From contig CAVXDX010000014.1 of assembly GCA_963760615.1 (NCBI GenBank), forward strand, positions 32,001-96,000: a stretch of DNA of 64,000 bases. The letters run 5' to 3'. The notes beneath the pieces were generated by a model. That model did no database searches. It was not told the origin of the DNA and worked only from the letters and a program-made list of their open reading frames with translations. The DNA comes from an uncultured Candidatus Micrarchaeota archaeon. Its GTDB lineage: Archaea > Micrarchaeota > Micrarchaeia > Burarchaeales > Fermentimicrarchaeaceae. Within the stretch, counting starts at the first letter, position 1. Each line of letters begins with the position of its first letter. Shown here one piece after another: positions 1-64,000 of this stretch. Made by a program: the position numbers and the translations under genes.

Positions 1-58
1 TGAGCACATCCACTACCACCTTCTCCTGCCCTGCCGTTACACGGTAGACGAATATCAA
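1..58 (-). CDS. spt5: Transcription elongation factor Spt5/NusG, N-terminus only (runs off window)
   Basis: TTG at 58 overlaps the secE stop (TTGA) and reads MIFVYRVTAGQEKVVVDVL, typical of the archaeal Spt5 N-terminus; conserved ftsZ-secE-spt5 order. Confidence 0.8.
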   Translation of the reverse strand, partial: MIFVYRVTAGQEKVVVDVL

Positions 59-246
59 GATTTCCCTCCCTTTTCAAGAAAGCCAAATATGATGGTTATA
101 ACATACCCTATAACTCCTATGGCTATCATGCCCAGCCCCGTGATCTTGAGCGTGGTGTAGAACTCATCAGATGTTGGCCTGTAGGAGACCCTGAGGACTC
201 TCATAGCCTTCTGTATGAATTCACTTATCTTGTCTGTGATAGCCAT
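55..246 (-). CDS. secE: Protein translocase subunit SecE/Sec61-gamma
   Basis: 63 aa with RVLRVSYRPTSDEF motif plus one TM helix; lies between ftsZ and spt5. Confidence 0.92.
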   Translation of the reverse strand: MAITDKISEFIQKAMRVLRVSYRPTSDEFYTTLKITGLGMIAIGVIGYVITIIFGFLEKGGKS

Positions 247-254
247 GGAAACAC

Positions 255-1316
255 CTATATTATGGAGTCAAGGTCTATCTCGGGCGACTCCAGCTTGGCC
301 TCAACCTTCTCGTAGTTGGGGAGCTTTGCCCCTGCGATTACGACAAGAACCTTCAGGTTTGACTTGTTCATTTCCGGCTCTATGCGGGCCCCCCATATTA
401 TGTGCGAATTGGGGTGTATCCTCTTTGAAATCTCCTCTATGATGAGCTCGGCTTCCCTGAGGGTCATATCCGCCCCTCCGGTTACGTTGACAAGGGCCTT
501 GTTCGCCTCTGAAATGTCGGTATCAAGCAGTGGGCTGTTCAATGCGTTTTCAACTGCCGTGGCTGCCCTCTCATCCGGCTTCGCATTGGCAGAGGACTCT
601 CCGAACCCTATCACGGCGCAGCCCGCATCCTTCATCACGGTCTTCAAATCTGCAAAATCCAGGTTCACCAGCCCCACTTTTGTGACAAGCTCTGTTATGC
701 CCTTCACGGAGCTTGCGAGCACCTCATCGGCAACCTTGAAAGCCGTGTTGAGAGGCAAATCAGGCACTATGGCAAGCAGCTTGTCATTGGGTATTACTAT
801 AACTGTGTCAACCTGCCTCTTGAGCTTGTTCAACCCTTCAAGGGCATTGGCTCTCCTCACCTTTCCCTCAGAGAGGAATGGCAGAGTGACAACGGCAATG
901 GTGAGAGCCCCAACGTCCTTTGCCTGCTCTGCGATTATATGGGCGCTTCCAGTGCCGGTTCCTCCTCCTAGCCCGCATGTCACAAAAACCATCTGCGCGT
1001 TTGAGATAACTTTGGCAATCTCATCCTTGCTCTCCTTGGCAGCCTCCTCACCGACTGTGGGGTTGCTGCCTGCCCCAAGCCCCTTTGTCGTGTTCTTCCC
1101 GAGGAGAAGCTTCTTGTCCGCCCTCGTCTTGACAAGGTGGTGCGCATCAGTGTTCATGGCTATGACTGAGGCTCCTTCTATGCCCACCTCGAATATCCTG
1201 TTGAGGGTGTTGCAGCCTCCTCCGCCTGTGCCAATCACATATATCTTGGGAGCTGAGCTCTCTATGAACTTCAGCAGCTCCTCATCATCCTTAGAAACAA
1301 ATCCTTGCTCAATCAA
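255..1316 (-). CDS. ftsZ: Cell division protein FtsZ
   Basis: GGGTGTG tubulin signature, NTD, NLDFAD motifs. Confidence 0.97.
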   Translation of the reverse strand: MIEQGFVSKDDEELLKFIESSAPKIYVIGTGGGGCNTLNRIFEVGIEGASVIAMNTDAHHLVKTRADKKLLLGKNTTKGLGAGSNPTVGEEAAKESKDEIAKVISNAQMVFVTCGLGGGTGTGSAHIIAEQAKDVGALTIAVVTLPFLSEGKVRRANALEGLNKLKRQVDTVIVIPNDKLLAIVPDLPLNTAFKVADEVLASSVKGITELVTKVGLVNLDFADLKTVMKDAGCAVIGFGESSANAKPDERAATAVENALNSPLLDTDISEANKALVNVTGGADMTLREAELIIEEISKRIHPNSHIIWGARIEPEMNKSNLKVLVVIAGAKLPNYEKVEAKLESPEIDLDSII

Positions 1317-1377
1317 AGTATCCCCTCTTTATAATACACAGATTTTAATCTATAAAGCTTTAATATGCTTTCGTTTT

Positions 1378-2166
1378 TTATTTAAGGTTGCCTGTTCTCA
1401 GCTCCATCTCCCTGCTCCAGTCTTCTACAGGCTTCTGGGAGCGGAAGTTCAACAGCTTAGCCCTCTCGGACTCCAGATGCACTGATGCGTCAAGTGCACC
1501 TTCTGTAACGCCATCGCCCACCGATATATCAGCTGAGAATGATTCAAGGAGTTTGCTCTCCTTTTCATATAACCTTTCTAGGTGTATAGTTATTCTAGTG
1601 GTTGGACCTATAGCTCCCTCTGTTGTCTCGGTATAGGAGATTAGGTTACCCCTGTCTGATAAAGTGGCATATATTGAATCCTGCGTTTGGTAACCAAAAA
1701 TAGTCCCTTTCACCTTAATTCCTTCCACCTTAGTCTCTTCCACATCAAAAAGTTTAGTTCTGCCTTCTATTTTTTGAGGACCGAAGTCGGTATTCACAGT
1801 GTCTGGGGAGGACCTGTCGATGCGTTCATCCTCTTTCTGCACTTCAATATGTACAGGGTATCTCCAGCTGCCGAAAACGAATTCAATATCGGCCCACTGG
1901 AGTTTGTTCAGGGAATCAAAACGCATCTTCTTCACAACGGTTCCTGTCTCTCTCCACTTCTCTGATGAACCTTTTTCTTTTGTGGTTATAGTTTCAATGA
2001 GGTCGGCCCCCCCGCCTTTTACATATTTTATGTTAAGGGTTCTTATCTCGCTTTTTTTACCCATTGTCTCCTCGCTTCTGCCAACCCACTCATCGCCGTT
2101 CCTCTCCATCACAAAATCGGCATGCTTTGCCACCTGTTTAACTGCTTCATCTAATTTCACAACCAT
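1378..2166 (-). CDS. Hypothetical protein (262 aa)
   Basis: Long ORF with upstream AT-rich intergenic region; no recognised motif. Confidence 0.6.
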   Translation of the reverse strand: MVVKLDEAVKQVAKHADFVMERNGDEWVGRSEETMGKKSEIRTLNIKYVKGGGADLIETITTKEKGSSEKWRETGTVVKKMRFDSLNKLQWADIEFVFGSWRYPVHIEVQKEDERIDRSSPDTVNTDFGPQKIEGRTKLFDVEETKVEGIKVKGTIFGYQTQDSIYATLSDRGNLISYTETTEGAIGPTTRITIHLERLYEKESKLLESFSADISVGDGVTEGALDASVHLESERAKLLNFRSQKPVEDWSREMELRTGNLK

Positions 2167-2234
2167 ATCGCAATTTTTCGATTTTTAAGTTTAAGAATAC
2201 AGCAGTTTATATAGTGAAACGGAGGATGTATTTC

Positions 2235-2447
2235 ATGAGTGACAGGAGAAGCAGGATAAAAGCATGCTCCATATGCGGCAGCCTGGAGATAGGTGCGCCT
2301 TCTCTCGGAGAGGGAGGTATTCCAGGCTCATCAGAAGTTGCTGGAATATACCACTGCAAGAGATGCGGGAATAATATGGTGCCAATAGTTTTTGATGATG
2401 AAAAGGCATATAGGAGATTTCTGAAAGAGCTGCACAAAGCCCTCTAA
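2235..2447 (+). CDS. Small zinc-ribbon protein
   Basis: CSICGS...CKRCG pairs; GGAGG RBS at 2221-2225. Confidence 0.7.
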   Translation: MSDRRSRIKACSICGSLEIGAPSLGEGGIPGSSEVAGIYHCKRCGNNMVPIVFDDEKAYRRFLKELHKAL

Positions 2448-2473
2448 TTTTTAAATAGTGCCAGCATAATTTA

Positions 2474-3415
2474 TTGCTAGATGGTGATATTTTGCAGAGA
2501 GAAGTTGAGAGGATAAGAAAGGATATAAAGAAGCTCAGGATACAGGGAGCCAGGAACGTGGCAAGAGCAGCAATGGCGGCAATGGGCATAATAGCCAGAA
2601 AATCAAAAGCAAAAAGCAGGGAGGAGCTTGTGAATGAGCTACTTGTTGCAGCAGATGAGCTGGCCGCCACAAGACCCACGGAACCCATGCTCAGAAATGC
2701 GCTGAGGTCACTCTTTGCGGATGTGAGGAGGAGCAAGGGGAATGTTGATGCTCTGAGGAAGCTCGTTGAGAGGGGGGAGCTGGAGTATTTCAAAAAAATG
2801 AAGGAGAACGAGGAGAGGATAGCCGAGTACGGGGGGAGGGAGCTTTCAGGCAGCTCGGTCATTCTAACGCACTGCCACAGCAGCTCAGTTGTATCAATTC
2901 TTGAAAGAGCAAACGAGCTCAGCAAGGGGATAGAGGTGATATGCACAGAGACAAGGCCGAAATTTCAGGGGCTCATCACGGCAAAGCAGCTCAGCGAGGC
3001 TGGCCTGAAGGTCACTCTGATAGTTGACTCGGCGGTGAGCCATTTCATGAAGGATGTTGATGTAGTTGTTGTAGGCGCAGATGCCATAACTGCCAAAGGG
3101 GATTTAATCAACAAGATTGGCACATGTGGAATTGCGTTTATAGCTCACGAGCATGGAGTGAGCATGTACTCTGCCGCAGAGACTTTCAAGTTCGACCCCG
3201 CCACCCTTTGGGGCGGAATTGAGAAGATAGAGGAAAGGAACCCTGAGGAGGTAGTAAACCCAAAGAGGCTGAAGGGGGTTGAAGTGAGGAATCCCGCATT
3301 TGATGTCACTCCTGCAAGGTATATCACGGCTTACATAACAGAGGTGGGAGTCATTCCGCCTCAAAGCCTGCTTGATGTTGCTATTAGGGAAGGAATTGAG
3401 GAGTTGTACAGGTGA
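2474..3415 (+). CDS. Ribose-1,5-bisphosphate isomerase (eIF-2B family)
   Basis: IQGA, RPTEP, THCHS, ETRP, VGADAI, NPAFDVTP motifs; adjacent to AMP phosphorylase. Confidence 0.9.
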   Translation: MLDGDILQREVERIRKDIKKLRIQGARNVARAAMAAMGIIARKSKAKSREELVNELLVAADELAATRPTEPMLRNALRSLFADVRRSKGNVDALRKLVERGELEYFKKMKENEERIAEYGGRELSGSSVILTHCHSSSVVSILERANELSKGIEVICTETRPKFQGLITAKQLSEAGLKVTLIVDSAVSHFMKDVDVVVVGADAITAKGDLINKIGTCGIAFIAHEHGVSMYSAAETFKFDPATLWGGIEKIEERNPEEVVNPKRLKGVEVRNPAFDVTPARYITAYITEVGVIPPQSLLDVAIREGIEELYR

Positions 3416-3419
3416 TAGA

Positions 3420-4943
3420 ATGGTTGAAAAGGGAGCTTATGCGTTGAAAGCCAAGACGTTTGACATTGAGACCGGGAAGAACATAGTTGTGCTCAACGAG
3501 GATGAGGCACATGACATGGATATGATTATAGGGGACAGGGTCTCCCTGAAGAATGGAGATAAGAGATGCACAGCAATTGTTGATGTGAGCGACACGCTTG
3601 TGAAGAGGGGGGAAATTGTGCTCTTCTCCGACACATCCTGCGGAGTCGGGGCAAAGAAGGGGGATATGATTGAGGTGAGCATAACAAGCAACCCTGCCTC
3701 CATTGAGATTATAAAGAAGAAAATGGACGGGGGCAGCTTAGGGAATGACGAGATAAAGAAGGTGATAGACGAGATTATGGAGAACAAGCTCAGCGAGACT
3801 GAGCTCGCCTCATTCGTGACTGCGCTGTACATAAGGGGTTTGAGCAATGATGAGACAGTTTATTTGACAAATGCGATTGTTGGTTCAGGAAGCATACTAG
3901 ACCTCGGTGTTCATCCAATTGTGGACAAGCATTGCTCCGGTGGAGTTGCGGGGAACAGGACTACCATGATTCTCGTCCCAATAATAGCTGCAGCCGGCCT
4001 GTACATACCGAAAACCTCTGCTAGATCCATCACTTCTCCTGCCGGCACGGCTGATACGATGGAGGTGCTGGCTCCTGTCACATTCAAGCTTGATGAGATG
4101 AAGAATGTGGTGCTAAAAACCCATGGGTGCATCGTCTGGGGTGGGGCCATGGACCTTGCGGCAGCGGACGACAAGCTGATAAGGATAAGGAACTCCATGA
4201 GGCTTGACCCGAAAGGCGTTTTGCTGGCAAGCATACTCGCCAAGAAGAAGTCTGTTGGGGCGGAGTATGTTGTGATAGACATACCTGTAGGGAGGGGAGC
4301 GAAGATTGAGGATACAAGAATTGCGAATGGGATGGCCAGGGATTTCCTGGAGATTGGCGAGAAGCTCAACATGAAGGTTGAATGTTACATAACAGTAGGG
4401 AACGGGCCCATAGGCAACGGCATAGGGCCGGCTCTGGAGGCAAGGGATGTGCTGAGGGTGCTGCAAGGAGAAGGTCCAGCAGACCTCACTGAGAAATCCC
4501 TGGTGCTTGCAGGAGCGCTGCTGGAACTGTGCGGGAAGGTGGAGAAAGGCAGGGGTTATGCAGTTGCCAGCGATATACTGAAGTCAGGGAAAGCTCTGGA
4601 GAAGATGAGGGAGATGATAGAGGCGCAGGGAGGAAATTCGAAGGTGAAGGTTGATGATATACAGATTGGCAGCTATAAAGCTGAGATAAAGTCTGATAAG
4701 GAGGGCAGGATACACCATGTTGACAACAGGATTATATCAAGGATTGCCAGGGCTGCAGGCGCGCCCAAGAGCAAGGGTGCTGGGGTGTATATGCACGTAA
4801 AGCAGGGTGACAAGGTGAAGGTGGGGGATGTGGTGTTTGATATAATCGCGGAGAGTGAGAGCAAACTCAGCATGGCGCTTGACCTTGCAAATACGCTGGA
4901 GGCAGTGGAGATGCAGAAAGTTATACTTCAAAAGTATGTGTGA
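3420..4943 (+). CDS. deoA: AMP phosphorylase (archaeal thymidine phosphorylase family)
   Basis: DKHCSGGVAGN, KTSARSITSPAGTADTMEVL, ASILAKK motifs; N-terminal double-psi extension of the archaeal AMP phosphorylase type. Confidence 0.92.
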   Translation: MVEKGAYALKAKTFDIETGKNIVVLNEDEAHDMDMIIGDRVSLKNGDKRCTAIVDVSDTLVKRGEIVLFSDTSCGVGAKKGDMIEVSITSNPASIEIIKKKMDGGSLGNDEIKKVIDEIMENKLSETELASFVTALYIRGLSNDETVYLTNAIVGSGSILDLGVHPIVDKHCSGGVAGNRTTMILVPIIAAAGLYIPKTSARSITSPAGTADTMEVLAPVTFKLDEMKNVVLKTHGCIVWGGAMDLAAADDKLIRIRNSMRLDPKGVLLASILAKKKSVGAEYVVIDIPVGRGAKIEDTRIANGMARDFLEIGEKLNMKVECYITVGNGPIGNGIGPALEARDVLRVLQGEGPADLTEKSLVLAGALLELCGKVEKGRGYAVASDILKSGKALEKMREMIEAQGGNSKVKVDDIQIGSYKAEIKSDKEGRIHHVDNRIISRIARAAGAPKSKGAGVYMHVKQGDKVKVGDVVFDIIAESESKLSMALDLANTLEAVEMQKVILQKYV

Positions 4944-4947
4944 TTTC

Positions 4948-5874
4948 ATGAAGCTGCTTAAAAAGAGAGTCAGGGATATGAAGCTCAGCGAGGATATGGG
5001 AGTGTCTGAGCTTGTGGAGGAGATGCGCAGCGCAGGAGGGTTCACTGCACGCCATCTTGCCACTGGTGTGAGCATACTGGAGGAGATGCTCGGAGACAAG
5101 GAGTGCATCAACTTCCTTTCCTTCCCGGCATGCATTGTGGCAACCGGGTTGAGGGGGGCTCTGGCTCAGTTTGTGAAGGAGTTTGATGTCATTATAACAA
5201 CCGGAGGAACATTCGATCATGATTTGGCAAGGGCATGGGGCGGCAACTACTTTGAGGGCAGTTTTGAGCTTGATGACGAGATGCTGCACAAGCTTGGGGT
5301 GAACAGACTGGGGAATGTGCTCATCCCAAACTCAAGCTACGGTGTGCTACTTGAAAAAAAGATGCTTCCGATTCTTAAGGAAATTACAAAGAGTAAAGAG
5401 GAGTGGAGCAGCCGGGAGCTGGCATATGAGTTTGGAAAGAGGGTTGATGACGAGAATTCCATCCTGCGCCAGGCTGCGAAACATAATATTCCAGTTTACT
5501 GCCCGGGTATACTGGATGCTGCTTTCGGAACGAATCTTGTGATATTCTCGCAGGACCACAGATTCAAACTCAACTTGATTAAGGATGAGAAGGAGCTCAG
5601 CGATATCGTGTTTGACAGCAAGAGGAGAGGAGCCCTCATGATTGGAGGGGGAATTTCAAAGCATCACACAATCTGGTGGAATCAGTTCAAGGGGGGACTG
5701 GATTATGCGGTGTATATAACCACTGCCACTGCCTATGATGGAAGCTTGAGCGGAGCGAGGCTGAGAGAGGCTATTTCATGGGGCAAGGTGAAGGAGAAGG
5801 CGAAGCAGGTTACAATAGACGGCGATGCAACTGTTATTCTTCCATTAATGCTTGCTGCTTTGAGAAAACGGTGA
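4948..5874 (+). CDS. dys: Deoxyhypusine synthase
   Basis: TTGGTFDHD, IGGGISKHH, DGSLSGA, EAISWGK (catalytic Lys). Confidence 0.95.
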   Translation: MKLLKKRVRDMKLSEDMGVSELVEEMRSAGGFTARHLATGVSILEEMLGDKECINFLSFPACIVATGLRGALAQFVKEFDVIITTGGTFDHDLARAWGGNYFEGSFELDDEMLHKLGVNRLGNVLIPNSSYGVLLEKKMLPILKEITKSKEEWSSRELAYEFGKRVDDENSILRQAAKHNIPVYCPGILDAAFGTNLVIFSQDHRFKLNLIKDEKELSDIVFDSKRRGALMIGGGISKHHTIWWNQFKGGLDYAVYITTATAYDGSLSGARLREAISWGKVKEKAKQVTIDGDATVILPLMLAALRKR

Positions 5875-5911
5875 CGTATAAAAATTTGAATTTATCCTTA
5901 CGAAAATTTGC

Positions 5912-6523
5912 CTAGCTGCCCTTGTAGATTTTAATGAAGGATGCCCAGGCAGCCCTCTCAAGATTGTCCTCCTCATCACCAAAGCAGAGCAGTAGCATAT
6001 CCCCATCTTGGAAACTGAACTTTGAGCATATTTCAGCAAGAGCAGGGAGATAATCGCTCTGCACTTCATCACATGAATCAACAAAGTGGAATCTTCTCTT
6101 TTTGAAAGAGAGTAGAGTTATTCCACTTGCGCCCATCCTCACAGCCTCATCCCTCACATCAAGAACCCGAGCAGACTTGCTACATCTCAAAAGAATCCCA
6201 ACACTTCTCTTATCTGATGTGAGAGGACTTGGAGGGAAGGTGTTCATACCTACAGCATACTTTCTAAGTTCTTTCAGAAGCCCGAAACCTTTCCTGGTTA
6301 GTTTGTACCCCATAGGAGTTGTATCGACAACTTCCTCTTTCTTAAGGAATTTCAGTAGGCTCCTTGTGCTCCATTCGCCTATGCCTAGCTCACTGCTGAG
6401 CCTACCCCTCCCTTTCCTATGTTCAAGCTTCGATATGGCCCTCAACGCATCAAGAGGCGAGAATGAAGGGTACGGACCGAATTTCTTCTTTTTCATCCCT
6501 TCAATCAGTCTTAGAGTTTTCAT
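5912..6523 (-). CDS. Winged-helix protein with DUF4443-like C-terminal domain
   Basis: GRGRLSSELGIGEWSTRSLLKFL HTH; VRDEAVRMGASG motif. Confidence 0.65.
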   Translation of the reverse strand: MKTLRLIEGMKKKKFGPYPSFSPLDALRAISKLEHRKGRGRLSSELGIGEWSTRSLLKFLKKEEVVDTTPMGYKLTRKGFGLLKELRKYAVGMNTFPPSPLTSDKRSVGILLRCSKSARVLDVRDEAVRMGASGITLLSFKKRRFHFVDSCDEVQSDYLPALAEICSKFSFQDGDMLLLCFGDEEDNLERAAWASFIKIYKGS

Positions 6524-6614
6524 TGCCCTGCCTCGTTTTATTTAAAAGGTTGGATGAATTCACCAAGTTATAAAGAGCTGGATGAATTAAAGCTTTCGCT
6601 TTGGAGGTGAGATT

Positions 6615-7904
6615 GTGAGAAAATGGGTTCTGATGCTGCTCTTGCTCTCAAGTGTAGTCATCGCAGATAAGGCTGGTTTGGTAGTTCAGTTCGATAACTC
6701 GACTGTTATAAAGAAATGCATTGAATTTCAAAGTGGTGCTAGCGCATTTGATGTTCTTGAGAATTCTGGATTGCAGATAGCTACAAGGGATTTTGGACCA
6801 GGGCTTGGAATGGCACTATGCAAAATAGGGGATGTTGGATGCAGCGCAGATAACTGCTTCTGCCAGTCGGAATACTGGGGATTTTACTATTTGAGTGGAG
6901 GTAGTTGGGAGTACGCCCCAGTTGGGATAAGTGGGTATACTATTAGCAACGGCGACGTTCTTGGTTTCAGATGGGGGGCATACGGGGACAAGCCTGAGCT
7001 TCATTCATTTGGCGAGATATGCTCCTCTCCAACCCAGGGCGGAGGGGGGAGACCAGTCAGGCATTTCGTTATAACTATGAATGGAAACTGCAGCAAGGAG
7101 CCGTTTGTCATTAATGTGAAGGAGAAAGAGGAAGGAGGAGTCATCTGGGAGCCCACAGCCTTTTCTCTAGCCGGTGATCAGAATATAAAAGTTGAAAGCG
7201 GAGTGGGAATCAAGGTTCTTTTGCACGAGATTTATTTTGGCAGGGACGCAGGTTTTGAGAAAGTGGCATTTCTCTTTACAAATAAGGAAGGAAACACGAG
7301 TTTCATCCCTGAGAAAGCTGGGAAGTACAGACTGGAGTTTGAAAAGGGGGGGGACTTCCTAAGGGAGGAGAGGGAGATTGAAATCGATGTATGCAAAAGG
7401 GAGATGACGGTAACAAACAAATCAGTTGAGGAACCGAAGTCAGAGAAAAAAGAGGTTGAGTCGAATATCACGAGAGTTGACATAATCTCTCCGGAGACTG
7501 CGGTAGTTAACAGCACAGTTATTCTGAGAATGCTATCAGAAACAGGGGAGCCGCTTGCCAATGAGAGCATAATTGCTGAGTTTTCAGGGAGCATGAAGGG
7601 GCTTATAACAAATGAGAGCGGAGAGGTGGCATTCACCGCTGAGAAGGAAGGGGTCTACAGCTACAGCTCACCTAACCATACTCTGCTTGTATACAGAGTT
7701 ACGAATGTTATCGAAGCAACCAAAGTTGTGTTGAAAAGCAAAACACCACTAGTTATGCAAAGAGACGAGACGCCTCCATCTGTAGGGATGGCAGTTGCGA
7801 ACCCGCTCCAAAATGCTCTATCTGCTCTGGTTGGAGGGATAATTGTTCTAGCCTTGCTTTATATGCTCCAAAAGGCGAGAAAAATGCATTCTGGTAAATC
7901 ATAA
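6615..7904 (+). CDS. Exported, membrane-anchored protein with DUF4430/transcobalamin-like N-terminal domain
   Basis: Signal peptide; YWGFY..W.YAPVGISGYTISNGDVLGFRW motif; C-terminal TM followed by basic tail. Confidence 0.6.
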   Translation: MRKWVLMLLLLSSVVIADKAGLVVQFDNSTVIKKCIEFQSGASAFDVLENSGLQIATRDFGPGLGMALCKIGDVGCSADNCFCQSEYWGFYYLSGGSWEYAPVGISGYTISNGDVLGFRWGAYGDKPELHSFGEICSSPTQGGGGRPVRHFVITMNGNCSKEPFVINVKEKEEGGVIWEPTAFSLAGDQNIKVESGVGIKVLLHEIYFGRDAGFEKVAFLFTNKEGNTSFIPEKAGKYRLEFEKGGDFLREEREIEIDVCKREMTVTNKSVEEPKSEKKEVESNITRVDIISPETAVVNSTVILRMLSETGEPLANESIIAEFSGSMKGLITNESGEVAFTAEKEGVYSYSSPNHTLLVYRVTNVIEATKVVLKSKTPLVMQRDETPPSVGMAVANPLQNALSALVGGIIVLALLYMLQKARKMHSGKS

Positions 7905-8072
7905 AATCAACAAATAGAAAGCGGTGATATATAAAATTTAGTTAACAGTTTGTTAACAAAATTATTTGGAGTAAATTATAATTCGTGCAAAGTTGTAATT
8001 ATCTGATATATTCTATTTTTCATCCCTGCAACTCCCATTTAATTTATTAATGACCTAAAGCAGAATATACGT

Positions 8073-9632
8073 ATGCTCAAAGAAGTTGAGAAAAGGGAGA
8101 AGGAAGACCTTTGGCCTAGGTTGAAAAAGGGGGACGAAGTACAGTGGTCTGAGGTTAGAAATGCCTTCCCCGAACCGTCAGAATGCTTCCCAAAATCTAA
8201 AATTCGCGTCTACTTCAATGATGCAAGCATCGGCATACCGTCAAAATTATCCAGCTTGGCTGCAAGAATGGAGTACACCAAGCTCTTCGTTAAACGAGTA
8301 GACCTAGATAAAAACTTTCAGGAGCAGCTTGAGCTTGTTGAAGAGACAAGAAAAAGGGTTGCAAAGCTTTTGGGAACAAAAGCGGAGAATATAATATTTG
8401 ACAACAACACCACTGAGGTAATGAAGCTTGCTGCTGCAATGGTTTTGAAAAAAGGCGACCACCTTATAACTACAAGCGGCGAGTATGCCCCAAGCATGCG
8501 TGTCTTCTTTGATTCACTCTACAGACTCCCAAAAGTGAGTGAGATGCATGCAGAGCGAGATATCCAATTCGGGCAGTTGCATATCAGGGAGTTCACAGCC
8601 GTCCCGGAGAGGTTTGAGGATGTAGGTATAACCATGCAAAACTTTGCACTTTCGTCAGGTGCAGTACAGCACGGTCATCCCCAATTCATTCAGGTGATTG
8701 GTGGCGATAGGAGATATCACGATGTTAAAATGAAAGTTGTTAAGCTTGGCGAGAGCGATGAGGAGATAGTCTCCATTATAGAAAAAGCAATCACGCCTAA
8801 AACAAAGCTTATTGTTGTTAGTCATGTGCTGAGGCAGGATGGCAGCATAATGCCAGTTAGAGAGATAGCGGATATGGTGAGAGAGCATTCAAAGGAGGAT
8901 AGGCCGCTTTATTTCCTTGTAGATGGCGCTCAGGCGCTCGGCAACCTGCATCCGAGGCAGCTTAGAGTTGAGAAAATTGGGTGCGACTTCTACACCGGTT
9001 GTTCGCATAAAACTGGTCTCTCCGAACCTGCAACAGGATTCCTATTTGTTAACGAGAGAAACAGGAAATTAATCCAGAACCTACTTGAACCGAACCTCTA
9101 TTTCCCTCACTTCCCGCTTTTTGAACTTAAAGCATTCCAATTCCATCCGGATAATCAGCCGGTTGACATGTTCAAAGGTTATGATGGGAAGGTAGAACCT
9201 AGGACTGTCAATGACTGGGCGGGCTTAGATGACAGAACTATGACAGAGTTCAAGAGGATATCAACCCCTGAAATAGCATCTTTCGACATATCGCTGCAAA
9301 TTTTTGAGTTTATTGGATGGGATAATGCGCAGAAGAGGATAACAGATTTAAGAGAATACGCAGTTGATAAGTTAAGAGCCATACCGGGAGTAGTCCTGGA
9401 GGTTAGTGAGAAAGTGAAATACTCTCCGGCAATACTCTCATTCTCACTTGAGGGAAAGGATTCCGCAAAGGTTATTAAGGAGCTGAGCAAGAGAGGCATA
9501 GAGACAACTTATATACCGCAATGCGGTAGCATAAGGCTATCATTTTCAATCAGAAACAATGAATGGGATGTGGATAAGCTTGTTGAAGAGCTTAGGGAGA
9601 TCAGCTCGGGAAAGCCAAAAACTCTGGAATGA
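8073..9632 (+). CDS. PLP-dependent aminotransferase class V family protein
   Basis: NTTE, VSHV, VDGAQALG, CSHK (PLP lysine), IRLSF motifs. Confidence 0.85.
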   Translation: MLKEVEKREKEDLWPRLKKGDEVQWSEVRNAFPEPSECFPKSKIRVYFNDASIGIPSKLSSLAARMEYTKLFVKRVDLDKNFQEQLELVEETRKRVAKLLGTKAENIIFDNNTTEVMKLAAAMVLKKGDHLITTSGEYAPSMRVFFDSLYRLPKVSEMHAERDIQFGQLHIREFTAVPERFEDVGITMQNFALSSGAVQHGHPQFIQVIGGDRRYHDVKMKVVKLGESDEEIVSIIEKAITPKTKLIVVSHVLRQDGSIMPVREIADMVREHSKEDRPLYFLVDGAQALGNLHPRQLRVEKIGCDFYTGCSHKTGLSEPATGFLFVNERNRKLIQNLLEPNLYFPHFPLFELKAFQFHPDNQPVDMFKGYDGKVEPRTVNDWAGLDDRTMTEFKRISTPEIASFDISLQIFEFIGWDNAQKRITDLREYAVDKLRAIPGVVLEVSEKVKYSPAILSFSLEGKDSAKVIKELSKRGIETTYIPQCGSIRLSFSIRNNEWDVDKLVEELREISSGKPKTLE

Positions 9633-9732
9633 GCTCGCAGAGCGTTCCAAAAGCCAAGTGTAAATTTTGTTAACAACCTGTCCACAAAATATAAAAATTA
9701 GTAAGTCCAATAAACAAGGAAGAGGTGAATGA

Positions 9733-10026
9733 ATGAAAATTTCAGAGCTCAAACCAGGAACGGGTAACGCTACTATCGAGGTTGCAGAAGTCACTGCGAT
9801 AGAGGAAGCGAGGGATGTTCTCACACGGTTCGGAAAGAAGACAAAGGTGGCCAATGCCACCATAAAGGATGATAGCGGCGAGATAACTCTCTCTCTTTGG
9901 GGGGATGACATAAGCAGAATAGCAATAGGGGACAAAATAAAGATAGAAAACGGCTGGGTTTCCGAGTTCAGGGGCAACCCACAGCTCTCTGCGGGCAAGT
10001 ACGGCAAAATAACCAAAGTGGAGTAA
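9733..10026 (+). CDS. ssb: Single-OB-fold single-stranded DNA-binding protein
   Basis: MKISELKPG..DDSGEITLSLWGD..IGDKIKIENGWV..F.G..QL..GKYG. Confidence 0.88.
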   Translation: MKISELKPGTGNATIEVAEVTAIEEARDVLTRFGKKTKVANATIKDDSGEITLSLWGDDISRIAIGDKIKIENGWVSEFRGNPQLSAGKYGKITKVE

Positions 10027-10086
10027 GGAAGTATTAAATATCAAGCCGAATTAAGTAGTATCACAAAATACCTAGGTGAAAGTAGA

Positions 10087-11868
10087 ATGTCAAAGAAGCC
10101 GATTTCAGCCGAAGTGATACATGCCTATGGATGGGTGCTGTGGCTAGTTATCATGGTGCTAGCCATCATGTACTATTTTGGTTTCTTCACACAATTCATA
10201 GAAAAATACCAGCCCTGCTCCCCCGAGACTGACGGATGGAGCATAACATACTACACCATATGCGCGAATACAACAATAGTGATGGATGGAGGCATTGCGG
10301 TGGGTAGAGGAGGCTCGCTTACTCTCAGGAATGTTACGCTTGTAATGAATGGGAAGAGCGATAACGATAGGTTGATAGAGGTGTTCCCGGGAGGGGAGCT
10401 GAGGGTGCTTGACAACGATGGCAACCCCGACACCACGGGGGACATGAGCATCATAGAGAACGGCACTAGTTCACCCAACTTCATTCTGTTTGCGCACATG
10501 GACGCGAAATTTGAGATGAGAAACTCCAAGATTTTGAATGCTGGCTCCAAGCTCTACGAAAGCACAAAGGGCCCGTATATAGAAGCCCAGGGTTCGACCA
10601 TTGAGGGCAACATAATCAGCGGGAACATTTACGGATTGGTCATAGACGCAGAAGGGGTTATTGTCAGGAATAATTCCATATCCGGCAGCGTGTATGGGAT
10701 TTATGTGGGCAATCTGACGCGCAGTCTGCTCATTGAGAAGAATCTAATTTCTAACAACAACGTTGGGATATATCTCTCCGCAGCCTCCACGGGCACTCAG
10801 ATAACTGGGAATAATATCCACAACAACCACGAGGCTGGCATTCTTATGTCTGGCTCTTCAGGCAACTCAGTCAAAGATAACATAAACTCAGACAACAACC
10901 GCGGGATATACCTCAACTACTCGAATTCCAATTCAGTGAAGGGGGAAACTTTAACCGACAGCAATGACGGAATTTTTGTGCAATTCTCCTCGAACAATAC
11001 CATAGAGTCGAGCAACCTCAGCTCGGATTCAGTTTCCTGCATATCGCTTGTGTCATCGGAGAGCAACAAGGTAAGCGAGAATACAATATCCAACTGCACG
11101 GATGGGGTCAGGCTGGATTCATCAAATAGCAATGACATCCTTGACAACCACCTTGCCGGTAATAAGAATGCAGTCGTCATGCTCTACGCAAGTTTGAATG
11201 AAATGGACGGAAACAGTGTGGAACAGAACCTCCAGAGCGTTCTGCTTCAGGATTCGCAGAACAACAATCTTTCGAGCAACACGCTGGCTGGGAACAGCAT
11301 GGGCATAAGGCTGGTAAATTCCACCTCGAACAATCTGCTTTCGAATACCATAATGAACGGCAGCTACGGCATATGGCTTTACTCGTCGCACCTGAACTTG
11401 CTGATGCAGAACAATGTAGATGGGAGTTCGCAGGCGATATTCTTCCACTTCTCATACCGGAACAACGCCACGGATAACAGTTTGAACAATAATACAATCG
11501 GCATAACTGTGAGCTCATCATCCGCCAATGTGATATCGGGCAATGCCATTCGGAATAACGACCAGTACGGAGTGGATATGTACAACTCAACTTCAAATAA
11601 AATTTGGAGCAATGACGTATCCTCCAATGGGGCCGAGGGGGTGCACGTGAGCTCTTCTGGTTCCAATGAATTCAAGCAGAATACCATCAGCGGCAACGGC
11701 AGGGATGGAATGTACTTCGAAACCTCCAATGATGTGGTTACTGGAAACACTGTGAGCGGCCATGTTCAGTACGGCGTTTACTGCTACAACTCTTATCCCA
11801 CCTTTTCGTTAAACACCATATCGAATAACGGAAACGACTGCGACGGTTGCGAGGGATGCAGCAGTTAG
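10087..11868 (+). CDS. Surface protein with right-handed beta-helix (NosD/pectin lyase-like) repeats
   Basis: N-terminal TM; many GI.L..S..N.I..N repeats. Confidence 0.85.
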   Translation: MSKKPISAEVIHAYGWVLWLVIMVLAIMYYFGFFTQFIEKYQPCSPETDGWSITYYTICANTTIVMDGGIAVGRGGSLTLRNVTLVMNGKSDNDRLIEVFPGGELRVLDNDGNPDTTGDMSIIENGTSSPNFILFAHMDAKFEMRNSKILNAGSKLYESTKGPYIEAQGSTIEGNIISGNIYGLVIDAEGVIVRNNSISGSVYGIYVGNLTRSLLIEKNLISNNNVGIYLSAASTGTQITGNNIHNNHEAGILMSGSSGNSVKDNINSDNNRGIYLNYSNSNSVKGETLTDSNDGIFVQFSSNNTIESSNLSSDSVSCISLVSSESNKVSENTISNCTDGVRLDSSNSNDILDNHLAGNKNAVVMLYASLNEMDGNSVEQNLQSVLLQDSQNNNLSSNTLAGNSMGIRLVNSTSNNLLSNTIMNGSYGIWLYSSHLNLLMQNNVDGSSQAIFFHFSYRNNATDNSLNNNTIGITVSSSSANVISGNAIRNNDQYGVDMYNSTSNKIWSNDVSSNGAEGVHVSSSGSNEFKQNTISGNGRDGMYFETSNDVVTGNTVSGHVQYGVYCYNSYPTFSLNTISNNGNDCDGCEGCSS

Positions 11869-11869
11869 T

Positions 11870-12397
11870 TCACCACGGCACTTTCTTGAGGCCAAGCCTG
11901 TTTGCGAGAATGTTGGTTGCTACGTGTAGAAGGTAGGTAAGCACGACCAGGAAAACCACCGAATCAAGGGAGAGGAAACCTGCTGGCACGTATGGAAGCG
12001 AGAGGAGCAGGGCGAAAAGCAGGAATGAGAGCTGGTCGAGAATAAGCGAAGGCTGGCCCCTCTTTATCCCTATCCTCCTTTTCAGGAAGCTTCCAGCCAG
12101 GTCGCCGAACATTGTGCCAAGTGAGAGCACAAAACCCAATAGCAGGAAATTCAGATCTATGCAGAGCGATGCAGGCAGCAGGGCAGAGGAGCACAGCAGC
12201 GATTCAGCCAGCCCGGTGAGGCTTCCGAAGCACAGCCCTGCAAACAAGCCCTTCCAAGTTTTTCCATCACCGAGTACCCTTTGCCCGTCTATGAATTTTC
12301 TTCTGAAATCCATGGGCATTCCGCCCCCGAAAAGGACAGGAGTCGCATTGGCGATGTAGGCGGGAAGTATGAAAAGCAACAAGCTGAGCAGGTTCAT
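11870..12397 (-). CDS. carS: CDP-archaeol synthase
   Basis: PAYIANATPVLFGGG.P.D, GDGKTWKG, GDLAGSFLKRR, LDQL, GLKKVPW. Confidence 0.95.
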   Translation of the reverse strand: MNLLSLLLFILPAYIANATPVLFGGGMPMDFRRKFIDGQRVLGDGKTWKGLFAGLCFGSLTGLAESLLCSSALLPASLCIDLNFLLLGFVLSLGTMFGDLAGSFLKRRIGIKRGQPSLILDQLSFLLFALLLSLPYVPAGFLSLDSVVFLVVLTYLLHVATNILANRLGLKKVPW

Positions 12398-12442
12398 CCT
12401 ATACCACAATATTTATAAGGTTAGAAAAGTATTTATTGGAGT

Positions 12443-13369
12443 ATGAAAGCGGATAAACTAATCATAACAACGCTGCTTGTTGCAATTGGAGCCTTGATGG
12501 TTGTCGGAACCATAGTTGCGGTATACTCAATCTACTACCTTGCCACCCCGAAGGAATGCGTTGGAGTCATTGAAGTGAACGGGGAGATAAGCACGCAGAG
12601 CTCCAGCGGGGGGCTGTTCGGCTCTCCCACCATTGGCTCGGATGATATTGTGAATCAGATACAGAACGCGGAGAACAGGGATGATGTGAAGGCGGTAGTT
12701 TTTGAGGTAAACTCCCCCGGAGGCTCTGTAGTTGCGAGCAGGGAGATATACGAAGCAGTGAAAGATATGAAGAAGCCCAAGGTTGCCTATTTCAGGGAGG
12801 TTGCAGCATCTGGGGCTTACTATATATCAGCACCTTCGGATTACATTGTTTCGGAGCCTGACGCCCTTACTGGTAGCATAGGAGTGGTTGCAACCTTTGA
12901 GGACATGAGCGGGCTGTTCAACAAGCTCGGCCTGAACTACACGATATTCAAATCCGGCGAGCTTAAGGATATGGGCACAGACACAAGGCCCCCCACGGAG
13001 AAGGAGAAGCAGATTATGCAGAATATGATAAACGAGATTTTCAGCGAGTTCAGAAGCGTTGTTGAGGAGGGAAGGAGGGGCAAGCTGAACGAACAGAAGT
13101 TTAATGAAATTCTTGATGCCAGGGTGCTTACTGGGAGGCAGGCAAAGGATGTTGGGCTTGTGGATGAGGTTGGCAACAGGAAAAGGGCGCTCGAAGTTGC
13201 CGCAAACCTTGCCAACATGTCATTCAAGAATGCGCCGAATACGTGCGAGATGAGCAACCCCAACCCATTTGCTGGTGTCCTTTCCGGCATAGGGCAGGGA
13301 ATCACCTACACTGCGAGAGAGCTTCTGAGCTTTAGCACCCCTAGTGGAGTCAGAGTAAGCTATACCTGA
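12443..13369 (+). CDS. sppA: Signal peptide peptidase SppA (S49)
   Basis: NSPGGS, AASGAYY, TGSIGV motifs; N-terminal TM. Confidence 0.93.
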   Translation: MKADKLIITTLLVAIGALMVVGTIVAVYSIYYLATPKECVGVIEVNGEISTQSSSGGLFGSPTIGSDDIVNQIQNAENRDDVKAVVFEVNSPGGSVVASREIYEAVKDMKKPKVAYFREVAASGAYYISAPSDYIVSEPDALTGSIGVVATFEDMSGLFNKLGLNYTIFKSGELKDMGTDTRPPTEKEKQIMQNMINEIFSEFRSVVEEGRRGKLNEQKFNEILDARVLTGRQAKDVGLVDEVGNRKRALEVAANLANMSFKNAPNTCEMSNPNPFAGVLSGIGQGITYTARELLSFSTPSGVRVSYT

Positions 13370-13373
13370 TTAT

Positions 13374-14579
13374 CTACTCATATCTTAGAGCGTCCACTGG
13401 CAATAGCCTTGCTGCCCTCCTTGCCGGGAAGAAGCCTGCAATGATTCCGACAACCATGGAGAAAAACAGCCCAAAGGTTGCAAGCTCTGGTGATATGTCT
13501 GTTGGCACACCAAAGTAGTTGAGCACAAGTGTTGCAAGCGCTGCAAGCACAAGCCCAAAAGCGCCTCCCACCATACCTATGATGCCTGCCTCCAAGAGAA
13601 ACATCTCCAGCACAATATTATCTGTGGCCCCTACCGCCTTTAGGATGCCTATCTCCCTTGTCCTCTCCATTATGGACATGAACATTGTGTTGGCAATTCC
13701 TATCCCCCCAACCAGAAGCGCTATACCTGATATACCTGCCAGGAATAGGCTCAGTGTTCCGGTTATGGTGTTTACTGTCTGCGCGACAGATGCCGGAGTT
13801 TGCACTGTAAAATCTTCACTGCCTTCCTTCACGTGATGCAGCTGCCTGAGCTTCGCACTTATCTGGCTACCGATTATTTCTGGGTCATATCCATTTGCAA
13901 CTTCCACAAGAATCTCATCCGCCTGGTTTGGAAGCTTCTGACCCGCATACACTTCCTTGGCATCTTCAAGAGGCATAACCATAACGCTGCCGGTAGCTGA
14001 TGCCAATCCGCCCCCTTTCTTGAATATCCCTATGACCTTAAAACTCATGCCCCGTATCTGCACTACCTGGTTGACGGTGATGTTGTTCTTGAACACGCCG
14101 TTGGCTATTGTATCACCTATTACTATAACACGCCTCTCACCACTTTTGTATAACCTTCCCTTGCCAACCTCGTAGTATGAGACATTTTTCATAGCTTCCG
14201 CATCAATTCCAACCACTAGAACTCTAGCCGTCTCATTCTTGAACTGAATTACAGCCCTATCCTGAAGCGACGGGAACACTTTCTCAACTCCAGGAATCGC
14301 TCTTAAAGCATTTGCATCATTCGTAGTTAGCGTTGCCGAGACAGCTGAGAGGGTCGGACCCAGGGTCATCTGCTTAGGACTGCCGGGAGCTATCTGCACC
14401 CAGTTCCCGCCAAGTGCGCCAAGCTGGTTCATTATGAAGTCGTTGACCCCCTGCGCTACAGATATGAGTATTACTATGGCGGCTATGCCTATCACTATGC
14501 CCAGTATTGTCAGGTAGCTCCTCAGCTTCCTGTTGAAGAGGTTTTCTACCGCGTAATTCAGGAGGTCAAGGTGATTCAT
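13374..14579 (-). CDS. ABC transporter permease (MacB/FtsX family)
   Basis: RSYLTILGIVIGIAA, GIANTMFMSIMERTREIGILKAVGA, PARRAARL.PVDALRYE. Confidence 0.92.
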   Translation of the reverse strand: MNHLDLLNYAVENLFNRKLRSYLTILGIVIGIAAIVILISVAQGVNDFIMNQLGALGGNWVQIAPGSPKQMTLGPTLSAVSATLTTNDANALRAIPGVEKVFPSLQDRAVIQFKNETARVLVVGIDAEAMKNVSYYEVGKGRLYKSGERRVIVIGDTIANGVFKNNITVNQVVQIRGMSFKVIGIFKKGGGLASATGSVMVMPLEDAKEVYAGQKLPNQADEILVEVANGYDPEIIGSQISAKLRQLHHVKEGSEDFTVQTPASVAQTVNTITGTLSLFLAGISGIALLVGGIGIANTMFMSIMERTREIGILKAVGATDNIVLEMFLLEAGIIGMVGGAFGLVLAALATLVLNYFGVPTDISPELATFGLFFSMVVGIIAGFFPARRAARLLPVDALRYE

Positions 14580-16097
14580 CTACCTACCCCTCTTCTTGAA
14601 GTATCTCGTGTATACGACATACACAACTGCGCAAATTACGATTAGTACCAGGATTATTGAGGTTAGGCTCATTTCGGCAGGCTTTTGGGTGAGATTCACT
14701 ATACCCTGCGATACAACCTCTATAGGCACATCCTGAGTTACAGTGTGCTCTGTGTTGTATGCATCTCTGAATGTCATTGTCACGTGAATGGGGTAGACTC
14801 CTGGCTTCAAGTTGTTATTAGAGTATATTGTATAGTCAACCGAGCTGTAATCGTCAAGATTCAGGCTGCCTATGTAGTTTTGGGAGGAGCTCAGAATCTC
14901 AAAGCTTTCGCTTGAGGCATTCACGCTTAGTGCTCTTATATTTATATTACCTGTATTTGAGAACTGCAGGGAGATCGTATACGCCCCTCCGGCTGCAACT
15001 GGCGATGGAGTGGTGCTTGGCGTTATGGATATCTGCGGCACGTCTCCCACTTCAATGCCAACCTGTTTCTGAATCGGGGTCTGAGTCTCACCGTTATTGT
15101 CAAGGTAGTTTATTGTTATGGTTACCGGATAGTAGCCCGCAGCTGTGGTTCCGCCCACCCCAATCTCGAACTCCATCTGCTCTTTGGAGTTAGGCGCGAT
15201 GGAGTCAAAGTATCTTTCAGAAGAGCCAAGGGAGGTGAAAGAGGATGAAGCTGATGAGACGCTTATTTTTGCAGACTGGGCATTGCTGTTTCCGATGTTG
15301 GTGATGTTAACTAGGAATCTGGTCTTGTCCCCAGGTGACACGGGCCTTTTCTCTGCCTGCGCATCGACTATAAAGTCGACAGAGCTTTTAACCACGTTAA
15401 CCGGGGTTATTGTTATGGTCATCTGCTGCAGCGAACCAAGCGGATCCTGGTATGTCACTGTAAGAGGGATGGATTGCACCCCTGATTGAAGTGAAGCACT
15501 TGCAACGATAGGGATTTCGAAAGAGGTAGTCTGCCCGCTTGCCAAATCCCCAACATTGAGTTGGGATAGACCGTCGAAGAAGAATGACGTGGAGTTTATA
15601 GTCAGGGATATCTTTGATATGCTACCTCCCTCATTTTTTAGCTGCACATCCACAGTGAATTTGTCGCCCGGCGTTATGGGTTTGATGGGGATGAAAGAGA
15701 AGTTGAATGTGGGTGGGTTGGTGACGCTTATGGGTATTGAAAATGTCTTTGTATACGTATCGCTGCCCTCTGTCCAGAAAGCGTCCAGCCTCAGGTTGTA
15801 TATGCCTGGCGACACGTCGTATTTTATTGTAAACGGAACTGAGATCACAGTTGAGCCGAGGGAACCAATGTCGCCCAGTTGTATCCTGTTTGAAGTGAAA
15901 GTGAACTGCTCCCCACCTTGGTATATCACAGCACCGCTGACTGTTGAGGTGCCTGGGTTGGACACAGTTATGGATACAGAGCCCGTGACACCGGGCTTGA
16001 GCGTGCTCGGCAGAACGGAGTATGAGGTTATCTGAACACTTGCCGATGCAACCGCAACCAGTGCAAGCAGCACTGCAAACAAAGCTTCTTTTCTCAT
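14580..16097 (-). CDS. COG1361-type S-layer/Ig-like domain protein
   Basis: Signal peptide, repeated beta-rich domains (PG..YP), C-terminal TM; typical partner of this ABC type. Confidence 0.75.
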   Translation of the reverse strand: MRKEALFAVLLALVAVASASVQITSYSVLPSTLKPGVTGSVSITVSNPGTSTVSGAVIYQGGEQFTFTSNRIQLGDIGSLGSTVISVPFTIKYDVSPGIYNLRLDAFWTEGSDTYTKTFSIPISVTNPPTFNFSFIPIKPITPGDKFTVDVQLKNEGGSISKISLTINSTSFFFDGLSQLNVGDLASGQTTSFEIPIVASASLQSGVQSIPLTVTYQDPLGSLQQMTITITPVNVVKSSVDFIVDAQAEKRPVSPGDKTRFLVNITNIGNSNAQSAKISVSSASSSFTSLGSSERYFDSIAPNSKEQMEFEIGVGGTTAAGYYPVTITINYLDNNGETQTPIQKQVGIEVGDVPQISITPSTTPSPVAAGGAYTISLQFSNTGNINIRALSVNASSESFEILSSSQNYIGSLNLDDYSSVDYTIYSNNNLKPGVYPIHVTMTFRDAYNTEHTVTQDVPIEVVSQGIVNLTQKPAEMSLTSIILVLIVICAVVYVVYTRYFKKRGR

Positions 16098-16780
16098 TTC
16101 ACCACCTCAGTTTTTTCTATAAGTCCATCCTTTATGTGAACTATTCTTTTTGCATGTCTCGCTATGTTAATATCGTGCGTGACTATTATTATCGTATAAC
16201 CTTTTTTATTAAGCTTCATGAGAAGGTTGATTATCTCTTCTCCGGATTTTGAATCCAGATTGCCTGTAGGCTCGTCCGCAAAGATTATGCGAGGGTCGTT
16301 TGCCAATGCGCGTGCTATTGCAGCCCTCTGCCTCTCACCACCACTGAGCTCTGAAGGTTTGTGCTCAGCCCTCTCACCCAGTCCAACCAGATCAAGAAGC
16401 TCGCATGCCCTCTCTCTTCTCTCTTCAGCAGAGAAGCCGTTGAAAATCATCGGGAGCTCCACGTTCTGCACTGCTGAGAGGGTTGGGATGAGGAAGAAGA
16501 ACTGGAACACGAAGCCTATCTTCTTACCTCTTATCTCAGCAAGCTCAGTATCATTCATTGTTGAAGTGTCAATGCCGTCTATGTACAGCTTGCCGCTGGT
16601 TGGCTTGTCAAGACATCCCATTATCTGGATCAGTGTGCTCTTCCCACTTCCAGAGGGGCCCATTATAGACAGGGAGTCGCCTCTTTTGACTGTGAGGTCT
16701 ATGCCTTTTAGAACATCCAGCTCGTAATTTCCCATAAGGTACTTTTTCTGGAGGTTTTCAACCTTTATCACATCATCCAT
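16094..16780 (-). CDS. ABC transporter ATP-binding protein (LolD/SalX-like)
   Basis: GPSGSGKST, LSGGERQR, FADEPTGNLD; ATG of MDDVIK chosen as start. Confidence 0.95.
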   Translation of the reverse strand: MDDVIKVENLQKKYLMGNYELDVLKGIDLTVKRGDSLSIMGPSGSGKSTLIQIMGCLDKPTSGKLYIDGIDTSTMNDTELAEIRGKKIGFVFQFFFLIPTLSAVQNVELPMIFNGFSAEERRERACELLDLVGLGERAEHKPSELSGGERQRAAIARALANDPRIIFADEPTGNLDSKSGEEIINLLMKLNKKGYTIIIVTHDINIARHAKRIVHIKDGLIEKTEVVK

Positions 16781-16781
16781 G

Positions 16782-17534
16782 TTACTCCCTCTGCGAGAAG
16801 AGGAAAGCACCAGTGAATATGCACGCTGTGCAGAAGCATATAAGTACTCCCAAGTCCGCCCAAAGCGGCATTCCTGGGGTATTTGTGAGACTTTCCCTCA
16901 GCCCGTCAACTCCATATGTTAATGGATCCAGATAAATTATAAACTGCCATGTTCCGAGGTTATTGAGCGGAACCAAAGCACCTGAGAGGAGCAGAATCGG
17001 CATCATGAGGAAGTTATTTATGAGCTGGAAGCCGTGCATATCCTCCATTTTTGATGCTATTGCTATGCCCAATGAAACAAACGAAGCGGAAATGAGGAAC
17101 ATGAAAAGCAATGCAAGTGGAAGACCATAGAAGTTCAGTTGCACCCCCATGAGTAACGATATGCCGAGCAAGAGGATTGCTTGTACAGTTGCGGTGGTCA
17201 CTCCTCCCAGTGTTATACCCAGCATTATTGAAACTCTCGAGATTGGCGCAATCATTATTTCCTTAAGGAAGCCGAATTCCCGGTCCATGAGCACTCTTAT
17301 GCCGGCGAATATTGAAGAGAACAGCAACACCATGCCTATCATGCCCGGTGCGAGCACATTCATGTAATTGCCTCCTCGATTCATTGTCTGGTAGGCAGCA
17401 CTGAAACCGCTCCCCAGTATGGCAAGGAAGAAAAATGGCATAGCAAGAGTGCCTATTACTCTGCTCTTGGCTCTGAAGAACCTTATCACTTCCCTCTTCC
17501 AGAGGATGTAAATTCCGCTCAGTTGTTTGTTCAT
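16782..17534 (-). CDS. ABC-2 type exporter permease
   Basis: DREFGFLKEIMIAP, six-TM pattern, DPLTYGVDGLR. Confidence 0.92.
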   Translation of the reverse strand: MNKQLSGIYILWKREVIRFFRAKSRVIGTLAMPFFFLAILGSGFSAAYQTMNRGGNYMNVLAPGMIGMVLLFSSIFAGIRVLMDREFGFLKEIMIAPISRVSIMLGITLGGVTTATVQAILLLGISLLMGVQLNFYGLPLALLFMFLISASFVSLGIAIASKMEDMHGFQLINNFLMMPILLLSGALVPLNNLGTWQFIIYLDPLTYGVDGLRESLTNTPGMPLWADLGVLICFCTACIFTGAFLFSQRE

Positions 17535-17539
17535 ATGAT

Positions 17540-18523
17540 CTACCTATTCCTGCTCCTTACTGCAGCTCTAAATCTGTCAAATGCACCGGCTTTGTCTTCC
17601 CTTATGCTTTTTCCAGTGAGTTGTATGAACACATCCTCGAGAGTCGGGTGATGCAAAGAAATTGAGTGAATTGTTATGCTGTGTTTCTGCGCGATGTCAA
17701 ATATTGTCGGGATGATGTGCTCGGCATCATCCGCAGTTATGCTAATGCCCCCATCTGCACTCTTTATTTTCTTTATGCCCTTCATTTTCTTGAGATGCGG
17801 CAACAAGCCGGAGTCCGCCTCAAGCAAAATGATATCACCGCCAAGGGAGTGCTTGAGCTTTTCCGGAGTGTCCATGGCTATTATTTTGCTGTGATCCATA
17901 ATTGCGATCCTGTCGCAGAGGTAATCAGCCTCCTCCAGGTAATGCGTCGTAAGCACCATCGTAACCTTCTCCTCCTTATTCATCTTCTGGACATGATCCC
18001 ATATGTTCCTCCTGGTCTGCGGGTCCAGGCCAATTGTGGGCTCATCCAGGAATAGTATTTTGGGGTGGTGTATCAAGCCCCTTGCAATCTCAAGCCTTCT
18101 CTTCATGCCTCCCGAGAATTTCTTAACTTGTTCCTTGCTTTTTTCAGTCAGTTCGACAAGTTCCAGCACTTCACGTATTCTCTCTTTTCTCTGGTCAGCG
18201 GGCATGCCATATAGCATTGCATGAAAATCTAGGTTTTCGTATCCAGTGAGTTCCTCATCAAGGCTAGGATCCTGGAAAACCATACCTATGGAATTTCTCA
18301 CTTCGTCCTGCTGGGTATCCACGTCATAGCCATTGATTTTTGCAGTTCCCGAAGTGGGTTTGAGTATCGTCGCGAGCATGGAGAGAGTTGTTGTTTTACC
18401 AGCACCGTTAGGGCCAAGAAGTCCAAATAGCTCTCCCTCTTTAATCTGCAGGTCTACGGAATCAACTGCCGTAAAGCCGTTAAACTTTCTAGTTAGTTTG
18501 TTTGTTTCAATCACATTTCCCAT
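17540..18523 (-). CDS. ABC exporter ATP-binding protein (DrrA-like)
   Basis: GPNGAGKTT, FSGGMKRR, LFLDEPTIGLD, LEDVFIQLTG. Confidence 0.95.
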   Translation of the reverse strand: MGNVIETNKLTRKFNGFTAVDSVDLQIKEGELFGLLGPNGAGKTTTLSMLATILKPTSGTAKINGYDVDTQQDEVRNSIGMVFQDPSLDEELTGYENLDFHAMLYGMPADQRKERIREVLELVELTEKSKEQVKKFSGGMKRRLEIARGLIHHPKILFLDEPTIGLDPQTRRNIWDHVQKMNKEEKVTMVLTTHYLEEADYLCDRIAIMDHSKIIAMDTPEKLKHSLGGDIILLEADSGLLPHLKKMKGIKKIKSADGGISITADDAEHIIPTIFDIAQKHSITIHSISLHHPTLEDVFIQLTGKSIREDKAGAFDRFRAAVRSRNR

Positions 18524-18530
18524 TCTATCA

Positions 18531-19004
18531 CTATTGCAAGAGTTTTTCAAAGATGCTGCATATCTTGAGAAAAGTCTCTTTCCTTCTCTTCTCAGGAAGC
18601 TTGAGGAATTTCTCCCTAAGATTGTTGAACCTTTCAAATTGTTCACTCAGCTCCTTTATTTCAGTATCATCAAAATTGTGTATTATCTTGGTCACGAGCG
18701 GCAGGAATATTGCGCCCATGTCGCCCCTCTTCATCACCCTCTCCCTGCCCTCTATGAGATGTTTCCTTCCTTGGTTAGTAATCATGTAAGTTATCTCTCT
18801 TCTCCCCTCACTTTCTGAGAGTTCCGCCTTAATCAGCCCCTCCCTCTCCATTTTCCTCAGCAGGGGGTATATCGCCCCCGGGCTGGGCTTCCAGTTGCTA
18901 CTGGTGAGATCGGCTATTCTCTCGGTTATCATTTTGCCGGAAACGGGTTTTTCCGCCTCGCACAGTATGAAAAGCTTCAGCAGGCCTTTCGCAAATATTT
19001 TCAT
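18531..19004 (-). CDS. PadR-family transcriptional regulator
   Basis: WKPSPGAIYPLLRKMEREGLI, Y.IT..G; directly upstream of the ABC genes. Confidence 0.88.
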   Translation of the reverse strand: MKIFAKGLLKLFILCEAEKPVSGKMITERIADLTSSNWKPSPGAIYPLLRKMEREGLIKAELSESEGRREITYMITNQGRKHLIEGRERVMKRGDMGAIFLPLVTKIIHNFDDTEIKELSEQFERFNNLREKFLKLPEKRRKETFLKICSIFEKLLQ

Positions 19005-19143
19005 ATCGGATGTGATATATAACTGAAAAGATATATAAGGCTTTCGTTGATGGCCTCTAGTCAGTGAGATGGCTGAAAGAGAGTCAAGAAAAGTTGCCAA
19101 GATAGGATAATTTAATATAGATGAATTCTTAAAAATAGGTAGT

Positions 19144-19716
19144 ATGGCAAAGAAGACTTGCAAAGAGGCATCCCTGAAAGACAGGATAGGACTGTTTTTT
19201 AGCAATTATAAGAAACTTCACCAAGCTGCAGTGACTCATTGCGATGAAGGAGTTGGGCGTACCGCAGTAGATATTATCGCTGGCAGCAAGATGCTCTCTG
19301 AATGGGACAAGAGCCATTATTTTGGTGATACGGCTATATTCACTCCCAACCTCTCGGTTGCAGAGAACGCCTGGGAGAGGATAGAAAGGGGTGCAGTACC
19401 TGAGAGCGAGAAGCTTGACAAGGCAAAGCTCGTTGCCAGCTTCTCAGCCCATGAGCCGGTTGCCATAGACGCTCTGGATTACATAGAGAGAAGCGAGATT
19501 GATGAGAGGGACAAGATCAAGAGTGCCGACTACATAGGGATGCACACAAAACACCTCTCTGTTGCCAAGAGGACGCTGAATTTCATAGTAAGAAGCCAGC
19601 TGAAAAATGAGGAGAAGATATCTCACATACGGGAAATCGCCGGCCGCTCAAAGCACAGCTCTATAAAGAAGAAGGCAAAGGAATGGCTGGAGAGCTACAG
19701 GATAATAAAAGTCTAG
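19144..19716 (+). CDS. Hypothetical helical protein
   Basis: 190-aa ORF with codon style like neighbours; no motif recognised. Confidence 0.6.
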   Translation: MAKKTCKEASLKDRIGLFFSNYKKLHQAAVTHCDEGVGRTAVDIIAGSKMLSEWDKSHYFGDTAIFTPNLSVAENAWERIERGAVPESEKLDKAKLVASFSAHEPVAIDALDYIERSEIDERDKIKSADYIGMHTKHLSVAKRTLNFIVRSQLKNEEKISHIREIAGRSKHSSIKKKAKEWLESYRIIKV

Positions 19717-22358
19717 TCGGAGAAGGAGACTTTCTCTTTAGTTCTTCCCCTTGCAAACCTCTTGCTTCCTCCTCCTGCTCCTCCAAACTTGGAGTATAAC
19801 TGCGAGAGAAGCTTGCTTGAATCCATCTCAGAACCTTCAAAGGTTGCCGCAACAACGTCATTGTTCTGGTTTGCCAGTACTGCGGTTACATCTTTCTCAG
19901 AGATGCACAGGGCAATCTTTTCCAGCAGTTTGGCATCAACGTTGAGAATCTTCCTCAGAACCTTGCCTTTCGCCTCCTGCAGAAGCTTCTCAGCCTCCAA
20001 TTCAGCTACCCGCTCCTCCAGCTCCCCAAGCTTCTTGCCCCTCTCCTTCCACTCTGCGAAGAAGCGCTCTTCAGTTACGGCAAGCTGCTCTGGAGAGACC
20101 TTGAGCTTTTCAGAAGCCTCTCTCAGCACCTCATCCTCCTTCTGGATGTAGCCCAAGGCTGCCTCCCCCGCAACAAACTCTATCCTGCTCACCCCGTCCT
20201 GAATCCTTTCCTCCCTTATTATCTTTATCATGCCCACCCTTCCGGTGCTTGGCAGATGAAGTCCTCCGCACGCCTCAGCATCAACCCCTCCCTCTATCTC
20301 GACTACCCTCACCAGCCTGCCCGGAGAGGAGCCTCCCTGGTATATTGTGAACCCGTATTTCTTCTCAGCCTCACCTCTATCCATATTTGTTATTCTTATC
20401 TTCCTGTCTTCCAGAACAATTTTGTTTGCAACGAGCTCTATCTGCCTTATCTGCTCAGGGGAGAGCTTCTCGTAGTGTGTTATGTCAAGATGCGCCCTAT
20501 CCTTTTCCTTCCTCGCCCCGGCCTGCCAGACATGGTTGCCGAGAACCTTCCTGCAGGCATAGTTCAGTATGTGGGTTGCGCTGTGGTGCCTCATTAGGGC
20601 TTTCCTGCGCTCCCCATCCACATGAATGTAGACTCTCTGTCCCTCGGTGAAATCGAGCTTCTCAACTCTATGGAATGCCACTCCCGCAACCTTCTGCACA
20701 TCAAGGACTTTGATTCCGTTGATTGTCCCGAGGTCCGCAACCTGTCCCCCTCCCTCAGGGTAGAATATTGTTGCATCCAGGACAACTGCTCCATTCCTCA
20801 CTGCAATGACCGTGGAGTCAAGCTCCAACTTTTCCGCATCCTCATAGTAAACCGCTCTTGTCTCAGGAAGTCCGGTTGCATCGAAAGGAGACTTCTCCTC
20901 CTTCACTGTGATGTGGTTCTTGGTGAGCGCATCATAGAAGTCTGCCGGAATCTGTATGCCCACCTTCTCCTCCTTGGCAACCTTCTGTATGAGCTCCGGG
21001 GTTATCCCCTGGGACTCGTAGAGCTTTGCAAGCTCCTCTGATGAGAATTTTTTGCCCTCGCCGAGGATGTTCGCAACAATCCTCCTGGATATCTTTATGG
21101 TTGAGTCATACCTCTTCTCCTCAAAATCTATTATCCTCTGCATCTGGGGGAGGTTCTCAAGCAGCTCGGGAAAGAGCGGTTTAAGCTCCCGGCAATTCAG
21201 CTCTATTATGTCGTTTATATGGAAGGGGAATCCGAACTGCTCTATGAAGCTCAGGGCTCTTCTCAGCACAACCCTGAGGTTGTAGCCCCCTCCCGTATTG
21301 CTTGGCAGGGCTCCGTCATTTATTGCATATGCCAGTGTCCTGGCGTGGTCGCATATTGCGTATACTGCCTCAACAGGCGCAATTTTTGACTCCAGCTCCT
21401 CAACGGTGATGCCGAGTGTTTTTGCAATCCCTTTTCTTACATTCCTTATATCCCCTGAAACATCCATGTCGAGAGAACCGCTTATCTTGGCATACCTGTT
21501 GAACAGCCCGGCATCAAACTCGAGAGAAGCTTCCTTCCTCATTTTCTCAAGTACGGGGCCGAAGACTGCATCATAGCTTGTTGGCGTGCCCTGGGTTAGC
21601 CAGGTGAATCTCTCCAACCCAGCTCCCATGTCGATGACTTTCTCATCCATCTCCCTGTAGTTGTCCATTTCTCCAAGAAACTGGGTGAAAACTGCGTTGC
21701 CAAGCTCTAAACCCTTAACATAGTATTCAAGTGAGGAGCCGAACGCCCCGTAGCCAATCCAAGCATCCTCAACGAAGACTATCTCCTCCTTTTGAATTCC
21801 AAAAACCCTGTTCACCAACTCAAAATCCAAATCAATGCATCTATCCTTCCAGTAGCCCTTCTCATTCGCAAGCGCATGCTGACCCACCATGACGAAGGAG
21901 CTGTAGTGCCTCCCAGTAACTCCTATGTTAGGTATGTCTGAGAATCGCATGCACACCTGGGGTATTATCAGCGGGTTTGCAGGCAACTCGAAAGCCACCT
22001 GGCCCTTCTCAATCCTCTGGAAGTCGATTATGGATGCAACGGTGAAGAAAAGATCAGGTCTCCAGCGCGAGACAACAGGGTATCTCCTCACAGATGTGTG
22101 GCCTTTTGAAACGAAGAAGTTGTCAATCTCCTTCCATGCTTCTGCATAGCTGAATCGCTTGCTTGTAGGTGGGCTGCCTATAAAACCATAGCTTGTGCAT
22201 GTCGCATCCGGGCACGTGTCGCCAGCACCGATAGACCAGAAGAACTTCCCGCATTTTTTGCACTGCTTCCTTGTGTAGCCCTCCCTCTCAAAAAGCTCGA
22301 CCGTCCAGTACTTGTCATGGTCTTTCTGGAATTTCTGTATGAGCTCCTTCTTTCCCAT
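19713..22358 (-). CDS. alaS: Alanine--tRNA ligase (archaeal type)
   Basis: RWRPD, ELGNAVF, DMGAGLER, FYPEGGGQ, HHSATH and CGGLH editing motifs. Confidence 0.97.
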   Translation of the reverse strand: MGKKELIQKFQKDHDKYWTVELFEREGYTRKQCKKCGKFFWSIGAGDTCPDATCTSYGFIGSPPTSKRFSYAEAWKEIDNFFVSKGHTSVRRYPVVSRWRPDLFFTVASIIDFQRIEKGQVAFELPANPLIIPQVCMRFSDIPNIGVTGRHYSSFVMVGQHALANEKGYWKDRCIDLDFELVNRVFGIQKEEIVFVEDAWIGYGAFGSSLEYYVKGLELGNAVFTQFLGEMDNYREMDEKVIDMGAGLERFTWLTQGTPTSYDAVFGPVLEKMRKEASLEFDAGLFNRYAKISGSLDMDVSGDIRNVRKGIAKTLGITVEELESKIAPVEAVYAICDHARTLAYAINDGALPSNTGGGYNLRVVLRRALSFIEQFGFPFHINDIIELNCRELKPLFPELLENLPQMQRIIDFEEKRYDSTIKISRRIVANILGEGKKFSSEELAKLYESQGITPELIQKVAKEEKVGIQIPADFYDALTKNHITVKEEKSPFDATGLPETRAVYYEDAEKLELDSTVIAVRNGAVVLDATIFYPEGGGQVADLGTINGIKVLDVQKVAGVAFHRVEKLDFTEGQRVYIHVDGERRKALMRHHSATHILNYACRKVLGNHVWQAGARKEKDRAHLDITHYEKLSPEQIRQIELVANKIVLEDRKIRITNMDRGEAEKKYGFTIYQGGSSPGRLVRVVEIEGGVDAEACGGLHLPSTGRVGMIKIIREERIQDGVSRIEFVAGEAALGYIQKEDEVLREASEKLKVSPEQLAVTEERFFAEWKERGKKLGELEERVAELEAEKLLQEAKGKVLRKILNVDAKLLEKIALCISEKDVTAVLANQNNDVVAATFEGSEMDSSKLLSQLYSKFGGAGGGSKRFARGRTKEKVSFSD

Positions 22359-22405
22359 GTTGACCAGATGAATTTTATAAACAGTATATTAAAGCCTTTT
22401 TGGTA

Positions 22406-23038
22406 TCAGCATTCCCTCTGGTATTGAATGTAGGAGTAGACGACAGAATAAACTGCTATCAGAATGGCAGGAACAGCTATGATGAGCACTGCATAGGATG
22501 GGAAGAATATTCCAAGAAGCGCGACAACTCCGCTGGCTTTAAGCAGCTTCCCGCAGATTTTGTTAGTCTTATTCCACACTCTTTCGCTGCTCATGGTCCA
22601 GGGTGTCTGTATACCAATGAACCAGTTTCTCTTTGCATTCTCGGTAAGGACTCCGGAGTAGTATAGCAGCACGGCAAAGGCTGGTGCAAGAAGCTGCATT
22701 AGGTTGAATTTCACACCCGTATTCCATAGTATTGTGAGGAGGTAGAGGTAGAAAAAGAACAAAGCTACGATTATTGAGAATGCGCCATAGTATTTCCTGA
22801 ACTTCTCAATGTTTGCCTTGAGAGGGTCTACTCGAGGTATGAGCACAATAAAGATGAGCAGTATTACGAGGATAATCGGCATTACAAACAGGCCCCAGAG
22901 CTTGGGGATGTAACTGTCAACCTCGCCTGCCACATTCCAGTGCGAGGCCATGCTCTCAGGCATCTGCGGGTAGAGGTAGACAGCTACTGCGAAAGATAGT
23001 ATGATTACGGCAAGGATTAATGCCTCGCTTGTCCTCAT
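22406..23038 (-). CDS. SdpI/DUF1648 family membrane protein
   Basis: MASHWNVAGEVD, KRNWFIGIQTPWTMSSERVWNKTN. Confidence 0.88.
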   Translation of the reverse strand: MRTSEALILAVIILSFAVAVYLYPQMPESMASHWNVAGEVDSYIPKLWGLFVMPIILVILLIFIVLIPRVDPLKANIEKFRKYYGAFSIIVALFFFYLYLLTILWNTGVKFNLMQLLAPAFAVLLYYSGVLTENAKRNWFIGIQTPWTMSSERVWNKTNKICGKLLKASGVVALLGIFFPSYAVLIIAVPAILIAVYSVVYSYIQYQREC

Positions 23039-23123
23039 AAGTTACTATTCTCTTAGGATGTTTAAAAATATATGCCAACCGGGTATAGGATTTATTAAAC
23101 TGTTTCGCTCCTAAAAGTAAGGA

Positions 23124-23195
23124 GGGCCCGTAGTCGAGTGGTAAGACGTCAGTCTCACACACTGAAGATCCCCGGTTCGATCCCGGGCGGGCCCA
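23124..23195 (+). tRNA. tRNA-Val(CAC)
   Basis: GGGCCCG/CGGGCCC acceptor stem; anticodon arm TCAGT-CTCACAC-ACTGA; GGTTCGATCC T loop; CCA not encoded. Confidence 0.95.
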
Positions 23196-23247
23196 CTCTT
23201 CTTTGAGCAAACATTTTAAATGTTCAATTGAATAATAAACAAGCCGA

Positions 23248-23322
23248 GCTCCGATCGTCTAGTCCGGTTAAGGATTCAGGCCTCTCGAGCCTGCGACCCG
23301 GGTTCAAATCCCGGTCGGAGCA
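23248..23322 (+). tRNA. tRNA-Glu(CTC); integration target
   Basis: GCTCCGA/TCGGAGC acceptor stem; anticodon arm CAGGC-CTCTCGA-GCCTG; GGTTCAAATCC T loop. Confidence 0.96.
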
Positions 23323-23338
23323 CTGAGCCATAGGCTCA
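23312..23338 (+). repeat. att site 1 (attL): core CGGTCGGAGCA plus CTGAGCCATAGGCTCA hairpin
   Basis: 27-bp string identical at 43612-43638 and 47859-47885. Confidence 0.93.
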
Positions 23339-23457
23339 ACTCCCCACCTTCCCAAGCAACTTTTCTTGTTCCCGTCTCTGGTTCTGAGTGGCAACGTTTA
23401 AATAGACTGCGTCGGTGAACGTAGACGGACCTAGGTTAGAACAAGCAAGTTCACTTC

Positions 23458-23847
23458 TTAAACCCATCCTCTTCTGCATCGCGTACATTTTGTTGGGTGA
23501 CCAACTCTCTTATGCTGTACGTGACCACATCGACATCTACTTGTACTCAAATATCTTGGCAGGTAAGTTACTTTATCAATAACGCGCCCAGCCTTCCCGA
23601 CACCGTACTCTAGGGTTTTTTTCCCTAATTCGCCACCAATCTTTTCGCCCCCCTTTTTACCAATGAACCCGCCGATCTTTTGAGCACGAGGAAGAAGATA
23701 GGGTTGATGTGACGCTATAACCATAGTTTCAGCAGTCCTTTTCCCTGTTTCTTCACCTACCTTGCCACCAATTAATTCTCCGCCTTGCTGTCCTACAACT
23801 CTACCTATCTTGCGACCAGATTTCTCAAAATTACCCATTTCGCCCAT
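23458..23847 (-). CDS. Glycine/lysine-rich hypothetical protein with C-terminal CxC..CxxC motif
   Basis: GxxxG repeats (KIGG.IG..GGE.IGG); CRCGH..CTRC. Confidence 0.6.
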   Translation of the reverse strand: MGEMGNFEKSGRKIGRVVGQQGGELIGGKVGEETGKRTAETMVIASHQPYLLPRAQKIGGFIGKKGGEKIGGELGKKTLEYGVGKAGRVIDKVTYLPRYLSTSRCRCGHVQHKRVGHPTKCTRCRRGWV

Positions 23848-23888
23848 AATATCATCTCTAACACTACAATATTTCGTAATAAATGGAT

Positions 23889-24326
23889 TTACCTATGCCA
23901 TCCAAATATTGTTCTGATAATATCTTGCCCCAGCTTCTCCCGGCCAGTTTCTGCTTTCCTAGTTTCAAGTTGGTATCTGGCCTGCGTTTTTTGTATTTCT
24001 GCTTCGTGCTTCTTAGCAACTCTTTTTGTCTTCTCTTCTTCTATTTTCATTCGCGCCTTAGCTCCTTGTTTACTAATTCTCTCTAATGAATCGAAACCAT
24101 ATTTACCAAGATCGTAAGAGCGTATGAACATGAATAGACCAAAGAGGAGGTAGATTATCTGAAGAAAAATATTGTTGGTATTAGACAATAACCAAAGGCA
24201 ACCTAGTCCTGCCAATGCTAATCCTGCGGATGGACTTAGATATAACACATTTTTTATTAGTGAATCCATCATATCATCTTGGGAATCACAATTGACTGGC
24301 CGGTTTGAATTCAGTATCATGTTCAT
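23889..24326 (-). CDS. Hypothetical two-TM protein with charged coiled-coil tail
   Basis: Two hydrophobic helices then a K/E-rich segment. Confidence 0.55.
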   Translation of the reverse strand: MNMILNSNRPVNCDSQDDMMDSLIKNVLYLSPSAGLALAGLGCLWLLSNTNNIFLQIIYLLFGLFMFIRSYDLGKYGFDSLERISKQGAKARMKIEEEKTKRVAKKHEAEIQKTQARYQLETRKAETGREKLGQDIIRTIFGWHR

Positions 24327-24684
24327 CTATTGGTTTGTCTATAAAAATCCGTTTATAGCATTTGTTCTCTTCAATTCTTTTATTTCCCGTCTTTTGTTCT
24401 TCTTCAGAGAGTATATCTTTCAAATGCTCTTTAGCTTTCATAGAGTGATACTTTACTAGATTTTGAAATTTTTCTGTAGTTTCCCTAAGAAGGTAATAAG
24501 CTTTTTTGTGTTTATCCGGATCTTTATTAGATAGGCTGAGGATATTATCGAGTTTTGGTTTGATTGACTCTAGCTTTTTATCAGCGTATTCTAAGGCTTC
24601 AACGTGGTAGTGAACCCATTCAATTCCTTTCCTTTTTATCTTTCCATTTTTACTATTCCTACTTTCAGAATCGCTCCCAGTCAT
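24286..24684 (-). CDS. Hypothetical helical protein
   Basis: Lies within the tightly packed minus-strand operon. Confidence 0.5.
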   Translation of the reverse strand: MTGSDSESRNSKNGKIKRKGIEWVHYHVEALEYADKKLESIKPKLDNILSLSNKDPDKHKKAYYLLRETTEKFQNLVKYHSMKAKEHLKDILSEEEQKTGNKRIEENKCYKRIFIDKPIDEHDTEFKPASQL

Positions 24685-24692
24685 GACACCAC

Positions 24693-25316
24693 CTATTCTT
24701 CAATATCCTCAGTTCCGAGGCTAAATAAGTATGCTTCAAAATTTTCAACAATTTGTGGGTTATCGGAATTTGCCAATTCCCACATGGCCTTTCCGTATTT
24801 GTCAAATTCTTTCACAAAAAACTCATCTCTGTCAGTATACTTAAACAAGGTCAAAGATTTTCCTAGAGATTTGCTCATAAAACGAGTAGCTTCGTCAGTT
24901 TTAAAAAATAGAGCTTTTGTGCCATCTTTATATTTGTAACCAAATCTGTCTATGAATTTATGCTCTAGTAAAACCTTACCGATCTTTTTTACAAATGAGA
25001 TATTTGTATAATCTGGGCAATAGATACAAAAAACATGTTCATTTCCTTCGATATCTGAACCACGAGCCTTGAATGAATCGGTAAGCTTCATTTCTTTAGC
25101 CATCCTGGCAACCTCTCTGAAAGTTTCTATGAATACCTCATCCGAGACAAAAATCAACCACTTCCCATTTTTTTCGTCGGACGTATTTTTGCATTCTGGG
25201 TGATTAGAGAGGGAAACATAGTTCCATTCAGGATGCGGTGGAATAAAAGAATCTATGTTGGTATCCTCCTGGATAACTGAATCGGACTCCCATATTGGCT
25301 TAATTTTTCGCATCAT
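24693..25316 (-). CDS. DUF1917/BLES03-like protein (eIF4E-like fold, inferred)
   Basis: GKWLIFV..K..HVFCIYCPDY..V..I..L..FKTDEAT pattern. Confidence 0.55.
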   Translation of the reverse strand: MMRKIKPIWESDSVIQEDTNIDSFIPPHPEWNYVSLSNHPECKNTSDEKNGKWLIFVSDEVFIETFREVARMAKEMKLTDSFKARGSDIEGNEHVFCIYCPDYTNISFVKKIGKVLLEHKFIDRFGYKYKDGTKALFFKTDEATRFMSKSLGKSLTLFKYTDRDEFFVKEFDKYGKAMWELANSDNPQIVENFEAYLFSLGTEDIEE

Positions 25317-25323
25317 AATAACC

Positions 25324-26733
25324 TCATAGGATCATACATTCTCCATATTTTGGAATCTCACACTTTGTCCCAAACTCTTCAAACTTAGAAGGATTTTCAG
25401 TATGTATCGGTACGAATCTCTTTGCATTGATAGTAGTAGCTATCTTGAGCAAGTCCTGTTGCGGAGCATGTCCAGAAGCATGGATTTGATGTCTAGACAG
25501 GCCAAATAGGTCAAGCCAGTTCGTACAGCGTTTCTCATCGAATTTTGTTTCTTCATTGAAAGCCTCGCTCATAGAATGGATATAGACGCTTCCTGCATTA
25601 GGACGCATATCCGCCATATCAAGCATATCAAAGTAGCCCAAACAAGCTATAATCTCCTCCTGATGATTATGCATGTACTCTGCACGAACTGTATTAGAGC
25701 AATTCAATAGCGGCTTTTTCCACCGCTCGGTATAGTCCGATTCATCATATGTGCCAGAAGCGCATTTTTCTTGATATAGAAGTATGTTATCATCGGACTT
25801 AATTTCAGGCAAAGCCGGAATCACGGACTTAAGAGACTGAATGTAATGCGCGGTGCGGAAGGGAATCAGAAGCTTTCTGTTGGTTGACTTGGCGATTTCA
25901 TAAAAAGTAAGAAAACGCGTAGTATCTTTCCAAGAGAAGTCTGCAAAAACCATATTTTCAGATTCATCAATTATCTTTGTTGAGTTTGCCTTAACGTAAG
26001 GTTCTCCATGAGTTTCGGTAGACATTATTCGCGTTCCCTCGCATAAAAAGAGTTCGGGCTTCACTATGGCTGCGTGTTCCGCGAACTCTTGTGTCAGATG
26101 CCCTTGGACTCCGTGCATTCTCAGATCACCCGAATAAGCAATGGTACCTTCAGAATAATAAATGAGGAAAGCACATGCACCTGGTACAGAATGGTCAACT
26201 GGAAAAGGCTCTATCTCAATTGGGCCGATTTTGAATTTTTTGTCGACTCCCTCAATTTTTCTATTAATCGGGGGATTTTTGTAATCCTTTCGCATGAGTG
26301 GTCTGAGCTTAAAATTAGTTATCTCATTTTCAAGCTCACGCTGTCCGACTTCTTGCACTACCTCCATAACCTTTTTTGTAGTTGGCGTGCAGTAAATAGT
26401 TATGTCATTGTCAAGGAATGCAATGTACGCTGCATGGTCGAAATGAGCATGAGAAAGCAAGACTGCATCAACGGCTACCTCTTTGTGCACCTTTGCACCT
26501 GCAAACTCTAGCAAGTCGGGTCTGTAAACGCCCGCGATGTCAGGGAGCAAGCCGGTCTTCCAGAAAGTTTCAATTCCCCGCGAAGATGTCGGTTTGAGGT
26601 ATTCCTCGAAGTATTTCCCCCATGTCCCAAAGCTCTTTCCGAAGTCAAGGAAGATTTTTGTATCCTGGTCTTCTAGCAGAATCTTGTTGCCACCGATCTC
26701 ATTTACACCACCATAAAAAGTTAGAGAAGACAT
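25324..26733 (-). CDS. Metallo-beta-lactamase/beta-CASP ribonuclease (RNase J-like)
   Basis: GGVNEIGGN, SHAHFDH, DHSVPG, YSGD, HASGH, PIHTE all intact. Confidence 0.9.
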   Translation of the reverse strand: MSSLTFYGGVNEIGGNKILLEDQDTKIFLDFGKSFGTWGKYFEEYLKPTSSRGIETFWKTGLLPDIAGVYRPDLLEFAGAKVHKEVAVDAVLLSHAHFDHAAYIAFLDNDITIYCTPTTKKVMEVVQEVGQRELENEITNFKLRPLMRKDYKNPPINRKIEGVDKKFKIGPIEIEPFPVDHSVPGACAFLIYYSEGTIAYSGDLRMHGVQGHLTQEFAEHAAIVKPELFLCEGTRIMSTETHGEPYVKANSTKIIDESENMVFADFSWKDTTRFLTFYEIAKSTNRKLLIPFRTAHYIQSLKSVIPALPEIKSDDNILLYQEKCASGTYDESDYTERWKKPLLNCSNTVRAEYMHNHQEEIIACLGYFDMLDMADMRPNAGSVYIHSMSEAFNEETKFDEKRCTNWLDLFGLSRHQIHASGHAPQQDLLKIATTINAKRFVPIHTENPSKFEEFGTKCEIPKYGECMIL

Positions 26734-26737
26734 ATGC

Positions 26738-27715
26738 TCACTTTAGGTATACATAACGTTCTAAATCCCTGATATATACTGTTTTATCATCTGTTGTATT
26801 TTTTGCAGTCTCAAATTTTTCTATAAATTCTTGAGTCTTAGCATCCAATTCGTCTGCATAAGCTATTGCTGCAGCTTCTGGGAATCTCGGCGTAATTGGT
26901 GCGCCATTTTCGAGTTTATTATGGTGACTTAATACCAAATGTACTAGCTTCAACGCCTTTTCCTTAGGCGTTTTCAGCTCATCAGTCGCTTTAGCGACAA
27001 TTTGTGCTCCAAGCACGACGTGCCCGATTAAAGAGCCTTCTGTAGTAAAATCAAAGGCTACATCACCAGTTATCTCTTCTGTTTTTCCTATGTCTTGAAG
27101 GAGGGCTCCGCAAACTAGACAGTCACTATTCAACTCAGAATGCATTTTTTGCAAAACCAGCAATATCTCGGCCATGCTGATTGAATGTTCAAGTAGACCT
27201 CCGACAAAAGCGTGGTGACGCCCTACAGCCCCTGGGCACCTACAGAATCTCTGAACTGTCTTTTCCGAAAATACATGTTTCAAAACCTTTTTTATATCTG
27301 GATCTTCGATACCATCGATTAATTCTTGGAGCCTACTTTCCATTTTCTTTATATCCTTCTTCGTATACGGGACGAAGTGCTCTAGGTCGCATGTTCCAGG
27401 CTCTAAGACTTTAACTGTCTGCTGGGGTGGATTAACCGTAAATTCTATCATGCCATTAAATTCGTTTGCAGTGGCTTCAACATAAACGATACTACCAACT
27501 GGAATCAATCGGTGTAAAGCCTCAACATCAGACTTGTTGCTAGAGCCAAAAAATTTTAGCATTATTGTACCAGTCCTATCCTGCAATTTCATTGTGAACA
27601 TATGACCCTTTTGATAAGCCTTAACCGGCTCCTTGTCTACAACCGCGAATAGATCTTTTACAATTTCTGCCCGTTTTATATCTCTTATGAACTTATTTTT
27701 TTGAAGTTTTTCCAT
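26738..27715 (-). CDS. YhaM/Cbf1-like OB-HD 3'-5' exoribonuclease homolog (HD motif reads QD)
   Basis: N-terminal OB (LQDRTGTI), HHAFVGGLLEHS, LLQDIGK, GSLIGHV, SHH, ADELDAK. Confidence 0.85.
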   Translation of the reverse strand: MEKLQKNKFIRDIKRAEIVKDLFAVVDKEPVKAYQKGHMFTMKLQDRTGTIMLKFFGSSNKSDVEALHRLIPVGSIVYVEATANEFNGMIEFTVNPPQQTVKVLEPGTCDLEHFVPYTKKDIKKMESRLQELIDGIEDPDIKKVLKHVFSEKTVQRFCRCPGAVGRHHAFVGGLLEHSISMAEILLVLQKMHSELNSDCLVCGALLQDIGKTEEITGDVAFDFTTEGSLIGHVVLGAQIVAKATDELKTPKEKALKLVHLVLSHHNKLENGAPITPRFPEAAAIAYADELDAKTQEFIEKFETAKNTTDDKTVYIRDLERYVYLK

Positions 27716-27800
27716 GCTCTCCCTCCCCCCCAAGAATTGGGTTTTTAGTCTTTATATAGATGGCCCATCGATTGTCCATGTTAAACAGGACTGCCCCACC

Positions 27801-28160
27801 TTACAATATAGGTATACCTGCGGGCGTTGTTGAGTCTACAATAATATGACTTGCATAAGCAACTGAAATGGCAGCCAATAGTGCCTTCTGTTGCGGAGTA
27901 TATTCTGGGTTCTGCATCACCTTCTCGTTCGCACAAACTAGCGTTCCCAGCCCGGTACAGCTATGGAAAAAACGCCTATGCTGAGGGCTGTCTGCAGGTT
28001 CAAGTGCGTCCGGCATCATGCCAGCGGCACCACTCAGAAACGCAACACCAATTGCTTCTCTTGCATTGATTTGCTCTCCTATCATCCTCTGCTTCAGTAT
28101 AGCATAAGTCGTCAAGCCTAGTAGCGCACTCATCCAAAAATGCTCTTTTGAATTTGGCAT
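27801..28160 (-). CDS. YdjM-like membrane metal-dependent hydrolase
   Basis: H..PD.LEP..HRRFFHS..SH...D motif set; AGGTGA RBS. Confidence 0.7.
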   Translation of the reverse strand: MPNSKEHFWMSALLGLTTYAILKQRMIGEQINAREAIGVAFLSGAAGMMPDALEPADSPQHRRFFHSCTGLGTLVCANEKVMQNPEYTPQQKALLAAISVAYASHIIVDSTTPAGIPIL

Positions 28161-28214
28161 TCAATCACCTATTTGCTTTCAATTATCTCCAGTTATTGCT
28201 CTAGCTTTAGGGCA

Positions 28215-28409
28215 TTAACCGAGTACTCTCTTCGCAACAGCGAAAGCCCCAAGTAAACCAAGGATCAAGCCAATTCCTACTCCCCCCGTTATTGCAAAGG
28301 TTCCTAGACTGGTTTCGATGTTCAATCCATGCAGGATTATACCCGAAACAATCAAAACACCCACTATACCAGTTCCTGTTAGTCCAAGGCCCATTATTTT
28401 TTGTACCAT
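28215..28409 (-). CDS. Small two-TM membrane protein (64 aa)
   Basis: GAGGTGA RBS before the ATG at 28409; two Gly-rich hydrophobic helices. Confidence 0.6.
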   Translation of the reverse strand: MVQKIMGLGLTGTGIVGVLIVSGIILHGLNIETSLGTFAITGGVGIGLILGLLGAFAVAKRVLG

Positions 28410-28542
28410 TGTTTTCACCTCGTGCTGCCGGCGGCAGCACACAGAAGCGCAGCAATTCATCTTCTGTACATTTACGGCTTTGGGTATACTTATATATTGC
28501 TGAATCATCAAATTCATCATAATCAGCAAATAGGTGAGAAAA

Positions 28543-29340
28543 ATGATGCCAAAAAATGTATGTGTAGCGTTTCTTGGATTCGACAGTGATAGGATATATC
28601 TGCCTGTTAAAAAACTGAAATGCGATAAACTTCATCTTATAATTAAAGAGGGCAAGGAACATGACAATGCGTTATTTAATAGGAAATTAATCTTAGATAA
28701 TCTTAAGGGTTTTGATATAATAGAGCACGAAATGCCTCAAGATCCCCTACTTCGAATCAATTGTATCCGAAAGATTGCAGAAGCTGAAAAGGGGAACCGA
28801 ATTTTCATCAATGTTTCAACGGGCAGTAAACTTGATGCGATCTCGGGTATGCTTGGTGCTATGCTTTTTGCAAAAGACGCAGTGCTGTTCTATGCTGTAC
28901 CAGAGGCAGGCAGTAGACCCGGAAAAAAGAAAGTGGGGTATAGCGAAACACACGGTCTGAGGGATATGGAACAAGTGCCAGTATTACCAATGCAGCAACC
29001 AGATCCGATAATGCTTGAGGCACTTAGCGAGATTAAAAAAGCAGGCGGAAAAATGAAGAAAAAAGAGATAATAGTAAACTTGATTCAAAAAGGTTTCTTA
29101 GAAGAATTTGAACTTGATAAAGATAAAAAAATTGTCAGAAAAACTGACAAGTACGAATATGAAAAGGAAAGACACCGCTCAGTCCAATCAGGTGCATTTC
29201 ATGTCTGTGAGAATAAGGTTTTCAAGCAATTAAAAAATAAATGGAAACTAATAGAAGAAGATGATAGAACGAAGAACAAGAATGTTCTACTTACAGAAGA
29301 CGGGAAAAAGATGGTCAAAATATTCTTTGGTGAAATTTGA
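28543..29340 (+). CDS. CARF-like plus winged-helix regulator (DUF6293/HFX_2341-like)
   Basis: AFLGFDSDRI, FINVSTGSKL..FYAVPE Rossmann-like region; C-terminal wHTH (L..KWKLIEE..VLLTEDG). Confidence 0.7.
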   Translation: MMPKNVCVAFLGFDSDRIYLPVKKLKCDKLHLIIKEGKEHDNALFNRKLILDNLKGFDIIEHEMPQDPLLRINCIRKIAEAEKGNRIFINVSTGSKLDAISGMLGAMLFAKDAVLFYAVPEAGSRPGKKKVGYSETHGLRDMEQVPVLPMQQPDPIMLEALSEIKKAGGKMKKKEIIVNLIQKGFLEEFELDKDKKIVRKTDKYEYEKERHRSVQSGAFHVCENKVFKQLKNKWKLIEEDDRTKNKNVLLTEDGKKMVKIFFGEI

Positions 29341-29343
29341 TAG

Positions 29344-29368
29344 TTAGACACTGTATTTCCGCAGCAAT
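29344..29368 (+). promoter_or_regulatory. Putative operator TTAGAC-N5-ATTTCCGCAGCAAT
   Basis: Near-identical copy on the minus strand at 38657-38681. Confidence 0.55.
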
Positions 29369-29376
29369 CTCTTTCC

Positions 29377-29393
29377 TATAGACACTTTCGTGC
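29377..29393 (+). promoter_or_regulatory. Motif TATAGACAC-N4-GTGC upstream of the MTase-transfer operon
   Basis: Same motif at the same spacing upstream of the integrase (43560-43576, minus strand). Confidence 0.5.
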
Positions 29394-29440
29394 CTAATTC
29401 CGCATCAAAAAATATTACCACTGCCTAGCCCAAGCCTCGC

Positions 29441-30289
29441 ATGGAATCCAAAAACCTGATAATCATTGGCGATGCAAGGCGGATGCCCGAGCTTGAGGAC
29501 GAGTCGGTACATCTCATCGTCACCTCGCCTCCCTATTTCAATGTAAAGGACTACGGGTCAAGCAGGGGGAACATCGGCGCGTTCGGCGATTACTACGAGT
29601 ACCTGAAAGCCCTTCATAATGTCTTTTCCGAGTGCTACCGCGTTCTGGATGAGGGAAGATGCATCTGCGTCAACGTGAGCGATGTAATCTCGGCAGACCA
29701 GAAATACCCAATTCCTTTCCATATTCTACCTATCCTTGAGAGGGCAGGCTTCAGGTACCGGGACGACATAATCTGGAAGAAGCCTAGCGGTGTCGGGCAG
29801 AACGCGGGCGGCGGGGCTGCCAAGCGGTTTGGAGTATTCCTCCAGAATCCCTACCCGATGTATTACTACCCGAACAACATTTACGAGCACGTACTGATTT
29901 TCAGGAAAGGGCAATTCGACTACAAGACAATCCCGAAGGAGAAGAAAACACAGGCAAAATTTGATCTGGAGCAGGCAAGGCAGTACCTGAACTGCGACGT
30001 GTGGGATATAGCACCAGCAACAAACAACCAGTTCACAAAAGATGCCCACCCCGCTATGTTCCCGGAGGTGCTTCCGGCAACGCTCATTTCTTTGTTTACT
30101 TATCTCGGGGAAACGGTTCTCGACCCTTTCCTTGGCAGCGGCACAACTCTCAGGGCGGCAAGGAGGTTAGGCCGGCTCGGGGTAGGCTACGAGGTGAACA
30201 AGGCCTACTTGCCGCTGATCAAGAGGAAAGTCGGTTTCTCCGAAGAGGAATTTGAAATAATAACACGTGGAGGTGAGAGGAATGAATAA
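29441..30289 (+). CDS. Orphan beta-class amino-DNA methyltransferase (probably N4-C)
   Basis: TSPPY (motif IV) precedes HPAMFP and DPFLGSGTT (motif I). Confidence 0.9.
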   Translation: MESKNLIIIGDARRMPELEDESVHLIVTSPPYFNVKDYGSSRGNIGAFGDYYEYLKALHNVFSECYRVLDEGRCICVNVSDVISADQKYPIPFHILPILERAGFRYRDDIIWKKPSGVGQNAGGGAAKRFGVFLQNPYPMYYYPNNIYEHVLIFRKGQFDYKTIPKEKKTQAKFDLEQARQYLNCDVWDIAPATNNQFTKDAHPAMFPEVLPATLISLFTYLGETVLDPFLGSGTTLRAARRLGRLGVGYEVNKAYLPLIKRKVGFSEEEFEIITRGGERNE

Positions 30290-30599
30290 ATTTGGATTGG
30301 CGCATGCGCTGTTGGTGGTTGGCCTGTTCGCCGGCATCCTGCTGGCCCAGGCTCCGCTCCAGATACCGCAGGACCAGCCAATATGCAGGCTCTATGGAAT
30401 GATCCAGGTGCTCGGAACGGTTGCCGGAGTGCTGGTTGCGGCATACGCGGGCTTCATCCTGGCAAGCTCGAACGAGATAGAGGAGAGGAACAAGGCAAAG
30501 CACCTGATAGCAGGGGTGATAACCGGGCTGATCATCATCTGGATAGCTCCCCTTGTGGTGAAGAGCCTTGTGGGAGCAACCGACGTGTGCGGGTGGTGA
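30282..30599 (+). CDS. TrbC/VirB2-like pilin 1
   Basis: Signal-like N-terminus; two TM helices; ERNKAKHLIAGVITGLIII motif; GGAGGTGA RBS. Confidence 0.75.
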   Translation: MNKFGLAHALLVVGLFAGILLAQAPLQIPQDQPICRLYGMIQVLGTVAGVLVAAYAGFILASSNEIEERNKAKHLIAGVITGLIIIWIAPLVVKSLVGATDVCGW

Positions 30600-30600
30600 G

Positions 30601-30831
30601 ATGGCTGCAATAGATTTCAGCAGCATTGCCCTGTCGCTCAAGGCACTGGCAGTTTTCTTCAGCGTGATCGTATGCGCATACGCCGGTTTCGTGCTGATGA
30701 CGAGCGAGAGCCCGGAAACAAGGAACGAGTGGAAGGAGATCATTGCAGGCGTGATCATAGGGCTGTGCATCCTGTTCCTGGCACCCATCATGGCGGGCCT
30801 GCTTACGGGAGGCTCTTACTGCGGGAGTTGA
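30601..30831 (+). CDS. TrbC/VirB2-like pilin 2
   Basis: AYAGFVLMTS..ETRNEWKEIIAGVIIGLCILFLAP, paralogous to pilin 1. Confidence 0.72.
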   Translation: MAAIDFSSIALSLKALAVFFSVIVCAYAGFVLMTSESPETRNEWKEIIAGVIIGLCILFLAPIMAGLLTGGSYCGS

Positions 30832-30835
30832 TTGC

Positions 30836-33379
30836 ATGAAGTGGTTGATCATTGCGGCATTGGTCATCGGGCTTGTTTCCGCCATGCCTGCCTGCGGGAA
30901 TTACCAATACCACGACTTTGTCTGGGAGGAGAATTATTTGGCTCCGGCAAGACCTCCTGACACTCTTCTGGACAATTGCAGGAATATCGGGGTTGACAAG
31001 TCGATATGCGATGCGATAGCAAACCAGAGCCTGACGGACTTGCAGAAGAGGAGGCTGGTGCTTGATGGGTTGTTAAGGAATAGCTCATTCCCTGATTTTG
31101 AAACCGCGAAGGCATGGAACAATGGGATCCAGTTCACCAATTACGCTCCTGACGGGATTGCAACAAGGAGCTCTACGAACATACGCGATGCATGGCTCAA
31201 GATTGTAGCGATAGACCCTTCAGTTTACGGCAGGAACGGCAACGGGCTTCTCGTCAACGGGCTTCTCGTCAACGGGAGCAGCGCAATAAACTCAAGGTAT
31301 GGGTTCAGTTTTGTGGTTGCAAGGGAGCAGTTTCCGGGCGACTGCGCTACTTCATATGAAGTTTGCGGCTACAATTCTGCCCTTCAGAATTGGTTCAGCA
31401 ATGGACAAGCAAATTCAAAGCTGGTTATAACCTCGCAGTATCTCATCCACCATTACGTTGAGGTCACGCACTGCTATTCCGTGGGTGATGAAACAATCTG
31501 CTATACCACCTGCGACTACGCCTACAGCGAGGACAGAAGGGATGCGCTGACGCTTACCGATAGGGTGGGCGTAAAAAACGAAACGGCGGGGAGTTTTGCC
31601 TTTTCGTTTATCGAATCGCAGGAGAAGGGGCTGGTTGACGGATGGCTTGTTTTCACCTCAACCTCTGATTTCAACTATGCGGAATTCGCAATACAGAATT
31701 CGTACATAAAATTCCTAGAGAGCGCATACAGGCTTGACTCGAATCTTACCCCTTATAACACGATAACGCCGGAAGCACTTGATTCGCCGAATGATTTCGA
31801 GTTCTATGGCACTGCAATAACTTCAAGGGAGGAATTCGAGGGCACAGGGAAAGCGCTCATTGATTACCTCAGCGAGAATGATTCCTCTGTTCTTGTGAGG
31901 ATGTCAGGAAGCAACGTGACAATAAACGACACTGGGAATTACCGGTATGAGAAGATCCATTTCCTGATCCCTGCGGAGGAGTTGAATTGCAGCTTTGATT
32001 TCTACAGCCATTTCTCACATACGCATCTGGACAACTTCTGCAACCTGAGCGGGCAGGAACCGGTAATAAACCTGACAGTTGCAAACAGGACCGATGAAAA
32101 CTTTGTAGTGAATGTCGGGTTTTACGACAACAGCACAGGAGACACGTTTGCGAATAAGACCATTGAGCTGAGGTACGGGAACCAAACGGTCTATGTAGTA
32201 ACTGATGACAATGGTGAGGCAGAAGCTGAATTCACTTACTCCCAGTACTCATCAATTGTTTACGCCGAATTCCAGACCGATTTCGAAGTAAAAAGCACCA
32301 AGGCACAGCTTGTCCTGCCATCGGAATTGCCGCCCCTGCTGCTGGATATCCTCTACCTGCTCCTGATCCTCCTGGCGCTTTACATCCTGTACAAGCTTTC
32401 AAAGAGGGCTTGGCAGGTAAATCCCAGTCTCGTTGTTTTTTTGCTGCTGCTCCCTGCAATAGTCCACGCCGGGAATAGTACCGTCAGCATCCAGGTGACG
32501 CAAAGCTCATGCAACACATCGGGTGATCTGGTTGCGATGATAGAGAACCTGCCGGTGTGCATCGCAGAGGCATTCTTCAGCCTCATTTTCAGCGGGCTGA
32601 CCCTTGCGGTACAGATGTTCATGAACGGGGCGTTTGCGCTTATCCTAGCGGTCCCGGATGTCAACTGGTTCTGCGGCCCTTATTCCCTTGTCATGGGCAT
32701 CATCGAATCGCTTTACACGCTGCTCCTGATGGGGCTCGGCATGTATTACATAATACGCTCAAGCGATGTGGAAGGGAGGATCACCGCGAAGAAATGGCTG
32801 AAGAACATATTCCTAATGATTGCGGTGCTGACATTCTCGTTTTACATTTTCCAAGTTATCCTGGAAGTGAACCAGGCAATCGCTTCCAACCTGCTTGAGC
32901 AGGCATCCACGGATTTCTTCAGCGTGCAAACCACACTTTCCGATTTCGTCTTTGCGGTGTCAATACTCCTATTCGCCAATTCCCTCGCGATGCTCACCTT
33001 TTTCACCCTCCTTATGCGGTACCTGATGCTGCCGTTCCTGCTCCTGCTCTTCCCTTTCGCAATCTTCTTCTACTTCATCCCGGTCACGGAGGGCTTCGGG
33101 AAATTCCTGCTCAAGCTAATCCTCCTTGTTATTTTTATGACAAGCGTCGATGCCCTGCTGATTCGCGGATTCTTTACATTGTTCAATACCGCAGACCCGA
33201 CACTTGCGGATGAGTTCATACGGGCAATGTCGGCAATCATGGCTTTTGGCGCGATAGGGATGGTGAACCTTGCGATATACGCGATAGCACTTCTTGAGGT
33301 GATGCAGCAGGGGTTGAAGATTGCCAGCCAGATCATCGCACAGGCAGTCAGGATAGCAATATTGGCAGCTTTGTTGTGA
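30836..33379 (+). CDS. Large exported/membrane protein with C-terminal VirB6-like polytopic domain
   Basis: Signal peptide, Cys-containing extracellular region, then multiple TM helices; position between pilins and PrgI/VirB4. Confidence 0.65.
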   Translation: MKWLIIAALVIGLVSAMPACGNYQYHDFVWEENYLAPARPPDTLLDNCRNIGVDKSICDAIANQSLTDLQKRRLVLDGLLRNSSFPDFETAKAWNNGIQFTNYAPDGIATRSSTNIRDAWLKIVAIDPSVYGRNGNGLLVNGLLVNGSSAINSRYGFSFVVAREQFPGDCATSYEVCGYNSALQNWFSNGQANSKLVITSQYLIHHYVEVTHCYSVGDETICYTTCDYAYSEDRRDALTLTDRVGVKNETAGSFAFSFIESQEKGLVDGWLVFTSTSDFNYAEFAIQNSYIKFLESAYRLDSNLTPYNTITPEALDSPNDFEFYGTAITSREEFEGTGKALIDYLSENDSSVLVRMSGSNVTINDTGNYRYEKIHFLIPAEELNCSFDFYSHFSHTHLDNFCNLSGQEPVINLTVANRTDENFVVNVGFYDNSTGDTFANKTIELRYGNQTVYVVTDDNGEAEAEFTYSQYSSIVYAEFQTDFEVKSTKAQLVLPSELPPLLLDILYLLLILLALYILYKLSKRAWQVNPSLVVFLLLLPAIVHAGNSTVSIQVTQSSCNTSGDLVAMIENLPVCIAEAFFSLIFSGLTLAVQMFMNGAFALILAVPDVNWFCGPYSLVMGIIESLYTLLLMGLGMYYIIRSSDVEGRITAKKWLKNIFLMIAVLTFSFYIFQVILEVNQAIASNLLEQASTDFFSVQTTLSDFVFAVSILLFANSLAMLTFFTLLMRYLMLPFLLLLFPFAIFFYFIPVTEGFGKFLLKLILLVIFMTSVDALLIRGFFTLFNTADPTLADEFIRAMSAIMAFGAIGMVNLAIYAIALLEVMQQGLKIASQIIAQAVRIAILAALL
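31240..31276 (+). repeat. In-frame 15-bp tandem duplication (CAACGGGCTTCTCGT x2 plus partial)
   Basis: Encodes NGLLVNGLLVNG. Confidence 0.9.
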
Positions 33380-33383
33380 TTTC

Positions 33384-34190
33384 ATGAGCTACGACATTCC
33401 GGACAAAGTCAGGTACAGGGAGAAGATAGTGTTCGGGCTGGACGGGAAGCAACTCATTTATGCATTGCTGTTTGGAATTGCGGCAGTCCTCGTATATAGC
33501 CTGCCTTTGCGGGGCGATCTTAGGCTTGTTGCTCCAGGGATAATAGAGCTGACCGGCATTGGGTTCATATTCCTAGGCTTTGAGGAAAAAACAAGGGCGC
33601 GCTGGTCGTATGTAAGGGCGGTTTTGCTGAAAGACAAGAAGGAGAGGTTTGCTAGAAAAGTAATACAAGTGAATGATATTGGTGAGGACAATTTTGTATT
33701 GGCAAATGGGGAGATAAGGGCGGTCCTGGAAGTCAGGCCTTTGAATTTTGCGCTTTTTGATGAGGACAGGAAGAAGTCGCTTATCAGCAACTACCGGGAT
33801 TTCCTGAACCACCTTACCTACCATGTCCAGATACTGGTGAGGACCACAAGCCTCAGCCTTGATGAGTATTATGCAGCCTATGAAAGCAGGGCAAAGGGAA
33901 TTGAGAACGAAGCCCTGAAGGAGCTATATCTGGACTTTAAGGGGTATGAAACCGAATTTCTGAAACTGAATGATGTCAAGGAACGGAGCTATTTCCTGAT
34001 AATCTGCCTCAGGCCTGACTCAAAAGACAAGGAGGAAGCAGCAAGGAAGCTTAGTGAACGGGTTGTGATTATACGGGAAAAGCTGACCGATTGCGGGATT
34101 GAAAGCAGGAGGTTGGGAAAAGGCGAACTCCTCCCGTTCATAGCTTCATATTTCGCCGCAGGTGAGCAGGGAGGTGCGGGTAATGGATAA
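33384..34190 (+). CDS. PrgI/VirB3-like conjugation protein
   Basis: YREKIVFGLDGKQL, two TMs, AVLEVRPLNFAL..FLNHL...VQI. Confidence 0.78.
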   Translation: MSYDIPDKVRYREKIVFGLDGKQLIYALLFGIAAVLVYSLPLRGDLRLVAPGIIELTGIGFIFLGFEEKTRARWSYVRAVLLKDKKERFARKVIQVNDIGEDNFVLANGEIRAVLEVRPLNFALFDEDRKKSLISNYRDFLNHLTYHVQILVRTTSLSLDEYYAAYESRAKGIENEALKELYLDFKGYETEFLKLNDVKERSYFLIICLRPDSKDKEEAARKLSERVVIIREKLTDCGIESRRLGKGELLPFIASYFAAGEQGGAGNG

Positions 34191-36502
34191 TACCAAGCAG
34201 CTTATTCCAAAGAGCATAGAGCTGTTCCCTGCTGCGGTGAGGATAAACAATACTTACCACAGCATAATCAAGGCAGGGGGCTACCCCAGGATGGTTGATG
34301 ACGGCTGGCTCCAGGCCTTCATGAGCAAGAATGACGGGTATGACATCTCGATCCATGTAGAGCCTTCCAGCATCAACGAAACGCTTGTCTTCCTGCACAA
34401 CCAGATAATGAGGCAGACTTCCGATCTTGTCGCTTCCACCGCAAAAGGAACTCCGAATCCCTCGCTTGAGATAAAGCTAGCTGACACGAAAAGGCTTCAT
34501 GATGCCCTTTACAAGGGCGAGGAAAAGCTGTTCAAGGTGTCGCTTTACATAAACAACAAGGCAACGGAAAAGAGGGAGTTGAACCTGCTCCTGGAGAAAT
34601 GCAAGGCGAATCTCAATGCGCTCCTCATCCTGCCGGTGCAGGTGAAATACAACATAATCGAGGGACTAATCTCAACAATGCCGATTGGGGTGGACGCGCT
34701 TCAGGAGCAGAGGGAGTTCCCAACAAGCTCTCTCGCTGCTACATTCCCTTTCCTCTCAACTGCATCTGCGGAAAAGAAAGGGGTGCTTTTCGCCCATGAG
34801 GAGACGAGCTTCAACCCGATATTCATAGACTTTGAGTCGATGTCGAACAAGCACTTCTTCATAATCGGAATTTCAGGCTCTGGAAAGAGCTATAGCGCCA
34901 AGTACCTGGTCATGCAGGCGCTTTTCGCTGAGAACCCGCAGGTGTACATACTCGACCCCAATGCGGAGTACAAGGAATTGTGCGAGTGCCTGGGAGGGGA
35001 GAATATCGAGATCTCCAGGCATTCCGAGAACTGCATAAACGTATTTGACCTGGCGGGCCAGGACTTGGGAGACAAGCTCCTTACCCTTGATTTCTGTTTT
35101 TGACATAATCACCGGAGGGGTATCCGAGTCGCAGAAAGGAGTTCTGAGCGAGGTCCTGCCCAAGGTGTATGCAAGCAAGGGAATCTACCAGGATGACCTT
35201 ACCACATGGCTGAATGAGCCTCCTGTTTTCAGCGATATGTACCGGGAGTTGAGGGACATGCTGCAGTCATATTCAAAAAGGGGAGGGAAGAGCTCACAGG
35301 ATGTCAGGAGGAGCATTGAAGTGCTGCTGAACCGGGTTGGGATGTATACAAAGAACGGCTTCTTCGGGTTCCTGGACAGGCCTACGAAAATAAAACTCGA
35401 GAAGAGGTTTCTGAATTTCGATCTGAGCAACCTCCCCCCGGCGGTCAAGCCTCTGGTGATGTTTTCGGTCATGGATGTCATCTCCAAGGAGATCAGGAAG
35501 GACAGGGAGCCGAAGATACTGCTGATAGACGAGGGCTGGGCATTGCTTAGGAGCAAGGAGGCGGAGAACTACCTGCTGGAGTTCATAAAGAGCTCAAGGA
35601 AATACGGCACTTCAGTTGGTTTCATAACGCAGGAGATAGAAGATCTCTTAGGGAGCGAGAGCGGCAGGTCGATTCTTAATATGACATCAACGAAGATACT
35701 GATGAGGCAGAACTCGAGCAATATCGAGCTAATTTCAAGGAACATGAGGCTGAATGACAACGAAAAAGATTTTCTTCTTCGGTGTAGAAAAGGGCATGGA
35801 TTGTTAATAACGGAGCATGGCCACTTCAAGTTCTTCACAAAAGCATCAGATAGAATACATGAGCTCATTACGACAGATCCACGGGAAGTTGCAGGCCAGG
35901 AAAGGAAGGAGAGGCTTCTCAAGATGCAGGAAAAGAAGGATGAGATGAAGTCAGTGCTGGAGGATAAGGCGAGGGAGTTTCAGGAGATCCAAGCGGCGAG
36001 AGGGAAAAGCGAGATATTTGAGCCGAAGGATACTTTGTACTCTGTTAAGGATCTGAGCACCAAGCAGATTGAAGAGCTTGAAAGGCTGGGATTTGAGCGT
36101 ATTCACACAACAAAGCATGGGAAGGGAGGAGATACGGACTACCTTGTTAAGCCAAGAGGCAACGAAACAGCACTGCACCATTTTATTTGCAAGGTAGTAG
36201 AGGAGGATCTTAGAAAGCATACAGAAAAGATAGAACTCAAAGAAACAATGGAACCTGACGTTCTTGCTGAAATAAATGGCAAAGTTATTGCTTTTGAAGT
36301 GGAAACTGGAAGCCGCTTAAGGCAGGACGAGGAGATCTTAAGGGGAAAGTTTGATAGGGTCAGGGAAAATTACCCGGTTTATTACATCGTAGTGACTGAT
36401 CGATTAATCAAGAACAAGTACAAGAAATTTGGCGAAGTCATAACCCGGGGAGAGATAAAGACGATAATTGAGCGCTTGGTTGCGCAGACCGAGAACAAGT
36501 AA
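34183..36502 (+). pseudogene. virB4: VirB4-like ATPase split by a +1 frameshift near 35084-35088
   Basis: 5' part has Walker A GISGSGKS; 3' part has LIDEGW and RKYG..GFITQ; removing one base from ACCCTTGATT joins DKLLTL to ISVFDII. Confidence 0.85.
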
Positions 36503-36640
36503 TATACATAGCATAAGAGCTGCGCGATATTGCGGTTTCTGGCAACCAGAGCATATGAAAAATAAGGAATCAGCTGCGCAAAGTTGTTTATAAAGCGTTG
36601 CGCAGCTTCAAATAAGGGAATGCCTCGGTTGCTTGTGAAT

Positions 36641-37264
36641 TTAATGCAACAAGACGTTAATAATCAGATGAATGAGGATAGGTGCGATGAGAGAGTTCGT
36701 ATCCACATACGAAAGACCGTATATCACACTAATTATCAAGATATATATAAAATTAAGCGGTTGGGACGGCCCTACATGAATCATTCCAAATAGTAGCGAA
36801 GTTAATATCACTGCAAATGGCAGATTGTCGTACAACTTAAGAAGTCTTCTAAGCATAAAACCCCGGAACACAATTTCTTCGAAAATTGCACCAATAAGAA
36901 AGCTAACAATCACCGCAGGAGTCCTATCATTAAGAATCTTTATACCAAATGGAATGAATATTGCTATCCACAATACCAGAAGAGAAAACCAAAAGAAAGA
37001 CTTGATAACAAATGCAAGCTTATTTTGAGGGATGCCAATGCCTATGTCGCTCATGCTCTGTTTTGATACATGGAGCTCTGCTGCAAGGAAAACAGCGATA
37101 ATGAGCAGGCTACACCACTCGAATACAAAACTACACCATGGAGGGAGACTATTCCGTATACCCATTAGTATTAAGGCAACTACAACCACTAAGAAAGCTT
37201 CCACGTATTTAGAAGTTTTAGTTCTATTTTTTGATTTTGTTTTCCCTGCCATATCCACAATCAA
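36641..37264 (-). CDS. CPBP/CAAX (Abi) intramembrane metalloprotease
   Basis: EEIVFRG, FGMIH, H..IN motifs. Confidence 0.88.
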   Translation of the reverse strand: MIVDMAGKTKSKNRTKTSKYVEAFLVVVVALILMGIRNSLPPWCSFVFEWCSLLIIAVFLAAELHVSKQSMSDIGIGIPQNKLAFVIKSFFWFSLLVLWIAIFIPFGIKILNDRTPAVIVSFLIGAIFEEIVFRGFMLRRLLKLYDNLPFAVILTSLLFGMIHVGPSQPLNFIYILIISVIYGLSYVDTNSLIAPILIHLIINVLLH

Positions 37265-37292
37265 CCAGCCTATATCCGTTTATTTGTTTTAT

Positions 37293-37463
37293 CTATAAGT
37301 CCTGCGGCATTATCGTATGCCTACCATTCTTCTCGGCCCTCTCGCAGGCTTTTTTCAGCAGCTCCTCAACAATGCTGTCCAACTTTTCATAAGTTGCAGT
37401 TGCAACTCTCTTCTTGTTCTGCTTCAGGAATGTTTTCACGCTTCCCTTTGTTACAAAGTCCAA
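37293..37463 (-). CDS. Histone-fold protein, 56 aa (not in ORF track)
   Basis: MDFVTKGSVKTFLKQNKKRVATATYEKLDSIVEELLKKACERAEKNGRHTIMPQDL; AGGTGG RBS overlaps the end of cdc6; TTG start. Confidence 0.85.
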   Translation of the reverse strand: MDFVTKGSVKTFLKQNKKRVATATYEKLDSIVEELLKKACERAEKNGRHTIMPQDL

Positions 37464-37464
37464 A

Positions 37465-38595
37465 CTAACCACCTTTTTTGGTTTCTTTTAACCTTATCAA
37501 CCTTGGTTTAAGCATCGAATCGCTGTTACTTGGATCTTCGACTTCGGCAGTTTCTATGATTCCCTTTGCCTCAAGCAGACTTATGTAATTCCTTATCTGC
37601 CTCTTTGTTTTCGTAATTTTGAGCTGGAACTCATCATAGAGCTGCGTTGATGTCTTTTCACCTTTCATAAGAATTTCCAGGATAAGCCTCTCCTCTTCGC
37701 TCAGACTAAGATTAGAAGTCTCGAAGGATAAGTGCTTTATTTCTTTTGCTTTCTTTTCATAGGTTGTTTTCTCTAGCACTGCCTCAAAATCAGCAAATTC
37801 GATTTTCTTTGCGTCCCTCTTCTCCGCATGCTTCGCTGACTTCCACAGGAGCTCAAGCGCAAGCCTGGCATTCCCGCCATTTGCGCAGCCGATCCTAGCG
37901 CAATGCTGCAGCAGGGAATCGTCCCATGCCCCGGCGGCAAGCGCAAGCTTTGCCCTTTCCTTCAGGATTGAGACAAGCTGCTCTTGCGTGTATTCCTTGA
38001 ATTCCATCTGTGTAAATCTCAGCGAGCTCCTTATGCGCATATCCAGGCTTGCAAGGAATTTTATGTTATTTGAAATCCCGATGATGCCGAAGAGTATGCC
38101 ATCCTTCTCATTTGCACGTGAAAGAGTGTAAAGTAATTCCTGTTCCCGATGAAAAGCAAGGCTGTCTACCTCATCAAGGATTAGCAGGACTGTTACATTT
38201 TCCCTTTTCATAGTTTCAAGTATGCTGTCAAAAACCTCATCAGTTGCCAAGCCTCTTCTTGGAAGCGCAAGCTCCATAGTTTGATGGATTTGCGAATAAA
38301 CGGCCATCTGGGTGGGATACTCCCAGCAGTTTACGTATACCGAAAGGACTTTTGAGGTTTGTTCTTTTAGCTGTTCCAAAATGAGCTTGGCACAGAGGGT
38401 TTTGCCGGTTCCAGAGGGACCATAGATGAAGAGGTTATCCATCTTCTTCCTTTTCAGAAGCGGCTTGATTGCGGCTGCGATCTCTTGTAGCTCCGCCTCC
38501 CTGTGCAGGGCCTCGGGTGGGGCGTAATCAGGCATTAATATTTCTTCCTTTGCGATTATGCCATTACCACTGCTGTTATAGAAAAGCTGTTTCAC
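37465..38595 (-). CDS. cdc6: Element-encoded Orc1/Cdc6 replication initiator
   Basis: GPSGTGKT, YVNC, LILDEVD, GNARLALELL, C-terminal wHTH. Confidence 0.92.
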   Translation of the reverse strand: MKQLFYNSSGNGIIAKEEILMPDYAPPEALHREAELQEIAAAIKPLLKRKKMDNLFIYGPSGTGKTLCAKLILEQLKEQTSKVLSVYVNCWEYPTQMAVYSQIHQTMELALPRRGLATDEVFDSILETMKRENVTVLLILDEVDSLAFHREQELLYTLSRANEKDGILFGIIGISNNIKFLASLDMRIRSSLRFTQMEFKEYTQEQLVSILKERAKLALAAGAWDDSLLQHCARIGCANGGNARLALELLWKSAKHAEKRDAKKIEFADFEAVLEKTTYEKKAKEIKHLSFETSNLSLSEEERLILEILMKGEKTSTQLYDEFQLKITKTKRQIRNYISLLEAKGIIETAEVEDPSNSDSMLKPRLIRLKETKKGG

Positions 38596-38656
38596 ACTCC
38601 CACTAGCCTTAATTATGCATGTGTGGTATTTTAAATTTAAGCCTCAATTCTTTGAA

Positions 38657-38681
38657 ATTTCTGCGGAAATGACGGGTCTAA
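38657..38681 (-). promoter_or_regulatory. Putative operator TTAGAC-N5-ATTTCCGCAGAAAT upstream of cdc6
   Basis: Matches 29344-29368 at 19 of 20 non-spacer positions. Confidence 0.55.
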
Positions 38682-38734
38682 TGAAGGCAATAATTATAAA
38701 TACTGCTGTCTTTATAGTATGTGGGGGTTAATGA

Positions 38735-39610
38735 TTGAAACTATTACAGGGTGTAAAGGTGGACGATATACCTATAGAACTAAACGAAATTAAAAATCAG
38801 TATTTAATAGGAGATTGTAAAGATGTTTTATCATTAAAAGTTCCAGCTAATACCTTTGATCTAATACTTACATCACCTCCTTATGCAGACAGTAGAAAAA
38901 ATACGTATGGCGGGATATCCCCGGATAAGTACGTCGGGTGGTTTGTTGAGAGATCCAATGAATTCTTGCGCGTGCTTAAACCCTCAGGGACGTTTATTCT
39001 GAACATTAAAGAAAAGGTAGTTGATGGAGAAAGACATACCTACGTTCTTGATCTTATACAAGAGTTAAAAAGACAGGGTTGGATTTGGACGGAAGAGTTC
39101 ATCTGGCATAAGAGGAATACCCATCCGGGTAAATGGCCCAATAGATTTCGTGACGCTTGGGAGAGATGCCTGCAGTTCAATAAAACAAAAAAGTTTAATA
39201 TGTACCAAAAAGAGGTTATGGTGCCTATAGGGGACTGGGCCCAGACCAGATTAAAAAATCTTTCTGAAAATGATAAAAAGAGAATGGCATCTAACGTCGG
39301 TAGTGGATTCGGTAAAAACATTTCTAAATGGCTCGGGAGAGATATGGTTTATCCAGATAATGTTCTTTATTTACCTACGGAATCAAGCAACAAAAATCAT
39401 AGTGCCGTATTCCCTGTTGATTTGCCTTTGTGGTTCATCAAACTCTTTACTAAAAAAGGAGATTTTGTGTTGGATCCATTTGCAGGATCAGGAACTACCG
39501 CAGTTGCTTGCAAAATCTTGGAGAGAGACTACCTTATGATTGACATAATGGAAAAATATAAGAAGGTTGCCGAAGAAAGAATAAAATGTGAAGCAGATAA
39601 ACTTAGATGA
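38735..39610 (+). CDS. Type II R-M methyltransferase (beta class, probably N4-C)
   Basis: TSPPY, HSAVFP, DPFAGSGTT; overlaps the endonuclease gene. Confidence 0.92.
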   Translation: MKLLQGVKVDDIPIELNEIKNQYLIGDCKDVLSLKVPANTFDLILTSPPYADSRKNTYGGISPDKYVGWFVERSNEFLRVLKPSGTFILNIKEKVVDGERHTYVLDLIQELKRQGWIWTEEFIWHKRNTHPGKWPNRFRDAWERCLQFNKTKKFNMYQKEVMVPIGDWAQTRLKNLSENDKKRMASNVGSGFGKNISKWLGRDMVYPDNVLYLPTESSNKNHSAVFPVDLPLWFIKLFTKKGDFVLDPFAGSGTTAVACKILERDYLMIDIMEKYKKVAEERIKCEADKLR

Positions 39611-40328
39611 CGTCAAAAAATTTGTTGAAGATAACATCCAAGAATTCCATAAAGGTCGTTTAGCCTCTCTGGAAAAAACTAACCTCAAGGATTTGATAAA
39701 GAGAAAAAATCCGTATCTGTTCAAGGCAAAAAATATCGAGACCGCACAAGACCTTATAGAGTCTCTTTTAGATGCTAAACTCTCTTCTTCTGAGGAAGAA
39801 ATCATGGGAGCATTTTTGGAGGATTTGGCAATCTTCGTGGCAAGTAAGACTCTAAATGGACATAAATCTGCATTGCCGGGAGTTGATCTAGAATTTACTG
39901 GGGGTGGGGTGCATTATTTAGTCGGTATTAAATCCGGGGAGAATTGGGGCAATAGCAGCCAATGGAAAGCTTTGGAAAGTGATTTTAGACGCCACTCCAA
40001 ACGTTTTCGGAATGCAAAATGTTATCTCGGGATATCATACGGTAAAACAAAACCTACATTAAAAAGAGGTATAATACACCAGATTAGTGGCCAAACATTT
40101 TGGCATTTTGTAAGTGGGAAAAAGAACTTTTATAAGGAGATAATCGAACCGATAGGATACAAAGCGAAAGAACTTAATCATGAATTCAATCATAATAAAG
40201 CCAGATTGATAAATAGACTTACTCGTGAATTTTCAAATGATTTTTGCGATAAGGACGGAAGGATACTTTGGGATAACATAGTTGAATTTAATTCGGGTAA
40301 TATGACAAGAATGACTTTGCTGACTTAA
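39588..40328 (+). CDS. Type II restriction endonuclease (PmeII/EcoO109I-like)
   Basis: KRKNPYLF, SEEEIMGAFLE, GVDLEF..IKSG.NWGNS. Confidence 0.8.
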   Translation: MKQINLDDVKKFVEDNIQEFHKGRLASLEKTNLKDLIKRKNPYLFKAKNIETAQDLIESLLDAKLSSSEEEIMGAFLEDLAIFVASKTLNGHKSALPGVDLEFTGGGVHYLVGIKSGENWGNSSQWKALESDFRRHSKRFRNAKCYLGISYGKTKPTLKRGIIHQISGQTFWHFVSGKKNFYKEIIEPIGYKAKELNHEFNHNKARLINRLTREFSNDFCDKDGRILWDNIVEFNSGNMTRMTLLT

Positions 40329-40356
40329 TTAATTTATGCGCAAAGCCGAGAAATTT

Positions 40357-40566
40357 TTATTTGTTTAGACTCGTTTTCTTTATAAAAACCCTGAATCCTC
40401 TCCTTTCTATCTCAATCTTCTCTCTTGCCTGCATTTCTTGGATGAATTCCAAATATTTCTTCACCGTCCTCGGGTGCAGCTTGGAAGCTCGGCAAAGCTT
40501 GTTGAACGTGACCGGCTCATCCGAGAGAGCCGCCATGATCTTCTCCGCAATCTCGAGCTGCACCAT
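40357..40566 (-). CDS. Small winged-helix DNA-binding protein (regulator or directionality factor candidate)
   Basis: VTFNKLCRASKLHPRTVKKYL HTH, 69 aa. Confidence 0.7.
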   Translation of the reverse strand: MVQLEIAEKIMAALSDEPVTFNKLCRASKLHPRTVKKYLEFIQEMQAREKIEIERRGFRVFIKKTSLNK

Positions 40567-40636
40567 AAGGACACCATTAAACGGCCTGCTTAGTTAGGTG
40601 CGCCAAGGGATAATTGCCTTGCCGCAGACAGGCTCG

Positions 40637-40687
40637 TTCCTAGGAAATCAGTTGCGGAAGTCTTTCCTGGGAAGCGGTTCCGCGGAA
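40637..40687. repeat. Array of TTCC-NN-GGAA palindromes at about 14-bp period
   Basis: TTCCTAGGAA at 40637, half-site GCGGAA at 40654, TTCCTGGGAA at 40664, TTCCGCGGAA at 40678. Confidence 0.6.
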
Positions 40688-40962
40688 GTGGAGCGTGTCT
40701 TGCAGGCATGATACGAAACTGCCGAATTCGGCACAAAGGGATAAATCCACTCGGCACGCCACTCGAGGCATGACAGAAGAAGAGGTTGACAGCCAGCTGC
40801 CTAGGTGGTACGTGGAGCTGAAGAAGGCTTACAAGGAACGCTTGGAAGGGCAGAAGAAAGATGGGCTGGGAAAGTCGTAATTGAGGGAAAGGAGTATACG
40901 GTTTAAATCGGTTTTTTGCTTATAGCTACATCGCATTAGCAATAGCAAGAGGTGATGGTTTT

Positions 40963-41535
40963 ATGAAATGCCCTAATTGTGAGAAAGAAATAACAGATGA
41001 GAGAGCGAATTATTGCGGCCTATGCAGTTATTGGCTGAAAGAACCGCCATACAAGAGCTATTTGGAAAGATTACACGAAGAGGGCAAGCACGAAATAACT
41101 AAAGTTGTAATCCCACTGCTGCATGAGAAATATGATTTTTTTGAAAAGTTGAGGAAAGAACACCCCATGCAATACAAGCAGGTAAGGGAATCCAGGGATT
41201 TTTTTGAACTAGGGTTTTTGTTCGGGTTTTACGAGGGGATAGCCGACAGGATGAAAGAGGAAATCAAAGAAAAGGAGGATAAAGTGGGTACGAACCCGCC
41301 ACCAAAGAGAGATCATATCGAGGTACCAAGTAGCGGGAAAAGCGGTTTTGAGATTGTCAAGCTTTACAACTACCCTGAAAAGAACCATGCTATAATCCGG
41401 CTTAAAAAAGGCACCATAGAGAACCTGGGCTTGCCGTATGATGTGCAGTATAACAAACCAATGTTGGCAGAGGTCAGGAATGGCGTTTTGCTGCTTAAGG
41501 TTATCAAGGAGTTGATTCATGATGAGTTCGAGTAG
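40963..41535 (+). CDS. Hypothetical protein with N-terminal zinc ribbon
   Basis: CPNC..CGLC; GAGGTGA RBS. Confidence 0.65.
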   Translation: MKCPNCEKEITDERANYCGLCSYWLKEPPYKSYLERLHEEGKHEITKVVIPLLHEKYDFFEKLRKEHPMQYKQVRESRDFFELGFLFGFYEGIADRMKEEIKEKEDKVGTNPPPKRDHIEVPSSGKSGFEIVKLYNYPEKNHAIIRLKKGTIENLGLPYDVQYNKPMLAEVRNGVLLLKVIKELIHDEFE

Positions 41536-41680
41536 TAAGCAGGAAGTATATACCTTACATAGAGCAATATCGCACGACTATGCTTCGGATTAGTGTTTTA
41601 CAAGTTCTCAGTCTTTTTTATGCGTATTTCGGTCATTCCAAGCAAAAACAGATTTAAACAACTTCAAATAATATGTACAT

Positions 41681-42298
41681 ATGAAAAAAACGGATTTCAG
41701 AGAGACTAGGACGCAAGTCACGAAGAAACGACTTAGCAATGTTTATCAGCGGATTCAGGAGGCATTGGAGAGCAATTGTGAGAACCTCACTCTTGAACGA
41801 ATAGAAGAACTTAGAACACAATTTATAGAAGAGTATGCGGATCTTATTGACTACTCATTCGACCGTGCTCTCAGAAAAATACTGGGAAGTAAGACGTTGA
41901 TAGAGTTGGGATATGTAGAAGCAGAAACAAGAGATTCGGAAGGTGCTGACTACGAAGCATTAGCATTAAAATATGCAGGTCTTCCCCCGCATCCACTTTC
42001 CAATTTAACTCCCGGCATGAATCGTATAAATAGTCTGGAGCTGACTATAATAGAACTCAACGCGCCAGAATATTTTGAATTTGAAAAAGGACCCTACAAA
42101 TTCATCCGCGGCCGAGTTAAGGACTCTTCCGGGGACTTTCCCATATTATTTTGGGGTGACCAAGGTGATAGAATACACATCGGAGACAAAATAAAAATAA
42201 TAAACGCTTATGTCAAAAAATATGAAGACGACGAGCGAATACACATAAAAGGGGGACCATTTCTGGTTGTTGCAAAAAGAAGCCTTATTTTGCCATGA
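41681..42298 (+). CDS. Protein with C-terminal SSB-like OB fold
   Basis: VKDSSGDFPILFWGDQGDRIHIGDKIKIINAYVK resembles the host SSB at 9733. Confidence 0.7.
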   Translation: MKKTDFRETRTQVTKKRLSNVYQRIQEALESNCENLTLERIEELRTQFIEEYADLIDYSFDRALRKILGSKTLIELGYVEAETRDSEGADYEALALKYAGLPPHPLSNLTPGMNRINSLELTIIELNAPEYFEFEKGPYKFIRGRVKDSSGDFPILFWGDQGDRIHIGDKIKIINAYVKKYEDDERIHIKGGPFLVVAKRSLILP

Positions 42299-42299
42299 T

Positions 42300-43511
42300 C
42301 TAAACCGGAATCGCAACTCCGTTTTTGATAAGCTTCTCCACAACCATCTTCTTGAACTCGGGATCATTCATCAATTTATTCATTATCTCGTCAGCATTTT
42401 TCCTTTCCTCCTCAACCTGCGCCATCATTTGCGCGTTCATCGGAGTTCCGCAGCGCAGGCAGAACTTCGCCGCCGGGGAATTCTTCTCCCTGCAGCGGGG
42501 GCAGAAGCAGACCTTCAGCTCCTCCTCTTTTTTATCTTCGGGCTTCGCCATGCCCTGCAACGCCAGAAGCGCTTGGTCAACATCCCGGCCGGACAGATGA
42601 ACATAAACGGAAGCCATGTCGCTGTTCTGGGTCCAGCCGAAGTACTCCTTCATCTGAGCTTCCGTGAGCTTGGAGGCGAGGAATGTGGCCCTGGAATGGC
42701 GGAACAGGTGCGGGTAGATCTTCTTCTTGATTCCTGCCTTCTCTGCCAGGGTTTCGAGCACCTTGTAGACCGACCGGTGCATCGCGGCAAGGTTTGTCGC
42801 GTGGTTGTTGTTCGAGCGGGGTGGCCAGAGCACGGCTTCCGGGTCTTTCGCCCCTTCGTAATGCTCGAGCCACGATGCCAAGGCAGGTGCCGAGCTGATG
42901 ATCCTCACGCGCCTGTCGCCGGTCTTGCCTGTCACCCTCAAGGTCGCGCCGTACTGGTCGAAAGCGACGTTCTTCACCCTGAGGGAAAGCAGCTCGCCGA
43001 TGCGGCAGCCTGTCTCGTACAGGACAAGCACCATGGCCTTATCTCGGGGCGTCTTTGCAGCCTCCACCATCCTCAGGACTTCCTCCTCGGTCAAGAGGGA
43101 TTCGGGCAACTTGTGGCTGTGGTTCCTCACTCTCGGCCTGAGCCAGGAGACCTCGCGGGGCATCTGCTCATCATCCCCTTTGAGCCACTTGTAGAACATC
43201 TTCAAAATGACCTTGAAGTCGTACTTGGTGTTTTCCGCGTACTCCTTGCTTTCGATGCTGCCGACCAGCGCTATGATGTCTTCCTTGGTAGCCTGTTCGA
43301 AGGGCTTCCCGAGCCAGCCCGACAGCCTGCGGAGGCAGTAGATAAGCTTCACAACACGCACCTTGGTGAACCCCTTGGCCAGCCAGGTGTTGGCGAATTT
43401 GAGTATGAGCTGCCTGTTCTGGGGCAGCACTGCCTCGTCCTTATCCAGCCTGGCAAGGGCCGCATCCAGGTCCGTTGTGCTGCCGTATATCGAGCCTCCG
43501 CTGATTCTCAT
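42300..43511 (-). CDS. int: Tyrosine recombinase/integrase with C-terminal zinc ribbon
   Basis: GCRIGE, GKTG, HLFRHS, FGW, YVHL catalytic set; CPRC..CLRC. Confidence 0.95.
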   Translation of the reverse strand: MRISGGSIYGSTTDLDAALARLDKDEAVLPQNRQLILKFANTWLAKGFTKVRVVKLIYCLRRLSGWLGKPFEQATKEDIIALVGSIESKEYAENTKYDFKVILKMFYKWLKGDDEQMPREVSWLRPRVRNHSHKLPESLLTEEEVLRMVEAAKTPRDKAMVLVLYETGCRIGELLSLRVKNVAFDQYGATLRVTGKTGDRRVRIISSAPALASWLEHYEGAKDPEAVLWPPRSNNNHATNLAAMHRSVYKVLETLAEKAGIKKKIYPHLFRHSRATFLASKLTEAQMKEYFGWTQNSDMASVYVHLSGRDVDQALLALQGMAKPEDKKEEELKVCFCPRCREKNSPAAKFCLRCGTPMNAQMMAQVEEERKNADEIMNKLMNDPEFKKMVVEKLIKNGVAIPV

Positions 43512-43559
43512 GGTAATGCCTCTGGGAACAGGTCTATATTTTGCTTGGTGCAGGATTCC

Positions 43560-43576
43560 GCACTTTCGTGTCTATA
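43560..43576 (-). promoter_or_regulatory. Motif TATAGACAC-N4-GTGC upstream of the integrase
   Basis: Ends 49 bp before the int ATG; the copy at 29377 ends 48 bp before its ATG. Confidence 0.5.
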
Positions 43577-43601
43577 TGCCCTTTTCCACCTTGAGCTTAA
43601 T

Positions 43602-43711
43602 CCTCTGGTTGCGGTCGGAGCACTGAGCCATAGGCTCAGGTTGCCACCCGCCCAAGCGATTTTGCCTTGTTCCTGAGGGTGGTTCTGAGTGGCAAGGTTT
43701 AAATAGACTGC
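43602..43711 (+). repeat. att site 2: class A left arm, core (43612-43622) and conserved right arm
   Basis: CCTCTGGTTG-CGGTCGGAGCA-CTGAGCCATAGGCTCA...CTTGTTCC..GGTTCTGAGTGGCAA.GTTTAAATAGACTGC. Confidence 0.92.
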
Positions 43712-43765
43712 TACGACTCTTCGTACGTTATTGGAAAGCGCTTGATTTAACAACCAGGGGATATG

Positions 43766-43783
43766 TCATTTCCGCGGAAATGA
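43766..43783. promoter_or_regulatory. 18-bp perfect palindrome TCATTTCCGCGGAAATGA
   Basis: Same family as the sites at 29355 and 38657. Confidence 0.55.
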
Positions 43784-43809
43784 GGTGACCACACTCGTGG
43801 ATTTTGTAG

Positions 43810-44751
43810 TCACCTTTTCTTGAGCATCTGTTTGAGCGCACGGTATTCTTTCAACATCAGTTCAATAGTTGGCCGAAGGTTGTGGTTTTTCTCGTAAGCC
43901 TGCAGTGCTGCGTAGTACTGCTGTCGGTTCTTGAGTTCGATATTAATTGGCGGCATCTTGTGCTGTATAAGGATGTTGTTCAGCAGGAGCCTTCCAACCC
44001 TCCCATTTCCATCCTGGAATGGGTGAATATTCTCAAATTGATTATGGACTACTGCAGCTAAAACTAGTGGCGAATAGCGGTTTTTGTTTTTATCATACCA
44101 TCTGACAAGCTCCAGAAGCAGGACTCGGACACGTGTTGAAGGCGCTCCCCGGTGGACTATTCCTCCGCGTCCGTCCGTTACCACAACTTCCACTCCATTC
44201 TCCCTTAACTTGCCGGCAAAAGGCTTTGAGTTTTCAAAAACAATCCGATGCAGCTCAAGAATGAGCGGCAGCGAGAGATGATCACCGGTTTTCCTTATGA
44301 ATTCGATGGCCTTTGCTACCCCGTAAGTTTCCGAGATGTCTTCTTTTGATTTGTCCGGCCATTTATTCTTTTCGAGTATCTCCGCAACTTCTTTTGGATC
44401 TATGGTGGAGCCTTCAATTGCGTTGGTGCTGAATGTGAAAGCTTCCGTGAACTTTACCCAGTCTTCATCGGAAAGGTGTGCTATTTTTATGTGCGCCTTT
44501 GCCTCCAGGGTCCTTAATTCCTCAAGCTCTTCGGATGATAAAACAGTCTCAAATGGATCGGAAATTTGCCTGCTTGCATCCACCCGTGCGCTAAGTTTTT
44601 TCTTTGCATCCTCTATACGCCGTTGCAACTCACTCTCGCTGAGGTTAGACCCCAGGTATACCCTAAGCTTTCTGACCTTTCCAGCCTTTCTGATGGAGTG
44701 GGCAAGATAGTACTTTTTTATGCCCTTTCCTTCACGGATCTCTAAGTGCAT
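43810..44751 (-). CDS. fic: Fic domain protein (class II, self-inhibited)
   Basis: HPFQDGNGRVGR catalytic motif; TNAIEG inhibitory motif. Confidence 0.93.
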   Translation of the reverse strand: MHLEIREGKGIKKYYLAHSIRKAGKVRKLRVYLGSNLSESELQRRIEDAKKKLSARVDASRQISDPFETVLSSEELEELRTLEAKAHIKIAHLSDEDWVKFTEAFTFSTNAIEGSTIDPKEVAEILEKNKWPDKSKEDISETYGVAKAIEFIRKTGDHLSLPLILELHRIVFENSKPFAGKLRENGVEVVVTDGRGGIVHRGAPSTRVRVLLLELVRWYDKNKNRYSPLVLAAVVHNQFENIHPFQDGNGRVGRLLLNNILIQHKMPPINIELKNRQQYYAALQAYEKNHNLRPTIELMLKEYRALKQMLKKR

Positions 44752-44880
44752 AATGTTATTGGGTGACTACTATTTATAAATATTTGCATTAAAGGTGACT
44801 ACTAGTTGGTAAAGCTCCTCGCTAGTCTGTGAAGAATTAGGGTCCACACGGGTTTTAGGGGGCACATATTCCTGCATATG

Positions 44881-44917
44881 GCAACCTGAGCCCTTGCCTC
44901 TGGTTGCGGTCGGAGCA
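44881..44917 (+). repeat. att site 3: class A arm plus core
   Basis: 37 bp identical to 48887-48923. Confidence 0.92.
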
Positions 44918-45078
44918 CTGCCGGAGATCGGAACTGGAAATAATGCCTAGTTTCAAGCCAAAAAGAGGGAAGTGGGCGGAAGGGGTTGCTCCGGAAAATG
45001 GTCTGCTCTGCCGGAAACTCTGTGTTTTGTTGCATTTCTGGAGCATGTTTAAATATTGGAAAATGCATAAACTAATCC

Positions 45079-45984
45079 ATGGTCTTTAGAGAGAAGGAAT
45101 CCAGAGAACTTCCTGCTTTCGATAAGATTCAGATAAAGGGTACTCTCTCGGAAAGATTCAAGGATCATTTTGAGGATCATCCATTAAAAATTCTTGACAC
45201 CAACTTCTATAGGAATAAGTTCGCCTTAGAATGGTTTGACAAGATAGTCCACGATCTTAAGAAGACTCAGAGCAACATAACCATAAATGAGATAGGTCTT
45301 GGCATAGAAGACAAGATAGGAAAATATGAAATAAAATTTCGCCTTGGAGAAATGAGATTAAAGCTGAAGGAAATGCTGGCACCGAAGAAAACAACCTATG
45401 AGACTTTCGAACTGTTGAATATTCTGAGAAATGCAGGCATAAAACCAGAACAGTTCAGTCTCTATGCAATGGATATAAGGGAGGATGTGCTGCTTGCAGT
45501 GAAGTCAACAAAGGTGCTGAAGGTGGTTACTTCCAAGCTGCTTGCTGACATGCCAACCGATGTCCTGGAGAATGAAAGCGCTAAGAGACTTACGATTGAG
45601 GAGAATGAATACGCTAAGAAATTCTTCCCTGATCTACAAGGCAAGAGTAGGAACAGTAAAGAGCCCTCGCTCGCTAGGGTACTGGAAGTGCGGATACCAC
45701 GGAATTATGCCAATAGGGTTGTGTGTCCTGAACCGCTTGACATCACGAAAACTCCTGCTCCAGTGAAGGCGGACATAACCTTTTCCTACATATTTTCCTG
45801 CCCGGAGAGGGAAGAGCGCTTTTCCAATCTTGCAAAAAGCACAAAGCCAGGTGGATACATTATAACTGAACTTAGTGAGGAGATTAGCCCTGCTTTCTTG
45901 GAGAAAATTGGCGTAGAAAAAGTATTTAGTAACCCTGGTCATATAATGGAGGGGTGCGTCTACAGGGTCAAGCCAACAGCATAA
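45079..45984 (+). CDS. Divergent CheR-like SAM-methyltransferase-fold protein
   Basis: TNFYRN, EIGLG, YAMDIREDVL, KFFP, ADITFSYI, TKPGGYI; paralog of 48083. Confidence 0.55.
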   Translation: MVFREKESRELPAFDKIQIKGTLSERFKDHFEDHPLKILDTNFYRNKFALEWFDKIVHDLKKTQSNITINEIGLGIEDKIGKYEIKFRLGEMRLKLKEMLAPKKTTYETFELLNILRNAGIKPEQFSLYAMDIREDVLLAVKSTKVLKVVTSKLLADMPTDVLENESAKRLTIEENEYAKKFFPDLQGKSRNSKEPSLARVLEVRIPRNYANRVVCPEPLDITKTPAPVKADITFSYIFSCPEREERFSNLAKSTKPGGYIITELSEEISPAFLEKIGVEKVFSNPGHIMEGCVYRVKPTA

Positions 45985-46023
45985 TTGTTCTCAGATGTGA
46001 CTTTTCTGGGCAATCCTAAGTGA

Positions 46024-46063
46024 GGGGATTTAAGAACTCGTAGACATAAGCTCGGTCGGAGCA
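46024..46063 (+). repeat. att site 4: class B arm plus core
   Basis: 36/40 identical to 47830-47869. Confidence 0.88.
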
Positions 46064-46129
46064 ATTTACTTTTATCTGAGTACTCTCCCTTAGCTCAACA
46101 GAAGAACATGCGTCCCTTAGTGACGTTTT

Positions 46130-46603
46130 TCAGGGGAACACAGTCAAATCCCCAAGACGATTTTTCAGCTCCCCCTGGCAGTATTCAATGCCGTAGATCA
46201 GAGATGTAACCCACCTTTGGTCAAACTTTCCCCTTTCATACATGCAGGTCATGTTCTTTCCCTGAAGCAGGTTCTTCATCTCCTGGCTTTCATTGGCGTT
46301 CAAGCTTACAAGCGTCTTTGTAAAGATGCAGGATTCAGAGGACGAGTAGCTGAAAGTCCCGACCTCGTCAGTAACGGTTAGATTTATATTCTCGCAATTA
46401 TTTGCCGCTGCGATGAAGCATGTTTCGTCCCCGCAGGTCGCATTTGTTGAAGGTGCAATCGTTAAGTTTTGTGTATTGTTTGTGGAAACATTCTGGGCAG
46501 GAGGGAAAAGTCCACAACAGCCTGCCAAGAAAAGAAAAATTCCTGCCGTCAGCAAATATGCAACTCGCATTTCTATGATTTTTTGTTTTATCATAATTCT
46601 CAC
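46130..46603 (-). CDS. Putative lipoprotein/exported Cys-rich protein
   Basis: Hydrophobic stretch ending LAGC; paired cysteines; GTGA overlap with upstream gene. Confidence 0.65.
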   Translation of the reverse strand: MRIMIKQKIIEMRVAYLLTAGIFLFLAGCCGLFPPAQNVSTNNTQNLTIAPSTNATCGDETCFIAAANNCENINLTVTDEVGTFSYSSSESCIFTKTLVSLNANESQEMKNLLQGKNMTCMYERGKFDQRWVTSLIYGIEYCQGELKNRLGDLTVFP

Positions 46604-47637
46604 TTAACAGCTACGGCATTCACGACATCCTTGTTAAGACCTAGTGTTAAAAAAAGCTTTTCACTCCAGGTGCTTGTGTCGGAGGATTCTTTCTGGACAT
46701 CCATGTCATATAAGCCTCCTTGCCAGTTACCCTTTTCACTGCTCATTTTTCTCATCAACAAGCTGTTATCCGGTTTTGGGAATTTTGAGAAGCCCAACTC
46801 CTTGGCGAGGTTCTTTTCCATCGCTTCCTTCATGCTCTCGGTTACCGCTCCGCTGTTTAATGCCCTGTCCATATACTCATAGTATTCATGGGGCAGTCCT
46901 TGGGTTTTCTTCAGCTCGGCCATGTCCACGTTTGCCTCGAAGTTGTTTGGATCTGCTTTAAGTATTGCGTTGTATTTTGCCTCGATAGACGGTTCTAAAT
47001 TGTCTATCTGGTCCTGCTTTTGTTTGAGTTCAGCAGCGGTTTGGGGGGTGTTTAAAAGAAGATTCTGAGCCCTTAAAAAAGGGATTTGGTTGCGTAGATC
47101 GAAATCATTGTTCAAATCGTCGCGTGCGCTTGAAATTTGCTCCTCAGTTGTCAGTTCCGGCGGCTTGCTTGGAGGAATTACGACAGTTGGAGCCGGGCAA
47201 CCATTTACAATTCTTCCGCTGAATGTAGTGGAACCACTGCACGAACCTTCTGAATCGCTATACTGCCAGGTGTAACTCCCAGTAAATGTCAAACAATCTG
47301 AGCTAAAGGTCACGTCATAAGGTGATAGTACTGAAGTTCCATAGCCATCGGGAACCGACCTGCCGGGTATATGAAGGACGTTGCCGTCAACTATTCCGCT
47401 AGTCACCCCATGACCGATATCCCCCATCTGAGCATGTTTTAGATTGAACTGTATCGTAATGGTAGGATGAGTAACTATAACCCCGCTTTGGCAATCACGT
47501 TCATCATCGCTAACATCTACACGCCATTGGGTGGTGCCGGTATATTGATCCCAACTCCAAGGAGGCAGCGAGACCTCGGCTCTAACCAAGTGTATTAGAA
47601 GCAGTGCTGAAATAAGCAGTACAGCAATTCTGGGCAT
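46600..47637 (-). CDS. Secreted protein: beta-rich N-domain, Pro linker, TPR-like C-domain
   Basis: Signal peptide (VRA-EV); YNAILKADPNNFEANVDMAEL. Confidence 0.65.
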   Translation of the reverse strand: MPRIAVLLISALLLIHLVRAEVSLPPWSWDQYTGTTQWRVDVSDDERDCQSGVIVTHPTITIQFNLKHAQMGDIGHGVTSGIVDGNVLHIPGRSVPDGYGTSVLSPYDVTFSSDCLTFTGSYTWQYSDSEGSCSGSTTFSGRIVNGCPAPTVVIPPSKPPELTTEEQISSARDDLNNDFDLRNQIPFLRAQNLLLNTPQTAAELKQKQDQIDNLEPSIEAKYNAILKADPNNFEANVDMAELKKTQGLPHEYYEYMDRALNSGAVTESMKEAMEKNLAKELGFSKFPKPDNSLLMRKMSSEKGNWQGGLYDMDVQKESSDTSTWSEKLFLTLGLNKDVVNAVAVK

Positions 47638-47829
47638 GTTAATGCTTTCTGCGTTAATTGTTTAAATATTTACTCCTCGGCAGACGAATTCTGCCAAGGC
47701 GTGCTTTATCCTGTTTATCAAGGTGTCAGAATTTCTAGGAAGGACAGGGTGCTGTTGTTGTCATGCAACTGACATTGTATTGTAATCTGCTCTGCTAGAT
47801 ATACTAGACAAAAGCAATTTTAAATGTGG

Positions 47830-47954
47830 GGGGATTTCGGAACTCGTAGACAGATGCTCGGTCGGAGCACTGAGCCATAGGCTCAGTTCCTCACTTTTGC
47901 GGAATATATTCTTGTTCCCGACATGGTTCAGCCTGTGAGCTTTATAAAGACTGC
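47830..47954 (+). repeat. att site 5: class B arm, core (47859-47869) and conserved right arm
   Basis: GAACTCGTAGACA..GCT-core-CTGAGCCATAGGCTCA..CTTGTTCCC..GGTTC..TTTATAAAGACTGC. Confidence 0.9.
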
Positions 47955-48082
47955 GTCTATGGAAGCAATTTTGTCATCTAGCTGATAATTTGACCGGCTT
48001 GTTGAATTGGTTGTTTTGTGCCTTGATAATCGGTGTTGTAAAGATGATACTTATTTTAATGGAGAAAGAGTAAGATAACTTA

Positions 48083-48847
48083 ATGACAACCAAGCAGAAA
48101 CAGCCCAGCGAGGAGAATTTTAACCAGTTTAGGAAGGAACTGGATAAGAGAGTTTCTCAAGAAATTATGCAGAATCAGAATCAAAATATAGAGAATATAA
48201 TGACCTGGTTTGGAAGGCATCCATGGGCAACCTTGCAATTCGGCAAGAGATTGTCAGAATTCAAAGACTCAAATGAGATAATCAGGGTCAACAACATAGG
48301 CATAGGAATTAGAGGTATAGGGGATGAAGGAGAGCGGGTACCACCTAATATGAAATCTCACTATATTTCGTACGAACCTTTAGAGCTGCTCAACCAAGCA
48401 GCTAAGATTCTGGAGCCAAAACAGCTGATATTTTATGCAGCAGATACACGAATGGATACACTATTGCATCTTAAATCAACAAAAACCGTACGGATGCATG
48501 AATACCTGCACAGAGAGTATTTCAAGGCATTTTTTCCCGAAGTCTTGCACAGGAAAGAGGGGGATAACATCGCAGTGGATATACCGGAAGAGTGGAAGGA
48601 CAGGATAGTCTATCTCAAGCTCAATATCCTAAAACAGCCAGCACCGGTCAAGGCGCATGTAACATTCTCATACATCCTAGACCTTTACCAGAGGCCTGAG
48701 TATTTTGAGAACCTTGTTGCAAGCACGAAGAGGGGAGGCTATGTGTTCTGCGCAGCGGGACCGAGGGATGAAACACTCAAGAAATTAAATGTTGAGTGGA
48801 TACACCCCGTGAGATATCCTGAGCCCGGCTTATTGCACCTCAGATAG
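48083..48847 (+). CDS. Divergent CheR-like SAM-methyltransferase-fold protein
   Basis: TWFGRHP, NIGIG, YAADTRMDTL, AFFP, AHVTFSYI, TKRGGYV. Confidence 0.55.
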   Translation: MTTKQKQPSEENFNQFRKELDKRVSQEIMQNQNQNIENIMTWFGRHPWATLQFGKRLSEFKDSNEIIRVNNIGIGIRGIGDEGERVPPNMKSHYISYEPLELLNQAAKILEPKQLIFYAADTRMDTLLHLKSTKTVRMHEYLHREYFKAFFPEVLHRKEGDNIAVDIPEEWKDRIVYLKLNILKQPAPVKAHVTFSYILDLYQRPEYFENLVASTKRGGYVFCAAGPRDETLKKLNVEWIHPVRYPEPGLLHLR

Positions 48848-48886
48848 TATAGTTGATGCTTATTTGAGTGAGGTTTGTGAATAGTA

Positions 48887-48923
48887 GCAACCTGAGCCCT
48901 TGCCTCTGGTTGCGGTCGGAGCA
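48887..48923 (+). repeat. att site 6 (outermost attR): class A arm plus core
   Basis: Identical to 44881-44917; not followed by an element arm. Confidence 0.92.
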
Positions 48924-48956
48924 TTTATGATTTAAGTGCTCTGGCTTGCAATGGGA

Positions 48957-49946
48957 CTACGTACCGAAAGGAAAGCTGCCAACATCTGCAGTATTGGTAT
49001 AGCCCCTCGACTCCCAGTAGCCCTCAACTTCCTTGTCAACAACTTCGATGCTAGTTATCCACTTCGCCCACTTGTAACCGTACTTGTGCTCCGCAACAAG
49101 CTGGAATGGGAAGCCTCTCTCGGGGGGAAGTGTAACATCGTTGATGCCGTATGCCAAGAGCAACCGCTTGCTTCTTATGTAATCCAAGGGCAGCCCTGTT
49201 GAGTAGCCATCGGAGGAATGAAAAACCACGTATGCTGCATTGGGTTTAAGTTTTGCGCGGTCTAGCAGATCTGTCAAGCGGAATCCAGTCCACTTTGCAG
49301 TGAACCCCCATCCCTCCACGCATGGCATATAGGCAACCTCCGAGTAAGCAGGCAGCTTCAGCAGCTCATCATAGGAAAGGTTAAGCTCATCTTCAACCAA
49401 GCCGGTCAGCTGAAGCCTGTAAGCTTTCCTGTCTATGTACTGCGTCCCCAGAATTGCATTGTTCCCCTGCTCGCTGAGGAGAGTTAGTTTCATACCCTGG
49501 AATTCCTTTGCCTCAACCTCTGGCAGAGTGCTTGAAGCTGGAACCTGCAGAGTTTGATTCTGGGGGGCTAACTGCCCAGGCACAGTATTCACCAGACCGG
49601 TAAGTAGCATCACTCCACCCAGAAGTGATGCAAAAGCCAGAGCGGCAGCAAGATAGCCGACCCAGTAGTGCTGCGCAGATCTTTTCTTGGAGACTGCAAT
49701 ACTAGCAAGGTTATAAAGAGAAACTAGCAATGCGGCTGTTCCAAGCCAAATGTGGAGTTTGTGCATATCCCAACCAGCAAGGTTAAAATTACCTTCATAA
49801 ATGTAGCCTATGAGTCCGATTATTGCAAAGAAAGCCATTGCATAGCCAATGATTTTGTGCTGGTTTTTATTCTTTACAAAAACAAGCAGGATGGTTAAAA
49901 TTGCAGCAATGGCAGAAGGAATCCAGTGCAGCTCTGAGAATACCAT
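48957..49946 (-). CDS. Membrane-anchored molybdopterin oxidoreductase (MsrP/sulfite oxidase family)
   Basis: Four N-terminal TMs; PCVEGW, DGYSTGL, LPPERGFP, YGYKWAKW, GYWESRGY. Confidence 0.88.
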   Translation of the reverse strand: MVFSELHWIPSAIAAILTILLVFVKNKNQHKIIGYAMAFFAIIGLIGYIYEGNFNLAGWDMHKLHIWLGTAALLVSLYNLASIAVSKKRSAQHYWVGYLAAALAFASLLGGVMLLTGLVNTVPGQLAPQNQTLQVPASSTLPEVEAKEFQGMKLTLLSEQGNNAILGTQYIDRKAYRLQLTGLVEDELNLSYDELLKLPAYSEVAYMPCVEGWGFTAKWTGFRLTDLLDRAKLKPNAAYVVFHSSDGYSTGLPLDYIRSKRLLLAYGINDVTLPPERGFPFQLVAEHKYGYKWAKWITSIEVVDKEVEGYWESRGYTNTADVGSFPFGT

Positions 49947-49954
49947 GTCTAGGT

Positions 49955-50623
49955 TTACTCCGGCATATGGCTGCCATCGCAGAATGGCTTGTTTGAAGAC
50001 TTACCACAGCGGCATAGAGTGACTCTGTTGCGGATTTCATAGGTGAAGCCATCGCAGGATTCTATTGGAATACCTCCGCGCACCCAGATGGGACCGCCGG
50101 CTCGTGCCTGTGGGTCCTCCACTAGACCGATGGATTTCTCAAATATGGGCTCGATGGCTTTTCCGGTTTTTTTATCATGAACTACAAGTCTGCCAGAAGG
50201 ACAGTTTACTGCCTCCTCTATTGCAAGCTTTACAGCATTGTCTTCATTCTGCATCACAAGCTCCCAAACTCCACTTGCTCTGTCGCAGAAACGGGCTACG
50301 GCGCAAAGTTCCTCGGCATCAGTCAACTTAAGAGCCGGGCCTTGGATTACTTCGGCACGCTTTGCATAAGGCTCTCTGCCCGCAGTCTCAGTTCCGTCAA
50401 ATTTCACCTTGGCGTGCGTCCCGTCACAGAATGGCTTGTTTTTGGACTGCCCGCAGCGGCAAAGGTAGTAATTTTCCTGTATTGGGTATTTCTCCCCCTC
50501 GCGCCATTCACAGGGATAGCCGTTGGAGTCAAGTATAATCATCTGTTTTGCAAGCGGTATTCCACCAGAAACAGAGTAAGGCCCATCCTTGATTAATTTA
50601 ATCCTATAATTCAATCCAGCCAC
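49955..50623 (-). CDS. CDGSH iron-sulfur protein (two CDGSH motifs plus divergent ferredoxin-like segment)
   Basis: LCRCGQSKNKPFCDGTH, CAVARFC..CPSGRL, LCRCGKSSNKPFCDGSH. Confidence 0.93.
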   Translation of the reverse strand: MAGLNYRIKLIKDGPYSVSGGIPLAKQMIILDSNGYPCEWREGEKYPIQENYYLCRCGQSKNKPFCDGTHAKVKFDGTETAGREPYAKRAEVIQGPALKLTDAEELCAVARFCDRASGVWELVMQNEDNAVKLAIEEAVNCPSGRLVVHDKKTGKAIEPIFEKSIGLVEDPQARAGGPIWVRGGIPIESCDGFTYEIRNRVTLCRCGKSSNKPFCDGSHMPE

Positions 50624-50810
50624 TGCAACACCCCGGGTATTCTATTGGTGTTGAATATTAATAAAGCTGCTTGGAGATGAACTTAATTTGCTAGTCTAGC
50701 TTTCCAAGAAAAGGCATTTCATTTTCAGATAACTCATAGTTATCCAAATTTTTAAGATTTTCAGACAATATAAACTAGGCAGAAGGATTCAGTTTTTTTG
50801 CTACATGCCA

Positions 50811-50936
50811 CTAGCTTTCAACTCTCGCAGGGCCGATGAGTAATTCTTCCACATCTCTTATGCAACTCCCACAATACACAAATGACCTATCCCTCTCAGG
50901 GTCGAACAATCTACCGCAGCATGCACATTTTTTCAT
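50811..50936 (-). CDS. 41-aa zinc-finger microprotein (not in ORF track)
   Basis: MKKCACCGRLFDPERDRSFVYCGSCIRDVEELLIGPARVES with GGAGGTGG RBS. Confidence 0.65.
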   Translation of the reverse strand: MKKCACCGRLFDPERDRSFVYCGSCIRDVEELLIGPARVES

Positions 50937-51117
50937 GTGCCTCACCACCTCCATAGCAGATTATAACTAAGTTATATTTATAACTTTACTGGCAAAATGT
51001 GCAAATTTTCCAAATTTTAATGGTTATATGCAGTAATTTTAGTAAAATTTACAATATTATTCAAATAAATTAGAAAAAGTATATCCCGCCGTAATAAGTT
51101 TTTCTCTGAATCTTTTT

Positions 51118-52191
51118 TCAGATTCTTTTTTCTATTAGTTTTGCTAATTCGTTATAAGACTGGCTTTCAGCGGAGTAGAGCACAAAGCTGGAGTAAACAA
51201 ACCTAAGTTCATCTTTCGTGATTTCTTTCCTAGTCTCAAGGTACTTTTTCAGAAATAGCTTCTGATTCTCTACAGAATTCAAGGACAAATTTTCTGACAT
51301 ATTACAGACAGATTTGAGCACATTGCTGATATCCTGCCAGTTATTGGGCTTGGAGGACTTGGTTATTTTTCTGTTATCGGTAAACCCACCATCCAGTGTC
51401 AGGTTCTGCCCTATAAGATGCCTGTGGGACAGACCCAGGTTATGCAGTTTTGCTACATTAATTGCCTCGCTTTCCGCCCACCAGCGTGCGTACCTGCCAA
51501 CTTTCATCCCTCGCCCCGTGGCAAATTTTTCAAAATCTTCTGGCATTGCCTCGTCCACTCTAATCAACTCAGAGAAAGCTCTGAGATACAACACAGGCTG
51601 AAAATCCTTGAAGATATCCTTCAATTCCTCAACCTTCAGTTTCTTCCCATCCGCCATTATTACTTCGTCAATTATTATTATAGCAATTGGGGCAGAAGTG
51701 TTTATTCCATTTTTAACGAGTATATTGCTTTTTCTCATGTCTTCAAGTGCAGATTTTAGGTCTACCGCTCCCCAGATGACTACGCCGCATTTTTCTATAG
51801 TCTCCTTATGGGCGAATAGGACTTTTTGGGGCATTCCCACCCCTTTGATGTCTATGTAGCTGTATGTATTCTTGAGTTTGTCTGCGAATACGACGTTAAA
51901 AAAGACTGACCTTCCATGCTCGAGCATACCCTGCATGTCAACGCTTGCATCCTCTGTACCTGCATATTTTCTGCTCCAGTCAACAAAAACGGCCAAAATC
52001 TTATCAAGAGTCTTGTTGTTTATAGGAAGAGTGTTGAAAAGCTCATAGTTGAATTCGAAAATCCTGCCTTTTACGCGAGCCATCGGTTGATCGAAGATCT
52101 GCTCCTTTATTATTTTGTTTGCAGGGAGCGGAACCATGCGATTGACACTCTGCTGTATGTCATCGTCAGGTTTCTTCACAAACTTCTCCAT
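51118..52191 (-). CDS. SelO-like protein-kinase-fold protein
   Basis: IDIKGVG, G.VDLKSALED..SNIL..NGINT, LHNLGLSHRHLIGQNLTLDG.FTD. Confidence 0.55.
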   Translation of the reverse strand: MEKFVKKPDDDIQQSVNRMVPLPANKIIKEQIFDQPMARVKGRIFEFNYELFNTLPINNKTLDKILAVFVDWSRKYAGTEDASVDMQGMLEHGRSVFFNVVFADKLKNTYSYIDIKGVGMPQKVLFAHKETIEKCGVVIWGAVDLKSALEDMRKSNILVKNGINTSAPIAIIIIDEVIMADGKKLKVEELKDIFKDFQPVLYLRAFSELIRVDEAMPEDFEKFATGRGMKVGRYARWWAESEAINVAKLHNLGLSHRHLIGQNLTLDGGFTDNRKITKSSKPNNWQDISNVLKSVCNMSENLSLNSVENQKLFLKKYLETRKEITKDELRFVYSSFVLYSAESQSYNELAKLIEKRI

Positions 52192-52315
52192 AAGTAGATT
52201 AGCTTTTTCCAGTAATATAATGCTTTCTTCACTTGAGGAGCAGGAGCCGATCTTTCAGCAGCGGGTCATTCCTGGCTCTAGAAGAAGCTTTTGCATAATC
52301 TGCATGATTCGGCTA

Positions 52316-53014
52316 TTACCTCAGCGGGGGCAGGCCATAGAAGAAACGGTTGTCCTCAGGCACATCTCTGAATTTGCGCAGCCTGTTAGCAATTGCAACG
52401 CAGTCTTCTACCGCCCTTGCAGTCTCCTCCCTATTTGTCGGGAATACTTCTATCTCAACAAACATGATTTTCCCTTCGGATATATTCAAAAGACCTCTCC
52501 TCGCAATATGGCCCGTGGAACTGTATTCCCTGTCCCTCTCATTAACTTTTTGATTTAAAACCTGGATTGGAACCTTTTTCAATCCGCTTTCAGCTAACCC
52601 CTCAAGTATATCAGAAACCGACTCTTCAACCTCGCCGGGAAATTTTTTTACACACGCAATATCCTGGCACTGTACCGTGGCATCCGAAAGATGCATGCTT
52701 AAAACGCTCACTACAGGCTTGAAACCTCCTTTTTCAGATTTCTCCAAGCCGACATCGCTTGCAGTGGGTTGGCGGCAGTTCACGCACACAATCATGTCGG
52801 CACTGTCTTTTGCATGGTCAAACACAAGTGCCATATTGACGGCCTTCTGCTCTATGCTCCTAGCGATTGGACCGCGAATCACCTGAAAGTGATTGTTGTG
52901 CAGTTCTTGTGAAAGCCTGTTTGCAAACTCCGGGTTTTCGCCGCGGTTTATGCTCACCAGTGTCTTGTACTCCCGCGCTTCACTGCCTGCTAGGTTTTTC
53001 TGTGCTAGCGACAT
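52316..53014 (-). CDS. Hypothetical protein (232 aa)
   Basis: Long ORF, no motif recognised. Confidence 0.6.
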   Translation of the reverse strand: MSLAQKNLAGSEAREYKTLVSINRGENPEFANRLSQELHNNHFQVIRGPIARSIEQKAVNMALVFDHAKDSADMIVCVNCRQPTASDVGLEKSEKGGFKPVVSVLSMHLSDATVQCQDIACVKKFPGEVEESVSDILEGLAESGLKKVPIQVLNQKVNERDREYSSTGHIARRGLLNISEGKIMFVEIEVFPTNREETARAVEDCVAIANRLRKFRDVPEDNRFFYGLPPLR

Positions 53015-53108
53015 GGGGGTTATTACTCATTATTAGTATTTATACACCTAGTATACTACTCTACTTGGAATTCAATTTAAAAAGGGAATGTGGTATCTAC
53101 TCTAAAAA

Positions 53109-53624
53109 TCATCTCTTCAGTTTTACTGTAGAATCCACAAGGTTTATGATTCTCTCCCTTATCTTCTCATTCTTTAGATTTCCACCATCAAAGTCCTCAT
53201 CAATTGAGAAGACAGGCCTTGGGTTGCTGAGTATGTTGAAGTAGTTCACCAACGCAACAAGATGCCCCCTCACCTGCTGGTGTGTTCCTGCATTGTTTGA
53301 CTTTATTATGAAACCTGCAACGCTCTTCTCAAGCGCTTTGTAGTTGACATGCTCGAAGAGGTTTTTTACCCCAGAGCCGAGGAGGGCATCGTAAACCGGG
53401 GAGCCTATGATGAAGACGTCAGCGCTTTCCATGAACTTGACTATATCTGTTGTTTCCTTGCTGTAATTTTCCTCAAATCCTCTGAAGGGCTCTATGTCGT
53501 TTTTGCCCAGGTCTATGTACTCGACATCTTGGTATTTCTCCTTTGCGTATTGGAATGCTATATCTGTCAGCTTTCTAGTCAGAGAATCCTTCCTCCTGCT
53601 GCCGCAGATGATGAGAATCTTCAT
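53109..53624 (-). CDS. NAD(P)H-dependent FMN reductase
   Basis: ICGSRRKDSLT, SPVYD..GVKNLFE. Confidence 0.9.
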   Translation of the reverse strand: MKILIICGSRRKDSLTRKLTDIAFQYAKEKYQDVEYIDLGKNDIEPFRGFEENYSKETTDIVKFMESADVFIIGSPVYDALLGSGVKNLFEHVNYKALEKSVAGFIIKSNNAGTHQQVRGHLVALVNYFNILSNPRPVFSIDEDFDGGNLKNEKIRERIINLVDSTVKLKR

Positions 53625-53629
53625 GGCAA

Positions 53630-54229
53630 CTACCTCTCCATCCTTTTCTCAACTTCATCCCAGTTAACTATATTCCAGAATGTCTCGACAAATTTGCCTC
53701 TGTCATTCTTGTAGTCTATGTAGTAGGCGTGCTCAAACACGTCAAGAACCATCAGAATTTTGTAAGTCGGGTAGACATTCGTATTGTGCTTCTCTATCTG
53801 CATTATGATGGGTCTGTCCTGCTCGGAAAAGCTCAGGGCTGCCCAGCCAGAGCCCTCCACGCTCATTGCAGCCTGCGAGAACTCCTTCCTGAATCTCTCA
53901 AAGCTTCCGAACTCCTTATTTATGGAGTCAGCCAGCATTCCTCCAGGCTTTCCGCTCTTTGCAGAAGGAGTTAGATTGCTCCAGAAGAGTGAGTGGAGAA
54001 GATGCCCTCCTATATTGAAGGAGAGCTCCTTCAGCGTGGATTTCATATCTACATCTGTTCCTTCCCTCCTAGCCTTGTCAAACTTCTCAAAAATAGCATT
54101 CGCACCGTTGACATACGCCTGATGGTGCTTCTGGTGGTGTATTGTGAGCTGCTGCTCAGAGATGTAGGGAGCCAAATCCTTGTAATCGTAATTCAGTTTC
54201 GGTAGAGAATACCATTTAGAAGCCTCCAT
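53630..54229 (-). CDS. sod: Fe/Mn superoxide dismutase
   Basis: [29 protein letters not shown]. Confidence 0.97.
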
Positions 54230-54577
54230 AAACTCACCCCAATATCAATTGCGGAATGTTTTATTTAAACCTTTTTGTAAAGGCAGTAGTGGAGACGGTA
54301 TAGTATGCTATATTTGATGGCAGTTTTTATACCACTCAATACCGTAGATTTATGGGAAGTTTTTGAAATAGCATATACGGCGTAGAACCAAAAAATCTTA
54401 CAAAAAATGCCCTCGTAACCGAAAAGTATTTATATAAGTTATGCTCTATCATTTAAAAAGGTTGTGCTCTTTTTCGAGGTGAACAAAGAGCTTAGAAAAC
54501 CTGATCGAAACCAATGATTGGGATGATTAGGGTAAGGATTCTCCCTGTATACAGGGAGGTAAAATAGAGGTGTTGTA

Positions 54578-55483
54578 ATGGAAGAAAAATGCCCAGAATG
54601 TGGGAGCAAAAAGCTTACGAGGGACTACGAGAGGGGAGAGCTCGTGTGCGGCGACTGCGGGCTTATAGTGGCAGACAATATAGTGGATTCCGGTCCTGAG
54701 TGGAGGGCTTTCGATGCAGAACAGAGGGAGAAGAGGGCAAGAGGTGGAGCGCCGGTAAAGTATATGAGGCCCAATAAGGGTCTTGTTACAGAAATTGACC
54801 AGTATAACAGGGATATAAGAGGTGCAAAAATTCCCTCAAAGAAGCAGGCTCAGTTATACAGGATGAGGAAGTGGCATAAGAGGGCCAGCATAGCTTCTTC
54901 AATGGAGAGGAACCTTGCCATTGCTTTGAGCGAGTTGGACAGGATAGCTTCCTACCTTGGCCTGCCAGAGAGCATCAGGGAGTCTTCAGCATTGCTCTAC
55001 AGGAAATGCATTGAGAAAGGTTTGATAAGGGGAAGGCTGATTGAGAGCGTTGTTTCAGCAGTGCTTTACGCTGTTTGCAGGACCTATGGAATACCCAGGA
55101 CTCTGGACGAGATTTCCGAAATCTCTGGGGTGGAGAAGAAGGAAATTGGCCGAACCTACAGGTTCATAACGCATGAGCTGGATTTGAAGGTTCCTCTGAC
55201 AGACCCTACACACTATGTGCCCAGGTTCACGGCAGCACTGAGGCTTTCAGGGCAGGTGCAGGAGAAAGCAATAAACCTGCTCAAGAAGGCAATTCAGAAA
55301 GGGCTCATTTCCGGAAGGGGTCCAACCGGAGTTGCGGCTGCGGCTGTGTATATAGCCAGCGCAATGGTCGGGGAAAGGAGAACCCAGAAGGAAGTGGCAG
55401 ATGTTGCCGGTGTGACTGAGGTCACGATAAGGAACAGGTACAGAGAGCTCAAGAAGGAACTTGGCCTGAAAATAGCGCTCTAG
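54578..55483 (+). CDS. tfb: Transcription initiation factor IIB
   Basis: CPECG..CGDCG ribbon, GPEWRAF, two cyclin repeats, [14 protein letters not shown]. Confidence 0.97.
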
Positions 55484-55518
55484 GGAGCGCTATTCCCCCT
55501 TTATTTTTTTATTTCGTT

Positions 55519-58500
55519 TTATTTCTTCTTTGCTTTTCTTGTTGCCGTTGAGAACATTGCTTCCCTTGCAACAAAGTAGCCAATCACCAAGCCTATTATT
55601 GCTATGAGAACCACTGCAGTCGTCCATGTGTTTCCTACCGGCATCTGCTGTGTTGGTGCCATAAGAGCTGTTGTCTGGACTTGAGTGCTTGGTTTGGTTG
55701 CAGCTGCGAGGTTGTATGAGATTGAGCTGTTGTAGAATGTCGCCAGTGCCATGACTGGCTTTGTTCCGTTGTATACGGTGAAGTTCACTGCACCTGCAGG
55801 AATCTGTATGTATCCGTATGCATCGGGCATCTTGTAGCCTGGGTCATTGTTGAAAAGAACCTTTATGTTTGTTAAATCAGTTGAATAGTTGAATGGGCCC
55901 TGACCGAAATTCCTGGCTGCCCTTATACCATCCGTTCCGTCAACATTCCTGTCCAGAACGCAGTCTGCCATGTAATCCCACCCTGTGCTTCCCTCCCATG
56001 TTCCAAACTTGCGGTTTATGAGGATGCTGTCTGTCCCATCCACGTTTCCATCAGGCCAGAATTTTATTGTTGGGTAGGGGCTTTTACCTCCTGCCTGGTC
56101 GCACCACATACGGGTGCAGCCGCATTTCCCGGATTGGCAGTTCGTGTCGCTCATGTTGCACCATAAATCCACTTTGAGGTAGTTCATGTTGGGTATGTTA
56201 GGGACATAAAGCTGGCCGTTTGGACCTCCTTTGAGTGCTGCTGCTGGAATTGGCGGTGTAGTGTTGTAAAATGTTATGAGAGACATAACCTCCGCCCCAC
56301 CATCGCCAATGTAGTATCCCCAAACATTGATGTGTGATGCACCTGGCGGTATTAGTATGTACCCATTTGCATCTGGAATGAATGGGTTGGAAATGTCATC
56401 GAACCACACCATGATACGGCTTAGATTAGAGGAATATGTGCCATTCAGCCCAAGACGTCTGGTGGCAGTGGTGTTGTCGCTTTCATCAATGATCCTGTCA
56501 GGATTGACATCTGCCATGTAGTTGAAGTTGGACATGCCTTCGCTGCTCCCTAAAGCTCTAAATATAATGATCATGTCACTTGAATCCACGTTCCCATCAG
56601 GCCAGTTCTTAATGCTGGGGTATGGGCTGGTTCCTCCTGCCTGGTCGCCCAAGATACGACCACAACCGTCGGTGACGGGATCCCAGCCGTTGCCCATGTT
56701 GCACCATTCCTCTATCTTCAAGCGCTTGATATTGGGAATGTTCGGAATATATGTATATCCAGTAATGTCAGTTTTAATTGCAGCCACTGGAATCCCAAAT
56801 CTAGCAGGTGCGGACCAGTTTTTGCTATATGGGAGTCCGTCAGTCTGCGTTGGTGGTGTATGATCAATGAAATGTGTGGGAGTTTCGTTATAAATAAAGT
56901 AAGGAGTATCGCAGAATCCGGTTGCTTGCGCATCTGTGCATATGTCAGAATATCCATTTCCTGATGGGTTTGTCCAGTAGTTGCCCCCTACATAATCCCC
57001 TGGCGTATACATCCTCCTTCCTTGCGTGAAAGCAGTATTCCAAGAGTTGTCCTGGACAAATCCTGTAAAAAGCGTGTTATTGGTGTTGTTCAGGATGTTA
57101 TTAAAGATGGAATTTTGTACTGACGGAAAGATATATGTTGGATTTACTAATGCATCCAGTTCCGTGAGATACACGCCATATGCATTATTCTGAATTCTTG
57201 AGCCAGTGACTGTATTGTAACCCGAACCGCTGAAAGTGATGCCGTAAGTATTTGAAGTTATGGTATCATTGGTTATCAGATTGTAGTATGACTTCGAAAG
57301 ATATATTCCATGAGTAAAATTGGTGATTACGCAGTTTTTTAACGTACCGCTCATTGACTGCCAGCGGAAGTCTACTCCAATACCGGAGCCATTACCGCGT
57401 ATCGTGAACCCTCGGCAGTCCAGAGTTACATTTGAGGCAAAACCCTGTACAAACTTTACAACCGAACCTAGCTGGGATACTGTAATATTGGACATAAGGC
57501 AATAGATTACATTGGGCTGGTTTAATGGAACTGGCATAACGGACGTATCCACCGGGATGTCACATCCTGGCGCCACAGCTGCCTTTGTTTTGCCAGAAAC
57601 AACATTTGAGATGTTGGAAGCACTCCCAAAGTCATCAAAAGCTTTTATCGCAGCATAGTAGGTTGTGTTAAGTCTCAGCCCGCTTAATGCGTAGGTTTCT
57701 CCTGTTCCAGCTGGGTCTCCACTGGAATAAAAAGTTTGAGAAGTTACAGAATCGAAATTATCTTTGTTTATCGGAGACGTACTATATTTTATGAGGTAGT
57801 AGTTCACAACTAGCCCAGCTGTTGAAACATTGGCAGCAGTCCAGTGTAGACCCATAGTGGTCCATGTGGTGTTAGCTACTGAGAGGTCCGTCACAGTGGT
57901 TGGCGGATAAGCAGGCTGAGTAGATGACAATAAAACATACATATAATTCCCGATGTTGCAGTCGTTATAGTACAGGTTGAAGTAACCGTCACCATTCCAG
58001 TCACTGCTCCAGCTGTTCTTTATAATCCAGTATCCGCCTGTGTCGTTGTAACCTACAATCACTACTGCATGATCCTGAGCCGGGCTGACACCACCACATG
58101 TGAAGATTCCATTGCTATCAGGGTCTCCATCCATGGCAAGGTACACTGCAAGTGGTCCATAGGTTGTAAGATACTGTTTTACCATGTTAGGGGGTACGTA
58201 TCCCCATGCGCTAATATTGAATAATCGGCTTCTCCAGTTTGAACATCTGTCTGAACAGAGAACTGGTGTAAACCCGCCACCAAAAAAATTGTTGCCATTA
58301 GCGTCAACAGCTTGATATGGGAAACATCCCTCATCCACGGTGCCACTATTTTTAATATAATCAAGAGCAGGTTCGGAATTACCACCGTTGGGACAGTCAC
58401 CAGCCCCGCTGCATGACAGAACATCCTGCTCGGAAAGGTCCGGAGTGATGGAAGAGCTGTTGTATTCTTGTATTTTCATATTCGCCTCAACAGCCCCAAC

Positions 58501-59070
58501 TGCGGCAAAATCCCAGCAGCTGCCGCAGTCACCCTGGTCTTTGACCGGGGTCATCCAGTTGTAACCATTCACATTCCTCCAGTCAAAGTATGTGGGAAGA
58601 GTCACCTCAGAAACTGATTGTGTTGAGAATCCTGTTGCAGAAATTTTAGGTATTACGCCATGGTTCTTGGGAGTGTTTATCTGATGCGCTTTGACATCTG
58701 TAGTGAGGTTGATGAAGTAAGTCACTGGTATTCCTTTACTCTGCATCGCATGAACGCCTTTGGGGATGCAGATTGCGTTTTCGCTTTTGCCGCGGATGAC
58801 TGTTTGGATGTCATACCCATTCTTCACGCAGTAGGAGTAGTTAGCCCCGCATTTTCCACTTAAGAAATCCCACCCGCCACATTTCTCATTGTCGGGAAGG
58901 GTGCACTGGCCAGTTTCACCTTTGGGTGTTTTTATGATGTTGTAGGTGTAGCCCATCTGCGTGCAGTAAACAGCAGCGGGGTTGGGCAGCGCAAAAGAGA
59001 GGTTTATCAATATAAGAAATACTGCAATAAGGATTAGTTTATTCATTGAACCACCCTGGTCGTACTCCAC
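55519..59070 (-). CDS. Multidomain surface C1A (papain-like) cysteine protease: DUF333-like, C1A, FN3, beta-helix, two dockerin-like modules, TM anchor
   Basis: LPNPAAVYC; QGDCGSCWDF, DHAVVIVGY, IKNSW catalytic triad; C-terminal TM plus KAKKK. Confidence 0.88.
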   Translation of the reverse strand: MEYDQGGSMNKLILIAVFLILINLSFALPNPAAVYCTQMGYTYNIIKTPKGETGQCTLPDNEKCGGWDFLSGKCGANYSYCVKNGYDIQTVIRGKSENAICIPKGVHAMQSKGIPVTYFINLTTDVKAHQINTPKNHGVIPKISATGFSTQSVSEVTLPTYFDWRNVNGYNWMTPVKDQGDCGSCWDFAAVGAVEANMKIQEYNSSSITPDLSEQDVLSCSGAGDCPNGGNSEPALDYIKNSGTVDEGCFPYQAVDANGNNFFGGGFTPVLCSDRCSNWRSRLFNISAWGYVPPNMVKQYLTTYGPLAVYLAMDGDPDSNGIFTCGGVSPAQDHAVVIVGYNDTGGYWIIKNSWSSDWNGDGYFNLYYNDCNIGNYMYVLLSSTQPAYPPTTVTDLSVANTTWTTMGLHWTAANVSTAGLVVNYYLIKYSTSPINKDNFDSVTSQTFYSSGDPAGTGETYALSGLRLNTTYYAAIKAFDDFGSASNISNVVSGKTKAAVAPGCDIPVDTSVMPVPLNQPNVIYCLMSNITVSQLGSVVKFVQGFASNVTLDCRGFTIRGNGSGIGVDFRWQSMSGTLKNCVITNFTHGIYLSKSYYNLITNDTITSNTYGITFSGSGYNTVTGSRIQNNAYGVYLTELDALVNPTYIFPSVQNSIFNNILNNTNNTLFTGFVQDNSWNTAFTQGRRMYTPGDYVGGNYWTNPSGNGYSDICTDAQATGFCDTPYFIYNETPTHFIDHTPPTQTDGLPYSKNWSAPARFGIPVAAIKTDITGYTYIPNIPNIKRLKIEEWCNMGNGWDPVTDGCGRILGDQAGGTSPYPSIKNWPDGNVDSSDMIIIFRALGSSEGMSNFNYMADVNPDRIIDESDNTTATRRLGLNGTYSSNLSRIMVWFDDISNPFIPDANGYILIPPGASHINVWGYYIGDGGAEVMSLITFYNTTPPIPAAALKGGPNGQLYVPNIPNMNYLKVDLWCNMSDTNCQSGKCGCTRMWCDQAGGKSPYPTIKFWPDGNVDGTDSILINRKFGTWEGSTGWDYMADCVLDRNVDGTDGIRAARNFGQGPFNYSTDLTNIKVLFNNDPGYKMPDAYGYIQIPAGAVNFTVYNGTKPVMALATFYNSSISYNLAAATKPSTQVQTTALMAPTQQMPVGNTWTTAVVLIAIIGLVIGYFVAREAMFSTATRKAKKK

Positions 59071-59137
59071 ATTCTGAGTATTTATACATTCGCTTTTTTG
59101 CCCGCACTTATTTTAAATATCATTGTGAAAATAACTC

Positions 59138-60202
59138 ATGGCTTCTGCAGGAAAGCTCAAGGCATTGAGCGGCAGAGACTTTCTCACAATTGAGAGAAAT
59201 GCATTGATGCTGCTTTTCATATTGCTACTGCCTGTTGGGTTCGGGATAATGTTTGCGAGCTTCAGGCAGGTTATTCCAAAGAGCACTCCTGCCTCGGTAA
59301 TAAAGGCGGATGCAAACGTGAGCGATGCGGATATGAGATTCGCAACCTTCAGCATACTCTCACAGTTCTGCTCCCCATCAGTTGATTCCAGAGAAGAGGC
59401 ATTCAGGAAGCTCAGCAGGGAGGAGTCCTATTTCATAGTTTCAGTTCCATCAGGCATAAGGGAGGGAAGAGGCACTGTGACCATCTATGTTGACAACTCT
59501 CTTTCCCCCCTTGCAGAAGTTTCAGATTATGTTGTTGAGATACTGAAATACGAGCTGGGGAAGGCAGGCTTCTACCCGGAGATAAGTGTTGAGAAAATGG
59601 GCAGGCGCATCTTGCCAATTGAGTACTTTGCACCGGGCGTGGTGATGATTCTGCTGGCAATGGCCGGCATTCTGATTGCACCTTTCAACACAATGAAGGA
59701 CAGCAACATGATGCCGAGGGTGCTCTCCAGCGTGAATGCGTGGGAGTTCATCGCGAGCAAACTCCTGTTCTCCCTTCTCCTCGCATTGATTCAGATAGGG
59801 ATACTGCTGGCGACGCAGAGCTATCTTGAAATGCCGATAATGGACATAAACTACCTCTCAGCCGCAATGGTAATACTAACATCCTTCGCGCTCACCTCAA
59901 CAGGCATGTTCATAGCATTTGCATTGAAGCTTTCAAACATTGGGAGGTACGTCTGCTCCCTCCTCTTTGGGCTGGCGGTTGCCTTCTCAGGGATGCTCTA
60001 CCCGCCTGGGTTCCTCCCCCCGTACCTGCAGCCTATTCCCAAAATCCTTCCAACTTATTATGCGCTTGTGGCTCTGAGGGGCTTTGCCGTTAAAGGCGTG
60101 GCTTGGGAAGTGCTGGTGGATTACATGGGGATAACAGTTGTATGGTCCATACTTTCACTGGCTCTCTTCTATTATTTTGTAAGGAGGTTTAGAGATGGGT
60201 GA
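59138..60202 (+). CDS. ABC-2 type transporter permease
   Basis: N-terminal TM, external loop, YFAPG, SGMLYP..LP..LQ..P..LP.YY. Confidence 0.85.
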   Translation: MASAGKLKALSGRDFLTIERNALMLLFILLLPVGFGIMFASFRQVIPKSTPASVIKADANVSDADMRFATFSILSQFCSPSVDSREEAFRKLSREESYFIVSVPSGIREGRGTVTIYVDNSLSPLAEVSDYVVEILKYELGKAGFYPEISVEKMGRRILPIEYFAPGVVMILLAMAGILIAPFNTMKDSNMMPRVLSSVNAWEFIASKLLFSLLLALIQIGILLATQSYLEMPIMDINYLSAAMVILTSFALTSTGMFIAFALKLSNIGRYVCSLLFGLAVAFSGMLYPPGFLPPYLQPIPKILPTYYALVALRGFAVKGVAWEVLVDYMGITVVWSILSLALFYYFVRRFRDG

Positions 60203-60869
60203 CGCAGTTGTTGTGAATGATGTGAGCAAATACTTCAGGGGGAGGCCTGCCCTTATTGGTGTTTCCCTGAGGATACCTGCAGGATGCATCTTCTGCATAG
60301 CTGGCCCCAACGGGAGCGGAAAGACCACACTGCTTAACATAATCGCAGGGGTTCTCTCACCAAGTAAAGGAAGAATTGAAGTTGACAGAACGAAGTTAGG
60401 GTATGCATACCAGCATCCCAGGCTGAGCGAGGAGCTGACAGTGGGTGAGAATCTGTCCTTCTTCTCCCAGCTTAGCGAGGCAAAGGATGCTGAGTGGGGC
60501 AGGAATTTAATCAGAGTACTGAAGCTTGATGGGATTTTGAATGAGAATGTAGATGCGCTCTCTTCAGGAACTATGAAGCGGCTTGAGATAACTGTGAGCC
60601 TTCTTCGCAATCCTGAGATAGTTCTTCTTGATGAGCCAACCGCAGGGCTTGATACGGAATCGACAAAAGAAATTCTGGGGCTGCTGAAGCTTTTCAAAAA
60701 AGAGGGTAAGACTGTGGTGGTTGCAACCCACCAGCTGGAGAATTTCTGCGGGGTCTGCGAGAGGCTTGCCGTGCTCTCTGAAGGTAGAGTGGTGCTTGAG
60801 AGGGAAATTGGAAAGGTTACTGAGAAGAAACTGATGCAGTTTTACGAAAGCGCTGTAGGGAAAGGTTAA
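60195..60869 (+). CDS. ABC transporter ATP-binding protein
   Basis: GPNGSGKTT, LSSGTMKR, LLDEPTAGLD. Confidence 0.92.
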   Translation: MGDAVVVNDVSKYFRGRPALIGVSLRIPAGCIFCIAGPNGSGKTTLLNIIAGVLSPSKGRIEVDRTKLGYAYQHPRLSEELTVGENLSFFSQLSEAKDAEWGRNLIRVLKLDGILNENVDALSSGTMKRLEITVSLLRNPEIVLLDEPTAGLDTESTKEILGLLKLFKKEGKTVVVATHQLENFCGVCERLAVLSEGRVVLEREIGKVTEKKLMQFYESAVGKG

Positions 60870-60896
60870 ATAACAATATAGACAAATATCCCCTAC

Positions 60897-61424
60897 ATGA
60901 GGGGCTTGTTCATAGGCAGGTTTCAGCCGTTCCACAATGGCCATTTGAAAGGAATTGAGTGGGCGCTGAAGAGATGCAACGAGCTTGTCATAGCTGTGGG
61001 CAGCACCCAGCGCTCTTTCGACAGGATGGATTTGTTCACTGCAGGGGAGAGAATTGGAATGATAAGGAGAGCCATTAAAGCAAGGAAGATTGAAGGGAAA
61101 TGCATTATTGTACCTGTTTCTGACATAAACAACAACGCCCTGTGGGTGAGCCACCTCAAATCTCTCTGCCCCGAGTTTCATGTTGTCTTCTCCAACAATT
61201 CACTTGTCAAGCTGCTCTTCTCGGAGGCGGGCATGAAAGTGCTTGAAGTTCCTCTTTTTGATAGGAAGAAGTGCGATGGGACGTACATAAGGCGGCTCAT
61301 GCTCTCAGGAAATAAATGGAAGGAACTCGTCCCTCCCGAGGTGGCGGAGTTTATAGCAGAGAGCAAAGGTGCTGAAAGGCTCAGGAGTATTTCAAAAGGG
61401 GATAAAGGCGAGGTGGTAAGGTGA
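60897..61424 (+). CDS. nadM: Nicotinamide-nucleotide adenylyltransferase
   Basis: IGRFQPFHNGH, FTAGER, WKELVP. Confidence 0.93.
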   Translation: MRGLFIGRFQPFHNGHLKGIEWALKRCNELVIAVGSTQRSFDRMDLFTAGERIGMIRRAIKARKIEGKCIIVPVSDINNNALWVSHLKSLCPEFHVVFSNNSLVKLLFSEAGMKVLEVPLFDRKKCDGTYIRRLMLSGNKWKELVPPEVAEFIAESKGAERLRSISKGDKGEVVR

Positions 61425-62650
61425 AAATTGCTTATTTCGTATGGGAGTACCCTCCAAGGCTTGTTGGCGGGCTTGGAACCTATGCTGCTGAGATAACCAA
61501 GAAGTTTGACGAGATGGGGCACAAGCTTGTGGTTTTCACCATGAATGACGGGGAGAAGCTCCCCACGAAGGAGGAGAAGAACAACATAACTATCCATAGG
61601 CCGCTGCTTGCAGATGCAACTCCTGTGCTGCCAACATTTGTTGACGAAGAGATAAAGAGGTGGGGGGATGGCCTGAAGTTTTTCTCTGACATACTCACCT
61701 ACAACTTCCTCTCTGCGAACAAGTTCGCAAACGAGGTTGCTAGGAAGGAGGACTTTGATATTGTTGTCTGTCATGACTGGCTCTCTGCAATTGCAGGAGT
61801 GATTGCAAAGAAGAACACAAACAAGCCGATGGTTTTCCATGTGCATTCCACGGAGCATGGCAGGAGCGGGGGGGGAGGCTCCCAGACGATAAGGGATTTG
61901 GAGTTCTCAACTGCAAGCTATGCAGACAGGATAATAACCGTCAGCTTCGCCATGAGGGATGAGCTGCACAGGTTGTACTTCCCCGCGGATAGGATAAGGG
62001 TGTGCTGGAATGGGGTGGATGAGAAGAAGTATGACATAGGAAGGTTCGGCAAACAGCAGATTGATGAATTTAAGGCGAAGATTGGAATAAAGGAAGGGGA
62101 TAAGCCAATTCTCTTCACGGGAAGGCTCACATGGGTCAAGGGGGCTAACAGCCTCGTGAATGCAATGCCCGAGATACTGAGGGAGTGCCCGGAGGCCAGG
62201 TTGATTATACTCGGCAGGGGGGAGATGGCTGACGAGCTGAAGGTTCTTGCAAGGCAGCTCAGCATAGGCGACAAGATAACAATGATTGACAGGTGGGTCG
62301 GCGAGGAGGAGAGAATCATGCTATACGCCAGCAGCTACATGGTGTGCGCCCCTTCCAGGTACGAGCCCTTCGGCATAGTTTCCCTTGAGGGTATGAGCAT
62401 GGGGAAGCCCGTGCTTGTGGGAAGAGGTGGACTGCGGGAGGCTGTGGTGGAGGGGGAGACTGGCTTCTTCTGTGAGCCTGATGACGCCCATGATGTGGCA
62501 GTAAAGGCGCTGAAAATACTGAAAAACCCTGAGCTGGCGAGGAAGCTTGGCGAGAATGGGAGGGCAAGGGTGCTCAAGGATTTCACATGGGATAAGATTG
62601 CGAGGGACACTATTGAGATATACCAGAATGTCATTGACAAGAAAGGGTGA
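61421..62650 (+). CDS. GT4 glycosyltransferase (glycogen synthase-like)
   Basis: WEYPPRLVGGLG, HDW, HSTEHGR, PSRYEPFGIVSLEGM. Confidence 0.93.
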   Translation: MKIAYFVWEYPPRLVGGLGTYAAEITKKFDEMGHKLVVFTMNDGEKLPTKEEKNNITIHRPLLADATPVLPTFVDEEIKRWGDGLKFFSDILTYNFLSANKFANEVARKEDFDIVVCHDWLSAIAGVIAKKNTNKPMVFHVHSTEHGRSGGGGSQTIRDLEFSTASYADRIITVSFAMRDELHRLYFPADRIRVCWNGVDEKKYDIGRFGKQQIDEFKAKIGIKEGDKPILFTGRLTWVKGANSLVNAMPEILRECPEARLIILGRGEMADELKVLARQLSIGDKITMIDRWVGEEERIMLYASSYMVCAPSRYEPFGIVSLEGMSMGKPVLVGRGGLREAVVEGETGFFCEPDDAHDVAVKALKILKNPELARKLGENGRARVLKDFTWDKIARDTIEIYQNVIDKKG

Positions 62651-62684
62651 CTGCCCAAAGCCCGCACAGCATTGAGGCGATGCA

Positions 62685-63323
62685 ATGGAAACGGCTGAAC
62701 TGATAAAAGACCTAAAAAACGCTATGGGCGTTGCAGGCATCATCTGCAGTGCGATTGGAATCATTGCAACAATTGTGCTGTATTTCGTATTGTCTCCTCT
62801 CGTTGACAGAATGGGAGCAACGACAGTTATTGCCATGAACGATATGACGGCAGCTGTCGGCGGGGGTGTTGCATCTCTCAAGTCGGCGTCGGACAGCATC
62901 ACCTCACTCTCTGACTTCTCCAGAAACATGTCAGCATCAATGGGGAAGCTACAGAACGGAACAAGCAAATTCTCATCCTCTCTCTCAAACCTATCCAGAG
63001 ATATCGGCAGTCTTGAGCCGTCAGTATCAAAAGATTCGCTGGAGCAGCTCAACGATTCGGCAAACTCATTCTCGGAATTCTCAGCACAGCTTGGAGAGGC
63101 GCGCTCCTCTCTCGACTCGACGTCATCTTCCCTGAGGGATACGTCAGCTGGCGTCAACTCGACAAGAGATAATGTAGCGAGCGCTGAAGTTGATATAAGC
63201 GAAATGAAGGATACGTTGAATGGGGTTATCGGGGGGCTGAAGCTCGCGCTGCTTGTTGGAACGTTTATTGCAATACTGCTCTTCCTCGCCCTTATGTGCT
63301 ACTCAGTGGGCATACTGCTTTAA
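62685..63323 (+). CDS. Hypothetical membrane protein with Ser-rich helical stalk between two TMs
   Basis: TM, heptad-like repeats, TM. Confidence 0.65.
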   Translation: METAELIKDLKNAMGVAGIICSAIGIIATIVLYFVLSPLVDRMGATTVIAMNDMTAAVGGGVASLKSASDSITSLSDFSRNMSASMGKLQNGTSKFSSSLSNLSRDIGSLEPSVSKDSLEQLNDSANSFSEFSAQLGEARSSLDSTSSSLRDTSAGVNSTRDNVASAEVDISEMKDTLNGVIGGLKLALLVGTFIAILLFLALMCYSVGILL

Positions 63324-63324
63324 A

Positions 63325-63534
63325 CTAGAGGACTACTTCTCCAATCGCAAATGTTCTTCTCAGCGCAGTTATCTTCACCTTAACCTTATCCCCTACTTTG
63401 GCGTTGGGGATGAATATTACGAATCCCTCGTAATGCGCGATTCCATCGCCCTTGCTTCCCTGCGCGTCTATTGTCACCTCATACTCCTTGCCTTCCTCAA
63501 CCGGCGCATTCATCGAAATTCCCATCTCCTTCAC
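63325..63534 (-). CDS. Single TRAM domain RNA-binding protein
   Basis: APVEEGKEYEVTI..GSKGDGIA..GFVIFIP..VGDKVKVKI. Confidence 0.92.
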   Translation of the reverse strand: MKEMGISMNAPVEEGKEYEVTIDAQGSKGDGIAHYEGFVIFIPNAKVGDKVKVKITALRRTFAIGEVVL

Positions 63535-63628
63535 CTCTCTACGAGCCTCAGAATAGTTAACCTGCAGCCCCTCCAGGTATTATTTTATCGTTCCATTTTA
63601 AAAAACTGTTTGTGGAGACAAAAAAAGC

Positions 63629-64000
63629 CTAAATGCCCTCGCTCATCTCCTTTCCAAGCTCCAGGCCTGCAACCACGTCTGGAAGCACAACAATCTCAGC
63701 CCCTGCCCTATGAAGCTTGCTCACAACTTCCTCTGAAACCGCTCGGCTTGCTATGGTAAGGTCTTGGTTGAGCTCCCTTGCAGTGAGGGTTATGTAAACG
63801 TTCTTAGTGTCGTTGCCCAGTGCCGCTATGAGACCTCCAGCCCTCTCTATTCCAGCTAATTTCAAAACCTTGGAGTGGGTTGCGTCTCCTTCCACAACAG
63901 GTATGTTCATCTCCCTCAACAGCTTCACCGTCTGGGGGTTCCTGTCGACAACCACGTATGCCATTGTGTGGTCGTCCAGCACCTCGCAAGCCTTCTGCCC
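63629..64000 (-). CDS. TrkA-N/RCK domain protein (potassium channel-related), partial
   Basis: VVEGDAT..L..AGIERA..D..N..TARELN; frame is open to the window edge. Confidence 0.85.
   Translation of the reverse strand, partial: GQKACEVLDDHTMAYVVVDRNPQTVKLLREMNIPVVEGDATHSKVLKLAGIERAGGLIAALGNDTKNVYITLTARELNQDLTIASRAVSEEVVSKLHRAGAEIVVLPDVVAGLELGKEMSEGI

Follow-up and report, generated by a model that had tools for sequence, protein, structure and literature searches.

The closest known analogues of the locus described here are (i) the tandem arrays in which integrative elements are stacked together with cis-mobilisable elements (CIMEs), and (ii) the genomic islands built by tycheposons. CIMEs and tandem accretion at the att sites of ICEs and IMEs have been described in Streptococcus and other Firmicutes (PMC5704250, the review through which Pavlovic 2004 and Bellanger 2011 are cited here), while tycheposon-built islands occupy tRNA genes of Prochlorococcus (bioRxiv 10.1101/2020.12.28.424599). 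For archaea, both tandem integration and the loss of the integrase ("gene capture") have been published (PMC8371274, PMC6563490; She et al. 2001, 2004, as presented in these two reviews).

Integrons provide a further point of comparison. Their attC sites are imperfect palindromes recombined as folded single strands, and their cassettes are mostly promoterless, lie in one orientation and are expressed from the Pc promoter beside attI. Integrase-less attC clusters have been reported in Archaea (bioRxiv 10.1101/2022.02.06.479319).

The present analysis concerns a 64,000-nucleotide stretch (the window) of a Candidatus Fermentimicrarchaeum-like genome (Micrarchaeota, DPANN). The genomes of DPANN archaea are tiny, and the ways in which these organisms acquire accessory genes are poorly known.

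Organization of the tRNA-Glu locus

The locus is organized around a core that corresponds to the last 11 bases of tRNA-Glu(CUC) (23312-23322). An earlier interpretation of the same DNA, made without database searches (referred to below as the sequence-only reading), had listed six copies of this tRNA end, and all six proved to be exact and located on the + strand (starting at 23312, 43612, 44907, 46053, 47859 and 48913); the lengths that it gave for the four intervals behind the integrase were also correct (Table 1). The expected number of chance copies is 0.01, six copies were reached in 0 of 100 shuffles, and a search of the whole genome (1.14 Mb) retrieved the same six copies and no others. 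The five copies apart from that of the tRNA gene are all intact, and Rfam detected no tRNA at any of them. The tRNA gene is followed by a 20.3-kb integrase-carrying element (unit 1) and by four integrase-less units of 1-2 kb (units 2-5), each closed by a core. The order of units 3, 4 and 5 is unchanged in a Logan contig of 4029 bp, which was produced by another assembler, probably from the same sample. The variable flank past the last core encodes a molybdopterin oxidoreductase-domain protein and a CDGSH iron-sulfur protein (Pfam); as judged by synteny, one or both of these genes are absent from this flank in several relatives.

Table 1. Features of the tRNA-Glu(CUC) locus (positions in the window).
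Feature	Position	Strand	Basis
tRNA-Glu(CUC)	23248..23322	+	ARAGORN; Rfam tRNA 57.9 bits
Unit 1 (E1), ends A..X	23323..43622	+	Pfam; arms
Arm A of unit 1	23323..23410	+	repeat families D2, D3; alignment
Tyrosine integrase, 403 aa, C-terminal zinc ribbon	42300..43511	-	PF00589 E=1.3e-21; PF13240
Arm X (26 nt) + core, unit 1 right end	43586..43622	+	family D1, 78% to reference copy
Unit 2 (E2), 1295 bp, ends A..X, cargo Fic	43623..44917	+	arms; alignment
Fic/DOC-family protein, 313 aa	43810..44751	-	PF02661 E=6e-20; PADLOC SoFic 8e-34
Arm X + core, unit 2 right end	44881..44917	+	family D1
Unit 3 (E3), 1146 bp, ends B..Y	44918..46063	+	arms; alignment
301-aa protein, no assigned function	45079..45984	+	homologue search
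Arm Y (33 nt) + core, unit 3 right end	46020..46063	+	family D4
Unit 4 (E4), 1806 bp, ends C'..Y	46064..47869	+	arms; alignment
157-aa protein, no assigned function	46130..46603	-	ORF; Pfam/NCBIfam search
345-aa protein, no assigned function	46600..47637	-	homologue search
Arm Y + core, unit 4 right end	47826..47869	+	family D4, 89%
Unit 5 (E5), 1054 bp, ends A (subtype 2)..X	47870..48923	+	arms; alignment
254-aa protein, no assigned function	48083..48847	+	BLASTP
Arm X + core, unit 5 right end (last core of the array)	48887..48923	+	family D1
Variable flank past the last core	48924..50623	-	Pfam, synteny

Unit 1 is a plasmid/ICE-like integrated element bordered by the 11-bp core at both ends, with the tRNA-Glu gene reconstituted. 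Pfam analysis identified genes for a VirB4/TraG-like ATPase, Cdc6/Orc1, two DNA methylases, an EcoO109I-type endonuclease, HD and beta-CASP nucleases, and the integrase. The VirB4/TraG-like gene is broken into two ORFs, and thus this autonomous-looking element may itself be defective. The integrase gene, located approximately 100 bp from the second core copy, is intact; together with the tRNA-end repeats at both ends, this is what characterizes archaeal tRNA-integrating elements with a non-partitioning tyrosine integrase. More than 3000 homologues of the integrase were found, those with names originating from Micrarchaeota, and the family is abundant in this group.

Cargo of units 2-5

Each of the small units carries one or two complete genes and neither a recombinase nor a recombinase remnant, as had been claimed; Pfam and tblastn (E<=10) agree on this point. 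No integrase was found in units 2-5 with Pfam, and tblastn revealed no similarity to an integrase remnant in the four units of the window (best E=5.5) or across eight small cassettes (best E=0.31). Integration/excision or transfer genes were not detected in units 2-5 by Pfam, NCBIfam and tblastn (E<=10), nor were any truncated genes found there. The genes are oriented in both directions, and each is preceded by its own TATA-like box, 24-32 nt ahead of the start codon (approximately 25 nt in the case of the Fic gene).

The Fic protein of unit 2 resembles defence candidates of the SoFic type. In unit 3, the 301-aa protein had no match in Pfam, NCBIfam or PADLOC and belongs to a family that occurs in only a handful of relatives, the single named match being from Ca. 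Fermentimicrarchaeum limneticum; the 254-aa protein of unit 5 is its paralogue (35% identity, BLASTP E=2e-23). Both products of unit 4 have signal-peptide-like hydrophobic N-termini and no assigned function, and for the larger one 22 homologues were found (the query's own record counted), the named ones being from Micrarchaeota.

Two families of ends share one core

The sequence-only reading had placed the cargo between conserved arm sequences. Conserved arms are indeed present, although they do not form a single pair: alignment and repeat families, which delimit the arms sharply, revealed (i) three types of post-core arm, A (23323, 43623, 47870), B (44918) and C-like (46064, 48924), and (ii) two types of pre-core arm, X (43586, 44881, 48887) and Y (46020, 47826). 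Arms A and X are the ends of unit 1 itself and are common to units 1, 2 and 5; in units 2 and 5, X plus core (44881-44917 and 48887-48923) is 100% identical over 37 nt. Arm Y closes units 3 and 4, as well as a 1.1-kb single-gene unit at tRNA-Pro of the same genome. Single-gene units of 1.0-1.1 kb are in fact present at both tRNA-Pro and tRNA-Asn of this genome, and an 81-bp "empty" B..Y unit was found in the related genome G005. Only the 11-bp core is common to the two sides of the mixed-arm junctions (X|B, Y|C' and Y|A).

Directly 3' of the core, arm A of unit 1 contains a hairpin with a 7-bp stem, followed by conserved blocks up to a TATA-like box, and it has inverted words in common with arm X (pairs I5 and I6). 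Joining the ends of unit 1 gives an attachment site composed of arm X, the 11-bp core and arm A, in which one short word occurs three times around the core (two direct copies and one inverted), as would be expected of recombinase binding sites. Homology to arm A was found after the last core in the sister species G004 and in L148, and in part at an empty-looking site in G009; arm A is therefore partly common to attP and attB.

Variability of the array among relatives

Comparison with related strains and species revealed that both the content and the order of the cassettes vary among them. The contigs compared from sequencing runs, which belong to relatives of 85-95% identity, gave no direct sign of excision. 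In L157, unit 4 (92% identity, flanked on either side by an intact Y-core) lies ahead of the unit 3 gene, and the scar between the two paralogous genes is not a clean core junction. Other contigs are devoid of unit 3, unit 5 or Fic: unit 3 is missing from a contig of run X4, in which 44915 is joined to 46087 (weak evidence, from one contig at an 85% threshold), L149 retains the backbone of unit 2 without Fic, and L158 lacks 47746-48956, neither end point of which is at a core. Unit 4 occupies other positions in other strains (approximately 90% identity). Several of the strain differences end away from the cores and so reflect ordinary deletions. An 89% identical stretch corresponding to 45004-46021 was found in another strain without arms, which indicates that the unit 3 cargo is precisely bracketed by the arms in our array. 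The A subtype of unit 5 directly follows the integrase in metagenome contig L146. The arrays of G003 and G006 at this tRNA contain no integrase whatever. The junction types recur in five sister genomes and in eight contigs from metagenomes.

At the same tRNA, sister species carry integrase-less A..X units with other complete cargo: (i) an ABC-2 permease and ATPase (3.2 kb), (ii) a P-type ATPase (2.9 kb), and (iii) Fic with an AAA_14/DUF4143 ATPase (2.66 kb). The same core also bounds an Imm5-like gene (669 bp), as well as radical SAM and ACT genes, at places other than the tRNA gene itself.

In G004 the Fic unit and the integrase module have the same order, with 88% nucleotide identity, a value like that of the chromosomal flanks (81-88%). 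The array thus seems to be inherited vertically and to turn over slowly, the integrase-Fic pair having stayed in place since the two species split. The integrase element of G004 has kept its ends and the integrase (88% identity), with wholly different cargo and a length of 4 kb versus 20 kb. The variation among strains accords with the shuffleable gene library of the sequence-only reading, while the slow turnover and the ordinary deletions do not. Unit 2 is 88% identical to the 2.66-kb Fic unit of G004 minus its 1.4-kb ATPase gene, and thus appears to be a plain deletion derivative of the latter. In addition, one small unit (in L145) retains approximately 145 nt of the integrase start and upstream region, and decay thus accounts for the origin of some of the small units at least. 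Units 3-5 are free of such remnants.

Origin of the units and alternative explanations

In our opinion the locus is a hotspot at which genes accrete and slowly churn, rather than a true integron. We consider it likely that the 3' end of tRNA-Glu(CUC) is a hotspot of accretion driven by tyrosine integrases, with non-autonomous units, a second (Y) family and deletions. Successive site-specific integrations at the tRNA end would have produced the tandem array. Units 2 and 5, in which a single self-expressed gene is enclosed by the X and A ends, would be non-autonomous relatives of unit 1; because they carry the two ends of the integrase element, they are plausible substrates of its integrase, which could excise and integrate them either singly or joined to unit 1 as composites, i.e. 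in trans or in cis, in the manner of bacterial CIMEs. Units 3 and 4 have the second family of ends, and since they close with arm Y they are not necessarily substrates of the neighbouring integrase. Over evolutionary time units would be gained, lost and re-ordered at the cores, and ordinary deletions would strip genes or att sites, thereby fixing the cargo ("capture"). The anatomy, the absence of an integrase from units 2-5, the common ends and the differences among strains and species are observed directly, whereas both the action of the unit 1 integrase on these ends and the mobility of any unit today we infer from the sequences. The proposal that all four intervals are minimal att-bounded cassettes of the neighbouring integrase stands for their cores, intact genes and lack of an integrase, and for the ends of units 2 and 5, but not for the Y-ended units 3 and 4.

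The main competing explanation is that units 2-5 are dead scars, i.e. full-size elements immobilized by internal deletions, the array being a record of old integrations (gene capture). The origin of unit 2 and the integrase leftover in L145 favour it, as do the integrase-Fic order conserved at flank-like identity, the att erosion in L157 and L158, and the post-integration loss of integrases documented in archaea (PMC8371274). Had every interval been a shortened large element, truncated genes might have betrayed it, as the sequence-only reading had pointed out; this origin fits unit 2, whereas no truncated genes or integrase remnants occur in the units. The five non-tRNA cores are all intact, X plus core is identical in units 2 and 5 despite their unrelated cargo, units 3 and 4 are permuted in L157 with intact Y-core junctions, and sister species carry many different complete genes inside the same short arms. 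We thus regard the scar explanation as rather unlikely. Re-ordering, gain and loss of units might instead result from homologous recombination (RadA) or interstrain exchange across the 40-130 nt arm repeats, without the integrase. The arms are direct repeats of 75-100% identity, and some of the rearrangements end outside the cores (L157, L158); however, the arms are very short for such a process, and the restriction of identity to the core at X|B, Y|C' and Y|A fits a crossover within it, which makes this route improbable.

A true integron-type platform, with a dedicated integrase, promoterless cassettes, folded attC-like sites and a common promoter, is suggested by the layout alone (an integrase beside a row of one- or two-gene units). 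The integrase scored far below the cut-offs of the integron-integrase models (TIGR02249, 51.8 bits vs 265; NF011946, 38.3 vs 435), the best model being an archaeal XerA-like one, whose cut-off was not reached either. The repeat consists of a tRNA 3' end plus arms and has no conserved attC-type fold: the small hairpin of arm X in units 2 and 5 is missing from unit 1 and from relatives, and the folding z-scores of three of the five junctions (43586, 44881, 46020) are unremarkable (-1.1 to +0.4). The junctions at 47826 (z -2.6) and 48887 (z -3.5) surpass the shuffles in folding, owing to the arm A hairpin and a core-flank pairing and not to an attC-type fold common to them. Given also the mixed strands and a TATA-like box for every gene, the designation "integron-like" has to be dropped as a statement of membership, and an integron platform is very improbable. 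Least probable of all, to a degree that we consider negligible, is that the repeats are an assembly artefact or the halves of split tRNAs. The genome is metagenome-assembled, repeats break assemblies, and split tRNAs occur in some DPANN archaea; on the other hand, the order of units 3-4-5 was repeated by a second assembler, the junction types recur among relatives, and only 11 nt of the tRNA are repeated, the X and Y arms being unable to form a T-arm and Rfam being negative.

Comparison with described systems

The hotspot resembles CIME arrays in that an autonomous-looking element stands in tandem with attL/attR-ended units devoid of integration and transfer genes, in the stacking through repeated use of one gene-3'-end site, and in composite excision as a way in which the units could plausibly move. 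The ends of unit 1 (A on the left, X plus core on the right) recur at the same site in units 2 and 5, whereas units 3 and 4 have Y and B/C' ends. The host here is archaeal (DPANN), and the integrase belongs to an unrelated family. The units, of 0.7-3 kb with one or two genes, are far smaller and more numerous, the 11-bp core is common to two unrelated families of ends, and mobilisation is proposed from sequence. With tycheposon islands the locus shares a streamlined genome, anchoring at a tRNA gene, neighbours divided only by a partial tRNA copy, newcomers that push older elements inward, degenerate remnants scattered through the island, and cargo of adaptive or defence genes. Those islands are bacterial, and their remnants contain fragmented integrases, in contrast to the clean, armed, fragment-free small units found here. 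Integrons and integrase-less attC clusters (bioRxiv 10.1101/2022.02.06.479319) similarly combine a recombinase beside short site-closed units with content variable between strains; they differ in the IntI-type integrase, the attC fold, the attI/Pc arrangement and the promoterless cassettes, and the site here is a tRNA end.

Archaeal tandem elements likewise employ tyrosine integrases at tRNA 3' ends, short cores and re-used sites, some of them being integrase-less, although those described so far carry many genes and range from several kb to tens of kb. The statement that such a layout is undescribed in archaea was consequently too broad with respect to tandem integration and integrase loss (PMC8371274, PMC6563490). 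Our literature search found no description of single-gene stacks with common short arms, or of such an array in Micrarchaeota.

More tentatively, and on balance doubtfully, Micrarchaeota may harbour a distinct class of minimal non-autonomous elements, each a single self-expressed gene with arms of approximately 30-100 nt and a tRNA-end core, that would be excised and inserted in trans by resident integrases; arm Y, combined with B- or D-type left arms, may be re-used at several tRNA genes. If this is true, the class would constitute a cassette store, converging on integrons in function, with a mechanism of ordinary tRNA-site recombination.

The locus represents a concrete route of gene gain, in which a tRNA end gathers small, complete, self-expressed genes between short conserved ends. 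The gathered cargo includes defence-like Fic and ATPase genes, transporters, an immunity protein and secreted proteins, and the set varies by strain. If resident integrases move the units, the array would be an archaeal counterpart of CIMEs and tycheposon islands at single-gene grain, and would offer a simple recombination system composed of one integrase and a site of approximately 140 bp.

Structure of the array at tRNA-Glu

The last 11 bases of tRNA-Glu(CUC), referred to as the core, occur in the window in six exact copies (0.01 expected from shuffles), and no further copies were found in the whole genome (1.14 Mb, 16 contigs). The core positions and interval lengths given in an earlier, sequence-only reading of this DNA were correct. 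The copies delimit five successive units behind the tRNA gene, the coordinates of which are listed in the table.

Coordinates of the tRNA-Glu array and its components (window positions)
Feature	Position	Length	Ends or side	Description
tRNA-Glu(CUC)	23248-23322			3' end contains the first core
Core	23312-23322, 43612, 44907, 46053, 47859, 48913	11 bases		six exact copies, all on the plus strand
Unit 1	23323-43622	20,300 bp	A..X	403-aa PF00589 integrase (42300-43511, minus strand) and zinc ribbon, starting ~100 bp from the X end
Unit 2	43623-44917	1295 bp	A..X	Fic
Unit 3	44918-46063	1146 bp	B..Y	301-aa protein of unknown function (45079-45984)
Unit 4	46064-47869	1806 bp	C-like..Y	two proteins of unknown function with hydrophobic N-termini
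Unit 5	47870-48923	1054 bp	A..X	254-aa protein (48083-48847)
Arm A	23323, 43623, 47870		after core	perfect hairpin with a 7-bp stem, then conserved blocks over ~90 nt
Arm B	44918	short	after core	
C-like flanks	46064, 48924		after core	
Arm X	43586, 44881, 48887	26 nt	before core	sharp outer boundary
Arm Y	46020, 47826	33 nt	before core	two copies, 89% alike
Conserved block	50758-51078			non-coding or small-ORF

The arms, i.e. the sequences flanking the core, were defined by alignment of the six junctions combined with a repeat search. They are conserved, as had been claimed, but belong to several types and do not form a single pair. The conserved blocks of arm A end in a TATA-like box, and the X copies at 44881 and 48887 match perfectly over 37 nt when the core is counted in. 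The sequence obtained by joining X to A through the core, corresponding to a circular form, contains one short word in two direct copies and one inverted copy; these repeats may represent putative recombinase binding sites.

Relatives disagree on the native flank of tRNA-Glu, which may be B-like, C-like or an A-like hairpin. Arm A shows homology to the sequence that follows the last core in a sister species (G004) and in locus L148, and partial homology to the site of the outgroup genome G009; part of this arm is thus common to the element and the chromosomal site. The block at 50758-51078, which contains a minus-strand mini-ORF rich in cysteine and is 86% identical in L148, G004 and L158, is where the stable chromosomal flank begins.

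Cargo of the units

Besides the integrase, unit 1 encodes a VirB4/TraG-like ATPase, Cdc6/Orc1, methylases, a restriction enzyme and nucleases, and is a plasmid- or ICE-like integrated element. The ATPase (34162-36502) is divided between two overlapping ORFs, of 313 aa (carrying the P-loop start) and 485 aa (the remainder), which suggests a frameshift; on account of this apparent lesion unit 1 may be defective.

No similarity to integrases was detected in units 2-5, even at E<=10, which bears out the earlier statement that the four short intervals hold neither a recombinase nor an obvious recombinase remnant. The 254-aa protein of unit 5 is a paralogue of the 301-aa protein of unit 3 (35% identity), and a third paralogue is encoded elsewhere in this genome (C2:6295-7044). 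Only seven database clusters of the family were found, with one named match, in Ca. Fermentimicrarchaeum limneticum. The close homologues of the integrase and the homologues of the cargo are named Candidatus Micrarchaeota, which places the host among the DPANN archaea. Two paralogues of the integrase are encoded on contig C8. Across units 2-5 both strands carry genes, and a TATA-like box precedes each start codon by 24-32 nt.

The tRNA-Glu locus in sister species

Arm A follows tRNA-Glu in each of the other five species of the genus. An A..X unit of 3.2 kb with an ABC-2 permease and ATPase is present in G003, at a locus without an integrase, and one of 2.9 kb, consisting of a single P-type ATPase gene, in G006. 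In G004 we identified a 4-kb A..X element with an orthologous integrase (93% amino-acid and 88% nucleotide identity) and entirely different cargo, and behind it a 2.66-kb A..X unit with Fic and an AAA_14/DUF4143 ATPase; unit 2 of the window equals the latter minus 1.4 kb, exactly the ATPase gene. G003 additionally carries an Imm5-like gene in a 669-bp unit framed by a Y-core and an X-core, and G005 an 81-bp "empty" B..Y unit.

Two further observations concern G003. A pair of tRNA-Glu cores accompanied by X and Y arms (L013, C1:452952-453631) lies inverted 35 kb upstream of the tRNA gene, with no tRNA nearby, a possible relic of an inversion between att sites. Moreover, C1 341443-414983 contains three identical integrase matches exactly 25,989 bp apart, each accompanied by a second, weaker recombinase match; the pattern resembles three tandem copies of a 26-kb element in Ca. 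Fermentimicrarchaeum limneticum.

Variation in content and order

The sequence-only reading had proposed comparing cassette content and order between strains, and both were found to differ among relatives, in the sister species as well as in metagenome contigs. The X-core-A junction was detected in eight metagenome contigs, which add integrase-less units with, among others, radical SAM and ACT genes and mTERF and B3/4-domain proteins. A JGI contig ~90% identical to the window (L157) shows a membrane-protein gene, Y-core, unit 4 and Y-core, and continues with a degenerate core and arm B; the gene of unit 3 comes next, then a partial, core-less Y and a unit 5-like gene. Unit 4 is therefore placed ahead of unit 3. 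The two paralogous genes of the 301-/254-aa family are adjacent in this contig. In L158, an Imm5-like gene is followed by a Y arm, a core with one mismatch, and unit 4 joined straight to molybdopterin and CDGSH genes; window segment 47746-48956 is missing, and neither end point lies at a core. The order in L149 is integrase, unit 2 backbone without Fic, and CDGSH gene, and in L146 the integrase precedes a unit 5-type arm A and a TFB gene fragment. The latter (2577-2761, reverse-complement), directly after arm A, is a duplicated C-terminal fragment equivalent to window 55382-55509 (91% identity).

Sequencing runs matching the window gave small shares (0.05-0.08), all as Logan contigs. Contigs from other sediment runs (85% likeness) connect 44915 with 46087, omitting unit 3, and 43711 with 44835, omitting Fic; a third junction links 47673 with 48956 through 47 different nucleotides. 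As single contigs of relatives, these junctions provide weak support only. The unit 3 cargo (45004-46021) has an 89% identical counterpart in another strain, located inside a larger element without any arms; in the window it is bracketed exactly by arms B and Y.

This variation agrees with the proposed "shuffleable gene library" only in part. Both the integrase module and the Fic unit share 88% identity with their G004 counterparts and keep the same order, and the chromosomal flanks are 81-88% identical, so the two have been passed on vertically since the species diverged; several differences between relatives are ordinary deletions. One small unit (L145) retains the first codons of an integrase and the region upstream of them. 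It is plausible that the neighbouring integrase could mobilise units 2 and 5.

Similar units at other tRNA genes

Single-gene units were also identified in this genome at tRNA-Pro(CGG) (L164, C8:75872-76968, 1096 bp) and tRNA-Asn (L165, C8:138715-139737, 1022 bp), each with one membrane-protein gene between 12-nt tRNA-end copies. They have in common a conserved left arm of another type (D-type), whose motif is situated a few bases past the core. On its right side the tRNA-Pro unit has a Y-like arm, and hence the second end family is not bound to tRNA-Glu. The left-arm motif is also present near 47393 of contig C13, where no Rfam gene and no direct repeat were found, and in metagenome loci L015, L145, L019 and L160. 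At L019 (G005 C42, ~2179) a 22-nt stretch behind tRNA-Thr comprises a T-loop-like sequence and then the tRNA-Glu core, an indication that arrays at one tRNA can take up att fragments of another.

In a sample of 401 genomes of the class, exact copies of the X-core junction were limited to this genus and one other genome, and singletons with one mismatch occurred at the control rate. A scan of genome contigs with the X-core 16-mer, which is too unspecific, gave 120 chance matches, mostly in bacteria. In IMG/VR, the absence of matches to the X-core-A junction is uninformative either way, and two matches to the Y-core pattern, in contigs of 67-68% G+C, were attributed to chance.

Relation to known systems

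The array had been described as an archaeal integron-like system, a designation that could not be maintained: the integrase is of the wrong type, the attC fold is lacking and the cassettes are not promoterless. A split tRNA was likewise rejected, as only 11 nt recur and Rfam finds no tRNA at the copies. The idea that the 301-/254-aa paralogues are the units' own recombinase was also rejected, since their homologues occur in ordinary contexts without arms, and the cargo at tRNA-Pro and tRNA-Asn consists of membrane proteins unrelated to them. Functionally, the array is matched best by tandem accretion with CIMEs (PMC5704250), along with tycheposon-type tRNA islands (10.1101/2020.12.28.424599).

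As regards the claim that no such layout is known from archaea, tandem integration and integrase loss have been published for archaea (PMC8371274, PMC6563490); for single-gene stacks of this kind in Micrarchaeota we found no description in our searches. True integrons have been described from archaeal MAGs (10.1101/2022.02.06.479319). The locus is a real, well-delimited accretion array anchored at a tRNA gene, composed of one autonomous-looking element and four non-autonomous units with two families of ends.
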